This document shows, in pieces, positions 1 to 64,000 of a stretch of DNA of 64,000 nucleotides. Source of the DNA: Alphaproteobacteria bacterium (GTDB lineage: Bacteria; Pseudomonadota; Alphaproteobacteria; G965222575). The notes under the pieces were generated by a model. That model saw nothing but the letters and a program-made list of their open reading frames with translations. It was not told where the DNA came from and did no database searches. A program made the translations under genes and the position numbers. The number at the start of each line of letters is the position of its first letter. Positions within the stretch are counted from its first letter, which is position 1. Where the stretch lies: the NCBI GenBank assembly GCA_965222575.1, contig OZ244958.1, positions 352,001 to 416,000 on the forward strand. The letters run 5' to 3'.

Positions 1-3000
1 TTGATACAAGCGTATACACACAAAATACGCCGGCTGAGGCTGAGATAATTGTTGCTATTGTTTCGCTTGCTAATGCTGCTAATACTGCTGCTAATAATGC
101 TAATACTGTTGCTAGTGACGCAGAAAGAACATTGGAGGCTAAAAAGACTTCCGAGCTAAATACCCATAAAACAACGGCACTGGCAGAAAGAGGCAAGGCA
201 GAAAGGGCGAAAAATGACGCCTTAGGAGAGCAAGGGAAGGCGGACGCTGCTACCTTGTCCTCCGCCGCTCAAAAACCCGCCGCTGACGCTAAAACTGCTG
301 CCTCTGACGCTAATACAGCCGCTTTAGCGGCGAGAGTGGCGTCTGATTTAGCCCAAGCCATCGACCCTGAAAGTCAGCAGGCCATTGATGCGGATACAGC
401 GGCTGGATTGGCAGAGGGCTATGCTAGGGAAGCGAAAACCGCCTCTGGGCTTGCTGCTAGGGCTCTAAACTTTTTATTAACTAAAGACGCTAAAGACAAA
501 GCAACACAATTGAAGAGATATTTAGCAACGGCACTGAAGCAAAAGGGGTTCGCGGAAGCCGCACAGGGTAGAGCGGAAGCCGCAAAAGAGGCGGCGGAAG
601 CGCTTGATGCTACTGCCGCTACAGCGCGGGAACAAGCAGGCAAAGCGGCGGCGGAAATCCCTAAAGCGGAAGCTGCCGCTAGTTGGGCACATAAGGCTTC
701 TGATGAAGCACAGAAACTCGCAGCCGTCAATGCTGGAGAGGCCGCAGATGCACTTACAGCGGCAAATGATGCAGATAAGGCGGTCGAAGCCACGAAAAAG
801 GCAAGCACTGCCGCTCATAATGCCCTAAACACAAAAGGGACTGCGGAGCTAAGTACCCATAAAGCAACGGCACTGACGCAAAAGGGGTTGGCGGAAGCCG
901 CACAGGGTAGAGCGGTAGCCGCAAAAGAGGCGGCGGAAGCGCTTGATGCTACTGCCGCTACAGCGCGGGAACAAGCAGGCAAAGCGGCGGCGGAAATCCC
1001 TATAGCGGAAGCTGCCGCTAGTTTGGCGCTTACGGCTTCTCATGCAGCACAGAAACTCAAAGACATTGATGCTGGAGAGGCCGCAGATGCACTTACAGCG
1101 TCAGCGGCAGCAGCGGCTGCGGTCAAAGCCACGAAAGAGGCAAGCACTGCCGCTAATACTGCCCTAAACACAAAAGGGACTGCGGAGCTAAATACCCATA
1201 AAGCAACGGCACTGGCGAAAAGGAATTTGGCGGAACAAGAGAAACAGGCGGCGATAGATGCTACCGATTCCGTTACTGCTGCCGATGCTGCCTCTAGGGC
1301 TAAGGCAGCCGCCGCTGCCGCTGCCACCGCTGCCACAGCCGCAGGCCTCCTCAGCGACTTTGATACTACTGGAAAGGTCGCTGACGCTCTAGGTTATGCC
1401 GATGCCGCTCAAGGTTATGCCGATGCCGCTCAAACTGCCGTAGACAATATAACACGGGAAGAAACGCTAGAGGGATTTTTAGCAGAGGCACTGAGGCAAA
1501 AGGGGTTGGCGGAAGACGAGCTAAATAAAGCAGAAAACGCACAAAGGTTGGCGGAAGCGGATGATGCTACTGCCGTTACAGTGCGGAAACAAGCAGGTGA
1601 AGCGAGGGGTTTCGCCGGTGACGCTACAACTGCTGCTGAAGCGGCGAGAAAGGCGTCTGATGACGCCATTGCCATTGACAAGAACAGTCAGAATACTAAG
1701 ACTCAAAAAACGACGGCGGCGGCTGATAGGGCAGAGGAATATGCTGATGAAGCAGGAGAAGTTGCTACTACTGTTGAGACTGCTGCTGCTGCCGCAGAAA
1801 AAGCTGTTGCTGATGCAGAAGCCGCGAAGAATCTACTGCTCAATGGCTATTTAATAGCGGCAAATAAAGGAAAAACGGACGCAGAAACCGCGGAGGGTGA
1901 AGCGAAAACCGCACGGGATGCGGCAAAGGATGCCACCAAAACACTTGCTGAGGCGAAAACGGAAGCAGGAAACGCGAGGGATGCTGCCACTAAGGCACAA
2001 AATGCTGCTACTCCCGCTCTTTCGGCTTCTCGTTTAGCTCTAGCCTACCTAGACCAGGGCAATACGAATACGCAGGAGCAGATTGATAAAATTCATGAGA
2101 TTGCTGCTGCTGCTACTGCTGCTGATACTGCTGCTAAGAATGCTAATACTGTTGCTAGTGAGGCAGAAAATGCAGTGGAGACTAGAGCGCTAGATACCCA
2201 TAAAGCAACGGCACTGGCAGAAAAAGAGAACGCAAGACTCGCTAAAGTTGCCGCCTTAGCAGAGCAAGTGAAGGCGGAAGCTGCTACCGATTCCGATACC
2301 GCTCAACAACCCGCCGATGACGCTATCGCAGCTCTCGGTAGGGCTGATACAGCCGCTTTAGCGGCGAGAAAGGCGTCTGATTTAGCCCAAGCCATCGACT
2401 CTAAAAGTCAGCAGGCCATTGATGCGGATACAGCGGCCACCAACGCCGAGGGATTTGCAGGTGAAGCGAAAACCGCCTCTGGGCTTGCTACTGCTGCTCT
2501 AAACTTTTTATTAAATAAAGAAGCAGGCACACAAGCAAAGCTATTGAAGGAATATTTAGCAACGGCACTGGAGCAAAAGGGGTTCGCGGAAGCCGCACAG
2601 GGTAGAGCGGAAGCCGCACGGGATAAGTTGGCGCAAGCGGATGATGCTACTGCCGCTACAGCGCGGGCTGAAGCAAAGAAAGCAGAGGCGGAAATCCTTG
2701 AGGCTGTAAAAGCCGCTAAAGCTGCGCGTGCCGCATCTAATGAAGCGCAGAAACTCAAATCCGTCAATGCTGGAGAGGCCGCAGATGCGGATACAGCGGC
2801 AGATGCTGCAGATACTGCGGTCACAGCCACTCAAGAGGCCTCTAGGCTTGCTACTGCCGCCATACAAAAGGCGGTGGATCGAGAAGAAGCAGCTATAGCC
2901 GCGGCGCTAGCTGATTTTTAGCAACGGTACAAGAGAAGGTAGCAGACGCAAGAGCTAAGGCAACGGAAGCAGACACTGCGCGGAAGGCAGCAGTAGCAGC

Positions 3001-4392
3001 TGTTACTGCTGGGGATATACCCAAAGCAAAGACTGAAGCAGGAAACGCGAGGACTGCTGCCACTGAGGCTGATCGCTTGGCTAGGTTGGCGGAAGCCGCA
3101 CATAAGGACGCAAAGCTCCTAAAATCAAAAGATGGGGCAACGCTTGAGGACATTAGAAAGTTAAAGAAGGCGGCAAGAAACGCAGCCGATACTGCTGCAG
3201 GCTATGCTCTTACTGCCGAAACAACAGCAAACAATGCAGAAACCGCTAAATTAAATTCACTTTTGGCTGATGGTAAATACACAACTAAAGGCGGCAAGAG
3301 ATGCTAAACGTGCTGTTGATAAAGCATGGACTGATGCACAAGGAACATCCGTTCACGCCACAGCCAAAGCCGCTCAAACTGATGCCAATGCTGCTTTTCA
3401 AGCTGCGAAAGATGCCGCATCTGCGGCGAATACGGCGTCTGGTGACGCACAAACACTCAACGACCAAGCCCCACAGGCGGTAGAGGCAAAGACTAAAGCT
3501 CAAGAGGTAGCAAATGTGCGGGATGAGATAGAAACGACAGCCGGTCTCGTTAGTGGTAGGGTCAACGATTTGGCAGGACAAACTGATGACGAAAAAGCGC
3601 TAAATGAATATTTAGAAACGGCACTTGCGGAACAGAAGAAGGCGGAAGACGCGCGGGATGACGCCACAGCGGCACGTTTAGAGACTCAAGCCGCTCAAAC
3701 AACTTTGGATGCTTTAAAGGCACAAACGGCTTTCGCCGAAATCATATTAGCGCAAGCGGCGGCGGAAGACGCCAAAAAAGCGGCGAACACGGCATATGAG
3801 GGTGCGAAAGCCCTCGACGAAAACGCACCGCAGACGACAGCCGCGTTGGCGGCGAAAGATGCCGCATATGCGGCGTGGCTTAAAGCGAACGCCGCTTACG
3901 ATACAGCAAACAAGGTGTATAAAAAACTTCAGGCTGGCGTTAAAAAAGCTGACAAAACAAAGGTAATAATAAGTGGTTGGGCCGCTGTTGCGAGAATACA
4001 GGCAAACAAAGCAATAGCGGCACAATTGATGGCGGAAGCGGCGCAAGAGGCGGCGGCAAAGGATGATGTTACTGCTGCTCAAGCCCGGGAACAAGCAGAG
4101 ATTGCGAGGGCTGCTGCAGAGGCTGCTAAAACTGCTGCTACGGCGGCGCGCACGGCGGCAAATACGGCGGACAGACTCAACAATGAAAATAGAAACGTTA
4201 ATGATTCAAAGGTCGCAGCTGCTCAAACTGCGGCTTCGGAGGCGGAAACAGCGCTCATTGCAGCAAATACGGCGGCGGCAGCAGCGAATCTAAGTGCAGT
4301 CGCTCTAGAAATCCCCGTGCGGGCAGGCAAACAACGCCCAGCTGGACTCAGACTACAACGACGCAAAAAACAAGAGGCAAGCTGAAAATGCC
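1..4392 (+). CDS. N-terminal Ala-rich repetitive (probably coiled-coil) region of a giant surface protein; starts before the window; split by three single-base frameshifts (~2915, ~3272, ~4322)
   Basis: Frame open from nt 3. ORFs 132-2921, ~2921-3307 and 3270-4385 share composition and repeat motifs. Restoring one T in GATTTTTA (2913-2920) and removing one G near 3272 and one near 4322 joins them in frame to the S8 ORF. Confidence 0.75.
525..1230 (+). repeat. 339-nt (113-aa) intragenic tandem repeat, with further dispersed copies (about 150-520 resembles 2190-2560)
   Basis: GCAACGGCACTG recurs at 525, 864 and 1203; blocks 525-863 and 864-1202 are near-identical. Confidence 0.9.
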
Positions 4393-7300
4393 TTGGACGA
4401 AATCATAGACATTCTGTACGACATACAAACTACTCAAGACACCATAACAGCTACAGACATACAGACTAAGGCTGGGAACGCAAAACGCAAGGCTGGTACA
4501 ATCCGCGGTATAAGCAATGGCATAAACCATTATTTTCAGAAAGCAGAAGCTATAATAGACAATGAACGCAGAATGCCTGCCCCTTCGATACCTGATCCCC
4601 GTGGTGCAACAGAAACGAGAGATCCGGAGGTCCTCCACAGCCAAAACGTAAATACCGCCGAGTATATCATTGATTATGTGAATGACACGAAATGGCTAGC
4701 AAACAGAGCCGATATACTTGTTAATGAGATAGAAGCCATTGCCACTTACGCGGAAAATGCAGAGAAAGCATTTCCGGCGGGATTCACTAAGGATAAATTC
4801 ACTGTCTTCTCTTATGTGAAACCAAAATATAAAAGGAAAACGGGGAATGATGAGAGTTTCATTTACGTTTGGGGTCAGATATACTCGAACGAAGACTTTC
4901 CAGACATTAGTTACAACGTTTACCTTTGGGAGAATCTTAGAAAAAGAGGAGAACACACTGTTAAGGTGAAAACGTCTAAAATGATTTACTTAGGCTGGAG
5001 TAAGCCTTATCACCCGAAACCTGATTCTCATTGGGATAAAACAACCTGGTCTTCCCTAAGTAAGGATGAAGCGCAAGCCGTATACGATGAGCGCTATGAA
5101 AATGCTTTCCAACATATAGGCTATCGCTATAACGTAGAAATTTTTGATATGATTGGCGTAGCCCATGCCTATGCGCGCGGCATTACAGGCAAGGGAGTCG
5201 TGGTTGGCGTTTTAGATAGCCATTTTGTGGAAAAGTTAATGAAAGGGATGGTTGTCACCGATGATAGTTGGAATGACGTGAAGCTGCCATCTCTCGATAA
5301 AGACAGGGACTTTCATGGCACCATAGTCTCACGCATTATTGCTTCGGGAAAGACCCATTATAGCGGTAATACGGATGAAGATTTGGTGGCGAGTATGGTT
5401 GGGATATGGCCCCATGGCGTTGCTTATAACGCCAAAATTTTTCCTCTAGACACCAGTAGATATCATACAAGAGCAGTAGCAATTGGGAACTTTGGGGTGA
5501 CGACTTTGGAAAATGTTCCCATAGATGATATTCGAAAGGACGTCAATAGTGACTTCGCATTGTTTCACAAACACAAAAACGACATTGATATTGTGAATAT
5601 GAGTGTAGCGGATACTAAGAATCAGGAGAATAGTACATTGGAACAGCTCATTGAGTATTTCACCGATGAGGGAATCCTTGTGGTGAGTGCTCTTGGCAAT
5701 ACGAAGAGCACTAATCGAACACCGAGTACTCCTGCAGCAAGAGCTCATTTGCCAAAATTTAATGGACGATATATTGTTGTTGGCTCAGCGGATATAAGAG
5801 ATGCCTTTGTATGGCAAAAAGACCCCTCTTTAGAAGTAGAAAATTACGCGTTGCAGGTCGAGCGAGTCCATAGAACGAAATCAGCAGCCTCTTCTCGGTG
5901 GTGTCGCACTGCCAAAGACTTTTGCTTATTTGCACCTGTTGTCGTAGAGCCTCAAAGGATGGTGCATATTGCGGAAGTGGAGAGGACCAGGCGGAGCGGG
6001 CCGGATGCGGGTACTCCATCGTACTATGTAACCCCACGAAGCTCTTATGGGTTTTTCTCCAACCCGGGCCCGGGATTTGTTTGGCATCCACACACTGACG
6101 GAAGAAGTGTTGACCCAGACGGGTTTAAAAAATCATTAGATAGTGCTGGCGAGTATTATTATACTCATGCGGGCGGCTCTCTTGGCCAACTTGAAACGAA
6201 TAATCCCGCCCTTGGTACGTCTATGGCGACGCCAATGGTAGCTGGTGCTGCTGCGTTGCTGATGGAACGTTGGCCGAGTCTTGCACCAGAGGATATTGCC
6301 CAAGTCTTGCTTCAAACTGCCGATGATATAGGCGCACCGGGCGTTGATGAGGTTTTTGGGCATGGCTTACTGAATATCAGGCAGGCCTTAAGCTCTGTTG
6401 GTGTTGAGAAAGTAGCGGCTATTGGTAGCGTAAGCTCTAGCACTGCTAGCGCTGTGCCTATTACGCCAAAGCTTTCTTTCATTGTCCCATCGAGTTTAGG
6501 AGATGCTTTACACAATCAACCCTTAAGTATTACTGTACTGGATGACTTCAATAGGGATTTTTCTTATTCTCTTTACGGGGGCTTTTTAGGCTTTGCTCAG
6601 GTAAAATCCCTACAATTTTTTGTTCCTGCTGGGAAACAGGTAGCGACACGGCATACACTCTTTGGGGGACGGCTGAACTTGCATTTACAATATTGGCAAA
6701 CCCCCGGCTTAGATGTCCCGCTTCCGGATGAACTACAACAGATAATGGAGCAGAAATCTTCTGAAGAAGCGAAGCGCTCTTTGGGGCTTAGTTTCTCTTG
6801 GAGGGCTTCTGGGACTCTTTATCGTTTCGGTCTTGGCACAAAGGCAAAAGGAAAACCTTATATAGCAGGAGAAACTGTGTTAGGGCTTTATCATTCTATG
6901 CCACAAGAAACGCAGATAACGCCTAATTATTCCTTATCTGTCCAACGGTCAGTGAAGAATGTGGGGAATGTGACTCTTGGTCTCACCATGGCTAACAGGC
7001 AGTATGTTGAGCATTTTGACCAATCCTATTCACCGGGAGGGTATCGTCTTTATGTAGCGTACTCTCATTATCCTATTCAACTGGAGACGGGATATATTCA
7101 GGACTTCAGGAGTGTTGCAGGCATTACGGGACGGGAGTTATTAGATGTGGGACATGGGAAGACTTTGTATCTGAACTTGCAGACGTCTCTACATTTTCGT
7201 AGTGTCACTTTCTTGGGGAGTTATTATGTATCGCGGGCTGTGAGTGCGGAAGCAGACAGTGGTTGGTTTAAGAAACTAGAGGTGTTGAGCAGGAGTTTTG

Positions 7301-7638
7301 GTTTAGAGGGGCAATGGAGGGTTAGTGAAGAGGGGGACAGAGTGACTTTTGGCTTTAGCAGACCGCTTAGGTCTACTTTAGACATGGGGGTTTGGGATAT
7401 GGGTATCGATGAGGAAGGGCATTATCTATGGGATTTAAAACCTAGGGCACCTTCTGGGTCTGAGCGTTTGTTCTTTTTGAGCTATGAGAAAAGCGGGACA
7501 ATTCAGAGTCTTAAGCTTCTTGGAGGGTTACGGTTGGAGCGGGGCAGTTTTACCGGAAAGATTTTTCTCCTTTTCCTTTTCTTATGCAATTTGATAGACC
7601 TCTTTGGCAATGACACCATGAAAGGAAGTTTTCATTGA
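4393..7638 (+). CDS. Subtilisin-like S8 serine peptidase with C-terminal putative beta-barrel (autotransporter-like); likely the C-terminal part of the giant protein
   Basis: Catalytic motifs VGVLDS, FHGTIVS, GTSMATPMVAGAAALL; LLQTADDIGAPGVDEVFGHGLLN typical of S8 autotransporters; C-terminus rich in alternating aromatic strands. Confidence 0.85.
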   Translation: MDEIIDILYDIQTTQDTITATDIQTKAGNAKRKAGTIRGISNGINHYFQKAEAIIDNERRMPAPSIPDPRGATETRDPEVLHSQNVNTAEYIIDYVNDTKWLANRADILVNEIEAIATYAENAEKAFPAGFTKDKFTVFSYVKPKYKRKTGNDESFIYVWGQIYSNEDFPDISYNVYLWENLRKRGEHTVKVKTSKMIYLGWSKPYHPKPDSHWDKTTWSSLSKDEAQAVYDERYENAFQHIGYRYNVEIFDMIGVAHAYARGITGKGVVVGVLDSHFVEKLMKGMVVTDDSWNDVKLPSLDKDRDFHGTIVSRIIASGKTHYSGNTDEDLVASMVGIWPHGVAYNAKIFPLDTSRYHTRAVAIGNFGVTTLENVPIDDIRKDVNSDFALFHKHKNDIDIVNMSVADTKNQENSTLEQLIEYFTDEGILVVSALGNTKSTNRTPSTPAARAHLPKFNGRYIVVGSADIRDAFVWQKDPSLEVENYALQVERVHRTKSAASSRWCRTAKDFCLFAPVVVEPQRMVHIAEVERTRRSGPDAGTPSYYVTPRSSYGFFSNPGPGFVWHPHTDGRSVDPDGFKKSLDSAGEYYYTHAGGSLGQLETNNPALGTSMATPMVAGAAALLMERWPSLAPEDIAQVLLQTADDIGAPGVDEVFGHGLLNIRQALSSVGVEKVAAIGSVSSSTASAVPITPKLSFIVPSSLGDALHNQPLSITVLDDFNRDFSYSLYGGFLGFAQVKSLQFFVPAGKQVATRHTLFGGRLNLHLQYWQTPGLDVPLPDELQQIMEQKSSEEAKRSLGLSFSWRASGTLYRFGLGTKAKGKPYIAGETVLGLYHSMPQETQITPNYSLSVQRSVKNVGNVTLGLTMANRQYVEHFDQSYSPGGYRLYVAYSHYPIQLETGYIQDFRSVAGITGRELLDVGHGKTLYLNLQTSLHFRSVTFLGSYYVSRAVSAEADSGWFKKLEVLSRSFGLEGQWRVSEEGDRVTFGFSRPLRSTLDMGVWDMGIDEEGHYLWDLKPRAPSGSERLFFLSYEKSGTIQSLKLLGGLRLERGSFTGKIFLLFLFLCNLIDLFGNDTMKGSFH

Positions 7639-7782
7639 GGACATGGACATGAATCTATTTCCCCTTTTACCGTGTCTTAAATCTGCCAAGACCTGTATTG
7701 CAACTATCACAAATAAAGTCTCTTATGTTACCCGTATGGTGGTCGTGGTCGTCCCTGGTTTTTCGACGGGTCATTTAGCGCA

Positions 7783-8310
7783 TCACCAAGTCGAGAGCTT
7801 GTTCCACCGGACGTGTCCTTTTTTCGCGGGACACAATATATACGACGCATCCCGGCGGAGTCTTGAAGCACTTCGGTCCCATTCGTACCAGAAAGCCAAC
7901 CAGTTACAAGTCCTTGGTGGTTGCCGTAGCACAGCGGGGTTCATAGAAAAGACAGAACTTTTACGCGGATTGAAGTCCTGGATGAGCTTCTTACGCTGGC
8001 TAGAGTTGCCCCAGTTCTTGCCTGACTTCACCTGCGCGATGGTTCGCGCTCTCATCGTATTCGAGGTCTATACCGGATGTGCTGGACTTTCTCCCGTCTT
8101 TGGCATGTTTGCAGACCGTGATGGCGCAGCATTTGATACACCTCTTTGGCACGCATGTGGGCCAGCAGACGCGGGCCCGGAACAGAAACGGATTCTTGGT
8201 AGCTAGGTTTCGCCGACGACTGGCCGGTGAGCTTTGCTTTCACCTTCCCCGCGAACAACGCGACGCGGGCGTGGGTCACTCTCGGCGTACTGCCACCAAT
8301 AGGTGGACAT
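7783..8310 (-). pseudogene. Decayed type II restriction endonuclease, PmeII/EcoO109I-like
   Basis: Fragments in shifting frames (LATKNPFLFRA, TSGIDLEY, VKSGKNWGNSSQ) match recalled family motifs KNPYLFxAK / GIDLEF / IKSGPNWGNSSQ. Confidence 0.65.
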
Positions 8311-9033
8311 GGCTTTCCACGCTTCCGCCATCGCATCGCAATAGTCCTGCTTGGTGTCGATGCCAATGGCGTCCCTTCCCAATTCGAGCGCCGCCAACAA
8401 TGCTTACCTGCGAACGGATCCTGGCACGGTGTCTCCCTTGTCCGTGAACAGCTTGATGAACCATGCTGGCAGTGCTTCGGGAATGCGGCGGGATGCCCCT
8501 TGAAGCCACACTCAGTCGCCTGCAACACGTTCGTGGGGTATGCCATTTCGCGCCCGATCCAGTTCTCGACCCGCTTGCTGAAGCCGTTTTCGTACTTCGA
8601 TTCGTCTCGGGTGCGATCAGTGTCGGACAGGTTCCGCAACCGTGCGTCCTTCCAGTCGCACCTTACCTCTTCCTGCCGTTTGAACCTGGGGCTAACCGTG
8701 AAATGGAGCAGACGAATCACGGAAGCCATTTGCCGGGATAGCAGTTCCTCAGCAATATTCGTCGACGAGCCGCCACCCCTGCTCCCGGCGCATGGACAGA
8801 ACCAGATCACATAGGGAGCTTCTCGGTTGTTCTTGACGCATGACCCGTCCTCGGCCAAGGAATCGCGTATTCGGCACGTGGTCAAGGAACCATGTCGACG
8901 TATTTGTCCGGGTGGACGCCGCCGTAGTTTCCCGCCCGTTGATCGGCGTAGGGTGGTGATGTGACACCAGATTCACTGATCCGTGCTGCAGAACGTCCAG
9001 GCAGTCGCCGTGGATGATCCGCGCCACGCTCAT
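8311..9033 (-). pseudogene. Decayed beta-class N4/N6 DNA methyltransferase
   Basis: Frameshifted fragments IIHGDCLDVL, SPPYADQRAGNYGGVHPDKY, PTNVL..ATEC..HPAAFP, DPFAG, AALELGRDAIGID; visibly more GC-rich than the flanks. Confidence 0.8.
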
Positions 9034-9225
9034 GCCTTCACCACTTCCGCGGACAGTTGCCCTTTATTCTAGGACAGCCGCTGCCGTGCACCTGCATCAA
9101 GTAATTCTTGAAACCATTGTCTTGTATGGGAGTGTCTTACCTGCTTAGGATAGCGCGTATACTACACTGAGATAAACAAGAAAATCAAAACATTTTGTTT
9201 ATTGATGTCTGCTATTTTTTTACAG

Positions 9226-9311
9226 CGGAGAGAGAGGGATTCGAACCCTCGGTACGCATAACGCACAACGGTTTTCGAGACCGCCCCATTCAACCACTCT
9301 GGCATCTCTCC
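9226..9311 (-). tRNA. tRNA-Ser(CGA)
   Basis: Reverse complement GGAGAGATGCCAGAGTGGTTGAATGGGGCGGTCTCGAAAACCG...GGTTCGAATCCCTCTCTCTCCG; long variable arm, anticodon CGA. Confidence 0.95.
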
Positions 9312-9410
9312 ATACCTATCATACTACACAAATCAACAAACCACACCTTACCTCTTCTGTTTAAGACAGCTCCTCTCCCCCACAGATATCGGTTGATTCT
9401 TGACGCAAGT

Positions 9411-10634
9411 CTACGGCTTAGAATCCCTCTCAAGCAGATTGTCCATACTTTGGATAACGCTTTCACTTGCAGAGAGCGCTTCTTCTGTTTTCTGCGCTAT
9501 ATACTGCCAAGTCTTTACCTCTTGCTGATCCGTTGTTGAAGGCAAAGTCTCAAGCTGCTTATTGGCAATGTCAAAAATTTTTCGCAACTGCTCCGCCTGT
9601 AAGTCAATAGAATCCATATCTTCAAACACTTGTGTGCTCTCAAGTGCCTTTAGATTTGCGCTTTCAATCTCTTTTTGCGCAACGAGTTCATCACACTTTT
9701 GTTGAAGTTCCTCATTCGTGTAGGATTTTGTCCTCGCAAGAACCTCTCCCATAGCCTCACCGCGTTGAAACTTCAACTCCGCATAGGCTTGCGGAGATTT
9801 TTCCTTCTGTACAGCACTATTAAGCTTTCTGAACTTTGATAACACTTGCAGATCTGCCATGGTCGCAGGATTACTCCCTAGTTTCATGTTCTGCTGTAAT
9901 CGTTGTATTTCCTTATCAAGTGCGCGAATGTTCGCTTTTCCTTTCTTGGTCTGCGCTCGTACTCCAGAGTCTAACGATATCCCGCTACACTGACCAAGCA
10001 ATTTTAAATTTTGATGCTGCCGTAACTTCGAACAAAATGACCCAAAATGACGGGCAGCTCTTTGTGAGGCCTCAGGGCTATGCCTATTCAACCCTTTCAT
10101 ATCACTAAAAATCTTCCCCATGTCCTCAGATAAAGACTGCTCAAGAGCGTCCATGTTCCTAAAACCCTTCGCTAAGTCTTCTGTGTTCTTCATGGGAACA
10201 CCCTCTTCCCTCAGACAATCAATGGCCTTGGAAGCCTCCTGATCTTGACCAAATCTTACCTCTAAATTATACCGATCTTTTAATTCTCGTTTGCCCGACA
10301 GCCCACTATCATACTGATGAAAAGCAAAGGCAGCAACTTTCAAGTCTCTAGCATGAAGAGGCTTATCAAGTGCTATAAAGTCACCAAGCACAGCGTTCAC
10401 ATCCCCCTTTGACCATTTATGAAGTGATACCTCCTGAAAATGTTTTCTAATGGCGTCTTGTACTTTATGATTCTGAGTCGCAACTTGACTCTTACTAGAA
10501 AATTTCGTCTTAACCCAAAAAGACATTCTATCCTTCAAAGAGGACAAGCTCTTCAGTTGTTGAGTCTTCTTATCTAAGACTACAAAATCGTGACCCCTAG
10601 CATGAGCAACAGAAGAAGGCAGTGTTACAGGCAT
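9411..10634 (-). CDS. Hypothetical coiled-coil protein, paralogue family member 1 (candidate secreted effector)
   Basis: 407-aa ORF sharing a ~110-aa N-terminal domain (FVVxDKKTQxLKxLxSL...FWVKTK...KPLxARDL) with the two neighbouring genes. Confidence 0.8.
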   Translation of the reverse strand: MPVTLPSSVAHARGHDFVVLDKKTQQLKSLSSLKDRMSFWVKTKFSSKSQVATQNHKVQDAIRKHFQEVSLHKWSKGDVNAVLGDFIALDKPLHARDLKVAAFAFHQYDSGLSGKRELKDRYNLEVRFGQDQEASKAIDCLREEGVPMKNTEDLAKGFRNMDALEQSLSEDMGKIFSDMKGLNRHSPEASQRAARHFGSFCSKLRQHQNLKLLGQCSGISLDSGVRAQTKKGKANIRALDKEIQRLQQNMKLGSNPATMADLQVLSKFRKLNSAVQKEKSPQAYAELKFQRGEAMGEVLARTKSYTNEELQQKCDELVAQKEIESANLKALESTQVFEDMDSIDLQAEQLRKIFDIANKQLETLPSTTDQQEVKTWQYIAQKTEEALSASESVIQSMDNLLERDSKP

Positions 10635-10679
10635 GAGGGTTCGTTAGGGGTAGAGTTCCGTATGAGCATGTTGTGTCTC

Positions 10680-12053
10680 TCAATCTCCTAAGACAGATAT
10701 CATGTCCTGAAGGGCTTGCGAGCTCCTATTCATTGAAAATGCTAACCAGGATTCCACATCCTCTAGTGCAGGCTTGATATGTTGTTCCTCCTCTCCTAAG
10801 TTTGCCCCTAAGTCATGGATTAGAACTTCTATGCTTCTTAATTGTTGTAGGTTCGAAGACAGCGTATTGATATCTTCTTGCCACCCTTGGACATTTTTTT
10901 CTAAAGATTCAAGCTTGAGCCGTTCCTGCTGTGTTTCCTCAAGAAGTGCTGCCTGCTTGTGCAAAGCGGATCGAAGATCGTCTTTTGCGGTTGAAAGGCC
11001 TTTTAGGAGTTTGTCTTTCTCATTACAAAGGGCATCAGCCACTTCCATAGATCCTTCCTTTCCGATGCGTTTCTCAAGAGCTTTGACAGCTTTGAGTGTT
11101 TTCTTTTTCGCATCTGGATGTGCTGCTGGTTTTAATTGCGTTTCAATTTTCTCTCTCTTATCACAAAGGGCATCAGCCACTTCCATAGATTCTTCCTCTT
11201 CGATACGTTTCTCAAGAGTTTTGACGGCTTTGAGTGTTTTCTTTTCCGCATCTGGATGTGCTGCTGGTTTTAATTGTGTTTCAATTTTCTCTTTTAGTTG
11301 CTCACTCTGTTTGGTTAAGCTCCCAATTTTCTTTTGCCCTTCCGTTAGGAGAACAGAAGCCCCTTTCTCCGGTGCCGTACCATGGAGATAGTGCTCAAGA
11401 ATTTTCAGATTTTGCTGCTGGCGCATACCCCCACAAAGCATTTTCAAGCGATGCATCACCCCCACCTTATCCAAATCCAATGACTCAGGGGTAGCACCCT
11501 TCAGGTCTTTTAATGCCTCTTCACAAACCTTCTGGTTAAGAGGAATCTTCTGCTCAATAAAAGAAAGCTTCTTTAGTTGCTTCTCAAGGTCATTGATTGT
11601 GTACAAAGAAAAGTCTTTTTCTTTTAGAATCTTAACAGCCGCCTGCGCTTCAGGGCAATCCTTGAACACCGACTCTAAGTTATGAGCTTCTTTTAACTCT
11701 TTCCCTGGCGAGAGCATGTCTTTTTGTTGGAATTGCAAAGCGGCAAACTTCAAGTCTCTAGCACGAAGAGGCTTCCCTCCACCAAGGGAACCTTTCAAGA
11801 ATGTCTTGATTTCCCCCGCTTCCCACTTATATGAAGCATTCTCAGATAAGCACTTTCTGAAAGCCTTTTGCACCGCTTCATTGCGGGCCGCCACTTGACT
11901 CTTTGTGGAGAGCTTTGTCTTGACCCAAAAACAAGAACGTTGGTAAAGAGAATTCAGTGCCTTCAGGTTTTGCGTCTTTTTATCCACAACAACAAAAGAC
12001 TGCTCCTTAGCCTCGGCAATGCTCTTCGGAATGAACGCTCCTACCTGTACCAC
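10680..12053 (-). CDS. Hypothetical coiled-coil protein, paralogue family member 2, with internal 46-aa duplication
   Basis: 457-aa ORF with the shared N-terminal domain; 138-nt tandem duplication at about 11020-11295. Confidence 0.8.
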   Translation of the reverse strand: MVQVGAFIPKSIAEAKEQSFVVVDKKTQNLKALNSLYQRSCFWVKTKLSTKSQVAARNEAVQKAFRKCLSENASYKWEAGEIKTFLKGSLGGGKPLRARDLKFAALQFQQKDMLSPGKELKEAHNLESVFKDCPEAQAAVKILKEKDFSLYTINDLEKQLKKLSFIEQKIPLNQKVCEEALKDLKGATPESLDLDKVGVMHRLKMLCGGMRQQQNLKILEHYLHGTAPEKGASVLLTEGQKKIGSLTKQSEQLKEKIETQLKPAAHPDAEKKTLKAVKTLEKRIEEEESMEVADALCDKREKIETQLKPAAHPDAKKKTLKAVKALEKRIGKEGSMEVADALCNEKDKLLKGLSTAKDDLRSALHKQAALLEETQQERLKLESLEKNVQGWQEDINTLSSNLQQLRSIEVLIHDLGANLGEEEQHIKPALEDVESWLAFSMNRSSQALQDMISVLGD

Positions 12054-12158
12054 ACTTACTCCCCTGTTAACTTCATAATCTCAAGAGCACCTTACAGGAA
12101 AAATCTTAACAAAATAGGCACATTCTTCTCCTTTAACGCCCGCCATGGAGAAAGCCCT

Positions 12159-13115
12159 CTATGTTTCCAACAGCACAGCCATATTCTTGAAAGTTTGTTC
12201 GCCTTTGTGAACGGCTTCTCCTGCGAGTTTAGCCAGTTCTCCATAGCAGGCGTCTTGTTTCTCTCCTCCAAAGGTAATAGACCAGTGGAGGTCTTCTAAC
12301 CACTTTGTTTGCACGGCTACAATGTTCATATCCTCTTTCCATTGTTTGACAATCTCCTTGCTAGGGCGTATTTTTGCTTCTTCTGATGCTAAAGTGCTTA
12401 AGAGTTTCTTTCTCTCGACCACGCCTTCATCATCTTGTCCTGTTTTCTGAATCTGGGTTTTCAAGCGGTCAATTTCTCCCTGAATGGCCGATAAACCAGT
12501 AGGAGGAGTTGTGCCATTGATTTGATGACGCAGTAACTTAAGATATTGGTATTCCCGTATTTTACTACATAAGACTTTCAGGGAAAGACTGGCATTGTGC
12601 GCGGCGTCTTTTACCTCCTGCGGGGCGCTTCCTTTGAGCTCTTTGAGGTCTTCTTTACAGGTATCAAGACAGCCATTAAGAGTCGTTTTCAAGCCTTTAA
12701 GACTATCAAAACGTTTTTGCCTGTCTGTTGCATCCATAATGACGACCCCCTCTTTTTTAAGCACCTCATTTGGGAATTGGACATCCCGTTTGCTTGCAAA
12801 TGAGCTGACAACTGTGTTTAAGTCTCTCACGCGCAAGGGCTTATGAGTCGGTATTTTCTGAAAAAGCCCCTGAAGTTCTTTGTGCGACAATAACTTGCTT
12901 TGCTCAAAATATTCTTTGACAGCAGATTGTACTTTTTGATTACGCTTGGCAATTTGATTTTTTGTGGAGAATTTTGTCTTGACCCAAAAATTCAATCTTC
13001 CGCCTAAAGAGCAAAGAGCCTTCAAGGTTTGTGTTTTTTTATCAACAACAATAAACGCCTGCTGTTTAGCATTAGCAATACCAGAAGGAAGAAGATTCAA
13101 AGAAACAGAAGACAC
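12159..13115 (-). CDS. Hypothetical coiled-coil protein, paralogue family member 3
   Basis: 318-aa ORF with the shared N-terminal domain and a Ser/Pro-containing extreme N-terminus. Confidence 0.8.
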   Translation of the reverse strand: MSSVSLNLLPSGIANAKQQAFIVVDKKTQTLKALCSLGGRLNFWVKTKFSTKNQIAKRNQKVQSAVKEYFEQSKLLSHKELQGLFQKIPTHKPLRVRDLNTVVSSFASKRDVQFPNEVLKKEGVVIMDATDRQKRFDSLKGLKTTLNGCLDTCKEDLKELKGSAPQEVKDAAHNASLSLKVLCSKIREYQYLKLLRHQINGTTPPTGLSAIQGEIDRLKTQIQKTGQDDEGVVERKKLLSTLASEEAKIRPSKEIVKQWKEDMNIVAVQTKWLEDLHWSITFGGEKQDACYGELAKLAGEAVHKGEQTFKNMAVLLET

Positions 13116-13262
13116 AGTGACTTAAGACAAGATTTGTACCCCAATCCTAAAGAAAAAGTCCTAAGAAACTCTATATTGCTTGCGGAGGGGGGGGTTCTTT
13201 ACGCTCTCAGGCACGGGTGAGCGTATGGCGGAAGAGCAAAACGCCCTTTCTCTTCCGTGTTA

Positions 13263-14522
13263 TTAAAGGGAGCGTCTTGTGTTACCGGTATAGAGTTGTC
13301 TGGGTCGTCCGATTTTGAGTGCTGGGGTTTCAAGCATTTCGTGGTAATGAGAAAACCATCCCACAGAGCGTGCTAAAGCGAAGAGGACGGTAAAGAAGGA
13401 TTTATCGAATCCTATAGCGCGCAGGATAACGCCGGAATAGAAGTCCACATTAGGATAGAGTTTTCTATCGATGAAGTATTCGTCTTGTAAGGCGGCTTTT
13501 TCCAGTGCGGCGGCTGTTTGGAAAAGTTGTATGCCTTTTTTATCGAGTTTTCCAAGGATGGTACGACAGAATTTTTGGAGAATTTGGGAGCGGGGGTCAA
13601 AATTTTTATAGACTCTATGTCCGAAGCCCATGAGTCGAAAGGGATTTTTTTTATCTTTAGCCTGTTTGATACAGTCTTGAATGTTCTGAATGTTTTCAAG
13701 CATGGTGACGACGGCTTCGTTGGCACCGCCGTGGGAGGAGCCCCATAAAGAGGCAACACCCCCTGCGAGACAGGCATAAGGGTGCGCTAAGGAGGAGCCT
13801 GCTAGGCGTACTGTTGAGGTGGAGGCATTTTGTTCGTGGTCGGCATGGAGAATGAGAAATTGTTCAAAGGCTTCAATGAAGTCCTGTTCCGGAGGCTCAT
13901 CAAAGCACAGAGACAAAAAATTCTCTGAAAAGCCCTTATCATGTTGAGAGGTGAGACTCCTGTAAGATACCCCTTCTCCATGTCTGTAAATCATGGCGCA
14001 GAGAAGAGGCACTTGTTTCAGAAGAGTGTAGAAGAGTTTATGTCTATTTTTCCCTAGAAGAAAATTCTCTTGATGAAACCCGCTCATTGCCGCCATACAC
14101 GTGCAAAGCTTCGCCATAGGATGCGCTTTCTTAGGCAGTCCTTTAAGAACACTTGTCATCCCCTCCGATACACTAGGAGCGTTAGCAATATCATTAAGAA
14201 ACTCTGTTTTTTGCGTCCTAGTTGGTAACTCTCCGTAGAACACTAAAAAACTCACATCATAAAAATCACAAAACACCACAAGTTTCTCAATAGGATAGCC
14301 TCTGTATAATAACTCCCCTTTGATGCCATCTACAAAAGTAATGGCTGAGTCGCAACTAACAGTAGCCCCAAAAGACGGGTCATAGGCAAAATAGCCTAAA
14401 GTGCGCGGAATATCACGCACATCAATGACATCCTTGCCTAAAGTAGGACTGTAAATCGGCGCACTAACCGTGCGTCCTGTCTTTTCATCTTTTAAGAGAA
14501 TTTTCTTTGGCACTGACAACAA
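13263..14522 (-). CDS. gltA: Citrate synthase
   Basis: ILHADHEQNASTSTVR, LMGFGHRVYKNFDPR, LYPNVDFYSG. Confidence 0.97.
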   Translation of the reverse strand: MLSVPKKILLKDEKTGRTVSAPIYSPTLGKDVIDVRDIPRTLGYFAYDPSFGATVSCDSAITFVDGIKGELLYRGYPIEKLVVFCDFYDVSFLVFYGELPTRTQKTEFLNDIANAPSVSEGMTSVLKGLPKKAHPMAKLCTCMAAMSGFHQENFLLGKNRHKLFYTLLKQVPLLCAMIYRHGEGVSYRSLTSQHDKGFSENFLSLCFDEPPEQDFIEAFEQFLILHADHEQNASTSTVRLAGSSLAHPYACLAGGVASLWGSSHGGANEAVVTMLENIQNIQDCIKQAKDKKNPFRLMGFGHRVYKNFDPRSQILQKFCRTILGKLDKKGIQLFQTAAALEKAALQDEYFIDRKLYPNVDFYSGVILRAIGFDKSFFTVLFALARSVGWFSHYHEMLETPALKIGRPRQLYTGNTRRSL

Positions 14523-14549
14523 TCCGCCACTACTTGTATGAAGCTTTCA

Positions 14550-15881
14550 TTATAGACATTGTTTCACTCTCTTAATAGTCTCTTTTTGTCCTAAGGCGTA
14601 CAAGATAGCAGTAATGCCTAAGGGGTTAGGGTGTCCAGTGAGGACAATTCTTAAAGGGTGCGCTAAGTCTCTTAAGGAAATGTTGTGGGTGTTGATGAGC
14701 TGATGCAGGGCTTCTTTGAGGGTTGGTGGGGTCCAAGAGGGGAGTTTTTGTAACGTGGTGAGCAACGCTTTGAGATTGTGGCGTGTGCCTTCATTGAAGA
14801 GAGGGCATGGGGGGGGGTTCTGTTGCCGTAAGAAGGAGGAGAGATGGTCTAGGTCTTTTAGGGAATGGGTGCGTTTTAAGGCTTCTGGCAAGAGGAGAGA
14901 GAGGCGTTTTTTTTCTTGTTGTGACAAAGGCGTTTTTGTGTAGGCCTCTAGGCGGTGACAGAGTGTAGAAGCATCCATAGTTTGGAGAAGTTTTCTATTA
15001 AGAGCCAAGAGTTTGTCTTCAGAGAATCGGGCAGAGGCTCTGTGTAGCTTCTTCAAGTCAAACAATAAAGCAGCGTCTTCCAAAGAGATAAGCTCCGCAT
15101 CTCCTCGGCGCCACCCTAGTTGAAAAAGAGCGTTATGCAAAGCAAGAGGAAGAAAGCCTTCCCGTTGGTACACTCTCACATCTTTAGCACCATGTCGTTT
15201 GGAAAGCTTGCGTCCATCAGCGCTGCAAATGAGAGGAATATGCGCCATGTTCGGCGGAGTCCAGCCTAAGGCATCATAGACTTGTATCTGTCGTGCCGCA
15301 TTGATGAGATGGTCTGTGCCTCTGAGAATATGCGTAATCCCCATATCATGGTCATCCACCACAACACAGAGCATATAAGTAGGAGTTTCATCAGAACGCA
15401 ATAAAACCATATCATCCAAATGTTGGGCTTGAATCACAACCTGTCCCTGTACAGCATCAGCAATCACCACTTTTCCTTTTACAGGGGCTTTGAATCTGAG
15501 GGCTGTTTTGGCACTTTGAGTAAGGCAGCGCTGACGGCATTTTCTCTGATATCCTTCCTCTGTTCCAGCAGGAGGGGGACAATCACACCAATAGGCATAG
15601 CCTTTTTTGAAAAGCCGAAACGCCACTTCTCTGTGGCGCTTCTGTTGTTGCGACTGATAGAAAATCTCCCGCCAGTCTAAACCAAGCCATTGCAAACCCT
15701 CTAAAATGGACTCCCCATAGCGCTCTTCACCACGTACCACATCGGTATCTTCCATGCGTAAGAAAAACGCACCCCCAAAATGACGGGCTAAAAGCCAGTT
15801 AAACAAAGCCGTGCGGACACTCCCTAAATGAAGAAAGCCCGTCGGTGAAGGAGCAAAACGCGTTCTCATCATCAATGTCAT
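14550..15881 (-). CDS. gltX: Glutamate--tRNA ligase
   Basis: RFAPSPTGFLHLG, KLSKRHGA; adjacent to gltA as in alphaproteobacteria. Confidence 0.95.
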   Translation of the reverse strand: MTLMMRTRFAPSPTGFLHLGSVRTALFNWLLARHFGGAFFLRMEDTDVVRGEERYGESILEGLQWLGLDWREIFYQSQQQKRHREVAFRLFKKGYAYWCDCPPPAGTEEGYQRKCRQRCLTQSAKTALRFKAPVKGKVVIADAVQGQVVIQAQHLDDMVLLRSDETPTYMLCVVVDDHDMGITHILRGTDHLINAARQIQVYDALGWTPPNMAHIPLICSADGRKLSKRHGAKDVRVYQREGFLPLALHNALFQLGWRRGDAELISLEDAALLFDLKKLHRASARFSEDKLLALNRKLLQTMDASTLCHRLEAYTKTPLSQQEKKRLSLLLPEALKRTHSLKDLDHLSSFLRQQNPPPCPLFNEGTRHNLKALLTTLQKLPSWTPPTLKEALHQLINTHNISLRDLAHPLRIVLTGHPNPLGITAILYALGQKETIKRVKQCL

Positions 15882-15956
15882 GGCCTAAAACCTCTCTTTC
15901 TGTGATATCCTACCTTCACACCTAACAGTGTATCTCAGAACAAGACATCTCTTCAA

Positions 15957-18008
15957 ATGTCATTTTTCAGAACGCTTTCCGCCCAGTTCTTTGAAGAGAG
16001 ATTCGTCTTCCCTCTTTGGTGCGTTGTCTTATTCGGCATAGGAATCTGTTGGTATTTTGCCCTCAAGGAAGAGCCTGTATTGTGGGTTTACGGGGTACTT
16101 TGGGGAGGAAGCGTGCTGTTATACGTGATAAAAAGAGTGCGTCTTTTAGGGATTTGTGCCTTAAGCTTCCTCACAGGCTTTACCATCTCAGCCATAAAAA
16201 CCCACAGTCTCAAACACCCAGTCCTATCAGAACCCCTCTATAACGTTTATGTAGAAGGGATAGTGACGAAAAAAGAACAACGAGAAAATTCTGTGCGCTT
16301 TACGCTTAAGCAAGCGCTGATTCACGGCACTAGTACAAAACGCACGAAGATAAGGCTTATTGTGCGCTCTCAATTGTCTCCTGAAGAGATAGCGGTAGGA
16401 AGCCACATCACAGCCCGCGCCCTCTGTTTTCCGCCGCCGGACAAGGTTTTAGCTGATGGATACGACTTTCACAGGGATTTTTGGTTCAAAGGCCTCACCG
16501 CCACCGCTATCGCTCTTTCCATTTTAGATATCTCTCCTAGGGTGCAAACCCTACAATCACGACTAGAAAATCTTCGACTCCGTCTCAGTCACTCCATCAC
16601 AAAGCACCTCAAGGGGAACACAGCATCCCTTGCTAAGGCGTTAATTTTAGGCATGAAAAAGGAAGTAAGCGAAGAAACAAAGGTTGCGTTTCGCCGCTCA
16701 GGATTAGCGCACATCTTAGCAATTTCCGGCATGCATATAGGCCTTTTGACAGCGGTTGTGTTTTTTCTCATGCGATATGCACTCTCTGCAATACCAGCAT
16801 TTTCTTTGCGGTTTAACACAAAACTCTGGGCAATTCTAGGCGGAGTCGCCACAGCATTTTTCTATCTCCTCTTATCAGGTGCCTCACTTCCAACGAAAAG
16901 GGCCTTCCTGCTGGTATCGGTCATACCGCTAGGCATCGCCTTATTTCGCCCCATCTCCACCTTACGTGCCCTAGGGCTTTGTGCCTTTATCCTGTTGTGT
17001 CTCTCTCCCCAAAGTCTTTTATCAGCGAGTTTCCAACTCTCCTTTGCCGCTGTCCTGTGTTTAATCGTAGGGTTCAAACAGCTAAGAGGACTGCATCAAA
17101 AGCTTGCATTTTTAGGAGGGATATCCTCTCCTGTTGTCTTTGTGTTGTCTCTTTTCCTCTCAACGCTCCTCGCCGTCATTCCCACAAGCCTCATCGCTTG
17201 GTATCACTTTCAGAATGTCTCTTTTATTTCTCTTTTTTGCAATCTTCTCGGGGTACCGCTCCTTACGTTTTGGATTATGCCTTGTATTGTGTTGTACTTA
17301 GGGCTTACGCCATTAGGCTTGGAGTTTTTACCGCTTTGGGGACTCTCTAAAGGTCTTGTGTTGTTAGAGCAGTTAGCGCTGTACGGGGCATCGATTCCTT
17401 ACGGCTGGGGGCATTTTCCGAAGCCTACCACATGGAGTTTTTGTTTAGTAATTGTATCGGGATTATGGTTTTTGCTGTGGCAGGGTCGGTGGCGGTTTTG
17501 GGGGGTGCCGTTTTTGTTAAGTGGCTTTCTTTTCATGGTTTTCCTTCCGAATTTAGCAGATATACAGGTATTAGGAGAAGCGAAGCTTGTAGGGATTACC
17601 GATGGAAGGGGTCAGTTTTTTGTCTCAAGAAGTAATACGGAGTCATTCGCCCGTTCTGCTTGGTTTAGGGTCTATGGTCAAGAAAAGGAGGCTTATTGGC
17701 CTGATGGAGGAGGAGGAGGAGGAGCGGGGTTTTTCTGTGATGGGGAGGGGTGTATACTGGAGAAGAAGGGGTATTTGGTGGGGTTTCCCAAGACGAAGAG
17801 GGCTGCTATGGAGGATTGTATGGTTGCTGATTTTGTGATTTTTTCTGGGAATCTGCCGCCCTTTTGCAAGGGGTTAGGAGGAGAGCGTTTGCGTGCGGGG
17901 CGTGCTCATAGTGTGTGGTTAAAGAAAGGGATAAAAGTGAAGAGTGCGGAAGGGAATCGGAATCGTCCGTGGCACAGAGCGGCATTGCTTACGGCATTAA
18001 GTCCTTGA
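15957..18008 (+). CDS. comEC: ComEC/Rec2 competence protein
   Basis: FRRSGLAHILAISGMHIG, SFQLSFAAV; multi-TM; divergent from gltX. Confidence 0.92.
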   Translation: MSFFRTLSAQFFEERFVFPLWCVVLFGIGICWYFALKEEPVLWVYGVLWGGSVLLYVIKRVRLLGICALSFLTGFTISAIKTHSLKHPVLSEPLYNVYVEGIVTKKEQRENSVRFTLKQALIHGTSTKRTKIRLIVRSQLSPEEIAVGSHITARALCFPPPDKVLADGYDFHRDFWFKGLTATAIALSILDISPRVQTLQSRLENLRLRLSHSITKHLKGNTASLAKALILGMKKEVSEETKVAFRRSGLAHILAISGMHIGLLTAVVFFLMRYALSAIPAFSLRFNTKLWAILGGVATAFFYLLLSGASLPTKRAFLLVSVIPLGIALFRPISTLRALGLCAFILLCLSPQSLLSASFQLSFAAVLCLIVGFKQLRGLHQKLAFLGGISSPVVFVLSLFLSTLLAVIPTSLIAWYHFQNVSFISLFCNLLGVPLLTFWIMPCIVLYLGLTPLGLEFLPLWGLSKGLVLLEQLALYGASIPYGWGHFPKPTTWSFCLVIVSGLWFLLWQGRWRFWGVPFLLSGFLFMVFLPNLADIQVLGEAKLVGITDGRGQFFVSRSNTESFARSAWFRVYGQEKEAYWPDGGGGGGAGFFCDGEGCILEKKGYLVGFPKTKRAAMEDCMVADFVIFSGNLPPFCKGLGGERLRAGRAHSVWLKKGIKVKSAEGNRNRPWHRAALLTALSP

Positions 18009-20610
18009 GTTCATGCAAGATATCAAGGGCTTGTCTTGGAGAGCAATCATCAAGATTGCAGGACTTAAGGAGGCGTTCCACTTTTTTGACAAAGGAAGGG
18101 AGAGGCGTTGGCAAAGGGGGGTTGTACTGAGGGGTTTGCAACTGGAAGTCAGAGGAGGAGGAGAAGTGCTTTAACAGGGTTTGTGCGCGTTCAATAACAG
18201 GCTGGGGCAGGCCTGCTAATTTTGCCACATGAATGCCGTAAGACTTATGGGCGCACCCTAAAACGACTTTATACAAGAAGACAATGCTCCCCTCCCATTC
18301 TTTCACCTGCAGATGACAATTGATTAAGTGTTTCATGTCCTTTTCCAGAGCAGTAAGTTCATGATAATGCGTAGCAAAGAGGCAACGGCAATTGAGGCGC
18401 TGGTGAAGGTCTTCAAGCACAGCCCACGCAATAGCGAGGCCATCATAGGTAGCGGTACCGCGTCCTATTTCGTCTAGAATCACAAAGCTTCTTGCGTCGC
18501 AAACTTTTAAGATAGAAGCGATCTGAAGCATTTCCACCATGAAAGTGGAATGCCCTTTAGCGAGATTATCAGAGGCACCAACGCGCGAAAACAAGTGATG
18601 GACAACGCCGAAGCGGCACGCTTCGGCAGGCACAAAAGAGCCTATTTGAGCGAGAAGGATAATCAGAGCATTTTGTCTTAAAAAGGTGGATTTTCCGGCC
18701 ATATTAGGGCCTGTAATCAGTTGAATCCTTTTGTCATTTTCCAACACGCAATCATTCAGCACACAATCATCAGGCCCCTCCTGTTGGGGGGCGGGCAGAT
18801 GTTGCTTTCCCCATTTGACAAGGGGATGGTATCCTCCCTTGACATGAAAATCACAGGTCATATCCACAACGGGACGGATATAGCCTTCTTCACGAGCAAG
18901 GTGTGCTAGGGAGGCAACAACATCTAAGAAGGCCATGCCCTTTGAGGCTTCTAGGATAGGGTTCCCTAGGTCTAGAATGCCCTTGAGAAGCTCTTGGTAT
19001 AGTTCTGCCTCTAAAGAGGCGACGCGCCGTGCCGATTCCTGCATTTTCATTTCGGCTTCCATGAGTTCCTGCGTGATATACCGTACGGTATTGGTCATGG
19101 ATTGCTTTTGAATAAAGAGAGGATTTTTTTCCATAGCAAGGCTCTGTCGAGCAGACACTTCTATAAAAGTGCCTAAGACATGATTGTGTCGAACTTTCAA
19201 GGTTTTGATACCGGTGAGCTGTTTATAGGTTTGTTGAAAAGCGAAAACCTCTTGGCGGCGGGAGGTTTTGATATCTTTGAGTTCATCCAGTGAAGGGGAA
19301 AAGCCTTGTCGAATGAAGTCTCCTGCCTGTACAAGAGCGGGGAGAGGGGAGTTGAGGGCAGAGGTTAAGGTTTTCAATAGACCATTGAGTGCATCAAGGG
19401 CAAGAGGGTTGGGGGCAGTCTTCAATTCTTCTTTTCTGTGAAAAAGAGACTGTACTTGGAAGGCACTCCACAATCCTTCTTGTATCGTTCCCATATCGCA
19501 AGGCCCGCCGCGCCCTAGGGATAGGCGCGTTAAGGCTCTCTCCACATCAGGGAATTGGCTTTGGTAGGAGCGAAGGGTTTGTCTTAAGGCATCGTGTTGA
19601 AAGAAGAGGTCAACCCACCGCAATCGCTTATCAATGGCTTCAATGTCCACTAAGGGACAGAGAAGCCATTGATACAATAGTCGTCCGCCTGCACTGGTGA
19701 GGGTTTTGTCAACGACAGAAAAGAGGCTACCACGTTTTTCTCCGCTTAATGTGCGGAGAATCTCAAGATTTTCTCGTGTATCATTATCCATTATCAGCAT
19801 CTGAGAGTCCAGATGCGCAACAGGCACCCGCACAGGGGGCATGCCTCCTTGCGTATAAAGGATATAGGACAAAAGGGCTTTTAAGGCACGCAGGATGGTC
19901 TTCTCTCTTCCTTTATAGACAAGGGGAACATGCAAGTCATTGAGAAGGGGAAAATGTTTAGTCGTCTCTTCTTTGAGAGGGGTGATGACCCCTTTGTAGT
20001 CTTTGAGGAGGGAAGCGTATTGAGAAGGGATTAAGAGTTCCGTGGGGTTGAGCCAAGAGAGGGTATCCATAAGATTGTCAGTCTCTACAAGAGTGTATCG
20101 AAACAAGCCGGTGGTCATTTCTATCCAAGCGCAACTCGCCTGCTTCGAGGGGGTGGGGATGAGAGAGGCTAGGAAGTTAGGGACTTTAGGTTCTAGCAGT
20201 CCTTCTTCTGAGAGGGTACCGGGCGTTATCACGCGTGTGACGCCGCGGTGGACAAGCGGTTTTTTCCCCTTTTCCTCCGGGGATTCGAGTTGGTCACAAA
20301 TAGCAACTTTGAACTCTTGTTTTATGAGGTTTAACAGATAATTCTCTACGGCATGACACGGAATGCCACACATGGGAATGGGGCGGTCTTTGTATTTTCC
20401 GCGAGCGGTAAGGGTAATGTTCAACGCTTGTGCCGCTACAATGGCGTCTTCAAAGAAAAGCTCATAGAAATCCCCCATACGATAAAGCACGAGCATGCCC
20501 TGATACCGTTGTTTTATCTCCAGATACTGCTTTATCATAGGCGTCGCAGCCTCCAAAGACACCTCTTGAGAATGAAGAGGAGGAAGAGGGGGGGGGGCTT
20601 CTTTAGTCAT
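17989..20610 (-). CDS. mutS: DNA mismatch repair protein MutS
   Basis: TPMIKQY, RMGDFYELF, ITGPNMAGKSTFLRQ, DEIGRGT, ATHYHEL. Confidence 0.97.
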   Translation of the reverse strand: MTKEAPPPLPPLHSQEVSLEAATPMIKQYLEIKQRYQGMLVLYRMGDFYELFFEDAIVAAQALNITLTARGKYKDRPIPMCGIPCHAVENYLLNLIKQEFKVAICDQLESPEEKGKKPLVHRGVTRVITPGTLSEEGLLEPKVPNFLASLIPTPSKQASCAWIEMTTGLFRYTLVETDNLMDTLSWLNPTELLIPSQYASLLKDYKGVITPLKEETTKHFPLLNDLHVPLVYKGREKTILRALKALLSYILYTQGGMPPVRVPVAHLDSQMLIMDNDTRENLEILRTLSGEKRGSLFSVVDKTLTSAGGRLLYQWLLCPLVDIEAIDKRLRWVDLFFQHDALRQTLRSYQSQFPDVERALTRLSLGRGGPCDMGTIQEGLWSAFQVQSLFHRKEELKTAPNPLALDALNGLLKTLTSALNSPLPALVQAGDFIRQGFSPSLDELKDIKTSRRQEVFAFQQTYKQLTGIKTLKVRHNHVLGTFIEVSARQSLAMEKNPLFIQKQSMTNTVRYITQELMEAEMKMQESARRVASLEAELYQELLKGILDLGNPILEASKGMAFLDVVASLAHLAREEGYIRPVVDMTCDFHVKGGYHPLVKWGKQHLPAPQQEGPDDCVLNDCVLENDKRIQLITGPNMAGKSTFLRQNALIILLAQIGSFVPAEACRFGVVHHLFSRVGASDNLAKGHSTFMVEMLQIASILKVCDARSFVILDEIGRGTATYDGLAIAWAVLEDLHQRLNCRCLFATHYHELTALEKDMKHLINCHLQVKEWEGSIVFLYKVVLGCAHKSYGIHVAKLAGLPQPVIERAQTLLKHFSSSSDFQLQTPQYNPPLPTPLPSFVKKVERLLKSCNLDDCSPRQALDILHELKDLMP

Positions 20611-22408
20611 CGGTGCTCATGACTTTCCAAAAGACATCTTTTGGCAGTTGAATCTTTGCTAATGAGCGCATTTTTGTTTTTCCAGCTTTTTGTTTTTTTA
20701 GCAATTTTTGCTTTCTTGTCACATCACCGCCATAACATTTAGCGGTGACATCCTTTCTCAAGGCTTTCAGGGTTTCACGGGCAATAATTTTGCCCCCGCA
20801 CGCCGCTTGTAAAACCACCTGTACCAATTGTCTCGGAATCAAGGTCTTCAATTTCGCACACAACCGCCGCCCCTCCAAAGCCGCCTTCTCCTTATGCAAC
20901 ACCACGCTTAAAGCGTCAACCTCAACCCCATTCATCAGAATACGCACAAAAGCAAGGTCTGTCTTGCGATACCCAATAGGCTTATAATCCAAACTCGCAT
21001 AGCCACGCGTCTTGCTCTTAAGCTCATCAGTAAAATCAAAAACCATTTCACTCAAAGGAAGTTCATAAAGCATCACAACACGTTCCCCAATATAGTCTAT
21101 TTTCAGTTGTTTTGCACGGCGCGTTTGACACAACGTCATCACCGAACCTATAAAATCCTGCGGAAGTATAAGAGACACTTTCACCCAAGGCTCATAGAAA
21201 GACTCAACAGAAGAAGGGTTAGGAAAATCAGCAGGGCTACAGATTTCTTTCTCTTGTTGGTTTCTAAACAGCGCACGATACACAACAGTGGGATACGTCA
21301 CCATCAACGGAAGGTGAAACTCCCTGTCCAGCCGCGTGCGAATAATATCCAAGTGTAAAAGCCCCAAAAATCCACACCGAAACCCATTGCCTAACGCCTT
21401 AGAAGACAAAGGCTCAAAGGAGAAACTCGCGTCATTTAACGCCAATTTGTGCAAGGCCTTTTTCAAAGCGTCCCACTTTGCAGTGTCCACCGGAAAAAAG
21501 CCACAAAACACAACAGGAGAAGAAGGCTTAAAGCCCGGGGCAGGCAACGCACGCCTTTGCTCCTCTGTCACCGTATCCCCAACCGCCGCATGGGTTATGG
21601 CCCTCACACCCGCAACAAAAAACCCTATCTCTCCAGCCTCTAAAGACTCAACAGAGGTCTTCAAAGGAGTAAAAACCCCCACCTTCTCAACAGTATAAAC
21701 CGCTCCCGTAGACAAAAAAACTATCCCCATGCCACGGCGTAACACCCCCTCCTTTACCCGCACCAACACCACAACCCCTAAATATACATCATACCAACAC
21801 GCAATAATCAAAGCACACAAAGCCCCACTCGTATCCCCAACAGGAGAAGGAATACGACGCACAATAGCCCCCAAAACCTCCTCTATTCCTTGCCCCAATT
21901 TAGCGGAAATCTTCAACGCCTGCTGCTCACCACTACCAACACACAACCCCAAACTCTCCTCAACCTCCCCCACAACCCGCTCATAAGAAGCCGCCGATAA
22001 ATCCATCTTATTCAATACCAAAATCAGTTCATGATTATGCTCCATGGCTGCGTAAGCATGAGAAAGCGTCTGAGCCTGAACACCCTGAGAGGCATCCACC
22101 AACAATAAAGACCCCTCACACGCTCCCAAAGACCGACTAACCTCATAGGAAAAATCTACATGTCCCGGCGTATCAATTAAATTCAGTACATACTCCACAC
22201 CGCCAAGAGAATAGGTGAGCCTCACCGTTTGCGCTTTGATTGTAATGCCCCTCTCCCGCTCTAAATCCATAGAATCCAACACCTGATTCACCATAGATCG
22301 ACTATCCAACCCCCCACAGCGCTCAATCATTCTATCCGCAAGAGTGGATTTTCCATGATCCACATGGGCAATAATGGCAAAATTTCGTATCCTATCAGAC
22401 GCCACCAC
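20603..22408 (-). CDS. lepA: Elongation factor 4
   Basis: IRNFAIIAHVDHGKSTLADR, KDVTAKCYGGDVTRKQKLL. Confidence 0.97.
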   Translation of the reverse strand: MVASDRIRNFAIIAHVDHGKSTLADRMIERCGGLDSRSMVNQVLDSMDLERERGITIKAQTVRLTYSLGGVEYVLNLIDTPGHVDFSYEVSRSLGACEGSLLLVDASQGVQAQTLSHAYAAMEHNHELILVLNKMDLSAASYERVVGEVEESLGLCVGSGEQQALKISAKLGQGIEEVLGAIVRRIPSPVGDTSGALCALIIACWYDVYLGVVVLVRVKEGVLRRGMGIVFLSTGAVYTVEKVGVFTPLKTSVESLEAGEIGFFVAGVRAITHAAVGDTVTEEQRRALPAPGFKPSSPVVFCGFFPVDTAKWDALKKALHKLALNDASFSFEPLSSKALGNGFRCGFLGLLHLDIIRTRLDREFHLPLMVTYPTVVYRALFRNQQEKEICSPADFPNPSSVESFYEPWVKVSLILPQDFIGSVMTLCQTRRAKQLKIDYIGERVVMLYELPLSEMVFDFTDELKSKTRGYASLDYKPIGYRKTDLAFVRILMNGVEVDALSVVLHKEKAALEGRRLCAKLKTLIPRQLVQVVLQAACGGKIIARETLKALRKDVTAKCYGGDVTRKQKLLKKQKAGKTKMRSLAKIQLPKDVFWKVMSTDD

Positions 22409-22569
22409 TACTTCCTCTCCTCAACCTCCCGCACCCACCCGCAAATAAAAAGCCGCACCATACCCTCCATAGAGTCCAACACCAAAATCCAATGTCCCGC
22501 ACGGAAGACTGGTAGTTGACAGAGAGAACCATTTCGAACACTTGACCCAGAGTATTTTGACTCTTCTGG

Positions 22570-24993
22570 TTATACACATTCTTTCTTCTCTTCCTCTTTT
22601 CTGAGAACACCGCCGTACAGCTTTTTGATGCGTTGGCATAACTGCTTGGAAAATCCTTCTATATCGTCTCCCGTCAAGGTACGTGCGGAAGATTGGTACT
22701 TGACAGACAGCGCCAAAGAATACTGACCACTTGACTTCAACATTTCGTTTTCATACACATCAAAGACAGAGACTTGTACCACAAAGGGAGAAAGCGTCTC
22801 TGTAGTTTTCACCACTTTTTCTACGGGAATATGTTTTGGCAAGAGGAAGGCAAAGTCGCGTTTGCTTGCCGGGAACGATGAGATTTTGGGGGGCGAAGGG
22901 GGGGAAGATTGCACAGGCAAGCGGTCAAGGCAAAGTTCAAAACAGCCGCCGCTAGGCCCTACTAATTCTTGGAGTCGCGGATGGAAAAGCCCAAAGACTC
23001 CCACCACATTGTTGTCCCCCTCAATCAAGAAAGCCCCTGCCCCGGGGTGAAGCCATGAAGGAAGTGAAGAGCGCCGAAAGCGAATATTTTGACATCCAAA
23101 GGCCTCTAGTACGGTCTCCACATCAGCTTTAATATCAAAGACATCCCCATGACGTGCCGTCTCATTCCAGATGCGCTCCTTGAAGAGACCACCTCTTAAG
23201 CCACTACAGAAAAGGACTTGCTCCTCCGCTTCCATCCCAAAATAGCCGCCCCCCACTTCAAAGATTCCAAAGCGTTCTTGTTGTCTGTCTCTGTTGTACA
23301 TCGCAACCTTCACCAGCGACGGAATAAGAGACCGACGCATGACAGATAAGTCTTCACTGATAGGATTCTCTACGACCACAGGTTCATTTTGCGGCATGAG
23401 CCATCCCTGATAAGTCTCATCCAGCGCCTTTGAGATAAAGGAATAGCTCACCACTTCATGCAGTCCGCGCACAGCGAGACAGCGGCGGATGTGCCTACTA
23501 GCCCCTTGTTTTGGCGTGAGAAAAGCACAAGAAGGCTCTTTGTGCGGCAGAGGGACTGCTAGCAAGTGCTCATAGCCCTGTATACGCGCAATATCTTCCA
23601 CAATATCTTCCTTCAAATGACAATGGGGACGAAAGGAAGGCGGGGTGACTTGCCAAATGGGTTTTTGTTCTTTTATCTGAAAGCCTAGTGCTTTCAAAAT
23701 CGTCTGTTGTGTTTTGTTAGCAATTTTTGTACCGAGGAGGCGGGCAGCTGTATTGGGGTCATAGGCAATAGGGGATAAAGAGGGAATCTGTCCCAAAGAG
23801 ACCACTTCAGTTGGTTTTCCGCCACACAGAGTCCTCACCATATGAACAGCTCTTTTAAGAGCTGTTGTGACAAAGGCGGGGTCGGTTGCACGTTCAAAGC
23901 GTGTGCGAGATTCTGTGATAATGGACAGGCTACGTCCTGTGCGTGCTATGGATTCCGGAAGAAAGTAAGCGGCTTCTATGAGCAGGTCTTTTGTATCAAG
24001 GTCACACTTAGTGGTAGCACCGCCTAAGACTCCTGCTAGACTGATAACTCCTGTGTCATCACAAATCAGACAAGCTCCTTCAGGACAGGTATAGCGCTCT
24101 TCATCAAGACCTAAAAATTGCTCCCCCCCAGAGGCAATTTTCAAGCGGAGATTCCCTTTGATTTTGTTGGCGTCAAAGGCATGTAGCGGTTGTCCTGTAT
24201 CCATCATGGTAAAATTCATACAATCCACAACGGAGGAAATGGAAGAAAGTCCTATGGTGCGTAAGCGATTTTTCAGCCACTGCGGGGAGGGGCTATTGGT
24301 CACGCCTTTTATGCCTTGAAGGCAAAAGAAATCGCAAGGCGGGGGCTTTTGGGAAGGGAAATCTGCTGTAACGCCTATAGTAGGAGCGGAAAAGGACGGC
24401 ACATCAAGGGGCTTAAGAGGGATTAAAGTCCCCAACCCAGCCGCAGCCAGTTCCCGTGCTATACCATGAATATTGAGACCATAAGGTCTATTGGGTGTCA
24501 CTTCTATGTCAATGATAACATCACTCTCTATGAAGTCCGCAAATGCCGCACCGGAAGAAGCCCCTTCAAGTTCCATAATGCCCTCTCCTTCCAAAGAGAG
24601 GCTTAATTCTTGCTCAGAGCACAGCATACCAAAGCACCGGACGCCGCGAATACGTGCCTCTCTTATAGGCATCTTATTCCCGGGCAGACAAGCTCCAACA
24701 GGGGCATAAACAGAGGTTAACCCCTCCACAACATTCCCCGCCCCACACACCACAGACACAATGTTTTCACCGCCAAGATGAACCTTGCAAATTTTCAATC
24801 TATCAGCAGCAGGGTGCGGGGAGACTTCGAGAATTTTCCCTATGAGAAAATGCCGATACAGCTCTTGTTCATACAGAATGCTCTCCACATCAAAGCCAAT
24901 ACGGCAAAGTGTTGCGGTGATTTTTTCCACATCATCTTCCCCCTCCAAATGCTGCTTGAGCCAACGAAGAGGGATTTTCATAGGGACCTCCAA
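22570..24993 (-). CDS. pheT: Phenylalanine--tRNA ligase beta subunit
   Basis: HPAADRL, VTPNRP, SRTRFER, SKRDFAF; follows pheS; true start probably MKIPLRWL at about 24981. Confidence 0.95.
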   Translation of the reverse strand: MEVPMKIPLRWLKQHLEGEDDVEKITATLCRIGFDVESILYEQELYRHFLIGKILEVSPHPAADRLKICKVHLGGENIVSVVCGAGNVVEGLTSVYAPVGACLPGNKMPIREARIRGVRCFGMLCSEQELSLSLEGEGIMELEGASSGAAFADFIESDVIIDIEVTPNRPYGLNIHGIARELAAAGLGTLIPLKPLDVPSFSAPTIGVTADFPSQKPPPCDFFCLQGIKGVTNSPSPQWLKNRLRTIGLSSISSVVDCMNFTMMDTGQPLHAFDANKIKGNLRLKIASGGEQFLGLDEERYTCPEGACLICDDTGVISLAGVLGGATTKCDLDTKDLLIEAAYFLPESIARTGRSLSIITESRTRFERATDPAFVTTALKRAVHMVRTLCGGKPTEVVSLGQIPSLSPIAYDPNTAARLLGTKIANKTQQTILKALGFQIKEQKPIWQVTPPSFRPHCHLKEDIVEDIARIQGYEHLLAVPLPHKEPSCAFLTPKQGASRHIRRCLAVRGLHEVVSYSFISKALDETYQGWLMPQNEPVVVENPISEDLSVMRRSLIPSLVKVAMYNRDRQQERFGIFEVGGGYFGMEAEEQVLFCSGLRGGLFKERIWNETARHGDVFDIKADVETVLEAFGCQNIRFRRSSLPSWLHPGAGAFLIEGDNNVVGVFGLFHPRLQELVGPSGGCFELCLDRLPVQSSPPSPPKISSFPASKRDFAFLLPKHIPVEKVVKTTETLSPFVVQVSVFDVYENEMLKSSGQYSLALSVKYQSSARTLTGDDIEGFSKQLCQRIKKLYGGVLRKEEEKKECV

Positions 24994-26093
24994 TAGGCAG
25001 AAAGAGCCGGAATATCCAGAGGAGAAAAGCCTGCCTGCTCACACCACCGACTATCTCCTTGAAACAGCGTCCTTAAGTCTTCAATGCCCCCTTTAAGAAG
25101 CGCTAACCTGTCTAGTCCCATGCCAAAAGCCATGCCCTGATAAGAACCATTCCCTAAGCCTACTGCCTCTAAAACACGGGGGTGTACCATGCCACAACCC
25201 AGAACCTCCATCCAGTGTTCACAACCGCCTATGGTAAGACAGCCCTCGTGCAGGCTATACCCCACATCAACTTCCGCAGAAGGCGTGGTAAAGGGGAAAA
25301 AGCTTGGTCTAAATCTCAAAGAGAGCGACTCCACCTGAAAAAAATCCTTCAGCACAGTGAGTAAGGTGTGTTTTAAGTGTCCCATATGAATCCCGTCCTC
25401 AACAATGAGTCCTTCTATCTGATGAAACATAGGCGTATGTGTTTGGTCGGTATCACTTCTGAAGGCACGCCCACAAGCTACAATACGGTGCGGAGGCACA
25501 TGAGTTTTCATCCAACGTATTTGTACAGGAGAGGTATGTGTACGCAAAAGCTTCCATTGGACAGAAGCTCCTTTTTGGCGCACATAGAAGGTATCCATCT
25601 CTTCTCTTGCCGGGTGAAAAGGAGAAAAATTCAAGGCACTGAAGTTATGATAGTCGTCTTCTATCTCCGGTCCCTCGGCTAAAGTAAACCCAAGCTTTTC
25701 AAAGCTTACAAATAACATCTCTGTCACTTGCGTAAGGGGGTGAAGAGACCCTTTCAGTCCATGTCGGGCAGGAAGAGACAAATCAATCTGTTCCTTCACC
25801 AGTTTTTCCTCTAAAACCTTTTCTTGGAGAGCGACTGTCTTCTCCTTTAAGGCAGAGACAAGGGATTGCCGAATACAATTGAGCAGCTGGCCATAGCGGT
25901 GTTTGTCCTGTTCTGTAAGTCCTTTTATCTCTTGAAACCACTCCCGCAGTTGAGAGCGTTTCCCAAAGGTCTTATATCGCAGGCTTTCACAGTCTTCAAG
26001 CGTTTTCGCTCCTTTTATCTGGCCTTTGATTTCTTGCTGAAACGCTTCCAAAATCTCGGTAGAAAAAGAAGGGGGCACAAGTTTACTTGACAC
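24978..26093 (-). CDS. pheS: Phenylalanine--tRNA ligase alpha subunit
   Basis: [37 protein letters not shown]. Confidence 0.97.
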
Positions 26094-26442
26094 CTTTTGT
26101 CACTTGTCCAATCAGCGCTAAAAAATCCTCCCCCTCCGATACAGCAATCTCAGACAACATTTTCCTGTTCAGTCTCAAGCCTTTTTGTTTCAACTCATAA
26201 ATAAAACGACAATAGGTCATCCCATGAAGACGGCACGCTGCATTAATCCTTTGTATCCACAGAGCGCGAAAAGTGCGCTTTTTCGCCTTCCTATCCCTAA
26301 ACGCATACTGCCTTGCCCGCTCCACCGCTTGATGCGCAATGCGAAAGGTATTCTTACGCCGACCATAATACCCCTTCGCTGCCTTAAGTACACGCTTATG
26401 GCGCTTATGCCGAACAACTCCCCTTTTCACACGCGTCATCAC
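26083..26442 (-). CDS. rplT: 50S ribosomal protein L20
   Basis: TRVKRGV...[10 protein letters not shown]...[12 protein letters not shown]. Confidence 0.97.
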
Positions 26443-26463
26443 ACTCCTCCTGTACTCAACAAA

Positions 26464-26664
26464 CTAAAACCGCGGTAAAAAATACTGCTTTATCACTTTT
26501 TCATCCACCTTAGAGACCAAAGTCCCACGGCGCAAGTTGCGATTCTGCTTACTGCTCTTCTTTATCATACCATGCCGCTTCCCACTCTGGGAACGCTTAA
26601 TCAGTCCACTAGCCGTATAAGAAAACCTCTTAGCCGCACTCTTTTTTGTCTTAAGTTTTGACAT
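26464..26664 (-). CDS. rpmI: 50S ribosomal protein L35
   Basis: KLKTKKSAAKRF...KRHGMIKK; upstream of rplT. Confidence 0.95.
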   Translation of the reverse strand: MSKLKTKKSAAKRFSYTASGLIKRSQSGKRHGMIKKSSKQNRNLRRGTLVSKVDEKVIKQYFLPRF

Positions 26665-26835
26665 ACTGCACTACACCCCACCTCTTCCTTAATGCCTGCG
26701 CACCCACAATTTCCGATAAAAGACTCAAGCCTATAGCCTATCTTTCTCACCCAAAAGATTCAAGAGGTTTCCCAAGATTCTTCTCACCCCCCTTTTCCTT
26801 TACTGACACTGAAAAGAGCTTAAGAGACAAAAGGC

Positions 26836-28544
26836 TTAGAGGCAGGGAGCAGGCAGGGGCAACCCATCCACAATCTTGATGGTGATAGCACCCCTATAGT
26901 CAAGTCGTAGCTGTCCAATCAGTGTGAGTTTTTCCCCTACTGCCGTCGCCAAAGCTTCTCCCCAAGGGGTTGTGTTCACAGAAAAGGCAACAGCACCGAC
27001 TTTGGTATTATCCTTTTCCAAGCTTAAGAACAAGTGCTGCTCTCCAAAGGGTTTGATGTGTGTAACAGTTACAGAGGAAAACAAAAACAAAGGTTCCGGG
27101 AATTTTTGTCCGTAAGGGGCTAAGGAGCGAATGAGTTGCCATAGGCTTGGTGTAAGCTGTATAAGGTCTAAAGGGGCATCTATGAGGTTCGGAGAGGCGG
27201 GCGGTTGTGTGAACCGTGCACTCAGAAAGTCTCGAAGCACCCCTATGGTTCCTGTTTTTGTCGTGAGGCCGGCGGCCATGGCGTGTCCACCGGCTGTGCG
27301 GATTAAGCCTTGTTCTTGCGCTTCATTCAGTGCTTCTCCTAGATGAAATCCCCTAATGGAACGCCCTGAGCCTTTATCTCCTTCTTGTGCCGTATCACCC
27401 TCTCCTTTTGCTGCAATAACCACAGCAGGGCGATGATAGCGCCTCATAAGCCGTTGTGCTACAAGCCCCGTAACCCCCGGATGAATATCAGCCGCTACAA
27501 CCAAAACAGGGGTGTGCTGTAAACAGGCTAAGGCTTTCTCCGTTCCTTCTTGTTGTAATTGCTTGCGTATCGTATTGGTCTCTTTGAGTTTTTGACTCCA
27601 CAAAAATCGTTCAGAATCATCAGTTGTCAACAAGAAATTCAGTCCCTCCATAGGCTTGCCTAAACGCCCACTAGCATTTAAGACAGGGCCCATAAAAAAC
27701 GCCATGCTCTCCTCTGTGATTGGTCTATCACCAGCTAGTACCTGTAATCCTTTATTGCCAAGTCCTTTGTTCAATAATTCCAACCCTTGCGCAACATAAG
27801 CTCTATTCATCCCCCGCATTGGCACCATATCACAAACAGTCGCCATAGCCACTAAGTCTAACCGCTGAAGCAAATCAGGAAGATTCTTGAATCCCCCTTC
27901 CCGTAGCTTGCGATTCAAAGCCACCAAAGCAAAAACACTACCCCCGCAGCGGCTAGGTGGTCAAGAGCGCTTTCATCCCCTTCTTGATTAGGATTCACCA
28001 CAAGACAGGACGCTAATGCGCTCTTAGAACAGTAGTGGTGGTCGCATACAATCACCTCCATGCCACAAGCCATCGCCATCCGCACAGCCACTCTATCCGT
28101 AGAACCGCAGTCCATAGCAAGACACAATGTCACCCCACGCTTCTTTCGAAAATCCTCTAATACCTCTCCCCTAAGACCGTACCCTTGCGAAATCCTGCTC
28201 GGAATATAAAAGGAGACCTCAACACCCAACGCTCTGAAGTAGGAAACCGCCAGCGCAACACAGCTTATTCCATCTACATCATAATCGCCATATAAGAGAA
28301 TCCTTTCTCTTTTTCGCACCACTTGCTCTAAACGCGCAACCGCCTCTTCCATATGAAGTAACTCAAAAGGCTCCTTCATAAGAGACCGACAAGTAGGGTA
28401 CACAATACTCTCTCTCTCCCCCTCACTCACCCCTCTCATGGTAAGAAGCCGCTCAATGAGAGGGTCTTCCCCCTCCTCTTCCGCACCCCCCAAAGACGCA
28501 GGCAAACGCCACACCTTTCCGCCTAAAGACATCACATCACTCAC
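26836..28544 (-). CDS. recJ: ssDNA exonuclease RecJ, split by a 1-nt frameshift at about 27925
   Basis: GDYDVDG, DCGS, DHH in 27915-28544; ATVCDMVPM, NASGRL, GSGRSI, GGHAMAAG in 26836-27927; adding one T to CTTTGGTG restores VFLLLVALNR. Confidence 0.9.
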
Positions 28545-29482
28545 GCACAGCCCTCCCCCCTCCCCTCATCTCTTACCTCACGTCTCACAGACCCCTCCCA
28601 TATCATCGAATGCGATAACAAAGTCTTGCCCCGACGGCGTACGCCCTTGAGAAGACTCCCATCCGTCACCCCCGTGGCAATAAAGCAAACCTTCCCCTTA
28701 ACCATATCACTGATACCTACCTGCTTGTCCGGGTCCTCAATGCCCATCTGTAAAGCCTCAGCACGCCGCTTCCCCTCAGGAAATACCAACCGCCCCTTAA
28801 AACTTCCACTTCCGCCTTTAAGCGCCGCCGCTACCAGCACCCCCTCCGGCGCCCCCCCACACCCCATATAAACATCTACCCCAGAATCCTCTATGACCGT
28901 CACCAAAGACCCCGCAATATCCCCATCAGAAATCAAGGCGACTTTCGCACCACTCTTCTCAATCTTCCTAAGAAGACCCTCATGACGCTGCCTCTTTAAC
29001 ACGCAAATCACCAACTCAGATACGGAAACACCCTTATAAGAAGCAATCGCCTCTAAGTTCTCCTCCACTCCTCTATCCAAATCTAACATCTCCTCCGGCA
29101 CCGCCGCCACAATCTTCTCCATATAAACATCCGGCGCATGAAAAAGACTCCCACTCTCCCCAAAAGCCACCACAGTCATAGCTCCCCCTTGCCCCTCAGC
29201 AACAATCCGTGTCCCCTCCAACGGGTCAACAGCAATATCAATCCCAACCCCCCCGCACCCAAGCCTCTCCCCAATATAAAGCATAGGAGCCTTATCTCTC
29301 TCCCCCTCACCAATGACCACCCGACCATCCATGGGTAGACCATTTAAAACACACCGCATCGCCTCCACCGCCGCTCCGTCCGCTGCCTCCTTGTCACCCC
29401 TACCAACCCACTCTGATGCCGCTATAGCCGCACACTTAGAAGCTTCCAAAAACCCCAAAACTAACCCCTTCATCTCACCCAC
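28541..29482 (-). CDS. glpX: Class II fructose-1,6-bisphosphatase
   Basis: GRVVIGEGERDKAPMLYIGE, AVDPLEGT, GGAPEGV. Confidence 0.96.
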   Translation of the reverse strand: MGEMKGLVLGFLEASKCAAIAASEWVGRGDKEAADGAAVEAMRCVLNGLPMDGRVVIGEGERDKAPMLYIGERLGCGGVGIDIAVDPLEGTRIVAEGQGGAMTVVAFGESGSLFHAPDVYMEKIVAAVPEEMLDLDRGVEENLEAIASYKGVSVSELVICVLKRQRHEGLLRKIEKSGAKVALISDGDIAGSLVTVIEDSGVDVYMGCGGAPEGVLVAAALKGGSGSFKGRLVFPEGKRRAEALQMGIEDPDKQVGISDMVKGKVCFIATGVTDGSLLKGVRRRGKTLLSHSMIWEGSVRREVRDEGRGEGCA

Positions 29483-30674
29483 GCACGCCTCCTCCTATAC
29501 CTTGCCTCCTAGAAAATGCCTCCCTCGCTTCCCTATCCGTCATGGAAGATATCACATCCACAACACACCGCAATTCCTCATAAGAACTTTCCTCCTCTCT
29601 TTTTGTCTTCTCCTCCGTATAACTACGCAAAAGACCCCATACAATCTCTTTTTCCGCAGTGTCCATAGCATGTTCCGGATAAATCTCTTGCTCACAGGCA
29701 CGCAACCGTTTCAACACAGGCCATTTAGACGTATATTCCAACAGAGGCTTCCTAGGGAAAAGACCCTGATAGGTTAAAAATGTCTCTCTATTCTCTTCAA
29801 CCACCTTCAAAACTTGGTGAATGAGGTAGTCAATCACACGACTTTTATGTTTGAGAAATCTATCGGCTTTTTGTCCCACTATCGTCGGCACAGGGACTAA
29901 GTCGCGGAGAAACGCTATCACTTTGTCAAAGGAGAGTTTGTTCATCCTCCAAGCATCTTCTAAGTCACCAAGGAGATAGCAAATATCATCAGCCGCCTCC
30001 ATAAGCCACACCAAGGGATGGCGGGGAAAGCCCTTAGGAGTGTCTTCCTGTATTCCTATGGTGCGGATGATGGATTGAAAGGCTGGGGCGTCTTCTTGGA
30101 AGAGACCATATTTTTTAGAGGCGCCGTTATCTTTAGCGTGTAGGGCTTGCCAAGGATATTTTACGGAGGCTGTGAGAACTCCGCAGGTCAAAGACAGTCC
30201 TTCAAGGCGTGTTAAGATACGAAAGGTTTGGGCATTGCCATCAAAATGAAGGAATTCTGCGCGTTGCCCCTGATTCATCTTGTTGAGAAGATAGGAGTTA
30301 CGTTTAAACCATGCGCCAATGAGGAATTCTCCGTAGTGTCCGAAAGGGGGGTGTCCCACATCATGGACTAAAGCGGCTGCTGCAACAATACGTCCCACAT
30401 CAAGAGGATGAATGTCCTGATAATCCTGATGATACAGTTCGCCGACGAGATTCCCAAGGCTGCGTCCGACTCTCATGACCTCAAGAGAATGCGTAAGGCG
30501 GCGGCGGACAGTACTGTGGGCTTCGTAATCCGGAAAGACCTGTCGTTTATCGGCTAGTCGTCTGAAAGACGCAGAAAAAATAATCTTGTCAATATCCCGT
30601 GCAAAGGGCGGGCGGCGGGGGTCTTCTTGAGTGCTTTGTGCAGGAAAACGCTTCTTGGAAAAGAAATCAATCAT
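29475..30674 (-). CDS. dgt: dGTP triphosphohydrolase (HD family)
   Basis: SFRRLADKRQVF, RRLTHSLEV, HDVGHPPFGH, FDGNAQTFR, MEAADDICY. Confidence 0.9.
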   Translation of the reverse strand: MIDFFSKKRFPAQSTQEDPRRPPFARDIDKIIFSASFRRLADKRQVFPDYEAHSTVRRRLTHSLEVMRVGRSLGNLVGELYHQDYQDIHPLDVGRIVAAAALVHDVGHPPFGHYGEFLIGAWFKRNSYLLNKMNQGQRAEFLHFDGNAQTFRILTRLEGLSLTCGVLTASVKYPWQALHAKDNGASKKYGLFQEDAPAFQSIIRTIGIQEDTPKGFPRHPLVWLMEAADDICYLLGDLEDAWRMNKLSFDKVIAFLRDLVPVPTIVGQKADRFLKHKSRVIDYLIHQVLKVVEENRETFLTYQGLFPRKPLLEYTSKWPVLKRLRACEQEIYPEHAMDTAEKEIVWGLLRSYTEEKTKREEESSYEELRCVVDVISSMTDREAREAFSRRQGIGGGVRG

Positions 30675-31917
30675 GGAACTCTTCCACAGGCAGGAAACGC
30701 GCCTGTTCATCCAAGAGGCAGTATCCTTTGAAGCCCTCTTTTTTAAGCCTTTTCAGCTGTTTTTCCAACCGCTTTTCCACAGGCAGTAAAGACACTCGTT
30801 GATAGGAGCGCCGTAAGGTGTTCACTTGACGCTCCACAAGTGCCCATGGAACATCACAAGCGGGAAGAAGACAGGCGATAGTAGAGGGCTCTTCTTCCTT
30901 TGGTAGAAGATTTTCCTCTTCTATCATCTGTACAAGCCGTTCAAAGCCAATAGAAAACCCACAAGCGGGAATAGGGGCGCCTGTGAGGGAGTGTATCATC
31001 TTATCATAGCGCCCTCCGCCTCCAAGGGAGAGAGGAGAAGAAGTTGCTTGTCTCACTTCAAACATAGCCCCGGTATAATACCCCATGCCGCGCACAAGAG
31101 TAGGGGAGAACACAACATGGTGACAAGATCGCTTAAGAGCGTCTTTAATCTCAAGTAGCTCGGCAACAAGCTTTCTGATAGGGTCATTGGTAAGAAAAGG
31201 AGACCACCATTTTGTTGATTCTTCTTCTAAGAGTTTTTTGATTTTTTGACAAAAGGCAGGATTACGAGTAGTGGCTTCAAGGTCTTCTAAGAGCTGTGCG
31301 GAGGAGTATTTATCTCGCTTATCCAAAATGACGCAGACTGCCCCTTGTAGTTGTTCAGGGCATCCTAAGGTTGAGAGCATATGTTCTAAAAATTTCCGAT
31401 GGTTCAGTTCCACAGTTAGTTGTTGAAAGCCTAAGGCTTCATAAGCTTTCAACGCCGTTGTCAGCAGGTCAATTTCCGCCAAGGGAGAGGGGCCTCCTAT
31501 GATATCAATATCGCACTGGAGAAATTGTCTAAAGCGTCCTTTTTGCGGTCGTTCCGCGCGCCAAACGGGGGCGATTTGCAACGCCTTAAAGACAGCAGGC
31601 AACACCGCCCGGTGCGTCGCATAATATCTCACCAAGGGCACAGTTAAATCAAAACGCAAGCCTAAGTCCGCTAGAGACGCCTTTGTTTCAAGGGCTTTTC
31701 GTAGCTTCTCACCGCGCTTTAACACTTGAAAGGTCAGTTTGCTGGTCTGTCCCCCCCCTTGAGACAATACCTCAAGAGACTCCAAAGCAGGCGTCTGTAT
31801 CTCCCTAAACCCATGGGCTTGAAAAAGTGCGAGAATCTTCTGAATTAAGGTGTGGCGCAATGCAGTGTCTTGGGGAAGAAAATCACGCATACCCCTTGGA
31901 GGTAGTGGAGTCGTCAT
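30667..31917 (-). CDS. hisS: Histidine--tRNA ligase
   Basis: PRGMRDFLP, LRFDLTVP, RAERPQKGRFRQF, GGGRYD. Confidence 0.95.
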   Translation of the reverse strand: MTTPLPPRGMRDFLPQDTALRHTLIQKILALFQAHGFREIQTPALESLEVLSQGGGQTSKLTFQVLKRGEKLRKALETKASLADLGLRFDLTVPLVRYYATHRAVLPAVFKALQIAPVWRAERPQKGRFRQFLQCDIDIIGGPSPLAEIDLLTTALKAYEALGFQQLTVELNHRKFLEHMLSTLGCPEQLQGAVCVILDKRDKYSSAQLLEDLEATTRNPAFCQKIKKLLEEESTKWWSPFLTNDPIRKLVAELLEIKDALKRSCHHVVFSPTLVRGMGYYTGAMFEVRQATSSPLSLGGGGRYDKMIHSLTGAPIPACGFSIGFERLVQMIEEENLLPKEEEPSTIACLLPACDVPWALVERQVNTLRRSYQRVSLLPVEKRLEKQLKRLKKEGFKGYCLLDEQARFLPVEEFHD

Positions 31918-32005
31918 CAGGTAGGGGTTTTTTCTCTGTCAACACTAAGCTATAATTTTATCTCAATAGCCTGCCGTAAACAAGACTTGCCTCCCCTTAT
32001 TTCCC

Positions 32006-32974
32006 GTGCCCCTCTACCCCCCCACCACTAGTACCTTAAAAAAAGTAGTAGCCCTTCTCAAAAACGGAGGCATATGCGCCTTGCCAACAGAAACAGTGTA
32101 CGGCTTAGCAGCAAGCGCTTTTCATAGTGCAGGCGTGGGAAAAATCTTTGCCCTCAAAGGGCGTCCCCTTCATAAACCACTGATTGTCCATATCGCCTCT
32201 CCTGATATCTTATCCTCTTTCGCACACCTGCCCCCCCATCTCAAAGAGACCGTTCAGTCCCTAATAGACGCCTTTTGGCCCGGCGCTCTCACCTTAGTCT
32301 TGCCATTGAAAAAACAGACGCCGCTCTCCCCTCTGGTCACAGGAGGACTAAAAACCGTAGCCGTCCGCCTGCCCGCCCACAAAATTATGCAACGTTGTCT
32401 CCACCTACTAGGTGCGCCAATAGCCGCCCCTTCCGCTAACCCTTACGGATTCCTAAGCCCCACACGCCCTGCCCATGTCTTAAAAACACTCCCCCAAGAG
32501 AGAGCGGAAGACACAGAGGGCTTGTTGATTGTCGAGGATAACACCTCTCCTTGCGGGGTTGAGTCCACTATTTTTTGCCCGCACAGACTGAAAATCTTGC
32601 GCCCGGGCAGCATTTCCTCAGAAGAGATCGCTTCAGTACTGAACAAAACCATCTCCACCCTATCCGCCACCTCAAAGAGCGCACTACCCGGGGGAGAGTG
32701 CCGCCATTATCAGCCGGCTTTTTCTCTTGTGTTAAATGTGCAACGCCCGCCTTCCGTGATGAAGGCTTCTGAGGTGTTCGTAGGGTTTGGTCCTTGTCAT
32801 CAAACAGAGTACAATTTCAGTAAGAAAGGGTGTCTGAAGGAAGCCGCAGCGAATTTTTTTTCTCTGTTACATGCCCTAGAAGACGCCGGCACAACAAAGG
32901 CTTACATTGTTCCGATTCCGCAAGAGGGGTTAGGCATCACGTTGAATGATAGGCTAAGGAGAGCTAGTGTATGA
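32006..32974 (+). CDS. tsaC: Threonylcarbamoyl-AMP synthase (Sua5 type)
   Basis: PTETVYGL, KGRP..PLIVH, AAPSAN, C-terminal SUA5 domain ending NDRLRRA. Confidence 0.92.
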   Translation: MPLYPPTTSTLKKVVALLKNGGICALPTETVYGLAASAFHSAGVGKIFALKGRPLHKPLIVHIASPDILSSFAHLPPHLKETVQSLIDAFWPGALTLVLPLKKQTPLSPLVTGGLKTVAVRLPAHKIMQRCLHLLGAPIAAPSANPYGFLSPTRPAHVLKTLPQERAEDTEGLLIVEDNTSPCGVESTIFCPHRLKILRPGSISSEEIASVLNKTISTLSATSKSALPGGECRHYQPAFSLVLNVQRPPSVMKASEVFVGFGPCHQTEYNFSKKGCLKEAAANFFSLLHALEDAGTTKAYIVPIPQEGLGITLNDRLRRASV

Positions 32975-34320
32975 GCAAAGACGCCTTTTCAGATATTTTG
33001 TCTCACCAGCAGATTTTGCCGGGGGATAGGCAGTCTTTTTGTACAGACCTGCGTGGAAAAAGCGTGCCAGCCGCTGTGATTTTACTGCCTAAAAGCACCC
33101 ACGAGGTGTCAAGGATTATCAAGCGTTGTAGCGCAAGACAATTTGCCTTGATACCCCAAGGTGGTCTGAGCGGTCTGTGCGGTGGTGCCTTGCCATCAGA
33201 GCAAGAGCATCGTCCACAAGTCATTTTGTCCCTAAAGCACCTGAACAAAATTTTAGAGTTTTGTCCCCTTAATCGGACTATTACAGCACAAAGCGGTTGC
33301 GTGCTAGAAACACTGCAAGCCGTAGTAGGCAAAAAACAACTTAAATTGCCCTTGGAAATAGGCTCCGCTAACCGCGCGCAACTAGGCGGACTCATCGCCA
33401 CTAACGCAGGCGGCCTATCAGTTCTGTCCCATGGCACCATGAGGGCGCTAACCCTAGCCCTTGAAGTCGTGCTGCCTAACGGTCATATTCTCCCCCTAAC
33501 CCCCCCCGTCCACAAAAATAACGCAGGATACGATATCAAATCCCTGTTCATAGGAAGTGAAGGAACACTAGGCGTCATTACAAAAGCCTCTCTCCTCTTG
33601 CGTAGTAAAACAAAAAAACTCGTGTACAAAGCCCTTTGGTGTCACGACTTATCAGAAGCCCTAGCAGTCTTTCACCGCTTTTACCAAAAAAACGGACACC
33701 TCTTAGAAATTGCCGAAATCTTCAACGATACAATAGCCCGTCTCGCCCACGAAGAAGGAGAGAAAGACGCCTGCCTTCTTCCGCCTGCAGGAAAACAATG
33801 GTGCCTACTCATAGGCACAATAACAGAAACACTGTTCCCCAAAGAGTTCGTCTCAGCCCCAAACCTCCTGAAAGCCCGCCTGAACTTCTCTTATGCCCAA
33901 AGACGCCGTGGTGCCTCCATTAAGCACGATATCGCCCTCCCCCTAAGTTCCCTAGACCCTACCATCAAAAGACTCACACAACGTATCATATCCCTCACGC
34001 CACAGGCTAGCATTATAATCTTCGGTCACTTAGGAGACGGTAGCCTGCATGTGAATGTCTACCCCCAAGGCCTCAAGGCGCCCACACCCCTCCCCACACA
34101 AGAAACACAACACGCTATCACCTCTATGGTGGAAGAAGAAGTCACACGGGCTCACGGCTCTTTCGCAGCAGAACACGGTATCGGACAATACAAAACAACC
34201 TCCCTAAAAAACTTGACACAAGCCCCCTACTTTTCTCTAATGAAAGCACTGAAAACACTGCTAGACCCACACAATATTCTCAACCCGGGCAAAGTGCTGC
34301 CCCTCGAAACAAAACCGTAA
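32971..34320 (+). CDS. FAD-binding oxidoreductase (GlcD/D-2-hydroxyacid dehydrogenase family)
   Basis: GGLIATNAGG, KNNAGYD...FIGSEGTLGVIT, FGHLGDGSLH, AEHGIG, DPHNILNPGK. Confidence 0.9.
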   Translation: MSKDAFSDILSHQQILPGDRQSFCTDLRGKSVPAAVILLPKSTHEVSRIIKRCSARQFALIPQGGLSGLCGGALPSEQEHRPQVILSLKHLNKILEFCPLNRTITAQSGCVLETLQAVVGKKQLKLPLEIGSANRAQLGGLIATNAGGLSVLSHGTMRALTLALEVVLPNGHILPLTPPVHKNNAGYDIKSLFIGSEGTLGVITKASLLLRSKTKKLVYKALWCHDLSEALAVFHRFYQKNGHLLEIAEIFNDTIARLAHEEGEKDACLLPPAGKQWCLLIGTITETLFPKEFVSAPNLLKARLNFSYAQRRRGASIKHDIALPLSSLDPTIKRLTQRIISLTPQASIIIFGHLGDGSLHVNVYPQGLKAPTPLPTQETQHAITSMVEEEVTRAHGSFAAEHGIGQYKTTSLKNLTQAPYFSLMKALKTLLDPHNILNPGKVLPLETKP

Positions 34321-34323
34321 GAT

Positions 34324-35094
34324 ATGTTTTCCGCCGTCCTATCTCCCGCGAAATCCTTCAACTTTTCACCCCACCCCTCTTCCCACCAATACACCATTCC
34401 ACCCTTTCTCTCTAAAGCCGATGCCCTCGCCCAATCTCTCGCCTCCCTACCCGCCAAAGAACTCCAAACCTTAATGAAAATCTCTCCAGCCCTAAGCCAA
34501 CTCAATCAAAACCGCTTCTCCTCCTTTAAGCCAAACTGCACAACACCAATTCCCCACCAAAGTCAACAAGCCATTTTTACCTTCTCAGGAGATACCTACC
34601 GCACCCTCAACCCACGCTCCTTCACCCCACGCCAACAACAACAAGCCCAAAAACAACTCACCATCCTATCCGGTCTCTACGGATGCCTGCGTCCCCTAGA
34701 CTGCATACAACCCCATCGCTTGGAAATGAGCACACGCTTCCAACAAAATGCGCCTATGTCCTCAGTCTGGCAAGACATTATCACCCCTTGGCTCAATGAA
34801 AGACTAAAAACAAGCCTAGCACTCTTAATACTCGCATCAAAAGAATACAGAAAAGCCCTCAAAAAAGAAAACATTAACAAGCCCGTCATCACCATAGACT
34901 TCCTAGTAGACAAAGGACACCAAGGACTCAAAACCATCGGCGTCATCGCAAAAAAAGCCCGCGGTCTGTTCGCCCGCTTCATTGTTCAGGAAAATCCCTC
35001 TTCAATAAAAGCCTTACAACAATTTAAGACCGAAGGATGGAGGTTTAACGCCTCCCTTACCACCCCCGAATCCCTAGTCTTCGTTCGGTACTAA
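34324..35094 (+). CDS. yaaA: YaaA/UPF0246 peroxide stress protein
   Basis: LSPAKS, ILSGLYGCLRPLD...HRLEM, AKKARG. Confidence 0.9.
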   Translation: MFSAVLSPAKSFNFSPHPSSHQYTIPPFLSKADALAQSLASLPAKELQTLMKISPALSQLNQNRFSSFKPNCTTPIPHQSQQAIFTFSGDTYRTLNPRSFTPRQQQQAQKQLTILSGLYGCLRPLDCIQPHRLEMSTRFQQNAPMSSVWQDIITPWLNERLKTSLALLILASKEYRKALKKENINKPVITIDFLVDKGHQGLKTIGVIAKKARGLFARFIVQENPSSIKALQQFKTEGWRFNASLTTPESLVFVRY

Positions 35095-35909
35095 AGCGAA
35101 ATCGAGCAATACTCCTTCGGCACAAAAATATCCACAGCCCCCAAGGGCATTGCCCCTAAGGGCGTTATTGGCAACGGAAGAGAAAGTACAAATCGCCCCC
35201 CCAAAGGACTAGTAATATCAACGGTATCCGTAAACACAATGCTATCCGCACCTTCTTCAACATCCTTCCAAGAGAGATCAGCATCCGCTACGAGTTTGTC
35301 ACTGTTATTCCCTTGTGAGAAGGTCACAGAAGCAGGAGACGTGCCAAGCGGCGTCTGTCCATTGAAGAGTACCGCATAGGCAATAGGCTTTCTTTTAGGA
35401 TAAACATTGTGAACAAGATACTCCAAGAGAAAGGCAGCAGTTTCAGGAGGCGTTGAAGAAAGCCCAATAGTCAGACTTTCTCTCGGAATAAGATAAAACT
35501 GCCCATTTTGGGGAGATTGGGCACTAACAAGAGGCTTGGAACAAAGGGGACGCCTGTTTTCATCAGCTACCACAAGATAAGCAATCTCATCCCACCCCGC
35601 CGTGGCATCTTGAATTGGTCCAAAACGGATATCATTGAGATTGGTGACATAAGCCTGTATCCTTCCGAAATGCCCCCACCCCTTTTGCTCATAGCGGACT
35701 TTTGAGAAGTTGATGCGTTGAGGCTGATAGTCCCCTTCACTGGAAAAAGCCCTACTTGCAACAGCGTCATCGCTAGACAAGTCTGTCACTGTAAGCGCGG
35801 GCTCTGTTTTTAACAGATGGGCATAGCACGCTAAAGGGGCTTGCTCCGCAATGTTGCCTTGATTACAGATCGTTAAGAGCTGGTCGCGAATCGTATTGAA
35901 AAAATTCAT
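35091..35909 (-). CDS. Hypothetical protein resembling a duplicated phage minor tail/tail-fibre module
   Basis: YQPQRINF...NDIRFGP..ATAGWDEIAYLVVAD...L...IP..SLTI resembles recalled phage tail proteins (YARQAVTF..NxxxITFPxATADWGTITHFAIFD..); a weaker second copy follows. Confidence 0.45.
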   Translation of the reverse strand: MNFFNTIRDQLLTICNQGNIAEQAPLACYAHLLKTEPALTVTDLSSDDAVASRAFSSEGDYQPQRINFSKVRYEQKGWGHFGRIQAYVTNLNDIRFGPIQDATAGWDEIAYLVVADENRRPLCSKPLVSAQSPQNGQFYLIPRESLTIGLSSTPPETAAFLLEYLVHNVYPKRKPIAYAVLFNGQTPLGTSPASVTFSQGNNSDKLVADADLSWKDVEEGADSIVFTDTVDITSPLGGRFVLSLPLPITPLGAMPLGAVDIFVPKEYCSISL

Positions 35910-36025
35910 ACCCTCCTCTTTAGGTAAGCCTCAGACCATCATAAGAAAGGAGGGGAAATCCATATTAGAGGCACTTAGAACCCTTTAGCACTACTCAAAT
36001 GAAAAGAGACCTAAAGGCCTAGAGA

Positions 36026-36375
36026 CCTTGGGGAACCCGTAAGCCGGATTCTGTTTACAATGGCTATTCCTCTAGCATCAGCCTTACAGCATGATGTCCT
36101 GCGACCTACCCGCCCTTTGCTGGAATAAAGCACTATAGGGTCCTTTGGTCTTGCTCCCGGTGGGGTTTACACTGCCTCTTTTGTTGCCAAACGAGCGGTG
36201 CGCTCTTACCGCACCATTTCACCATTGCCTAGAAACACAAAAACATGCCCTAGGCTGTTTGTTTTCTGTTGCACTTTCCCTGAGGTTCCCCTCGCCGGAC
36301 GTTAACCGGCACCGCTATTCCATGGAGTCCGGACTTTCCTCCAGATTGCTCTGGCAACCATCCAGTTTCCCAAGG
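36026..36375 (-). ncRNA. rnpB: RNase P RNA (type A)
   Basis: Reverse complement contains GAGGAAAGTCCGGACTCC, GAAAGTGCAACAGAAA, GGTAAGAGCGCACCG, ACAGAATCCGGCTTAC; terminal P1 helix CCTTGGG/CCCAAGG. Confidence 0.95.
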
Positions 36376-36509
36376 CCTCCCTTTACCCGTAACACAACAA
36401 ACAGGAAAACACAAGAGGAAGAGATGTTTTTAATTCACGCCCCTTATTCACTCACTGCTTGAAATTGTTGAGAAGGGCTAGCCCCTAAGGGGTTCCCCTA
36501 GCCAATCCC

Positions 36510-37244
36510 TTACGGATTATGAGGAATGGTTCCTCCTCTGTTTGTGTCGATATCATCTATACCATAGACAGTAATGCGCAGGGTGCCTAGTAATTTCGAG
36601 GCATCTTTAATATTATGCTTTGTTCTGTAAGCAAAAAACTTCACCGGGTCACTCACTGTTAACTTTCCATAAACTGTGATTGTCCTTGCGTCTCCAACAT
36701 TTCCCAAGGCGGGTGGGTAACTACCATGTTCAAATAGCAAATAGTTCACCTCTTTCTCAAGAGGCTTAAACACCTCCAGTGGAGCAATCTGATTCCTCCT
36801 ACTCCCAGTGGACTGCTTCAGAGTGCCCCTGCCGCTGGTTTTTTTTAAAGTTAACTCTAACGCCACTCCCGCCTCTTTCAAATTAAGAGACCCCTCAATA
36901 TATGAAACCTTTATAAATGCATAAGAGCTATAAGTTGTCGAAGTACCAAACCCCCCGAAAACTTCCACCTCCGGTGCAAAAGTGAATACCCCTACCTGTG
37001 CCCAGTTACCAACAGGAGTGGCATTCTCACATTCTGTGATTCCATTCTCGTCTAACGCACACTCAATATTTTCCCCTTGATTCAGTTGTATCGGGGTCAC
37101 AGTATAAGCCCCAAAGTTTAGGTGTGTATCTACTGTAATGTCAAGCGCCGCTGCTAAGAGGAGTTGCCCTCCTAAGAGGAAACCTCCTAGGAGGAAACCT
37201 CCTATGGCAAGGTAACTGATAGAGATTTTGAAAGTCTTTTTCAT
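36510..37244 (-). CDS. Secreted pilin/adhesin-like protein (DUF4402/SCPU-like), cassette copy 1
   Basis: Signal peptide, HLNFG, Cys pair, VYGKLTV; paralogous to 39703-40407 and 43663-44401. Fold assignment is tentative. Confidence 0.7.
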   Translation of the reverse strand: MKKTFKISISYLAIGGFLLGGFLLGGQLLLAAALDITVDTHLNFGAYTVTPIQLNQGENIECALDENGITECENATPVGNWAQVGVFTFAPEVEVFGGFGTSTTYSSYAFIKVSYIEGSLNLKEAGVALELTLKKTSGRGTLKQSTGSRRNQIAPLEVFKPLEKEVNYLLFEHGSYPPALGNVGDARTITVYGKLTVSDPVKFFAYRTKHNIKDASKLLGTLRITVYGIDDIDTNRGGTIPHNP

Positions 37245-37280
37245 TGTCTATAGGCTCCTTTGTTGATGTTGCCTATAGAC

Positions 37281-37451
37281 GGGTTGCCTATAGACGGGTT
37301 GCCTATATAATAGGACAATTCCAAGCCCCTTGTCAAGACCCCCTAGGGGGGGGAAATCCTACTCCCTACGGACTTTATTGGGGGGGGAAACCCCTCCGCA
37401 AGAGTTTACTTGGGGGCAAGCCCCTAGGGGCAACCCGTCTATAGGCAACCC
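37281..37451. repeat. Perfect 23-bp inverted repeat pair (37281-37303 / 37429-37451)
   Basis: GGGTTGCCTATAGACGGGTTGCC and GGCAACCCGTCTATAGGCAACCC are exact reverse complements. Confidence 0.9.
37307..37336 (-). promoter_or_regulatory. sigma70-like promoter of cassette 1 (TTGACA-18-TATTAT); same sequence upstream of cassette 3
   Basis: Reverse strand TTGACAaggggcttggaattgtccTATTAT; repeated at about 44441-44470. Confidence 0.65.
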
Positions 37452-37541
37452 CATGGCACTCATAAAAACTTCCTACTTGATATTCTCTCTTTTACAAGTA
37501 CTGTATAACAACAAAAGAAAATTCCTTACGCAAAGACCGGC

Positions 37542-38276
37542 ATGAGATTCCTCAGCACCTCACTTTTTGTACACCTGCTAGTGATTTGGCTCACCTACAA
37601 CGTTACCCCTACGCCCTTTGAGTTTCTACAGCAAAACATAGACCTCTCTTTCCTCCCCCTTCCCCCCCCGCCGCCGCTCCCACCAGAGAACCGACCACCG
37701 CCCCCGCCAGAAGAGCCTCCACCGCCCCCTGTTGAAGAAGAAGTGCATAGCCCTTCCATCTTGCCTGCACCGCGCCCGCCTATCAAAAAACCTTTAGGCC
37801 CGCCTCCCATTCCTAAAATCCAAGAAGTCAAAAAACCGCCCCCGCTAGAAGAACCGCCCCCTGTCAAAATTCGGACTTACTCCAAAATAGAAGACCTACT
37901 CAAAGAGACCAAGCCCCCGCCAAAGCCTACAAAAAAAATCCTCCTCCCGCAAAAACTCACAGAACAAGAAATTGTGTACTTAAAAACCCATATCCGCAAG
38001 TATTGGAAATGGCCTGAAAACATGCCTTTATCGGAACTGGAGGATGTGTATATTGTTGTCGCTTTTTCATTGAAAGAGACAGGATTATTTGCTACACTAC
38101 CCCGAGTCATAGAAAAAAGCTTTGTCTCAGAAAATCATCAGGGCTACTTGGAGGCTTTTGAACAAAGTGTCTTGCGTTCACTTTTAGGAGCCGCTCCTCT
38201 TCCAGTCCCTAGAAACAAATATACCTTATGGAAAAACATGGAATTAACCTTTTATCTACAAGAATTATTGCCATGA
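37542..38276 (+). CDS. tolA: TolA-like proline-rich membrane protein
   Basis: N-terminal TM helix, Pro-rich linker, TolA-like C-terminal domain; stop overlaps the tolB start. Confidence 0.7.
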   Translation: MRFLSTSLFVHLLVIWLTYNVTPTPFEFLQQNIDLSFLPLPPPPPLPPENRPPPPPEEPPPPPVEEEVHSPSILPAPRPPIKKPLGPPPIPKIQEVKKPPPLEEPPPVKIRTYSKIEDLLKETKPPPKPTKKILLPQKLTEQEIVYLKTHIRKYWKWPENMPLSELEDVYIVVAFSLKETGLFATLPRVIEKSFVSENHQGYLEAFEQSVLRSLLGAAPLPVPRNKYTLWKNMELTFYLQELLP

Positions 38277-39598
38277 TGGTGTGGTCTTCTTTTAAGAAAT
38301 GGCTGAAAGTCGGTTGTTATGCTCTGTTGTGCGTACACCTTCAGAGTGAAGGGGTTGTCCGTCTTCAGATTGGGTCGCCTTCGTTTTCGCCCTTCCCCAT
38401 AGGCATTGAGGATTTTCACGGAGAAGAAGAGGAGATGCGTACCATAGGGCGTGAGATATCGTCCATTGTCCGGGGGAATTTATTAAAAACGGGCTTTTTT
38501 CACCACCCCCCTCTTGAGCAGGCAGAGTCCTCCTTACAGATACCGGATTATGCTCTTTTAGAGGAGAAGGGGTTTCAGGTTCTCGCCACAGGAACAGTCA
38601 CACAAGCCGCCGGCTCAGAGATAATTGTTCTCTTTCGGCTTTGGGACATTTTTTCCAAGAGTCAACTCAAGGCTTATCGTTTTAAGGGCACTACGCGACT
38701 GGTAGCTCATAGAATATCAGATATGATCTATGAAGAGTTAACAGGACTAAAGGGGGATTTTTCCACCACAATCGCCTTTATAGCCGAAACGAAAAAAGCA
38801 AAACGCACAATCAAACGCCTAGCCCTTATGGACCAAGATGGTCATAACATACGGTACTTAACCGATGGGAGCTTCTTAGTCCTAACACCGCAATTCGCCC
38901 CCAATGGATATCTTTTGTCCTATTTTTCCTACAAAAATAAAGTGCCCCAGGTCGTCATCTTGAACTTAGAAACGCGAAAAGAAACAGTGCTAGAAGCACA
39001 AGGTATGACCTTTGCTCCTCGATTCTCCCCCGATAGCAACCGCATCGCCTTCGCGTTGGAAAAAGAAGGAAACTCTGACCTGTATTTGACCTCACTAGAC
39101 ACAGGCAAGCAGCACCGCCTCACCCGCCACTTCGGAATCGATACCTCCCCAAGCTTTAACCCAAGCGGCGAATACTTGGTCTTCAATTCCGACCGCAGTG
39201 GCGCTCCGCAGCTCTACGTCATGCACATAAAAGAAGGAAGAAGCAAAAGAATTACCTTTCGTCAAGGACACTATCTCGCACCCACTTGGTCTCCACGCGG
39301 CGACTTAATCGCCTTCACAAAACGAAAGGAGGGTGCCTTCCACTTAGGCGTTATGAGGCCAGATGGCACAGGAGAAAGACTCCTAACTTCAGGACACCTA
39401 GATGATACTCCTACCTTTTCCCCTAATGGACAGGTCTTGCTCTTCAGTCGCCTAGTGGGGAAAAGCTATCACCTGTTTTCCATAGACATTTCCGGACGCT
39501 TCTTACGCAAACACACCCTCCCCCATGAAGCCTCTGACCCCACTTGGTCTCCACGAAAAGTTGGCACTTCTCCATCCTCCTCTAGGGGGAACCCCTAG
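38273..39598 (+). CDS. tolB: Tol-Pal beta-propeller TolB
   Basis: AHRISDMIYEELTG, LALMDQDG, repeated PxFSPDG/PTWSP. Confidence 0.93.
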   Translation: MMVWSSFKKWLKVGCYALLCVHLQSEGVVRLQIGSPSFSPFPIGIEDFHGEEEEMRTIGREISSIVRGNLLKTGFFHHPPLEQAESSLQIPDYALLEEKGFQVLATGTVTQAAGSEIIVLFRLWDIFSKSQLKAYRFKGTTRLVAHRISDMIYEELTGLKGDFSTTIAFIAETKKAKRTIKRLALMDQDGHNIRYLTDGSFLVLTPQFAPNGYLLSYFSYKNKVPQVVILNLETRKETVLEAQGMTFAPRFSPDSNRIAFALEKEGNSDLYLTSLDTGKQHRLTRHFGIDTSPSFNPSGEYLVFNSDRSGAPQLYVMHIKEGRSKRITFRQGHYLAPTWSPRGDLIAFTKRKEGAFHLGVMRPDGTGERLLTSGHLDDTPTFSPNGQVLLFSRLVGKSYHLFSIDISGRFLRKHTLPHEASDPTWSPRKVGTSPSSSRGNP

Positions 39599-39666
39599 GG
39601 GCTAGGGGGCTAGCCCCCCCCTAAAGGTCAAGAAAGTCCCCCACGCACCCTAAGTGTGCTTAAAAA

Positions 39667-39705
39667 CTTGAAGCTTGAAGCTTGTCGCTTGAAGCTTGTC
39701 GCTTA
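39667..39705. repeat. Short 14-bp tandem repeat (GCTTGAAGCTTGTC) abutting the stop codon of cassette 2
   Basis: cttgaagcttgaagcttgtcgcttgaagcttgtcgctta. Confidence 0.8.
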
Positions 39706-40407
39706 ATCGGTTGATGGAAATAAGTCCTTATGCTCACTATTAACCTCAAAAGCCAATGTGCCTAGTAATTTCGAGGCATCTTTAATATTATGCTTTGTTC
39801 TGTAAGCAAAAAACTTCAACGGGTCACTCACTATTAACTTCCCATAAACTTTGATTGTCTTTGGGGCGCTAGCGAGGATTGCACTTCTGTATACAAAACT
39901 ACCATCGATATACGCTAAATATGCCACCGGTGACTCAAGGGGCTTAAACACCGCCAGTGTAGTGTTAGTAGTCCCTCCAGAAAACAACGTATACAGCCCG
40001 CGCGTTGCATAAAAATGTAACTCTAACTCCACCCCTGCCTCTTTCAAATTAACAGACCCCTCAATATACGAAACCTTCATATATACAGTCTGCACCCGAT
40101 AGTCGGTGGGGTAAAGTCTTATAGAATCCGGCGAAATAGTGAATTCCCCTACCTGTGCCCAATCCCCGTAAGGAGTGGCATTCTTACATTCTGTGGTGTT
40201 GGCGTCATCACGCTTTAAGTCACACTCAATATTTTCCCCTTGATTGAGTTGTATTGGGGTCACAGTATAAGCCCCAAAGTTTAGGTGTGAAACTACGGCA
40301 ATGTCAGGCTCCACTGCTAAGAGGAGTTGCCCTCCTAAGAGGAAACCTCCTAGGAGGAAACCTCCTATGGCAAGGTAACTGATAGAGATTTTGAAAGTCT
40401 TTTTCAT
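39703..40407 (-). CDS. Secreted pilin/adhesin-like protein, cassette copy 2
   Basis: Signal peptide identical to copy 1; same conserved blocks; divergent intervening segments. Confidence 0.7.
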   Translation of the reverse strand: MKKTFKISISYLAIGGFLLGGFLLGGQLLLAVEPDIAVVSHLNFGAYTVTPIQLNQGENIECDLKRDDANTTECKNATPYGDWAQVGEFTISPDSIRLYPTDYRVQTVYMKVSYIEGSVNLKEAGVELELHFYATRGLYTLFSGGTTNTTLAVFKPLESPVAYLAYIDGSFVYRSAILASAPKTIKVYGKLIVSDPLKFFAYRTKHNIKDASKLLGTLAFEVNSEHKDLFPSTD

Positions 40408-40718
40408 TGTCTATAGGCTCCTTTGTTGATGTTGCCTATAGACGGGTTGCCTATAGACGGGTTGCCTATACGGGTTGGACAATTCCAAGCCCCTTGTCAA
40501 GACCCCCTAGGGGGGGAAAAAACCCTAGGGGGCCTATAGAAAACCCTAGGGGGCTAGCCCCTCCGCAAGAGTTTACTTGGGGGCTAGCCCCTAGGGGCAA
40601 CCCCCTAGGGAGAACCCCCCCCTACACCAACTTCAGAAAGCTCAATCACAAGAGGAAGAGTCCTTGAGTAGAGACAGTAAGTTTGTTAAAGTCTTTTAAG
40701 GGAAGACTTTCTGTTATG

Positions 40719-41432
40719 ATGGCTGGTCATTCAAAATTTAAGAACATTATGCACCGTAAGGGGGCACAAGATGCGAAACGCGGAAAGGCGTTTGCGCGTA
40801 CTGTACGCAACATTACCATAGCCGCACGCTCAAACCCAGACCCCAATACTAATGCCGCCTTGCGAACAGCTATCAGTGTTGCGAAAACGCTCAACATGCC
40901 AAAGGACAATATAGAAAAGGCTATTATGAGTGCTACGCTGAAAGAGAGTCAGGATTTAGAGTCTGTCATTTATGAGGGCTATGGCCCCGGGGGGGTGGCT
41001 TTGATGATAGAAGCTGTAACCGATAACAAAAACCGCACAGTGAGTATGGTGCGGTCTACACTTTCAAAATATGGAGGGACTCTAGGGGAAACAGGCAGTG
41101 TGCGGTTTTTATTTGACAGATTAGGGCTAATCACCTATCAAAAGCCTACCATAGAGGATTTTGAGACCTTTTTTGATACAGCCTGCCGCCAGGGGGCTTA
41201 TGATTGCTCAATGGAAGAACACACCATTGAGGTGCTGTCTTTGCCAGGGGATTTTCACTCCTTACTCACCTCCTTAGAGGAGACCTTCGGCTCTCCGCAA
41301 CAGGCTTCTTTAACATGGATTGCGAAAACCCAACTGCCTGCCCTAGACGAAAAACAGAGCCAACAACTGGAAAAAATCTTTGAAAAATTAGAGGAAAATA
41401 ACGATATACAAAATATTTGTGTTAATCTATAA
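40719..41432 (+). CDS. yebC: YebC/PmpR family protein
   Basis: MAGHSKFKNIMHRKGAQDAKRGK, YEGYGPGG, TDNKNRT. Confidence 0.95.
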   Translation: MAGHSKFKNIMHRKGAQDAKRGKAFARTVRNITIAARSNPDPNTNAALRTAISVAKTLNMPKDNIEKAIMSATLKESQDLESVIYEGYGPGGVALMIEAVTDNKNRTVSMVRSTLSKYGGTLGETGSVRFLFDRLGLITYQKPTIEDFETFFDTACRQGAYDCSMEEHTIEVLSLPGDFHSLLTSLEETFGSPQQASLTWIAKTQLPALDEKQSQQLEKIFEKLEENNDIQNICVNL

Positions 41433-41460
41433 CCCATTCATGAGGAGAACTAGACTAAAG

Positions 41461-42507
41461 ATGAGACGCCTTCTACAACTTTTTTGCATCCTAGCCATTG
41501 TGTGTACACTTGGAGAAAGCAGGGGCGGAGAGCTACATAGTGCCGTTAAGGACAATAAAATAGACGATGTACTCAACCTGCTCGCCAAGAATCATTCTAT
41601 CAACAGCCCCGACTATGAAGCCAATACCCCCTTACACCTAGCAATCCAAGAAGGGCATACCAAGCTTATCAAGCTCTTAATAGAGAAAGGGGCAGACATA
41701 TGGGCAAAAAATCAACAAGGCGCCCTACCCTTCCATTTAGCAGCCTACAAAGGCAACACAGAGATACTCAAGGATTTACTCAAAAGAGATTCCCGTCAAC
41801 TGCACACTCCTGATAACAACAATTATCAACCGCTACACTGGGCGACTTACGGTGCGCATCTTGAGACGATTTCCCTTCTAGTACAGGCGGGAAGCAATTT
41901 AGAGTCACAAGGGGGGTTTCCGTTGCACACACCCTTGCATACTGCCATTAGAAGCGGCACTTTGTCAGCCATAGAGCATTTGCTTAAGCTCGGGGCGAAT
42001 CTCAACGCTAAGACAAAAACTGGTTATACGCCTCTTTTGCTCGTACTGAACTTTCGCCACCCTAATATAGAGGACATCGTAACCCTCCTTCTCCAACAAG
42101 GTAGCTCTCTTGAGGCACGCAATCACTTTCAGATGAACGCCTTACATATGACTGCGAAAAGCGGGGATGAGCAGCTCAGTCTCTTACTGATAGCAAATGG
42201 AGCCGATTTAGAGCTTAAAGACTCCGCAGGCTATACCCCCCTACAATGGGCGGTGTATAGCAAAAACCTTGACCTCATCAAAACCCTCATTGAACAAGGG
42301 GCGGATATCAATACACAGGATAATGAAGGCAAAACACCCCTACAATGGGCTTCCTTTGATGGCAACACAGAGATAGTACAGGTATTGCTCAAAGCTGGAG
42401 CTTTGGTGCAACACAAAAACAAAAAGGATAAAAATGCCTTGGACATTGCCAAAGAACAAGAACATATTGAACTTGTTAACCTCCTTCAAGACGCCCTAAA
42501 ACAATGA
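41461..42507 (+). CDS. Ankyrin-repeat protein with N-terminal signal peptide
   Basis: About 9 repeats of TPLHxA...LLxxGAD; hydrophobic MRRLLQLFCILAIVC leader. Confidence 0.9.
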   Translation: MRRLLQLFCILAIVCTLGESRGGELHSAVKDNKIDDVLNLLAKNHSINSPDYEANTPLHLAIQEGHTKLIKLLIEKGADIWAKNQQGALPFHLAAYKGNTEILKDLLKRDSRQLHTPDNNNYQPLHWATYGAHLETISLLVQAGSNLESQGGFPLHTPLHTAIRSGTLSAIEHLLKLGANLNAKTKTGYTPLLLVLNFRHPNIEDIVTLLLQQGSSLEARNHFQMNALHMTAKSGDEQLSLLLIANGADLELKDSAGYTPLQWAVYSKNLDLIKTLIEQGADINTQDNEGKTPLQWASFDGNTEIVQVLLKAGALVQHKNKKDKNALDIAKEQEHIELVNLLQDALKQ

Positions 42508-42515
42508 GGCATTAG

Positions 42516-43013
42516 GTGAGAATCCTCGGCTTAGACCCCGGCTTAGAAAATGTAGGATGGTGTTTCATAGACCAAAAAGACAACACCATAAAAGGAGTTG
42601 CTATCGGTACTATTAAAACCAAAAGCACAACCCCAATAGGCACACGGCTTTTTCAGATTTTTGACGCCCTTGACAAGCTTGTCTCTGAGTATAAACCCTC
42701 AGTCGCCGCTGTGGAAACAAGCTTTGTCTCCCAATACCCACAATCTACCTTGAAACTAGGCATGGCAAGAGGGACTTGTCTAGCAGCCCTGTCTAAAAGT
42801 ACACTCCCCATTTACGAATACGCACCCCTCACTATCAAAAAAGCCATCTCAGGAAAAGGAAAAAGCTCAAAAGACACCGTCAAAAAAATGGTCTCAATTT
42901 TTTTGCCTGCCCTTACTATCAGTACCCACCACGCAAACGATGCCGCCGCCGCCGCCCTCTGCCATAGCCACCACCAACAAAGTAAACACCCCGCTTCAAG
43001 AACTTTACCATGA
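42516..43013 (+). CDS. ruvC: Holliday junction resolvase RuvC
   Basis: ILGLDPG, LKLGMARG, EYAPLTIKKAISGKG, HANDAAAAALCH. Confidence 0.95.
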   Translation: MRILGLDPGLENVGWCFIDQKDNTIKGVAIGTIKTKSTTPIGTRLFQIFDALDKLVSEYKPSVAAVETSFVSQYPQSTLKLGMARGTCLAALSKSTLPIYEYAPLTIKKAISGKGKSSKDTVKKMVSIFLPALTISTHHANDAAAAALCHSHHQQSKHPASRTLP

Positions 43014-43597
43014 TAGCGTCACTAGAAGGTACCCTACAATACAAAGGACTACAGCAGGCAGTGATTGCCTTACACGGCATAAGTATTGAAGTCCTGTGTG
43101 CCCCCAGTACTCTTGAAAAACTCGGAGAAGAAGGACAAGCAGTTAAGTTATATACCTATTTACATGTACGAGAAAATGCCCTGACTCTGTACGGCTTCTT
43201 GACAAAGAATGCCAAAGACTGCTTTTTACAGCTCCTCTCCATTCACGGCATAGGCCCCTCCTTAGGATTATCCATTATGGGGGCGCTAACCCCAGAGGCA
43301 CTAGCAAATGCTGTCCTTAAGAAAAATGCAAGCGCCTTTGAATCCATCAGCGGTGTTGGGAAAAAAATGGCAGAACGTCTTCTCTCAGAACTCTCAAGCC
43401 GTACCCTCTCCACCATTGACCCTATAACCGCCACCGCCCTCTCCACCGCCGAAGAAGACACAAAAACTGCCCTCTTGCGTCTCGGATTCAAAGTATCAGA
43501 AGCCACAAAAGCCATAGAAAAAGCACGTTGTGCAACAACGGACAATCACCAGCTGCTCATCACCGCTTTACAACTCTTAGGCAAGAAATCCTTTTGA
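43010..43597 (+). CDS. ruvA: Holliday junction branch migration protein RuvA
   Basis: MIASLEG, VREN..LYGF, HhH motifs IHGIGP and ISGVGKK. Confidence 0.95.
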   Translation: MIASLEGTLQYKGLQQAVIALHGISIEVLCAPSTLEKLGEEGQAVKLYTYLHVRENALTLYGFLTKNAKDCFLQLLSIHGIGPSLGLSIMGALTPEALANAVLKKNASAFESISGVGKKMAERLLSELSSRTLSTIDPITATALSTAEEDTKTALLRLGFKVSEATKAIEKARCATTDNHQLLITALQLLGKKSF

Positions 43598-43662
43598 GGG
43601 ACTATAAAGCCTCCGACTAACGCCTCCCGACTTCCCCCTAGGGGGTTCCCCTAGCCAATCCC

Positions 43663-44401
43663 TTACGGAGTAGCAAAGAGGGCATCATCATCAATATTAA
43701 CCTTAAACTCCAATGTGCCTAGTAATTGCGAGACATCTTTAATATTATGCTTTGTTCTGTAAGCAAAAAACTTCAACGGGTCACTCACTGTTAACTTTCC
43801 ATAAACTTTGATTATCTGTTTGTGATTCTCCCTAGCAGCAATCGAGGATAAGCTGCCTACAGCAAAATCAACAGTATATTTTAAACCTATCACCGTTGCT
43901 CCACTACTGGGCCTAAAAACAACGGGAGAGAATGCTCTGAAAGAGCCACTACCAGGCTGAGTATTAGTCCTCACAATTAGTGAGGTGTTGGCTGGTAGCG
44001 TGCCGCCATCAAACTTAAACTCTAACGCCACTCCCGCCTCTTCCAAATTAACAGACCTCGCTTTGTAATCAATCCTTATATTTATATCTCTCAGATACCA
44101 TACCACGATGTGGGCCCTCGAGAGTCCCCGGTGTAATTGTGAATTCCCCTACCTGTGCAAAAGACCCGTAAGGAGTGGCATTCTCACATTCTGTGATTCC
44201 ACCTTCCTTTAAGTCACAGACAACACTCTCCCCTTGATTGAGTTGTATCGGGGTCACAGTATAAGCCCCAAAGTTTAGGTGTGTATCTACTGTAATGTCA
44301 GGTTGCACAGTATCCCCTGTCGTCGCCAAGAGCTGTCCGCCTTGAAGAACAGCCCCCACAACAACAATACTTAAGGATATCTTTTTGAAAGACTTCTTCA
44401 T
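43663..44401 (-). CDS. Secreted pilin/adhesin-like protein, cassette copy 3, split by a 1-nt frameshift at about 44128
   Basis: 44069-44401 holds the N-terminal constant block and 43663-44106 the C-terminal block; removing one G from CCGGGGAC joins them. Confidence 0.7.
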
Positions 44402-44522
44402 CTACAAGCTCCTGTAGTTATTTATAGACGGGTTGCCTATATAATAGGACAATTCCAAGCCCCTTGTCAAGACCCCCTAGGGGCAACCCCTTTGGGGGAA
44501 AAAGCCCTACTCCCTACGGACT

Positions 44523-44753
44523 TTATTGAAACCAGAGATAGTAATGACCAATCCAAGCCACAAAAGCGGACAAGAGGAGTGTAGCCAAAGAGGTCAGGAG
44601 GAGTTTCCATCCAAGAAGGGGTCTATTAGGCGCTCCTCTTTGTTGTCCTTCTATGGGCTTGCGGTCGTGGCCTTTTAAGCCAAAGGGAAGGGTGAGGAAA
44701 AAAATCAGCCACCATATCAGGGGAAAGCTTAGGGCAAAAATAAGCCAAAACAT
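44523..44753 (-). CDS. DUF1467 family membrane protein
   Basis: IWWLIFFLTLPFG...GAPNRPLL; downstream of rnj as in alphaproteobacteria. Confidence 0.8.
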   Translation of the reverse strand: MFWLIFALSFPLIWWLIFFLTLPFGLKGHDRKPIEGQQRGAPNRPLLGWKLLLTSLATLLLSAFVAWIGHYYLWFQ

Positions 44754-44771
44754 TATTGTAAAGCCTACCGC

Positions 44772-46445
44772 TTAAAGCATCACCACATTAGCAATAACCA
44801 GTGGCGCAGCGGGGGAATCCAACAATTTGATTAAGAGACTGGTGGCTTTTTTTTCGGCTTTGCGGGTGATTTCTTCTTCACTTAGAGACTGAACAGAGCG
44901 GGGGAATTGTTTTTCCAGCGCCCCTGCTATTTTCTCCAGAATGTCATCGGAGAGCAGGATGCCTTTTTCCGTCATGGTAAGACCGCGCGATAAGTAGCCT
45001 TCTTCATTAAAAACGAGGGTGATAATCAAAGACCCCGCTGCCCCCATAATAGAGCGTTGTCTAAAACAGGGGTCATCAATTGGTATCAAGTCGCCTGTGA
45101 TATCTAGGGCTTTAGGTCTGAGGGGAATGCTATGAAGAAGTTTAGGCGTCTCTGGGGCGAGTTGCCACAGCTGTCCATTACGGGCAGGTATCACTTGCTT
45201 AATGCCTTGTGCTTTCGCAAATTGTTCGTGGTAGGCGAGGTGTTGACTTTCTCCATGAAGAGGAATGAGCAGGTGAGGATTGAGCCACTGGTACATTTTC
45301 TTTAGTTCCTGTTGCCCCGCGTGTCCTGAGGCGTGGATGGTGAGGTCGTCTGCGCTTATCACTTCTACTCCTGCTTCCACGAGGAGATTCACAATACGGG
45401 CTATGGACTTTTCGTTACCGGGAATCTTCTTAGCGGAAAACAAGACCACATCTCCTGCTTCTAGTGTCACTTGGGGGTGTCTCTGGTGGGCAATCTTGTC
45501 CATAGCGCTCATCTTTTCCCCTTGTGAACCTGTACACAGAAATAGCTGTTCCCCAATAGGCAAAGAGGCTCCTTCCTGAGGAGAGAGAAAGTCTTCCGCC
45601 CGAAGATAGCCACAACGCTTTGCCACTTCTAAAAACCTTTTCAAAGACCGCCCCACGAGAATGACTTGTCTGTTGGTGGCCTTTGCAACTTCGAGAACTG
45701 TTTTAATACGGCTAATCTGTGAGGAAAAGGTTGTCACAACAATGCGTCTTTTTTGTTGACCTATCACTGTCTTTAGGGTCTCTTCCACTGTCTTTTCCTG
45801 ACAAACAGGCGTCTTCACCATCACATTGGTGGAATCACAGCCAAAGACTAAGACTCCTTCCTTCCCTACGGACTCAAAGAGCTTCTCATCATAAACACTA
45901 TCTTTCAGTAAGGAAGTATTATCCAATGTCCAGTCTCCGCTATGCACAATGGTCCCTAGGGGCGTTGTAATTTTCACCATACGCGACTGTGGAATAGAGT
46001 GCGTAATTGGCAACAAAGACACCTCAAAAACTCCAGCTTTAACAGATTGCGTGTCCTCTAAAACAGAGACAGGAATCAGGGGCTTTTTCCCTTTTCGAAA
46101 TTTTCCTTCCTCTTTCAGGCGCACGTCAAGAAACGCGCGCGCAAACGGCGTCGCATACACAGGACACCCCAGCTTCTCATAGAGCATATGCACAGCCCCA
46201 ATATGGTCTTCATGGGCATGGGTAATAACAAGCCCCACAAGGTCTTCACGACGCTTTTCAATCCACTCAATATCCGGCACAAGAATATCAACGCCCGGGA
46301 CATCTCCTCCGGTGAACCCAATCCCAAGGTCTACCATGAGCCATTGTTCTTTCTCTCCTTCGCAATAGCCGTATAAACTGAGATTCAGTCCGATTTTTCC
46401 GCACCCGCCTAAGGGTAAAAATTTTAACTCTCCTTGCTCTGTCAT
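44772..46445 (-). CDS. rnj: Ribonuclease J
   Basis: PLGGCGKIGLN, THAHEDHIGA, TGSQGE, HASGHA. Confidence 0.95.
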   Translation of the reverse strand: MTEQGELKFLPLGGCGKIGLNLSLYGYCEGEKEQWLMVDLGIGFTGGDVPGVDILVPDIEWIEKRREDLVGLVITHAHEDHIGAVHMLYEKLGCPVYATPFARAFLDVRLKEEGKFRKGKKPLIPVSVLEDTQSVKAGVFEVSLLPITHSIPQSRMVKITTPLGTIVHSGDWTLDNTSLLKDSVYDEKLFESVGKEGVLVFGCDSTNVMVKTPVCQEKTVEETLKTVIGQQKRRIVVTTFSSQISRIKTVLEVAKATNRQVILVGRSLKRFLEVAKRCGYLRAEDFLSPQEGASLPIGEQLFLCTGSQGEKMSAMDKIAHQRHPQVTLEAGDVVLFSAKKIPGNEKSIARIVNLLVEAGVEVISADDLTIHASGHAGQQELKKMYQWLNPHLLIPLHGESQHLAYHEQFAKAQGIKQVIPARNGQLWQLAPETPKLLHSIPLRPKALDITGDLIPIDDPCFRQRSIMGAAGSLIITLVFNEEGYLSRGLTMTEKGILLSDDILEKIAGALEKQFPRSVQSLSEEEITRKAEKKATSLLIKLLDSPAAPLVIANVVML

Positions 46446-47257
46446 TGTGTTATGCCTCGTGATTGCTTTTTGTTCTCATTTTCATAAAAAGTGCACGCCA
46501 TAAGAGCTAGCGCTTTCAGTGTCCATTGCGGGTCTCTAACATGAGGGTTAAGACCTGTTATCTCATCGTGACCGGTTTGAATGAGGAGGGCGGTGCTTTT
46601 CGTGTTGAGTACCGTACTGGCCTGCTGTACCGCCGCCTCTATCATCGCCGGATAACTGCGTAGCCCGCTCTTAAGTGCTTCAAGCGTAGTCGTGCCTATG
46701 ACCGGAAATACACAGTCCCGGAGGTCTTCAACAGCCGGTAACAACGCACAGCACTCTAACCCACGCAAATAACTCGCCCGTCCCGGCAAAATAATCCCTC
46801 CACACCACTTGCCACTCTCCTCTACCACATCCACACTAACAGCCGTCCCAACATCAACTACAAGAAAGGGAGGGGCATACTGCTTCTTCGCCCCAAATAC
46901 ATTCGCTATTCTATCCTCCCCCGCCCCCTCCGGTAACACGCCTAAATCACAAACCCCCAAACAATCCCCTACCCCCAAAGGGGATACCCCACACCGCTTC
47001 TCCCACCAACGGCTAATAACAGCAGAACAATCCGGCACAACTGAAGACATAATTACTCCCCCCACCTCATCAACTCCACACTCCATAAACCTACCCCAAA
47101 GCGCCCGAAGCGTGCCCTCAGACACCGCTCTAGTCTTAAGACACTCTGAAAAATCCAAGCGCAATCCCCTAAATACCCCTACATGACAATGCGTATTGCC
47201 ACAATCAATAGCTAAAAAGGAAGTGGGAAAATTTTGAAACAAAAAGACTCTCTCCAC
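46442..47257 (-). CDS. coaX: Type III pantothenate kinase
   Basis: AIDCGNT, SSVVP, GEDR, VDVGTA, GGIILPG. Confidence 0.88.
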   Translation of the reverse strand: MERVFLFQNFPTSFLAIDCGNTHCHVGVFRGLRLDFSECLKTRAVSEGTLRALWGRFMECGVDEVGGVIMSSVVPDCSAVISRWWEKRCGVSPLGVGDCLGVCDLGVLPEGAGEDRIANVFGAKKQYAPPFLVVDVGTAVSVDVVEESGKWCGGIILPGRASYLRGLECCALLPAVEDLRDCVFPVIGTTTLEALKSGLRSYPAMIEAAVQQASTVLNTKSTALLIQTGHDEITGLNPHVRDPQWTLKALALMACTFYENENKKQSRGITQ

Positions 47258-47338
47258 TTGACATTGAAAAAAGAAATGATTATTTAAGGGTTACGGCAAT
47301 CAAGTTTTTCGTCTTAAAGAGCTAATCACTTGAAAGCC

Positions 47339-47353
47339 TTAAATGTAAATTAA
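47339..47353. promoter_or_regulatory. Candidate CtrA box (TTAA-N7-TTAA) between coaX and groES
   Basis: TTAA ATGTAAA TTAA; region is AT-rich, so a chance match is possible. Confidence 0.35.
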
Positions 47354-47516
47354 ACTTACGGTGACAACTAGAAAGTTTAGGTGTAAATAGTACGCATTGT
47401 CATGTATTGTATCCTGTAAAGGGAGGGCTTTGTCAAACAATTTTACACAAAGGTTGTGACCTCTAGTAGGATGTTTTAAGTGTTAAAAGAAATAATGATT
47501 AGGTAGGAGAGACATT

Positions 47517-47807
47517 ATGGTTAATTTTCGCCCCCTTCAAGACAGGCTTGTCGTGAAACGTTTGGATGCAGAAGAAAAAACAAAAGGCGGCATTATCATT
47601 CCGGATACGGCAAAGGAGAAGCCCCAACAGGGCAAAGTGTTAGCCGTTGGTAATGGTGCACGCGATGAACAGGGAAAAATTGTCCCTCTGGAAGTGAAAG
47701 TAGGGAATATTGTATTGTTTGGGAAATGGGGGGGTACGGAGGTAACATTGGACGGAGAAGACCTGTTGATTATGAAAGAGTCTGATGTGCTAGGCATTGT
47801 GAAGTAA
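47517..47807 (+). CDS. groES: Co-chaperonin GroES
   Basis: [10 protein letters not shown]...[14 protein letters not shown]. Confidence 0.98.
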
Positions 47808-47873
47808 TCTGAAGAAGAAGAGTTTATAGTTATAGTTATTCGAAAAATTGACAAGATTAAGGAGTAAAATAAA

Positions 47874-49523
<1,650 letters not shown>

Positions 49524-50167
49524 CCCCCAATAAGCCGCAACCCCTTAACCACAAGAACTTAAGGGGAATGCCTAACAAAGAAAGGGGGGAATGTGAAGGC
49601 GGCGGTATGCCTCCTGACATGGGTGGGATGATGTAACCCCCCAATAAGCCGCAACCCCCTTAACCACAAGAACCAAAGACAACCTCTTCTATGGGCGGTA
49701 TGGGCGGCGGTATGCCCTCCTGACAGGGGGGGATGATGTAACCCCCCAATAAGCCGCAACCCCCTTAACCACAAGAACCAAAGACAACCTCTTCTATGGG
49801 CGGTATGGGCGGCGGTATGCCCTCCTGACATGGGGGGGATGATGTAACCCCCCAATAAGCCGCAACCCCTTAACCACAAGAACTTAAGGGGAATGCCTAA
49901 CAAAGAAAGGGGGGAATCCCCTGTGCCTAGTCGCCAAGCGGCAGTATACTTAAAAGGGGCGTTTCCCTTTAAGAGAACCCATGTCTACAAAGTCACCTTA
50001 AGGATATCTCTTTGGTCGTCTCTTGCCTTATAGAACTTTAAGACGCCCTGCTGCTTGTTAAGAAAAAAAACCCGCACATCTCCCCACTAGCATAGACTTA
50101 AAGGAATAGTAATCTTGTTCGTTTAGAGTGACACCCATAACAAAACCTACAACCCTAACCCTCCTTC

Positions 50168-50581
50168 ATGAGGCTCAAAGACCTTGTACAGCATTTCTCA
50201 AAAAAGTGGGCTTGTGATCCTCTCAAGCCTGATGAAAAGGGACAGTACACACTTGTCATAGAAGAACGCTTTGAGGTGCTTCTTCTTCCCCACAGGCCAA
50301 AACAACTCTTGCTTCAAACCAGCCTCGCCGTAGAGGACAATCGCTTAAAAGACCTGTTGCAAAAACATTTTGCGCGCTTGCGGCAGTACAAAGAGAAGCT
50401 ATACTTAGAACAAAACGCTTTAGTCATTGTTACCGAATTGGATTTACAAGACCTCACGTTTTCTCTTTTTGACCAAGAATTCCAACAGTTTGTAAACGCT
50501 GTGAATTTTTGGACACAACAGCTAGAAAACAGCGCACCAGTTTCTTCTCTTCCTTCATCCGCGCACATGCTCATGCCATGA
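50168..50581 (+). CDS. YscB/CesT-like type III secretion chaperone
   Basis: 137 aa; DEKGQYTLVIE...LLPH..LLLQT...ELDLQDL resembles YscB; directly upstream of the secretin as in yscB-yscC. Confidence 0.65.
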   Translation: MRLKDLVQHFSKKWACDPLKPDEKGQYTLVIEERFEVLLLPHRPKQLLLQTSLAVEDNRLKDLLQKHFARLRQYKEKLYLEQNALVIVTELDLQDLTFSLFDQEFQQFVNAVNFWTQQLENSAPVSSLPSSAHMLMP

Positions 50582-52116
50582 GAATCTTTTTCCTTGTGCT
50601 GTGTTGTCTGTGTTCGCGTAGCTTTGGGGTAGACATCCCATGGAAGCCGGTGTTGTATTCTCATTATTCTAATGGGGAGCCTTTAGTGGAACTGCTACAG
50701 GATTTTTTTTCAACGCACAACATCCAAATTATCCCCAGCGAGGCAATTACTTCGACAATCAACGGCACCTTCGTAGATGAAAAGGGCGCTGAATTTCTCA
50801 AAAAGTTAGCCGTTACCTATAATCTGCTCTGGTATTATGATGGCACCGTTGTGTATCTGTATCCCTCTTATGCCCTTGACAGCAAAGTCTTTGTGCTACA
50901 ACATTTAAGCCCCTCTTCTTTTGAGTCGCAGCTCAAACAGCTAGGCATATTAGATAAGCGTTATCCCTTTCGCATAACAAAAGAGGGGAGTCTCTTTTTT
51001 GTAGCAGGCCCTCCGCGGTATCTAGACTTATTGGCACAATCCGTCGAATTGATGGATGTGCCAACAGCACAGAAGCAACTGAAAATATTTTTTCTCAAGC
51101 ATGCTTGGGCAGAAGACCGCAAAGTCATCATCAGAGGGAAGGAACAGCACATTAAAGGGATTGCCTCTTTGCTCAAGGAGTTGCTAGCCCCCCCCCCTGC
51201 CGCCTCAAAAAAGGACGGCGACCCTGCACCCTCTGCAACAAGCCCTTCCTCTAGCGGCATCTTCATCAGTAGCGATAGTCGTATGAATGCCATCATTGTG
51301 CGTGATGATCCGCGGCGTTTTGCTCTCTATGAAGACGTTATCTCCTTATTAGATGCCCAGACAGCCTTGATTGAAATTGAAGTCACCATCTTAGATATCA
51401 ATGTAGACAAAGCTTATGAAGCAGGCGTTGATTGGCGTCATTACGGAGAAAAACACAATATAGGCTATGGAACCATTACCTCTCCTAATCCTTCTCAAGG
51501 GACGCTTGCTGTCACGAACAGCCAGTTCAGTACGATTCTCTCGGGAAAAGTGAAGACCTTTTTGGCAAAAATCAAGGCTCTTGAGACTCACGGCAATAGT
51601 CATGTTTTATCGCGTCCCACCATTGTAACGACCAACAATATGCAAGCCGTATTTGACTACAGCGGGACTTTTTACGTCAAGGTCTCAGGAGAACAATCCG
51701 GACAATTAGTGCCTGTTAGCGCAGGCGTCATGGTGAAAGTCACCCCGCGCTTGACGGAAGAGAAAAAGGACATCAAGCTAGCCGTTTCCATTGAAGACGG
51801 CAGTATTAGCCAACAACCTGCTCTAGAGGTCGAATCCCTTCCGCGTGTGAACGCTTCCACCATTAACACGGAAGCTAGCGTGCAGATAGGCGAAAGTTTA
51901 GTAATAGGCGGATATTATAGAGAAGAGGAGTCGCAATCCGTTAGTAGATTTCCTTTGTTAGGCTATCTCCCGGTGATAGAACTCTTTTTCAGTAGCAGAA
52001 GTCGTAAAAAGGTACGCATGGAAAGAGTCTTTATCATCACCCCTAGAATTGTCAAATCCTCTCACCTCAAAATCCCATCAACCATTGAAGATATCAAAAA
52101 AATCCCGAATCCATGA
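50578..52116 (+). CDS. sctC: Type III secretion outer-membrane secretin (YscC/HrcC family)
   Basis: Signal peptide, IPW...Y, LLWYYDGTVVY, AGPPRYL, LKHAWAED, DSRMNAIIVRD, RVFIITPRIV. Confidence 0.9.
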   Translation: MRIFFLVLCCLCSRSFGVDIPWKPVLYSHYSNGEPLVELLQDFFSTHNIQIIPSEAITSTINGTFVDEKGAEFLKKLAVTYNLLWYYDGTVVYLYPSYALDSKVFVLQHLSPSSFESQLKQLGILDKRYPFRITKEGSLFFVAGPPRYLDLLAQSVELMDVPTAQKQLKIFFLKHAWAEDRKVIIRGKEQHIKGIASLLKELLAPPPAASKKDGDPAPSATSPSSSGIFISSDSRMNAIIVRDDPRRFALYEDVISLLDAQTALIEIEVTILDINVDKAYEAGVDWRHYGEKHNIGYGTITSPNPSQGTLAVTNSQFSTILSGKVKTFLAKIKALETHGNSHVLSRPTIVTTNNMQAVFDYSGTFYVKVSGEQSGQLVPVSAGVMVKVTPRLTEEKKDIKLAVSIEDGSISQQPALEVESLPRVNASTINTEASVQIGESLVIGGYYREEESQSVSRFPLLGYLPVIELFFSSRSRKKVRMERVFIITPRIVKSSHLKIPSTIEDIKKIPNP

Positions 52117-52562
52117 GCGCGTATCCCCCCTGTATCACCTTTACAAAAGTCTTAAATGGCGAAGAGCTTAATCCTGTGGGGTGGGCTGTAGCAGCGGGAG
52201 AATTCGCTCATAATCAAGGCTTAACGGAAGATGATTGTTATGCTATTACTCTAGCGGTTGAAGAAATCCTCTGTAACATGATACGCCACGGACAGAAAAT
52301 ACAACAAACCGCCCTTCTCGTCATCTTGAAGGTGCGTCTCTATGAGAAAAAATGCATACTGGAATTAGAAGATAACACAAAGCGTTTCAACCTCACAACT
52401 TTCCCCCCGCATGGCATAGAAACCAAAACCATGGACGCCATCACGCCCGGCGGCTTAGGCATTGTCCTCGTAAAAGCCTTCTTTGATAGGATTAATCACC
52501 ACTATAAAAACAAGCATAACCATCTCAAACTTGAGAAACCCATCAGAAAACTTGCATCATGA
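52113..52562 (+). CDS. RsbW/BtrW-like anti-sigma factor Ser kinase
   Basis: LAVEEILCNMIRHG, GGLGIVLV (HATPase_c). Confidence 0.85.
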   Translation: MSAYPPCITFTKVLNGEELNPVGWAVAAGEFAHNQGLTEDDCYAITLAVEEILCNMIRHGQKIQQTALLVILKVRLYEKKCILELEDNTKRFNLTTFPPHGIETKTMDAITPGGLGIVLVKAFFDRINHHYKNKHNHLKLEKPIRKLAS

Positions 52563-52903
52563 TTATTGAAGAACAATACCGCAACGATACCTTAGTCCTC
52601 AATGTTTGTGGGCGCTTAGATAATAACACGGCGACGAGCTTTCAAACACGCCTTCTCGAATATATAGGGCTACATTCAGAGAAGGGGCTTGTGATGAATC
52701 TGGAGAAGTTGGATTATTTATCAAGCGCTGGTCTGCGCGTGCTGGTTATCGCCGCAAAAGAAATGCATGGTAGGAGCGGCAATATTGTCCTGTGTCATCT
52801 CAACAGCAGTGTAGAAAAGGTGTTACAAAGTACAGGTTTATTGCCTATTTTCAAGGTTTCTCCTACAGTGCCAGACGCAACAGAGGCTATCAAAGAGAGC
52901 TAA
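52559..52903 (+). CDS. RsbV/BtrV-like STAS anti-anti-sigma factor
   Basis: GRLD, LDYLSSAGLRVL with phosphoacceptor Ser. Confidence 0.9.
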   Translation: MIIEEQYRNDTLVLNVCGRLDNNTATSFQTRLLEYIGLHSEKGLVMNLEKLDYLSSAGLRVLVIAAKEMHGRSGNIVLCHLNSSVEKVLQSTGLLPIFKVSPTVPDATEAIKES

Positions 52904-52974
52904 TTGACAAGGTTGTACTGTTAACTTAAGACATGCTAAACTGAGGATTTTGCTAAGATGAAAGGGAACGCGAT

Positions 52975-53826
52975 ATGAAATTTTTACGATATGGTGCTAA
53001 GGGAAAAGAGCAACCGGGCGTAGTAGACCGAAAAGGGAACATCAGGGATTTAAGCGCTTATCTTGCGAATATTACCCCGAACACACTGGAAGAACTCTTA
53101 GCATTAGACATTCCTCAGGACTTACCCCTTGTGAAAAGCCCTGTGCGTATAGGCTCTTGCCTCTCTTGGGTAAAGAAAATCATCTGCATTGGCTTAAACT
53201 ATCACGACCACGCAACAGAGATGGGCTTTGAAAGCTTATCAGAACCTATGTGTTTCCTCAAATCCCCGTCATCTCTATGCGGCCCCTATGACGATATCCT
53301 CTTTCCACCTAATGCACAACAGATGGACTGGGAGGTGGAACTAGGCATTGTCATAGGCAAGAGCGGGTTATGCATACCGAAAAATCAAGCAATGAATTAT
53401 ATCGCAGGCTATTGTCTGATGAACGATATATCGGAAAGAATGATGCAAATACAAAGAGGAGGGCAATGGACAAAGGGAAAAAGCTTTGATACTTTTGGGC
53501 CTATGGGGCCATGGCTCGTAACAAAAGAGGAAATCCCTAACCCACACAATTTAGATATCACGCTATCAGTCAATGGTAAGACAATGCAAAACAGTCATAC
53601 CTCTAAGATGATTTTCACCATTCCTTATATTGTCCACTACTTAAGTCACTTTATGAGTCTGCATCCCGGAGATGTTATCAGTACAGGCTCCCCTTCAGGC
53701 TCTGGACGCGGACAGTCTCCCATACAATACTTAGCCCCGGGTGATATCGTACAACACAGTATTGAAGGACTTGGCGCCGGAAAACAAAAATGCGTGGCTT
53801 GGCACGACAACGCCCGCACCATATAA
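52975..53826 (+). CDS. Fumarylacetoacetate hydrolase family protein
   Basis: ICIGLNYHDH, MDWEVEL, NDISER, KGKSFDTFGP. Confidence 0.93.
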   Translation: MKFLRYGAKGKEQPGVVDRKGNIRDLSAYLANITPNTLEELLALDIPQDLPLVKSPVRIGSCLSWVKKIICIGLNYHDHATEMGFESLSEPMCFLKSPSSLCGPYDDILFPPNAQQMDWEVELGIVIGKSGLCIPKNQAMNYIAGYCLMNDISERMMQIQRGGQWTKGKSFDTFGPMGPWLVTKEEIPNPHNLDITLSVNGKTMQNSHTSKMIFTIPYIVHYLSHFMSLHPGDVISTGSPSGSGRGQSPIQYLAPGDIVQHSIEGLGAGKQKCVAWHDNARTI

Positions 53827-54105
53827 GACTGCTGAACTTATCCTACCACGCACCCTTTGAGAGTCATCCCTCATCATTTTGGGGCTAATCCCTCCAAGAC
53901 TGCTCTCACTTATCACCACGCACCCTTTGAGAGTCATCCCTCATCATTTTGGGGCTAATCCCTTCAAGACTGCTCTCACTTATCACCACGCACCCTTTGA
54001 GAGTCATCCCTCATCATTTTGGGGCTAATCCCTTCAAGACTGCTCTCACTTATCACGCACCCTTTGAGAGTCATCCCTCATCATTTTGGGCTAATCCCTT
54101 TAAGA
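53825..54105. repeat. About 70-bp tandem repeat, 4 copies, between convergent genes
   Basis: AAGACTGCTCTCACTTATCACCACGCACCCTTTGAGAGTCATCCCTCATCATTTTGGGGCTAATCCCTTC starting at 53825, 53896, 53966 and 54036. Confidence 0.93.
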
Positions 54106-54133
54106 TGCACTCCTACGGCTCCCCCGCTTTTTC

Positions 54134-55621
54134 TCAAACGCCCTTCACCTTGGAGAGTTTCTCCTGTGAGTGCTTGGAAACGTTGTCTTTCGATAGAAGA
54201 AACGGAACAAAGCCAGCAATAATACCCAGTACAATCCCGCGCGTAATAGCATCACCGTTAAAAACAGACCATAGGATAATCGCACCTAGCCCCGTTAACA
54301 CCATAGCAATAGCCGTCCTCTCAGACGGTCTCCCTCCAAGAGTCAAGACAAAAATTAACGGCGCAAAGCAACTGCCTAGTATGGACCAAGAATAAATGAC
54401 AAGTTGAAAAACACTTCGAGGGCCGTGTAGGGCAATAAAAAGAGCAAAGGTCACAACAATAGCGGTCACTAACTTCGTAAACCAGTAAGAGGCTTGGTGA
54501 TTTTTCTTAAAATCTCGTGTTAAGGCAGCAGAACAACTCAAGATTTGAGAGTCCGCTGTTGACATGGTAGCAGCAAAAAGTCCCGCGAGAATCAGCCCAA
54601 CAAGAACACCGGGCAAAACTTGGAACGATAATAAAGGAAGGGCTAGCTCCGGGTCAAACTGCCCCTCTCCCACATATAAAGCTATGCGTGCTACCAATCC
54701 ACATCCAAAAACAAGAAGGGAAAAAAGCGCATACCAGCCATAATAATAAAAGCGCAGTCTCATAATATTTTCCGTTTTATTCACAGCTAGGAATCGAATC
54801 ATGATATGAGGCTGTCCTACGGCTCCCATCCCTGTGAAAAACCACCCCATAACAAATAGAAAAGGCCCCACAACAGGAACACCAAAATCAGAAGCAGGAG
54901 GAAAGAGATCCAAATAGCTGTCTGAGGCTACAAGTAGCCCATCAAAGAACGCCTCTTTTCCGCCTATAAACTCAACCGTCGCCAAAAACAACAAGAGCAT
55001 AGAAAAAAGCATAATAAAAGACTGCGCCACATCAGTCCAGAGAGAGGCCCGTATCCCTCCTGAAAAACAGTAAAGCAACACAATACCAGCCCCTATAATA
55101 GCCCCCACATGATACGGCCAGCCAAACAAAACATACAAAGCTTTACTCCCAGCCATAAACTGTGCCGCCGCATAAGACCCTAAAAACACAACAGTAATAA
55201 GACCTATAAGCATTCTCAGAAATCTGTAATCCTCTCCATAAAAACGACTAAGCGCTCCTGAAAACGTCAAAATCTCCTCCTGCTCGCAAACAGCCCGTAA
55301 ACGCTTATGAACCACCAAAGACGCAAACAAATCTCCAAATAAAAACCCAAGCAATAACCATATCGCTGACACACCATAAATATAGGTAAAACCAATCATG
55401 CCAGTAAACATAAAACCACTATTATTGGTCGCTATAGCCGAAAGACCTGCAAGCCATGGCTTAACATTCCTACCCGCTAATAAATAATCTTCAGTGGTAC
55501 CACGACTCTTCACAACGGACATAAGACCTATCAAAACAAAAAGTCCTAGAAAAAATAAAAACCCCATCACCATAGGAGAAGCTACACTCTCCTCCACAAA
55601 AGACATAAACTGCTCAATCAT
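54134..55621 (-). CDS. putP: Sodium:solute (proline-type) symporter
   Basis: DYLLAGR, SGFMFTG, GGIRASLWTD, GQPHIMIRF, AATMSTADSQ. Confidence 0.8.
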   Translation of the reverse strand: MIEQFMSFVEESVASPMVMGFLFFLGLFVLIGLMSVVKSRGTTEDYLLAGRNVKPWLAGLSAIATNNSGFMFTGMIGFTYIYGVSAIWLLLGFLFGDLFASLVVHKRLRAVCEQEEILTFSGALSRFYGEDYRFLRMLIGLITVVFLGSYAAAQFMAGSKALYVLFGWPYHVGAIIGAGIVLLYCFSGGIRASLWTDVAQSFIMLFSMLLLFLATVEFIGGKEAFFDGLLVASDSYLDLFPPASDFGVPVVGPFLFVMGWFFTGMGAVGQPHIMIRFLAVNKTENIMRLRFYYYGWYALFSLLVFGCGLVARIALYVGEGQFDPELALPLLSFQVLPGVLVGLILAGLFAATMSTADSQILSCSAALTRDFKKNHQASYWFTKLVTAIVVTFALFIALHGPRSVFQLVIYSWSILGSCFAPLIFVLTLGGRPSERTAIAMVLTGLGAIILWSVFNGDAITRGIVLGIIAGFVPFLLSKDNVSKHSQEKLSKVKGV

Positions 55622-55670
55622 ACCAATTTCAACCTGTTTCTCTAGAAAATGATTACAGATAACATTATAT

Positions 55671-55774
55671 CAGCATAATGTTGAAAGAAAGTTTTATTCC
55701 CACTTTCTTCTTGCCTCTTATACCAGCATAATGTTGAAAGAAAGTTTTACTCCTACTTTCTTCTTGTCTCTTGT
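55671..55774. repeat. 53-bp imperfect direct duplication in the divergent putP/mscS intergenic region
   Basis: CAGCATAATGTTGAAAGAAAGTTTTA at 55671 and 55724. Confidence 0.85.
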
Positions 55775-55878
55775 AGGCACTATGACCTCGTCCTGAAGAA
55801 GACACCCGCTAAGGATACCTCCTACTCTTTAGGTTGCCCTATTTCACACTTTAGCGTATGGTACAAGGAGAGGCCTGA

Positions 55879-56904
55879 ATGAAAAAATCTGTGCGCCAGT
55901 ATCTGTTACGTCCTCCTCTGTGGACTCTCAAAGCCTTATTACCTCTTGGGCTTATAGTGCTTATTGTCTTTGAAATAGGGGGCTACTATAATCCCTTGAA
56001 ACAATGGCTCGATAGCGACCTTCTTGCCTTTACCATCGGGGGCGTTAGGCTCTCTCTTTACACAATTTTCAAGGGCATTCTTGCGTTTCTGATACTCTTT
56101 TGGCTATCGCTGATAGCCATTGGATTTTTCGATAAAAAGATTCAACACCATAAGAAATTACAATCTCAACATAAGGTCTTCTTAGAAAAATTGACCCGCG
56201 GTCTCATCTATACCTTGTGTGGGCTTTTGTTTCTTCAGATTCTTGGGATTAAGCTTGCGTCTTTAGCCATTTTAGGGGGAGCTGTTGGTATTGGTATTGG
56301 ATTTGGGCTACAAAAAATCGCCTCCAACTTCATCAGTGGCATTATCCTGATGTTTGAGCAGTCTCTGAAAATTGAAGACCTCATTGAACTCCAAGATGGC
56401 ACCACGGGATTTGTGAGAAAAATCCGCTCGCGCTACATTTTACTTGAAACCTTTGATGGCAGGGAAATCATGATTCCTAATGAAGAGTTTATTAATCATC
56501 GTGTGTTGAATTGGACCTTTAGCCACTCCAGAGGACGCATCCAAGTAGATGTAGGAATTGCCTACAACAGCAATATTGAAAAAGCCAAAGAGATTTTATT
56601 AGAAGCTGCTTCCCCCCACAGTCTCAAAGACCCGCCACCTATGTGCTATTTAAGACGTTTCAATGACAGTAGTATTGACCTCTCGCTTTTCTTTTGGATA
56701 AAGGATGTTGCTAAGGGACGTTTTCAACCCAAAAGCGAGGTCATGATGGAAATTTGGAAAAAGTTTCAAGAACACCACATCGAAATTCCTTATCCCCAAA
56801 GAGACCTTCATCTCAAAACACTCGCACCACTAGCACAGAAAGGAGAACACCAGAAAGAAAAGCGCGCCGAGGAGGACTCGAACCCCCGACTTCCAAGTTC
56901 GTAG
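55879..56904 (+). CDS. MscS-family mechanosensitive channel
   Basis: GAVGIGIGFGLQKIASNFISG, IPNEEFI, EIPYPQRDLHL. Confidence 0.92.
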   Translation: MKKSVRQYLLRPPLWTLKALLPLGLIVLIVFEIGGYYNPLKQWLDSDLLAFTIGGVRLSLYTIFKGILAFLILFWLSLIAIGFFDKKIQHHKKLQSQHKVFLEKLTRGLIYTLCGLLFLQILGIKLASLAILGGAVGIGIGFGLQKIASNFISGIILMFEQSLKIEDLIELQDGTTGFVRKIRSRYILLETFDGREIMIPNEEFINHRVLNWTFSHSRGRIQVDVGIAYNSNIEKAKEILLEAASPHSLKDPPPMCYLRRFNDSSIDLSLFFWIKDVAKGRFQPKSEVMMEIWKKFQEHHIEIPYPQRDLHLKTLAPLAQKGEHQKEKRAEEDSNPRLPSS

Positions 56905-56936
56905 CCTGGTACTCTATCCAACTGAGTTATCGGCGC
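56863..56936 (-). tRNA. tRNA-Arg(ACG)
   Basis: Reverse complement GCGCCGATAACTCAGTTGGATAGAGTACCAGGCTACGAACTTGGAAGTCGGGGGTTCGAGTCCTCCTCGGCGCG. Confidence 0.93.
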
Positions 56937-56982
56937 GAGATTCCAAAGTACTACAATCCGCAACAAAAGAAAAGCGCCTCCG

Positions 56983-57549
56983 ATGTCTAACACCCTGAAA
57001 ATCATCTCCCATGCCGTGGCAAAAGTCCTCCACGATTGCGCCAACAGCCTTGTCATCCTACAAAATCTCAAATACAACCCCTCGCCACAGCAAAGAGACC
57101 TAGCCCTCAAACACTTGGAAAATACACTCACTATCGCCGCTTTATCCTTCAGCTATGAAACCCCAGCTCCTCCTTGGACAGAGGTCATACAAACCCTACA
57201 ACACATCTTTCCCAACCTCTCACTCACCTCCCATCATCACACAGACCTCAAAGGCAACACTATCCCAATGGCCGTCTCCCTCATCGCCCAAATGGCCAAA
57301 AGCCTAAGAGGTACAGGACAGATTCTCATCCACTCCTCACCTGATACCTGCTCCATCAAAGCCCAAGGAGAAAAACTCGTACTCCAAGATGACTGCCTAA
57401 AAATCCTCACAACACCGCACCCATCCCCTCACAACTCCTCCTTCATCACCATGAGACTCATCAGACAATACCTGCAAGACAAAAAAATCTCTGTCTCTTA
57501 CAAAAAAGGACAACACTTAACCGTTTCCTTCCCAATCTTAAAAGACTAA
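56983..57549 (+). CDS. chpT: Divergent histidine phosphotransferase ChpT-like
   Basis: KVLHDCANS H-box resembles ChpT SRLCHDLISP; upstream of cheA with ctrA at the other end of the operon. Confidence 0.55.
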   Translation: MSNTLKIISHAVAKVLHDCANSLVILQNLKYNPSPQQRDLALKHLENTLTIAALSFSYETPAPPWTEVIQTLQHIFPNLSLTSHHHTDLKGNTIPMAVSLIAQMAKSLRGTGQILIHSSPDTCSIKAQGEKLVLQDDCLKILTTPHPSPHNSSFITMRLIRQYLQDKKISVSYKKGQHLTVSFPILKD

Positions 57550-57612
57550 GAACTTTAATAAAGTTTAAGCCATCAGCGCTAGAATAGACTCTTCACACGA
57601 AATCACTCGCTC

Positions 57613-59745
57613 ATGGATACAGAACTGCTCACCGAGTTTGCAGAAGAAAGCCTCGAGTCCTTGACAGCCTTAAACAATATGCTCTTGGACTTAGAGGAAA
57701 GCCATGACAAACAAGAACACACCAAGCTCATCGGTGATATCTTCAGAATCCTACACACCATTAAAGGTTCAGCAGGCTTTCTGAACTTCAAGGCCATCTC
57801 AACAATCGCCCATAACGCCGAAAGCCTATTAGACCAGATAAGAGAAGGGAAGAAAGACTGTGACAGCGACCTGATTACCACAATACTCAAAGCCTCTGCA
57901 CTGCTAGAGACACTTATCAAGAGCGCTAAAAATAACGCCGCCGAACCAGACCCCTTACCGGCCGACTTCAAGAAGATAGACACTGAACTCAAAACGGCTT
58001 GTGCGCAGCCTCCCCTGAAAACGCCTCCTACAACAACAGCAGAAGAGAAAGACAAGGAGGAACAGACAACAAAAACGCCTCCTACAACAACAGAAGAGAA
58101 AGACAAGGAGGGGCAGAAACCGTCCTCTTTTCATTCCACTACTGGTGAACAGAAGAGTGTGCGGGTCTCTTTACAATTATTGGAACGTTTAATGAATCTC
58201 ACAGGGGAACTTGTGTTGAGTCGCAATAGCATGCTGGAGAAAAAGTCTTTGGAAGGGCAGTGTTTACAGCAAATGTCCTCTGTGATTTCAGAATTACAGG
58301 AAACGATTCTCAAAACCCGCATGCAGCCTATTGAAAATGCTTGGAACACGTTACCGGGACTTGTGCGGCAAATCAGTAAATCTTTCAACAAGTTTGCAAA
58401 AATCACAATGGAAGGTGGTCACATTGAGGTAGACAGACAGGTTTTACAGGCTATTAAAGACCCTCTTGTGCATTGTGTACGGAATGCGTTAGATCATGGC
58501 ATTGAAACGCCTCAAGAACGGAAGGCTTTAGGGAAAAGCCAAACGGGGTCTTTAACTCTGAAAGCGCGTCAGGAAAGCGGTTATATTGCCATTTCACTAC
58601 AAGATGATGGCTGTGGTGTTTGCCCAGAGCGTTTGAGGGAAAAACTTCTCAATGAAGAGCTTGTGTCTTCTGAAGAATTAAAGCAATTATCCTATGAAAA
58701 GCAGCTACAATACTTGTTTGCGCCGGGCTTTTCAACGGCGCAGCATCTTTCTTCTGTCTCTGGAAGGGGAGTCGGGTTAGATGTGGTGAAAACCAATGTA
58801 GAGGGCGTAGGGGGTGCTGTCACCTTACAATCAACTCCACAGCAAGGCTCTTGTATGGAAATTGTGATTCCGATCACCTTAGCCATTACTTCTGCCATGA
58901 TTGTCTCCTGTGGAGACATTAAAGTGGTACTGCCGAAATTTTCCATCAGTGAAGTTGTACGTTTAGGCAGTGGCAAGACAAAAGCGAGTCTTAAAACCTT
59001 GCATCATACGCCTTTGTTGTCTTTAAGAGAGCAACTGATTCCGCTTCTTTCCCTTCAGGACATACTAGGCTTGACGGACAGAAAGGAGATGTTTGTTGTG
59101 TTACTCACTTACGGAAGACATCTGTTTGGTCTTCTAGTAGAAAGCATTGTCACCACAGAGGAAATTGTAGCCAAACCCCTTGTGCCGCCGCTTCGGTCTT
59201 TAGATATCTACTCAGGGAGCACCTTATTAGGAGATGGTTCTGTCGCCATGATTTTAGACCCTAATACGCTTGCTAAGCGAGTCGGTCATCTGAGCGCACT
59301 CAAAAAAGAAGCCTCCTCTTCTCTTAGGCAGACCTCAGAGGATCCACAGATGGTAATTTTTCGTTTGCCAGAAGATGATAAGCTCTATGCTTTACCGCTA
59401 GAATCGGTCAAACGGATAGAAGACTTGACAGCCCTAGACCTCATGAAAAGCCATCACGGCTGGGTTTTACGATACCAAGACACAATCTTGCCTCTTTACT
59501 GCTGGCCCTTGGAGAAAACAGAGACCATCCTTAAGCTCCAGCATAGGAATCAAAGAATAGTGATTCTCTGCCACAAAGACATACAAAGCGCCCTCATCAT
59601 TGAAGACATCCTAGAGATGTCTCCGATTCCGCCTATACAATCCTCTGCCTCTCCCAAACCCGGACTCCTGGGACATGCTGTCCTAAAGGGAAAAATTTTA
59701 AGCATTTTAGACCCAGCGTTCCTCACGTCTTTGAACTCACCATGA
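57613..59745 (+). CDS. cheA: Chemotaxis histidine kinase CheA
   Basis: FRILHTIKGSAGFL (Hpt), HCVRNALDHG, SGRGVGLDVV, two CheW-like domains. Confidence 0.96.
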   Translation: MDTELLTEFAEESLESLTALNNMLLDLEESHDKQEHTKLIGDIFRILHTIKGSAGFLNFKAISTIAHNAESLLDQIREGKKDCDSDLITTILKASALLETLIKSAKNNAAEPDPLPADFKKIDTELKTACAQPPLKTPPTTTAEEKDKEEQTTKTPPTTTEEKDKEGQKPSSFHSTTGEQKSVRVSLQLLERLMNLTGELVLSRNSMLEKKSLEGQCLQQMSSVISELQETILKTRMQPIENAWNTLPGLVRQISKSFNKFAKITMEGGHIEVDRQVLQAIKDPLVHCVRNALDHGIETPQERKALGKSQTGSLTLKARQESGYIAISLQDDGCGVCPERLREKLLNEELVSSEELKQLSYEKQLQYLFAPGFSTAQHLSSVSGRGVGLDVVKTNVEGVGGAVTLQSTPQQGSCMEIVIPITLAITSAMIVSCGDIKVVLPKFSISEVVRLGSGKTKASLKTLHHTPLLSLREQLIPLLSLQDILGLTDRKEMFVVLLTYGRHLFGLLVESIVTTEEIVAKPLVPPLRSLDIYSGSTLLGDGSVAMILDPNTLAKRVGHLSALKKEASSSLRQTSEDPQMVIFRLPEDDKLYALPLESVKRIEDLTALDLMKSHHGWVLRYQDTILPLYCWPLEKTETILKLQHRNQRIVILCHKDIQSALIIEDILEMSPIPPIQSSASPKPGLLGHAVLKGKILSILDPAFLTSLNSP

Positions 59746-60203
59746 AGACCAAAGCCCTCGTCTCAATTCTGTTACATAACAACCTCTTTGGCATTGATGT
59801 TCAACATGTTTACAACATTTTAAGGCACACACCCTTAAACTTAGTTCCTAGAAGTCCAAAAGGAATCGCAGGACTCATTAACTTAAGAGGACAAATTGTG
59901 CCCGCTATGGATTTACATTCTCCTTTACAATTCCCCCCTCCTACGCCTGAACAGATGAAAAAATTGTGCCACGTTATTATTAAAGTCAAAGAAGACCCCT
60001 ATAGTCTTCTAGTAGAAAAAGCCTCCTCTGTGATTGCAATACAAAACTTTCATCTCTTGCCAACACCCACAGGAAGCACTACAGGATGGAAACGTTTTTG
60101 TCAACAAATTGCCTATTTAGGAGACGAAATGATACCAATGTTGAATGTTGAAGCCTTAGTAGAGAACATGAGCACCCACAGCACACAGGTGACGGACAAG
60201 TGA
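59742..60203 (+). CDS. cheW: CheW coupling protein
   Basis: VPRSP..IAGLINLRGQIVP. Confidence 0.9.
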   Translation: MKTKALVSILLHNNLFGIDVQHVYNILRHTPLNLVPRSPKGIAGLINLRGQIVPAMDLHSPLQFPPPTPEQMKKLCHVIIKVKEDPYSLLVEKASSVIAIQNFHLLPTPTGSTTGWKRFCQQIAYLGDEMIPMLNVEALVENMSTHSTQVTDK

Positions 60204-60565
60204 GCCATATTCTCATCGTTGATGATTCCAATGTCATCCGCAAAGTAGCAAAGCGGATACTAGCTGAGCTACGATTCGATACAACAGAAGCTTGTAACGG
60301 CAAGGAAGCACTGATAGCGTGTAGACAGCATATGCCTGATGGGGTGTTATTGGACTGGAATATGCCGGAAATGGACGGCTTGGAGTTTTTACACCGCTTG
60401 AGGAAACTCACCGGAGGGGATGCCCCGAAAGTTCTCTTCTGTACAACAAATTCACAGATGCAACATATCCGCAAAGCTATAGCAGCGGGCGCCAATGAAT
60501 ACATTATGAAACCCTTTGATAAGGAAATTATTCAAGATAAATTCACAGCTGTGGGATTGCTATAA
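60200..60565 (+). CDS. cheY: Chemotaxis response regulator CheY
   Basis: IVDDS..IRKVA, LLDWNMPEMDG, GANEYIMKPFD. Confidence 0.93.
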   Translation: MSHILIVDDSNVIRKVAKRILAELRFDTTEACNGKEALIACRQHMPDGVLLDWNMPEMDGLEFLHRLRKLTGGDAPKVLFCTTNSQMQHIRKAIAAGANEYIMKPFDKEIIQDKFTAVGLL

Positions 60566-60634
60566 CCCTTTTGATGCTAGGTAACTTCTCCACAGATATG
60601 GTTTTTTGACAATAAGCAAGCTTTCACCCTCTCT

Positions 60635-61216
60635 ATGCCCGGCGGCGATATTTTAGTGTTTGCATCATCAGCAGGCGGTACAAAGGGGTTGCTAGAAATT
60701 TTTTCCTCTCTTCCCAAACTCAAAGTGCCTATGTTGGTCACACAGCACTTACCAGCCACCCTGCTTGGGCGATTCGCCTACCAACTTCACTGCGCAGGCC
60801 CCAACACCTTAAGTATTCCCCACCAGCCGCTCCCACTCCTTGAAGGACACGCCTATCTCGCCCCCCACAACGCCCATCTCATCATCAGCAACACCCCTAG
60901 CAAATACGTCACCATCATCCCCCCAACCTCTCCCGACGAACTCTGTCCTTCCATGGATAAAATGACAACTTCCGCCGCTCAAGCCTTCAAAAACCGTACT
61001 TGGGCTGTCTTTCTCTCCGGCCTCTGTATCGACGGACTCAACGGCGCAAGAGCAATCCACCACCATCAAGGAACTATCCACCTCATCGAAGAATCCCAAA
61101 CAACCTCCTGGTCTATGCCAAGAAAAATCGCTCAGGAAAACCTAGCCCCACCGCCTATCACAACAAAACAGCTCATCAACACACTCATCAGAGCAAATAT
61201 GACAGAGGCAACATGA
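60635..61216 (+). CDS. cheB: CheB methylesterase domain without receiver domain
   Basis: ASSAGG, TQHLP, CPSMD, LSGLCIDG, WSMP. Confidence 0.8.
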   Translation: MPGGDILVFASSAGGTKGLLEIFSSLPKLKVPMLVTQHLPATLLGRFAYQLHCAGPNTLSIPHQPLPLLEGHAYLAPHNAHLIISNTPSKYVTIIPPTSPDELCPSMDKMTTSAAQAFKNRTWAVFLSGLCIDGLNGARAIHHHQGTIHLIEESQTTSWSMPRKIAQENLAPPPITTKQLINTLIRANMTEAT

Positions 61217-61995
61217 AACAACAAACGTTGCAAACACTGCTCCACACCCTACACACGCAAAGCGGCATAAAAATGGGAGAAGAAAAACAATACTTCCTCA
61301 TGCAACGCCTCAAACCCCTCATGGAGCAACACTCCATCCCCTCCTTTGAAGCCCTAGCAGACCTCACCAGAAAACCTACTCCCCTCAGAAACGATATGAT
61401 AGAAACCCTCATGATAGGAGAAACCTCCTTCTTTAGAGGCCGTGAAACCTTCCGCTTGCTCAAGCAAACCGTCTTACCAAACCTTCTGAAGACAACACAA
61501 AACCTAAGACTCTGGGTCGCCGCTTGCTCCTCAGGACAAGAAGCCTACAGTCTCGCAATGACACTGAAATCCTTGCAGGGAAAATGCCAAACCTTTATAG
61601 GAAGCGACCTCTCAACAAAAGCCCTCAATAAAGCACGCAAAGGACGATTCTCTCACTTCGATGTCCAACGCGGCTTGCCAATCCAACACCTCATCACATA
61701 CTTCCACAAAGACAAAGACTCATGGATCATCAACAAAGACTTAAAACAAACCATCACTTGGAAGAGAATTAATCTCATAGAAAACTTCCATTCCTTAGGA
61801 AAATTCCACCTCATCTTCGCGCGCCACGTCCTCATGTATATGTCCAATAAGTGGAAAGGCAATATCCTAGAAAGACTCATAGAAGCCCTCAATACCAACG
61901 GCATCCTAATCCTCGGCGCAGAAGAAGGATTATGCCTCAAGGAAAGAGGAGACTTTCACCCCCTCGGCGGCGCCATTTACCAAAAACACCTCTAA
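61213..61995 (+). CDS. cheR: Chemotaxis methyltransferase CheR
   Basis: ETSFFR, WVAACSSGQEAYSLAM, VQRGLP, FHLIFARHVLMY; ATG overlaps the cheB stop. Confidence 0.92.
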   Translation: MKQQTLQTLLHTLHTQSGIKMGEEKQYFLMQRLKPLMEQHSIPSFEALADLTRKPTPLRNDMIETLMIGETSFFRGRETFRLLKQTVLPNLLKTTQNLRLWVAACSSGQEAYSLAMTLKSLQGKCQTFIGSDLSTKALNKARKGRFSHFDVQRGLPIQHLITYFHKDKDSWIINKDLKQTITWKRINLIENFHSLGKFHLIFARHVLMYMSNKWKGNILERLIEALNTNGILILGAEEGLCLKERGDFHPLGGAIYQKHL

Positions 61996-63266
61996 GGAAC
62001 CCCCCCGCTACAGAGTAGCTTTCTCGCGCACCACGTCCTCATAACTATGTCCAATAAGTGGAAAGGTGATTCTAAGGAACCCCCCCCGCTACAGAGTAGC
62101 TTTGGCACCTTAATCCTCGGCACAGAAGAAGGATTATGCCTCAAAGAGGAGACTTTCACGCCCTCAGCAGTGCCATTTACCAAAAACACCTCTAAGGAAC
62201 CCCCCCCCGCTACAGAGTAGCTTTCTCGCGCACCACGTCCTCATGACTATGTCCAATAAGTGGAAAGGTGATTCTAAGGAACCCCCCCCGCTACAGAGTA
62301 GCTTTGGCACCTTAATCCTCGGCACAGAAGAAGGATTATGCCTCAAAGAGGAGACTTTCACGCCCTCAGCAGTGCCATTTACCAAAAACACCTCTAAGGA
62401 ACCCCCCCCGCTACAGAGTAGCTTTGGCACCTTAATCCTCGGCACAGAAGAAGGATTATGCCTCAAAGAGGAGACTTTCACGCCCTCAGCAGTGCCATTT
62501 ACCAAAAACACCTCTAAGGAACCCCCCCCCGCTACAGAGTAGCTTTGGCACCTTAATCCTCGGCACAGAAGAAGGATTATGCCTCAAAGAGGAGACTTTC
62601 ACGCCCTCAGCAGTGCCATTTACCAAAAACACCTCTAAGGAACCCCCCCCCGCTACAGAGTAGCTTTGGCACCTTAATCCTCGGCACAGAAGAAGGATTA
62701 TGCCTCAAAGAGGAGACTTTCACGCCCTCAGCAGTGCCATTTACCAAAAACACCTCTAAGGAACCCCCCCCCGCTACAGAGTAGCTTTGGCACCTTAATC
62801 CTCGGCACAGAAGAAGGATTATGCCTCAAAGAGGAGACTTTCACGCCCTCAGCAGTGCCATTTACCAAAAACACCTCTAAGGAACCCCCCCCGCTACAGA
62901 GTAGCTTTGGCACCTTAATCCTCGGCACAGAAGAAGGATTATGCCTCAAAGAGGAGACTTTCACGCCCTCAGCAGTGCCATTTACCAAAAACACCTCTAA
63001 GGAACCCCCCCCGCTACAGAGTAGCTTTGGCACCTTAATCCTCGGCACAGAAGAAGGATTATGCCTCAAAGAGGAGACTTTCACGCCCTCAGCAGTGCCA
63101 TTTACCAAAAACACCTCTAAGGAACCCCCCCCCGCTACAGAGTAGCTTTGGCACCTTAATCCTCGGCACAGAAGAAGGATTATGCCTCAAAGAGGAGACT
63201 TTCACGCCCTCAGCAGTGCCATTTACCAAAAACACCTCTAAGGAACCCCCCCCGCTACAGAGTAGT
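61991..63266. repeat. Repeat-spacer tandem array: 12 copies of a ~32-bp core separated by cheR-derived segments A (x2, ~48 bp) and B (x9, ~87 bp)
   Basis: Core TCTAAGGAA(C7-9)GCTACAGAGTAGCTTT; A resembles cheR 61817-61863 and B resembles cheR 61900-61990. Confidence 0.93.
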
Positions 63267-63977
63267 TTCCTTCTCATCCTTTGAATCATCAACCTCTACG
63301 GGCGGGAGATTCCTCAAAAAATACCCTTTCCCCCATGTAGTCCCTATATAGGAAACATCCCCTAAATATTGCTGTAGCTTCTTCCTCAACTTACAGATAA
63401 ACACATCAATAATTTTAATCTCTGGCTCATCTATTCCGCCGTATAAGTGATTCAAAAACATTTCCTTCGTTAACGTCATGCCTTTGCGTAAGGAAAATAA
63501 TTCTAAAATGCCATACTCCTTCAACGTTAAATGAATCGGCACATTGTCCACCGTCACAGAGCGTTTATCAAGATTCACACACAATTTCCCCGTTCTAATG
63601 ACCGAATCTGGAAACCCCTTAGAACGCCGCACAATAGCAACTGTGCGTGCGAGAATCTCATCCTTATCCCAAGGCTTCGTCATGTAATCATCCGCACCAT
63701 GCCCTAAAGCCGTTACCTTATCCTTCACAGACTTACTTCCTGATAACACCAAAACAGGAGTCCTGACCTTCTTACTGCGCAAGGACTTCAACACATCATA
63801 GCCATGGATATCTGGAAGTGATAAATCCAATAAGATAATGTCATAATCATAGATTCTGCTTAAGTCAATACCTTCTTCCCCGAGGTCTGTGCTATAAAAC
63901 ACAAACCCTCTATTGATAAAAGCCTTCTCCAAAAGCGTTACAACTTGACAATCATCCTCTATCACTAAAACACGCAT
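63255..63977 (-). CDS. ctrA: Cell-cycle master response regulator CtrA
   Basis: [67 protein letters not shown]. Confidence 0.96.
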
Positions 63978-64000
63978 GCTGCGTCCTCCATCGAGTACCA

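What the first reader, a model, noticed from the sequence alone, without database searches (positions are those of the whole stretch)
36475..44522. Three co-oriented pilin/adhesin-like cassettes with constant and hypervariable blocks and mosaic ancestry: candidate antigenic-variation system
Seen: three minus-strand paralogues share near-identical DNA blocks (HLNFGAYTVTPIQLNQGE; NLxEAGV; VYGKLxVSDPxKFFAYRTKHNIKDxSxLLGTL) alternating with unalignable segments. Identity is patchwork. Copies 1 and 2 share the signal peptide and 5' UTR. Copies 1 and 3 share DITVDTH, GITECENATP and the 3' flank. Copies 2 and 3 share CDLK, PYG, GEFTI and DPLK. Known: conserved anchors around variable segments underlie gene-conversion variation in Anaplasma msp2 and Neisseria pilE/pilS. 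Inference: a segmental recombination system diversifying a secreted beta-sandwich (DUF4402/Csu-like) surface subunit. No recombinase or reverse transcriptase is in the window.
Basis: partly seen in the sequence, partly recalled or inferred. Interest (0 to 1): 0.85.

Follow-up and report, generated by a model that had tools for sequence, protein, structure and literature searches.

The report
Mosaic secreted-protein gene family with leader repeats
A small bacterial genome carries seven scattered copies of a gene for a secreted protein found nowhere else, whose parts have been swapped between copies and whose control regions hold a repeat of very different length from copy to copy, which looks like a way of varying a protein that meets the host.

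Summary
The three minus-strand paralogues belong to a seven-locus family in a 1.2-Mb single-contig alphaproteobacterial genome. No homologue turned up in any database searched.

The patchwork identity is statistically solid:
- PHI test: 0 of 2000 permutations reached the observed value on all columns, and 0 of 5000 on well-aligned columns only.
- Block trees disagree, and AU tests reject each other's topologies.
- Synonymous divergence is 0.09-0.17 in constant blocks against 0.5-0.6 in variable blocks.

The layout is not pilE/pilS- or msp2-like.
- All seven loci are full length, and each has its own conserved -35 element and leader. Six of the seven keep the full -35/-10 pair.
- No fragments exist elsewhere in the genome.
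- A 15-bp repeat of 1 to about 22 units sits between the -10 box and the ribosome-binding site.
- Copy 2 lacks the -10 box, and copy 3 is frameshifted.

The nearest analogues are the multi-locus opa family and the 5'-UTR repeat of hmw. A DUF4402/Csu pilin identity is not supported. Ongoing, programmed variation is unproven.

The parts
36510..37244 (-). Copy 1 (W1): intact 244-aa gene with a signal peptide
   Evidence: ORF list. It is 100% self-match P0001. Alignments.
36475..36509 (-). Copy 1 3' flank, type 1: a G+C-rich palindrome starting GGGATTGGCTAGGGG. Shared by 5 of 7 loci.
   Evidence: motif found at 5 loci only.
37268..37307 (-). Copy 1 leader repeat: 15-bp unit, 2.7 copies, directly after the -10 box
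   Evidence: TRF. Genome-wide unit map.
37307..37336 (-). Copy 1 promoter-like site: TTGACA, 18-nt spacer, TATTAT (11 of 12 matches)
   Evidence: The motif occurs 7 times in the genome, all at the 7 loci.
37337..37460 (-). Copy 1 upstream block of CCCCTAGGGG-type palindromes. It includes one inverted copy of the leader repeat near 37430-37451.
39703..40407 (-). Copy 2 (W2): intact 234-aa gene
   Evidence: P0004.
39598..39702 (-). Copy 2 3' flank, type 2: 7-bp CTTGAAG repeats plus palindromes. Shared only with the locus at genome 520 kb.
40431..40477 (-). Copy 2 leader repeat: about 3 units, the first imperfect
40478..40500 (-). Copy 2 promoter remnant: the -35 TTGACA is present, but the TATTAT -10 box is replaced by part of a repeat unit
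   Evidence: The scan finds no site here.
44069..44401 (-). Copy 3 (W3), N-terminal half: 110 aa, ending at a frameshift
   Evidence: P0008.
43663..44106 (-). Copy 3 (W3), C-terminal half in the +1 frame
   Evidence: P0007.
44427..44470 (-). Copy 3 promoter-like site (11 of 12 matches) followed by a single 15-bp unit
43628..43662 (-). Copy 3 3' flank, type 1

Best explanation
These are three of seven loci of a lineage-restricted family. It encodes small secreted, beta-rich proteins of about 210 residues after signal-peptide removal.

Each locus looks like a self-contained expression unit. In order, it has flanking G+C-rich palindromes, a family-specific sigma-70-type promoter, a transcribed leader holding a 15-bp tandem repeat, a ribosome-binding site, a signal peptide and a 3' palindrome.

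Shown:
- The copies exchange short DNA tracts of roughly 40-160 nt by homologous recombination.
- A constant framework stays near-identical even at silent sites.
- Four to five variable blocks occur in different combinations.

Inferred:
- The exchange runs through the general RecA/RuvABC pathway, which the genome encodes.
- The protein is exposed to a host or competitor, and its hairpin tips and loops are under pressure to differ.
- Repeat number (1 to about 22 units) sets the output of each locus. The repeat junction can pair with the sequence just after the ribosome-binding site, and long arrays fold into strings of hairpins.
- Slippage or recombination in the repeat can also remove the -10 box, as in copy 2.

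The system therefore works like a multi-locus contingency family of the opa type, with an hmw-type leader repeat. It does not work like a system with one expression site and silent cassettes.
For: Family size and restriction:
- There are 7 loci in the 1,215,846-bp genome.
- The word-indexed search returned only the genome's own 7 proteins from 5.8 billion clusters.
- The profile search of 1.84 billion representatives returned only own-genome proteins plus two repetitive proteins. One of these is made of cadherin repeats.
- 0 of 40 same-class genomes had a match. Genome contigs and two metagenome scans also found nothing.

Autonomous units:
- The promoter motif occurs 7 times in the genome, all at the loci.
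- Full 15-bp units number 15, 21, 2, 2, 1 and 1 at six loci, and occur nowhere else.
- 19 of the 20 CCCCTAGGGG palindromes are at the loci, against 0.67 expected by composition.
- The two best promoter-like sites in 36300-44700 are those of copies 1 and 3.
- The genome has no cassette fragments: 0 of 384 blastn-short hits lie outside the loci, and the 4 outside tblastn hits all have E>=0.12.

Recombination:
- Pairwise identity in sliding windows swings between 15% and 100% within one pair.
- PHI: 0 of 2000 and 0 of 5000 permutations reached the observed value.
- The five block trees differ. AU tests reject: P5 data reject the P1 and P2 trees at p<=1.7e-4, and P4 data reject P1 and P5 at p<5e-4.
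- Exact shared tracts reach 157 nt (W1-W2), 155 nt (A150-W1) and 85 nt (C271-W3).
- pS is 0.09-0.17 in constant blocks against 0.5-0.6 in variable blocks.
- RecA is present, as are RuvC and RuvA and RuvB.

Fold:
- The AF2 model of the mature protein has pLDDT 67, about 80 in the core, and is mostly beta.
- Strand and helix positions are more conserved than coil: 0.69 against 0.57, Mann-Whitney p=0.008.

Leader RNA: predicted pairing of the repeat junction with the initiation region, and hairpin strings of -115 and -157 kcal/mol for the two long arrays.

Analogues in print:
- opa: about 11 complete loci with phase variation (PMC3745409, start of abstract in the search listing; PMC13183285, abstract).
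- hmw: a 5'-UTR repeat forming a hairpin that controls expression (PMC12721329, abstract).
Against: - No expression data exist, and no transcription start has been mapped. The promoter and leader are predictions.
- No evidence shows that repeat number or alleles change within a population. The only reads available were short contigs that break at every cassette.
- pN/pS is about 1 in all blocks, and the variable blocks are saturated, so positive selection is not demonstrated.
- The run-length test is inflated by rate heterogeneity.
- The protein's location (surface, periplasm or secreted) is unknown, and no export system beyond Sec was identified.
- The first 45 mature residues, the most conserved part, were not modelled with confidence.
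- Repeat copy numbers in the two long arrays depend on the correctness of the assembly.
Confidence: 0.6

Rival explanations
1. This is a classical programmed antigenic-variation system. One locus is expressed, and the others act as donors that convert it segment by segment, as in Anaplasma msp2/p44 or Neisseria pilE/pilS.
For: - Conserved anchors flank variable blocks, and the mosaic is proven.
- Two of the three window copies may be non-expressed. Copy 2 lacks the -10 box, and copy 3 is frameshifted. They could therefore act as reservoirs.
Against: - All 7 loci are full length with a start codon and signal peptide, and all 7 keep the -35 motif.
- The genome has no truncated or promoterless fragments.
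- msp2/p44 uses a single expression site and about 100 silent functional pseudogenes (PMC11946796, start of abstract in the search listing).
- No dedicated recombination element was seen.
- Direction and rate of conversion are unknown.
Confidence: 0.12
2. The proteins are subunits of an archaic (Csu/SCPU/DUF4402-type) pilus or a similar polymer. The unmodelled, highly conserved N-terminal segment acts as a donor strand.
For: - The language-model neighbourhood includes DUF4402 (7 of 30 hits) and SCPU (2 of 30) at about 0.91 for copy 1.
- For a second paralogue it includes SCPU, DUF4402, WxL and EcpA clusters at 0.86-0.90.
- An L-x-F-G motif after the signal peptide also occurs in DUF4402 proteins.
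- The N-terminal 45 residues are conserved but not folded in the monomer models.
Against: - Shared features were 133-163 of 256, below the 170 typical of true family members.
- No Pfam hit, and no DUF4402 or SCPU hit in the genome at E<=10.
- hhalign gave probability 1.1%.
- Foldseek gave no pilin among the top hits, and 0 matches at E<=0.001.
- The genome has no usher and no chaperone over the cut-off.
- The neighbours of all loci are housekeeping genes.
Confidence: 0.12
3. These are old paralogues without ongoing exchange. The constant blocks are conserved only by selection on the protein, and the patchwork is convergent or comes from chance and alignment error.
For: - Variable blocks are hard to align, which can distort site-pattern tests.
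- pN/pS near 1 gives no sign of selection either way.
Against: - Silent sites in constant blocks are as conserved as replacement sites.
- PHI remains at 0 of 5000 when the variable blocks are left out.
- Exact tracts of 85-157 nt extend into non-coding leader and flank.
- AU tests reject a common tree.
Confidence: 0.04
4. The mosaic is an assembly artefact of a repeated gene family.
For: Short-read contigs from three public runs break at each cassette. Short reads alone therefore cannot phase these loci.
Against: - The genome is one contig of 1.2 Mb.
- Each copy has unique variable blocks and unique housekeeping flanks.
- Exact shared tracts are at most 157 nt, which is short compared with long reads.
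- Contigs of two runs cover the unique flanks with 0-5 differences per piece.
Confidence: 0.03

Closest known systems
Neisseria opa multi-locus phase-variable family
   Same: - Several complete genes are scattered around the chromosome, each with its own promoter and signal peptide.
- A conserved framework carries discrete hypervariable regions.
- Alleles are mosaics made by recombination between loci.
- A simple repeat near the 5' end differs in length between loci.
- Some copies are out of frame.

Sources: PMC13183285 (abstract); PMC3745409 and PMC2265424 (starts of abstracts in the search listing). The SV/HV1/HV2 layout and the CTCTT repeat are recalled.
   Different: - The protein is unrelated: there is no sequence or fold match, and no aromatic C-terminal residue of the kind typical of barrel proteins.
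- The repeat is 15 bp long and lies in the non-coding leader, so it cannot switch the reading frame.
- Switching has not been observed here.
Haemophilus influenzae hmw1A/hmw2A 5'-UTR heptamer repeat
   Same: - A tandem repeat lies between the promoter and the start codon.
- It is transcribed as part of the leader and forms a long hairpin.
- Repeat number sets protein output (PMC12721329, abstract). Here the fold is predicted.
   Different: - The unit is 15 bp rather than 7 bp.
- The arrays pair unit with unit and with the initiation region, rather than with a G-rich arm.
- The roles of RNase III, of transcription and of repeat number are untested here.
Anaplasma msp2/p44 and Neisseria pilE/pilS gene-conversion systems
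   Same: Conserved anchors around hypervariable segments, and segmental homologous recombination in a RecA-proficient genome.
   Different: Those systems have one expression site and many silent, truncated donors (PMC11946796, start of abstract; pilS layout recalled). Here 7 of 7 loci are complete, and there are no fragments.
Wolbachia wsp hypervariable-region shuffling
   Same: A surface protein of a host-associated alphaproteobacterium, with hypervariable regions separated by conserved regions and shuffled by recombination (PMC2843615, seen in the search listing only).
   Different: The wsp mosaics arise between strains at one locus. Here the exchange is between paralogues within one genome, and the proteins are unrelated.
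DUF4402 / SCPU (Csu-type archaic pilins)
   Same: Similar size, a signal peptide, a beta-rich fold, an L-x-F-G motif near the mature N-terminus, and a language-model neighbourhood.
   Different: No significant HMM, profile-profile or fold match, and no chaperone or usher genes.

Membership tests
Expression-site/silent-cassette antigenic variation (msp2, pilE/pilS type) | A single promoter-bearing expression locus | tested here: not met
   The family -35 motif is present at 7 of 7 loci. The full -35/-10 pair is present at 6 of 7.
Expression-site/silent-cassette antigenic variation (msp2, pilE/pilS type) | Truncated, promoterless donor copies | tested here: not met
   0 of 384 blastn-short hits lie outside the seven full-length loci. 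The 4 outside tblastn hits have E>=0.12.
Expression-site/silent-cassette antigenic variation (msp2, pilE/pilS type) | New chimeric alleles arising within a population | tested here: inconclusive
   Only short contigs were available. They break at the cassettes, and paralogues map onto each other.
Multi-locus phase-variable surface family (opa type) | Several complete, separately promoted loci | tested here: met
Multi-locus phase-variable surface family (opa type) | Conserved framework with hypervariable regions, and mosaic alleles from inter-locus recombination | tested here: met
Multi-locus phase-variable surface family (opa type) | Coding-region repeat that switches the reading frame | tested here: not met
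   The repeat is 15 bp and non-coding. The 15-nt duplication in the signal peptide keeps the frame.
Multi-locus phase-variable surface family (opa type) | Homology to Opa outer-membrane barrels | tested here: not met
   No Pfam hit, and no fold match at E<=0.001.
5'-UTR simple-repeat expression control (hmw type) | Tandem repeat between the promoter and the start codon | tested here: met
   The repeat begins at the -10 box and ends 24-30 nt before the ATG. The promoter is predicted, not mapped.
5'-UTR simple-repeat expression control (hmw type) | Repeat-containing leader folds into a stable hairpin | tested here: met
   In silico only: unit-to-unit 10-bp stems, MFE -115.5 and -157.0 kcal/mol for the two long arrays.
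5'-UTR simple-repeat expression control (hmw type) | Repeat number changes and alters expression | not testable with these tools
   Repeat number differs between loci, from 1 to about 22 units. Change over time and its effect need experiments.
DUF4402 / SCPU / Csu-type pilin | Match to the family HMM | tested here: not met
   Pfam scan at E<=1. PF14352 and PF05229 against the genome at E<=10.
DUF4402 / SCPU / Csu-type pilin | Profile-profile or fold similarity | tested here: not met
   hhalign gave probability 1.1% over 15 columns. Foldseek gave 0 matches at E<=0.001 with two models. The models are of moderate quality.
DUF4402 / SCPU / Csu-type pilin | Chaperone and usher genes | tested here: not met
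   Usher: 0 matches. PapD_N: one match at E=0.07, below the cut-off.
Diversity-generating retroelement | Reverse transcriptase and template repeat | tested here: not met
   No RVT_1 match in the genome. The variable blocks also differ by indels and at all four bases.

The most novel reading that the evidence does not exclude
This is a previously unknown contingency system in a deep-branching, reduced-genome alphaproteobacterium. Seven autonomous loci encode a secreted protein of a new fold. Two coupled mechanisms vary them: short-tract gene conversion reshuffles four to five hypervariable hairpins and loops, and a 15-bp leader repeat sets or switches the output of each locus. The repeat acts through RNA hairpins that mask the initiation region, and through repeat-mediated loss of the -10 box.
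Probability: 0.3. Interest if true: 0.7.

Novelty: new variant of a known kind. Interest (0 to 1): 0.55.

Why it matters
Variable surface or secreted families are well studied in a few pathogens and hardly at all in uncultured, reduced-genome bacteria. In this case a genome of only 1.2 Mb keeps seven copies of an orphan gene, together with an elaborate shared control region. That suggests strong and changing selection from a host or a competitor.

The 15-bp leader repeat, with its self-pairing units, is a simple candidate for repeat-dependent control at the RNA level. It could be tested in a surrogate host.

The family also provides a compact natural data set for studying short-tract gene conversion: seven loci, with clear constant and variable blocks.

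Tried and rejected
- Homodimer prediction for the mature protein gave no verdict.
- Foldseek against the PDB with both models gave 0 matches at E<=0.001. The best TM-scores were at or below 0.35.
- A profile search of PDB sequences gave one chance hit at E=1.1.
- Two weak profile hits, P0009 and P0010, are long repetitive proteins. P0009 is made of cadherin repeats. I set both aside as repeat-inflated.
- hhalign against 18 of the 22 DUF4402 matches gave only a 15-column match. I dropped two wrongly extracted ORFs and one fused protein that had been hit twice.
- Public runs: no RNA holder listed.
- Contigs of three runs were laid on 35000-46000. They break at the cassettes. Their joints and clustered differences can be explained by other paralogues mapping onto the window copies, so neither chimeric alleles nor repeat-length variation could be judged.
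- Genome contigs found no relative of the family. Two back-translated motif scans of metagenome contigs also found nothing.
- Earlier findings of this scan held nothing for this genome.
- An invertible promoter was considered, because copy 1 has an inverted copy of the repeat upstream. It occurs at only 1 of 7 loci, and the three tyrosine recombinases lie far from all loci.
- A link between cassettes and chromosome rearrangement was considered. ruvB is not next to any cassette.
- Paper searches for two protein motifs and for the repeat unit on both strands found 0 papers. Supplementary files were not consulted.

Full report
**What is there**

The window is G000:C1:352001-416000 of a single-contig genome of 1,215,846 bp. 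Three minus-strand ORFs encode paralogous proteins:
- 36510-37244, 244 aa.
- 39703-40407, 234 aa.
- 43663-44401, broken into 44069-44401 and 43663-44106 by a frameshift.

The whole genome holds seven such loci. Besides the three in the window, there is one at 150 kb, a tandem pair at 271-273 kb and one at 520 kb. The 520-kb copy is the only one on the plus strand. Six are intact, at 234-255 aa.

Each protein starts with a hydrophobic signal-peptide-like segment and has two invariant cysteines. The signal-peptide reading comes from the sequence itself, since no predictor was run.

The flanking genes are all housekeeping:
- In the window: RNase P RNA, then TolB, YebC, RuvC, RuvA, DUF1467 and RNase J, plus one ankyrin-repeat protein.
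- At the other loci: ORFs that I read as lolCDE-type transporter genes, gyrB, trxB and dapB. This reading rests on their first residues only.

The DNA alignment shows blocks identical in all copies next to stretches that cannot be aligned.

Identity within a single pair swings widely along the gene. The B272-C271 pair, for example, is 100% identical in columns 31-120 and 15% in columns 331-390.

The formal tests agree:
- PHI with 209 informative sites: 0 of 2000 permutations reached the observed value at window sizes 5, 10 and 20.
- PHI with the poorly aligned variable blocks removed (84 informative sites): 0 of 5000.
- Maximum-likelihood trees of five segments differ. AU tests reject foreign topologies: P5 data reject the P1 and P2 trees at p<=1.7e-4, P4 data reject P1 and P5 at p<5e-4, and P2 data reject P4 at p=0.002.
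- A run-length test gave p<=0.0006 for 13 of 21 pairs. It is inflated by rate differences along the gene, so I give it little weight.

**Signature of DNA-level homogenisation**

Proportions of synonymous and non-synonymous differences are about equal in every block. Both are low in the constant blocks (pS 0.09-0.17) and near saturation in the variable blocks (pS 0.5-0.6).

Selection on the protein alone would leave silent sites free to diverge. The constant blocks have therefore been shared recently.

Exact tracts shared by pairs reach 157 nt (W1-W2, from -62 to +95), 155 nt (A150-W1) and 85 nt (C271-W3), and they extend into non-coding leader. The genome encodes RecA, RuvC and RuvA and RuvB. 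It has no reverse transcriptase.

**Every locus is a complete unit**

Upstream of each gene lie CCCCTAGGGG-type palindromes. Of the 20 in the genome, 19 are at the loci, against 0.67 expected by composition.

Next comes a conserved promoter-like element: TTGACA, an 18-nt spacer, then TATTAT. The motif occurs seven times in the genome, and only at the loci. The sites of copies 1 and 3 are the two best matches in 36300-44700.

Directly after the -10 box comes a 15-bp tandem repeat (consensus unit TATAGGCAACCCGTC). Unit counts are:
- About 16 units at the 150-kb locus, all carrying one variant base.
- About 22 units at the 272-kb locus.
- About 3 units in copies 1 and 2.
- One unit, whole or interrupted, at each of the other three loci.

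Two kinds of 3' flank exist: type 1 at 5 loci and type 2 at 2 loci. No fragments of the cassette exist elsewhere in the genome.

Among the window copies, copy 1 looks fully competent. In copy 2 the -10 box is replaced by part of a repeat unit. Copy 3 is frameshifted.

**Leader RNA (prediction only)**

The junction between units (GUCUAUAGGC) is self-complementary. It is also complementary to the stretch just after the ribosome-binding site. Predicted folds place the initiation region in a stem, and they turn the long arrays into strings of 10-bp hairpins.

This resembles the hmw 5'-UTR of Haemophilus influenzae. There a transcribed repeat forms a hairpin, and repeat number sets expression (PMC12721329, abstract).

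**What the protein is**

The family is an orphan:
- No Pfam family at E<=1.
- Only own-genome proteins among 5.8 billion clusters.
- Only own-genome proteins plus two repeat-inflated hits among 1.84 billion representatives.
- 0 of 40 same-class genomes.
- Nothing in genome contigs or in two metagenome scans.

GroEL is at most 76% identical to that of other Alphaproteobacteria. The nearest genomes held are related only at class level.

AlphaFold2 gave a mostly beta model. pLDDT was 58 for the full length. For the mature part it was 67, about 80 in the core. The first 45 mature residues were unmodelled in both runs.

Foldseek found nothing at E<=0.001. In the better model, strands and helices are more conserved than coil (0.69 against 0.57, p=0.008). 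The variable blocks fall on hairpin tips and loops. This gives modest support to the idea that exposed parts vary.

The DUF4402/Csu idea rests only on weak leads: a language-model neighbourhood (scores 0.86-0.91, 133-163 shared features) and an L-x-F-G motif. It fails the HMM, profile-profile, fold and gene-context tests.

**Comparison with known systems**

The layout matches a multi-locus family of the opa kind. It has complete scattered loci, a constant framework with hypervariable regions, mosaic alleles and a 5' repeat that differs between loci (PMC13183285, abstract; PMC3745409 and PMC2265424, starts of abstracts).

It differs from opa in three ways. The protein is unrelated, the repeat is non-coding, and switching has not been observed.

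It does not match the msp2/p44 or pilE/pilS layout of one expression site with silent truncated donors (PMC11946796, start of abstract; pilS recalled).

**What remains open**

- Whether recombination and repeat change are ongoing.
- Whether the loci are expressed.
- Where the protein goes.
- What it binds.

The public contigs could not answer the first question.

**Verdict**

This is a real, statistically robust mosaic gene family of a new protein type. It is best read as a new variant of the multi-locus contingency family. It is wrong in the architecture it assumed and in the protein family it named.

Noticed in passing
window 37430-37451 (+), upstream of copy 1: One and a half units of the leader repeat occur in inverted orientation about 120 bp upstream of the copy 1 promoter. 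The promoter is therefore bracketed by 22-bp inverted repeats, like an invertible switch. If inverted, it would face the proline-rich ORF and tolB. This is seen at only 1 of 7 loci.
   Followed up: partly
window 44104-44112: In run X1, one contig (depth 49) lacks 3 letters at 44104 and 1 letter at 44112, inside the zone where the two frames of copy 3 overlap. A net loss of 4 letters would put both halves in one frame. The break may therefore be strain-specific, or an error in this assembly. A mis-mapped paralogue cannot be excluded.
   Followed up: partly
window 37168-37204 and 40331-40367: A 15-nt in-frame duplication (2.5 copies) inside the signal-peptide coding region gives GGFLLGGFLL in copies 1 and 2 and in the 150-kb copy. 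It is absent from the 271/272-kb pair.
   Followed up: no
window 49598-49883: A 105-bp tandem repeat (2.7 copies, 97% matches) lies right after groEL. It repeats the sequence of the gene's Gly-Met-rich 3' end.
   Followed up: no
window 62273-63265, 524-1235 and 53825-54112: Further long tandem repeats: 121 bp x 8.2 copies at 99% matches, 339 bp x 2.1 copies, and 70 bp x 4.2 copies. The genome is small but rich in repeats.
   Followed up: no
window 41419-42507 (+): An ankyrin-repeat protein of 362 aa with a hydrophobic N-terminus sits between yebC and ruvC. This fits a host-associated lifestyle.
   Followed up: no
window 43010-43662: ruvA is followed by cassette copy 3 instead of ruvB. ruvB lies at genome 588997, away from any cassette.
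   Followed up: partly
window 37542-38276 (+): A proline-rich 244-aa ORF with no Pfam match overlaps the start of tolB. Its position suggests a TolA-like protein.
   Followed up: no
genome C1:149740-150095 (outside the window, downstream of the 150-kb copy): Tandem units of roughly 100 bp contain the same G+C-rich palindromes as the cassette flanks. One more CCCCTAGGGG stands alone at genome 348676.
   Followed up: no

Follow-up and report, generated by a model that had tools for sequence, protein, structure and literature searches.

A long-period tandem array of gene-end copies between convergent cheR and ctrA, probably a composite minisatellite

Within a stretch of 64,000 nucleotides from an alphaproteobacterial genome (hereafter the window; GenBank assembly GCA_965222575.1, contig OZ244958.1, positions 352,001 to 416,000, forward strand), the stop codons of the convergent genes cheR and ctrA are pushed apart by a tandem array that inserts 1,259 nt between them. 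This array is most likely a composite long-period minisatellite in which non-functional copies of both gene ends are strung together. Judging from its sequence it is probably neutral, without a function of its own, and it would represent an ordinary and already known kind of unstable bacterial repeat. It is most likely the largest product of a process that has formed such arrays all over this small genome.

Anatomy of the array and its flanking genes

Both flanking genes are full-length at the edges of the array, according to Pfam and NCBIfam. The cheR gene (61213..61995, + strand) is intact and encodes 260 aa, with matches to PF01739 (CheR; 151.7 bits over residues 70-250) and PF03705; the pieces designated A and B below derive from its last 179 nt. 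The ctrA gene (63255..63977, - strand), also intact, encodes 240 aa with matches to PF00072, PF00486 and NF045991. The last of these covers profile positions 1-223 of 224 with 338.1 bits, just below the cut-off of 350, and the next family scores 150 bits. On these profile matches the names cheR and ctrA hold. Only the stop and the last three or four codons of ctrA lie inside the repeat, and these codons belong to a C-terminal tail that is not common to its relatives (aligned residues 1-223..234).

When the region 61781-63300 was split on the repeated core, 12 copies of this core (R, about 33 nt, range 32-34) were found across 61991-63265. They start at 61991, 62071, 62191, 62273, 62393, 62513, 62634, 62755, 62876, 62996, 63116 and 63237. 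Each contains the cheR stop, a run of seven to nine C and the last ctrA codons, and each preserves the original junction of stop, 12-14 nt and stop. From R1 to R12 the C-runs measure 7, 8, 9, 8, 8, 9, 9, 9, 8, 8, 9 and 8. The first core (R1, 61991..62022, + strand, C7) holds the TAA of cheR itself at 61993-61995, while the last (R12, 63237..63269, + strand, C8), found by core search with 2 mismatches, is the native junction and holds the ctrA stop (63255-63257) and final codons. It is the right end of R12 that represents the genuine ctrA 3' end, and the 4 nt past the core there are not those of the inner cores. One 16-nt stretch of the core is present 12 times in the window, where 100 shuffles predict 0.03 occurrences, a recurrence far beyond chance. 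The genome search that had been proposed as a check found core and unit at a single locus, the cheR/ctrA junction.

Between the cores lie two A pieces and nine B pieces, each type derived from a separate, non-adjacent segment of the cheR 3' end. The units run R-A-R-B-R-A'-R-B, followed by seven further R-B and a final R; the core split thereby reproduced exactly the anatomy and order described in a first-pass annotation of the sequence. Counting the 4 nt after the core, the A pieces are 52 nt long and the B pieces 91 nt, so that spacers between cores measure 48-52 nt (A) and 87-91 nt (B). The two A pieces differ at one base, and all nine B pieces are identical. The source of A (A0, 61817..61863, + strand) extends to 61863 in a global alignment and to 61859 in a local one; that of B (B0, 61900..61990, + strand, by local alignment) is continuous with the first core. 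The cheR piece between them (M, 61864..61899, + strand) is missing from the array. The same annotation had recognised this absence, but the missing piece measures 36 nt rather than its estimate of about 38.

Two blocks can be distinguished, both read on the + strand. The mixed part (62023..62305) comprises A1, R2 (C8), B, R3 (C9), A2 and R4 (C8), and together with B0-R1 it forms a repeat that TRF reports with a period of 202, 2.6 copies and 95% matches. The main block (62306..63236) comprises eight identical B pieces and the seven cores R5-R11, in units of 120 nt (C8) or 121 nt (C9), and is reported with a period of 121, 8.2 copies and 99% matches. The TRF score of the array, 1950, is the highest in the whole genome. 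Nine identical units in the genome's top-scoring array could also reflect selection or a very recent expansion.

Divergence, junctions and a proposed origin

The B pieces differ from cheR by 7 substitutions in 87 aligned bases (92% identity) and by a frameshifting 4-nt deletion at 61939-61942, and the A pieces by 5 or 6 substitutions in 47. Of the seven substitutions in B, five fall at codon positions 1-2 and four alter the encoded residue. G>A changes on the + strand account for three of the seven, in keeping with a local strand bias seen in the GC skew of -0.22 to -0.36 over cheR, the array and ctrA. The substitutions, most of them at codon positions 1-2, and the deletion indicate that the spare copies decayed before the B-R unit was amplified.

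The novel junctions are of three types, R>A, A>R and R>B. All nine units share one and the same R>B junction, whereas at B>R the sequence is that of native cheR. There is an imperfect 5-nt similarity at A>R, microhomology of 1-2 nt at R>A and none visible at R>B; later mutation may mask such similarity. Intact genes at the edges enclose partial copies with one novel junction common to the units. The first-pass annotation had taken the array for a product of template switching, and its three novel junction types support illegitimate joining, template switching included. The view that more than a simple stutter of cheR is involved is upheld by the same junctions and by the consistent differences from that gene. 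That divergence preceded amplification, as had also been argued, agrees with B pieces that are identical to each other and yet share their substitutions and deletion relative to cheR.

An origin in several steps can be proposed, the order of which is a reconstruction. An illegitimate tandem duplication, by template switch or slipped joining, would have copied a segment of about 206 bp, from cheR codon ~202 via the spacer into the last ctrA codons. As this segment bridges two genes that meet tail to tail, its duplication would break neither of them and would be tolerated. The spare copies would then drift without constraint, and two internal deletions would reduce them to units of two kinds, a short one (A-R) and B-R, with A>R formed at the imperfect 5-nt similarity. 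Next, homologous unequal exchange or replication slippage between units would have doubled the 202-nt block, and B-R would afterwards have been amplified to nine identical copies. Finally, the C-run would slip between 7 and 9, resulting in units of 120 or 121 nt.

In the duplication-amplification model of bacteria, a tandem duplication is followed by amplification through unequal exchange. The array resembles this model in its single illegitimate junction per unit (R>B), intact edge genes, identical units and the presence of recA in the genome. It departs from it in that the unit is very short (120 nt) and lacks a whole gene, in the coexistence of two unit types, and in the divergence of the first duplicate by 8-13% before amplification.

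Tandem arrays across the genome and in other bacteria

The genome measures 1.2 Mb, in one contig that is 97.6% complete, and is rich in tandem repeats. There are 108 tandem arrays with a period of at least 40, amounting to 4.1% of the genome. With TRF settings 2/7/7, 378 rows were obtained that sum to 98,289 bp, or 8.1% of the genome (4.5% non-redundant). The corresponding loads tabulated for Ehrlichia ruminantium and Wolbachia wMel are 6.3% and 1.6%, respectively (Table 4, PMC3287509), and by that table the load of this 1.2-Mb genome lies at or above the E. ruminantium value.

Many of these arrays involve gene ends. In a stringent set (period at least 40, at least 85% matches, at least 2 copies; n=61), 33 rows lie outside ORFs or at an ORF edge, and 16, two of which are the cheR/ctrA locus, overlap an end of an ORF of at least 150 aa, although the gene calls of this survey are crude (longest ORFs) and overlaps with 5' ends may be overstated. 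Of ten other arrays that were checked, eight extend over an end of a gene with Pfam support. Ends of identified genes are included in at least nine other arrays; one of these genes is groEL, the 3' end of which is also copied in tandem. Such arrays are found at tandem and divergent junctions as well as at convergent ones. The genome also encodes mutS and rho.

Runs of G or C of at least 8 number 147 in the genome, against about 14 that we calculate from base composition. Non-coding DNA, where they are over-represented, holds 60 of them, and 87 lie in called ORFs (by the same crude calls). A role of G/C homopolymers as drivers of the arrays is not supported: among the non-coding or edge array loci, roughly 32 in number, only about 6 contain a run of at least 6 in their unit, against about 5 that we calculate from a non-coding background of 1.5 runs per kb.

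The 30 other genomes available for comparison are all related at class level only. CheR-based searches found no related locus in genome contigs; in metagenome contigs they yielded nothing beyond a match of 16 residues on a contig that is unrelated (L021) and was left out of the analysis.

Among known systems, the array comes closest to long-period intergenic VNTRs, as represented by VNTR-141 and VNTR-105 of Wolbachia wMel and the tandem repeats of E. ruminantium in the descriptions drawn on here (PMC3287509, PMC10710844). Like this class of minisatellite, it consists of head-to-tail units of high identity in non-coding DNA. In those descriptions as here, units of about 100-140 bp are 98-99% identical, at least seven copies extend over about 1.3 kb between genes, and the host genome is small and exceptionally loaded with tandem repeats; the origin proposed there is slipped-strand mispairing. 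Internal deletions in some units are a further common trait, described for VNTR-105. In contrast to the VNTRs described in these sources, the unit of the array demonstrably comes from the ends of both flanking genes and includes both stop codons. Hairpins are described in the Wolbachia periods, whereas the array has just a 5-bp counterpart. The property that defines a VNTR is copy-number polymorphism, and the array is known here from one assembly.

Alternative readings

It is unlikely that the array regulates its neighbours. On this reading, transcription past ctrA would yield an extended 3' UTR that carries the antisense of the cheR 3' end nine times over, or the array would act as an insulator, and copy number would tune the effect. 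The ancestral spacer from stop to stop was merely 12-14 nt, and a scan found no consensus terminator between the ctrA stop and a terminator-like hairpin at 61965..61946 (61946..61965, - strand), in ctrA orientation within the cheR coding sequence (B0), so that the array may be transcribed. The B copies, 92% identical to the cheR end, carry a version of this hairpin with its T-rich tail shortened by the 4-nt deletion. However, the hairpin folds no better than shuffles (z 0.3 and 0.6), and neither the 121-nt unit nor the bare 33-nt core has an unusual fold on either strand (z -1.2 to +0.3). The sequence scan detected no promoter-like or terminator-like site inside the array, Rfam gave no match to it at E<=1, and its ORFs belong to no Pfam family. 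The CtrA box motif, TTAA-N7-TTAA, is absent from the array and occurs once in the whole window, far off, against 1.9 expected occurrences. Read-through that is untranslated could be ended by Rho. Moreover, arrays of the same kind stand at unrelated gene ends genome-wide, so a mutational process fits better than a dedicated regulator.

A stronger form of this idea is that the array is kept and not merely tolerated, serving as a copy-number-tunable antisense 3' UTR of ctrA or as an insulator, with slippage coupling CtrA to chemoreceptor methylation. We regard this as very unlikely. If it held, slippage of the unit and of the C-run would link CtrA, the master regulator of the cell cycle, with chemoreceptor methylation, and this in a reduced genome.

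We likewise give little credence to an assembly artefact, or to an unreliable copy number in which the length, the unit order or the C-run lengths were distorted by the assembler. The units are 99-100% identical across 1.27 kb, which is beyond short-read length, and C-runs of 8 versus 9 are typical of homopolymer miscalls. Against this, the copies differ consistently from cheR and one base distinguishes the two A pieces, neither of which would result from stutter, and the genome is a nearly complete single contig. Since most of the long G/C runs counted above lie inside (crudely called) ORFs, homopolymer lengths appear to be mostly called correctly. Assemblers also tend to collapse, not to expand, near-identical tandem arrays.

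The array is not a CRISPR. The first-pass annotation had called it CRISPR-like, and the likeness is one of layout alone: short direct repeats within the range of about 21-48 bp recur at regular intervals (12 cores), a direct repeat of about 33 nt alternating with longer pieces. Its spacers are neither unique, uniform in length nor foreign, but self-derived and of two types; no cas genes are nearby, and no repeat is shared with a cas-linked array. The genome contains two genuine CRISPR-Cas loci elsewhere, with repeats unrelated to the core and with unique spacers (27 of 27 and 11 of 11) of 29-30 nt and mostly 27-42 nt. Matches to Cas1 are located at G000:C1:29563-30414 and 1128028-1128723, about 385 and 713 kb from the array described here, and each of the two genes adjoins a CRISPR array of its own. 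Arrays that arise from ectopic Cas1-Cas2 integration are known as neo-CRISPR. Such an origin, with the core as repeat and A and B inserted by the genome's own Cas1-Cas2, could invoke the repeat-spacer layout, the two encoded Cas1 proteins and the length of one genuine repeat (32 nt). It is nevertheless exceedingly improbable: the spacers are longer than those of the real arrays, nine are identical and all have their source in a gene at a distance of 130-200 bp, shuffled repeats resemble the core as closely as either genuine repeat does, and the native B>R boundary means that no integration event is needed.

Partial copies beside an expressed gene are also the layout of cassette systems such as pilS and msp2, and the B copies, which adjoin cheR at 92% identity, had been suggested as a reservoir of alternative CheR tails that would replace the C-terminus by gene conversion; this can be dismissed, because nine identical copies have no diversity to offer, their 4-nt deletion would cause a frameshift that bypasses the stop, and A and B lie within the conserved CheR methyltransferase domain (to residue 250 of 260).

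A composite minisatellite of dead gene ends is therefore the reading that we prefer. The locus itself is of little weight; it offers a clear example of a duplication across a convergent junction that survived, decayed and was later amplified. It also illustrates how such an array can be distinguished from CRISPR within the same genome, where two real arrays serve as internal controls. In practice it would be of use as a likely hypervariable typing marker for the lineage. With its many long G/C homopolymers and strong strand bias, this genome may suit the study of repeat expansion against genome reduction.

Structure of the cheR-ctrA array

At the end of the window lies a chemotaxis cluster on the + strand, which comprises cheA (57613-59745), cheW (59742-60203), cheY (60200-60565), a CheB homologue of 193 aa with the methylesterase domain only (60635-61216), and cheR (61213-61995, stop codon 61993-61995). 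The CheB homologue is without a receiver domain, and its stop codon overlaps the cheR start codon. The ctrA gene on the - strand (63255-63977, stop codon 63255-63257) converges on the cluster, with 1,259 nt between the two stops. Both cheR and ctrA are intact, and the array between them consists of spare partial copies. Over window 56500-64000 the + strand shows a strong excess of C (GC skew down to -0.5) and is rich in A, regardless of which strand is coding.

When this region is split on the core sequence, 12 cores of about 33 nt are obtained (R1-R12, left to right from window 61991), and the order, coordinates and counts of repeats and intervening pieces in the first-pass annotation all prove correct. 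Each core is made up of the cheR TAA stop with the one base that precedes it in the final sense codon, then 4 bases, a run of 7, 8 or 9 C, one G, and, in reverse complement, the stop and last codons of ctrA. Thus, each core keeps the ancestral convergent junction, in which the two stops are only 12-14 nt apart. Identical 4 extra bases close each of the 11 inner cores; R12 is the native ctrA end, and is unlike the inner cores in the 4 bases that follow. Chance repetition of the core is excluded, since a 16-nt part of it occurs 12 times versus 0.03 expected. The TRF score of the array (1950) is the highest in the genome.

The pieces between the cores, A and B, map to non-adjacent segments of cheR, as had been proposed. 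A follows R1 and R3, is 52 nt long including the 4 extra bases, and differs at one position between its two copies; aligned with cheR 61817-61863, it is substituted at 5 or 6 of 47 bases. B (91 nt including the 4 extra bases) follows R2 and R4-R11 in nine identical copies, and differs from cheR 61900-61990 by a 4-nt deletion and by substitutions at 7 of 87 bases. Between these two sources cheR has a further 36 nt (M, 61864-61899) that the array lacks. The source of B continues without a break into R1 in cheR, which makes B>R a native boundary and leaves three novel junctions (R>A, A>R and R>B). No further copy of the unit or core was found elsewhere in the 1,215,846-bp single-contig genome.

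Origin of the array

The differences between B and cheR are unlike the drift of a gene under selection, since 5 of the 7 substitutions fall at codon positions 1 or 2, 4 alter the amino acid, and the deletion causes a frameshift. Three of the 7 are G>A on the + strand, with one or two more in A. These changes match the local strand bias, with a GC skew of -0.22 to -0.36 and a positive AT skew throughout cheR, the array and ctrA, independent of the coding strand. The identity of the nine B copies indicates that the spare copies had decayed before B-R was amplified or homogenised, in agreement with the earlier suggestion that divergence preceded amplification.

The most economical reconstruction that we infer is stepwise. 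R>A would have arisen when A-M-B-R (about 206 bp) was duplicated in tandem, and A>R when M-B was lost from a spare copy; at the latter join the two parental sequences show an imperfect similarity of 5 nt. R>B, at which no microhomology is visible, might have been made by deletion or by a second duplication. The resulting 202-nt block would then have been duplicated (TRF reports period 202, 2.6 copies) and B-R expanded by homologous unequal exchange or slippage, with C-run slippage making the units 120 nt long where the run is C8 and 121 nt where it is C9. The genome encodes recA and mutS.

The first-pass annotation had instead viewed the array as a CRISPR-like product of template switching, an interpretation that is partly supported. 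One complex template-switching event may have made the array, and the three novel junctions do bear out illegitimate joining, but a single event leaves the divergence prior to amplification unexplained. Likeness to CRISPR does not hold beyond the repeat-spacer layout, as the genome's own two arrays serve as a control. Each adjoins one of the two Cas1 proteins encoded. In the coordinates of the complete genome (G000:C1), the first (26864-28954; Cas1 gene 29563-30414) has 29 exact copies of a 32-nt repeat and 27/27 unique spacers; the second (1126425-1127481; Cas1 gene 1128028-1128723) has 13 exact copies of a 36-nt repeat, and its 11 spacers of 29-30 nt are all unique. The cheR-ctrA 'spacers' measure 52 and 91 nt, derive from the locus itself and are for the most part identical, and the core is no more alike to either genuine repeat than shuffled repeats are. 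The idea of a reservoir of alternative CheR tails fails on the sameness of the B copies and their frameshift.

Tests for function

A consensus scan found no promoter-like or terminator-like sites inside the array. The sole relevant match was a hairpin in ctrA orientation within cheR itself (61965..61946), whose T tail is shortened in B by the 4-nt deletion; neither version folds better than shuffled sequence. Nor do the 121-nt unit and the core on either strand (z from -1.2 to +0.3), the single recurrent element being a stem-loop (5 bp, loop of 3 nt) that overlaps the ctrA stop. The array has no Rfam match at E<=1 and no TTAA-N7-TTAA site, which we take to be the CtrA box motif. It contains ORFs of 55-128 aa, because C8 units of 120 nt keep the frame open on both strands; the two checked have no Pfam family, and chance alone could well leave a frame open through a unit of 40 codons (estimated at roughly 0.4 per strand). 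None of these tests gives an indication of function. Transcription from the ctrA side may nevertheless occur, since no terminator was found after ctrA; the antisense link between CtrA and chemotaxis suggested in the first-pass annotation would depend on such read-through.

Tandem repeats across the genome

TRF arrays with a period of at least 40 number 108 and make up 4.1% of the genome. With the parameters of PMC3287509 (2/7/7, score 50, period <=500), 378 rows sum to 98,289 bp, or 8.1% of the genome (4.5% non-redundant). In Table 4 of that paper, Ehrlichia ruminantium has 201 rows and a load of 6.3%, while the load is 1.6% in Wolbachia wMel and 0.38% in E. coli; the load here is thus at or above that of E. 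ruminantium, described there as the highest reported for bacteria at that time, although published totals may treat redundancy differently. Runs of 8 or more G or C are also frequent (147, where base composition would predict about 14 by our own arithmetic), and 60 of them fall outside the ORF calls, in sequence that makes up ~10% of the genome.

Among 61 stringent rows (period of at least 40, at least 85% matches and 2 copies), 28 are inside ORFs, 17 are intergenic and 16 lie over an end of an ORF of at least 150 aa, two of these being the cheR-ctrA locus. Many arrays of this genome are coding repeats. At 10 other arrays, 16 of 19 flanking ORFs contain a Pfam family, and 8 of the 10 overlap the end of a Pfam-supported gene. 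Overlapped 3' ends belong to genes for an amino-acid kinase, E1-beta of a 2-oxoacid dehydrogenase complex, and HpaP-like, release factor, UbiA and Tim44-like proteins; 5' ends, less certain because the starts were called from the longest ORF, to E2 of a 2-oxoacid dehydrogenase complex, a pterin-binding enzyme and SHMT. The 3' end of groEL is likewise present in about 3-4 tandem copies (window 49480-49900), the units having one of two alternative tails; what is copied comprises the Gly-Gly-Met tail, stop codon and downstream sequence. Runs of G7 and C5-6 occur in these units, which form the same kind of gene-tail array. Since other gene ends are copied in this way, the cheR-ctrA array is the largest case of a genome-wide habit and no special device of these two genes.

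Further repeats were observed. A 70-bp x 4.2 array (window 53825-54112) fills the spacer of two convergent genes, for an FAA-hydrolase-family protein and a sodium:solute symporter, beginning at the left gene's stop codon. The same pair of 15-bp mini-arrays occurs at window 37168-37307 and 40331-40470, 3,163 bp apart, which implies that a larger segment was duplicated. Between an amino-acid-kinase-domain ORF and the next ORF, which has the ACT domains, lies a tandem duplication of 140 bp x 2.0 (G000:C1:21220-21500; 99% identical, length not a multiple of 3), and for this reason an aspartokinase-type gene looks split or frameshifted by it. Prophage remains are suggested at G000:C1:119800-125200 by a Mu-type portal gene, which lies at a distance of 86 bp from an array of 84 bp x 9 (98% identical).

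Among arrays already described, those most like this one are the intergenic VNTRs of long period in Wolbachia and the tandem repeats of E. ruminantium (PMC3287509; PMC10710844), although VNTRs are defined by copy-number variation and the cheR-ctrA array is known here from one genome. VNTR-141 has 7.3 copies in wMel with periods 99% identical, VNTR-105 has internal deletions in some periods, and the E. ruminantium repeats are ascribed to slipped-strand mispairing and to an active process of expansion and contraction. The cheR-ctrA locus itself is of low interest, and the repeat-rich genome that surrounds it is more notable.
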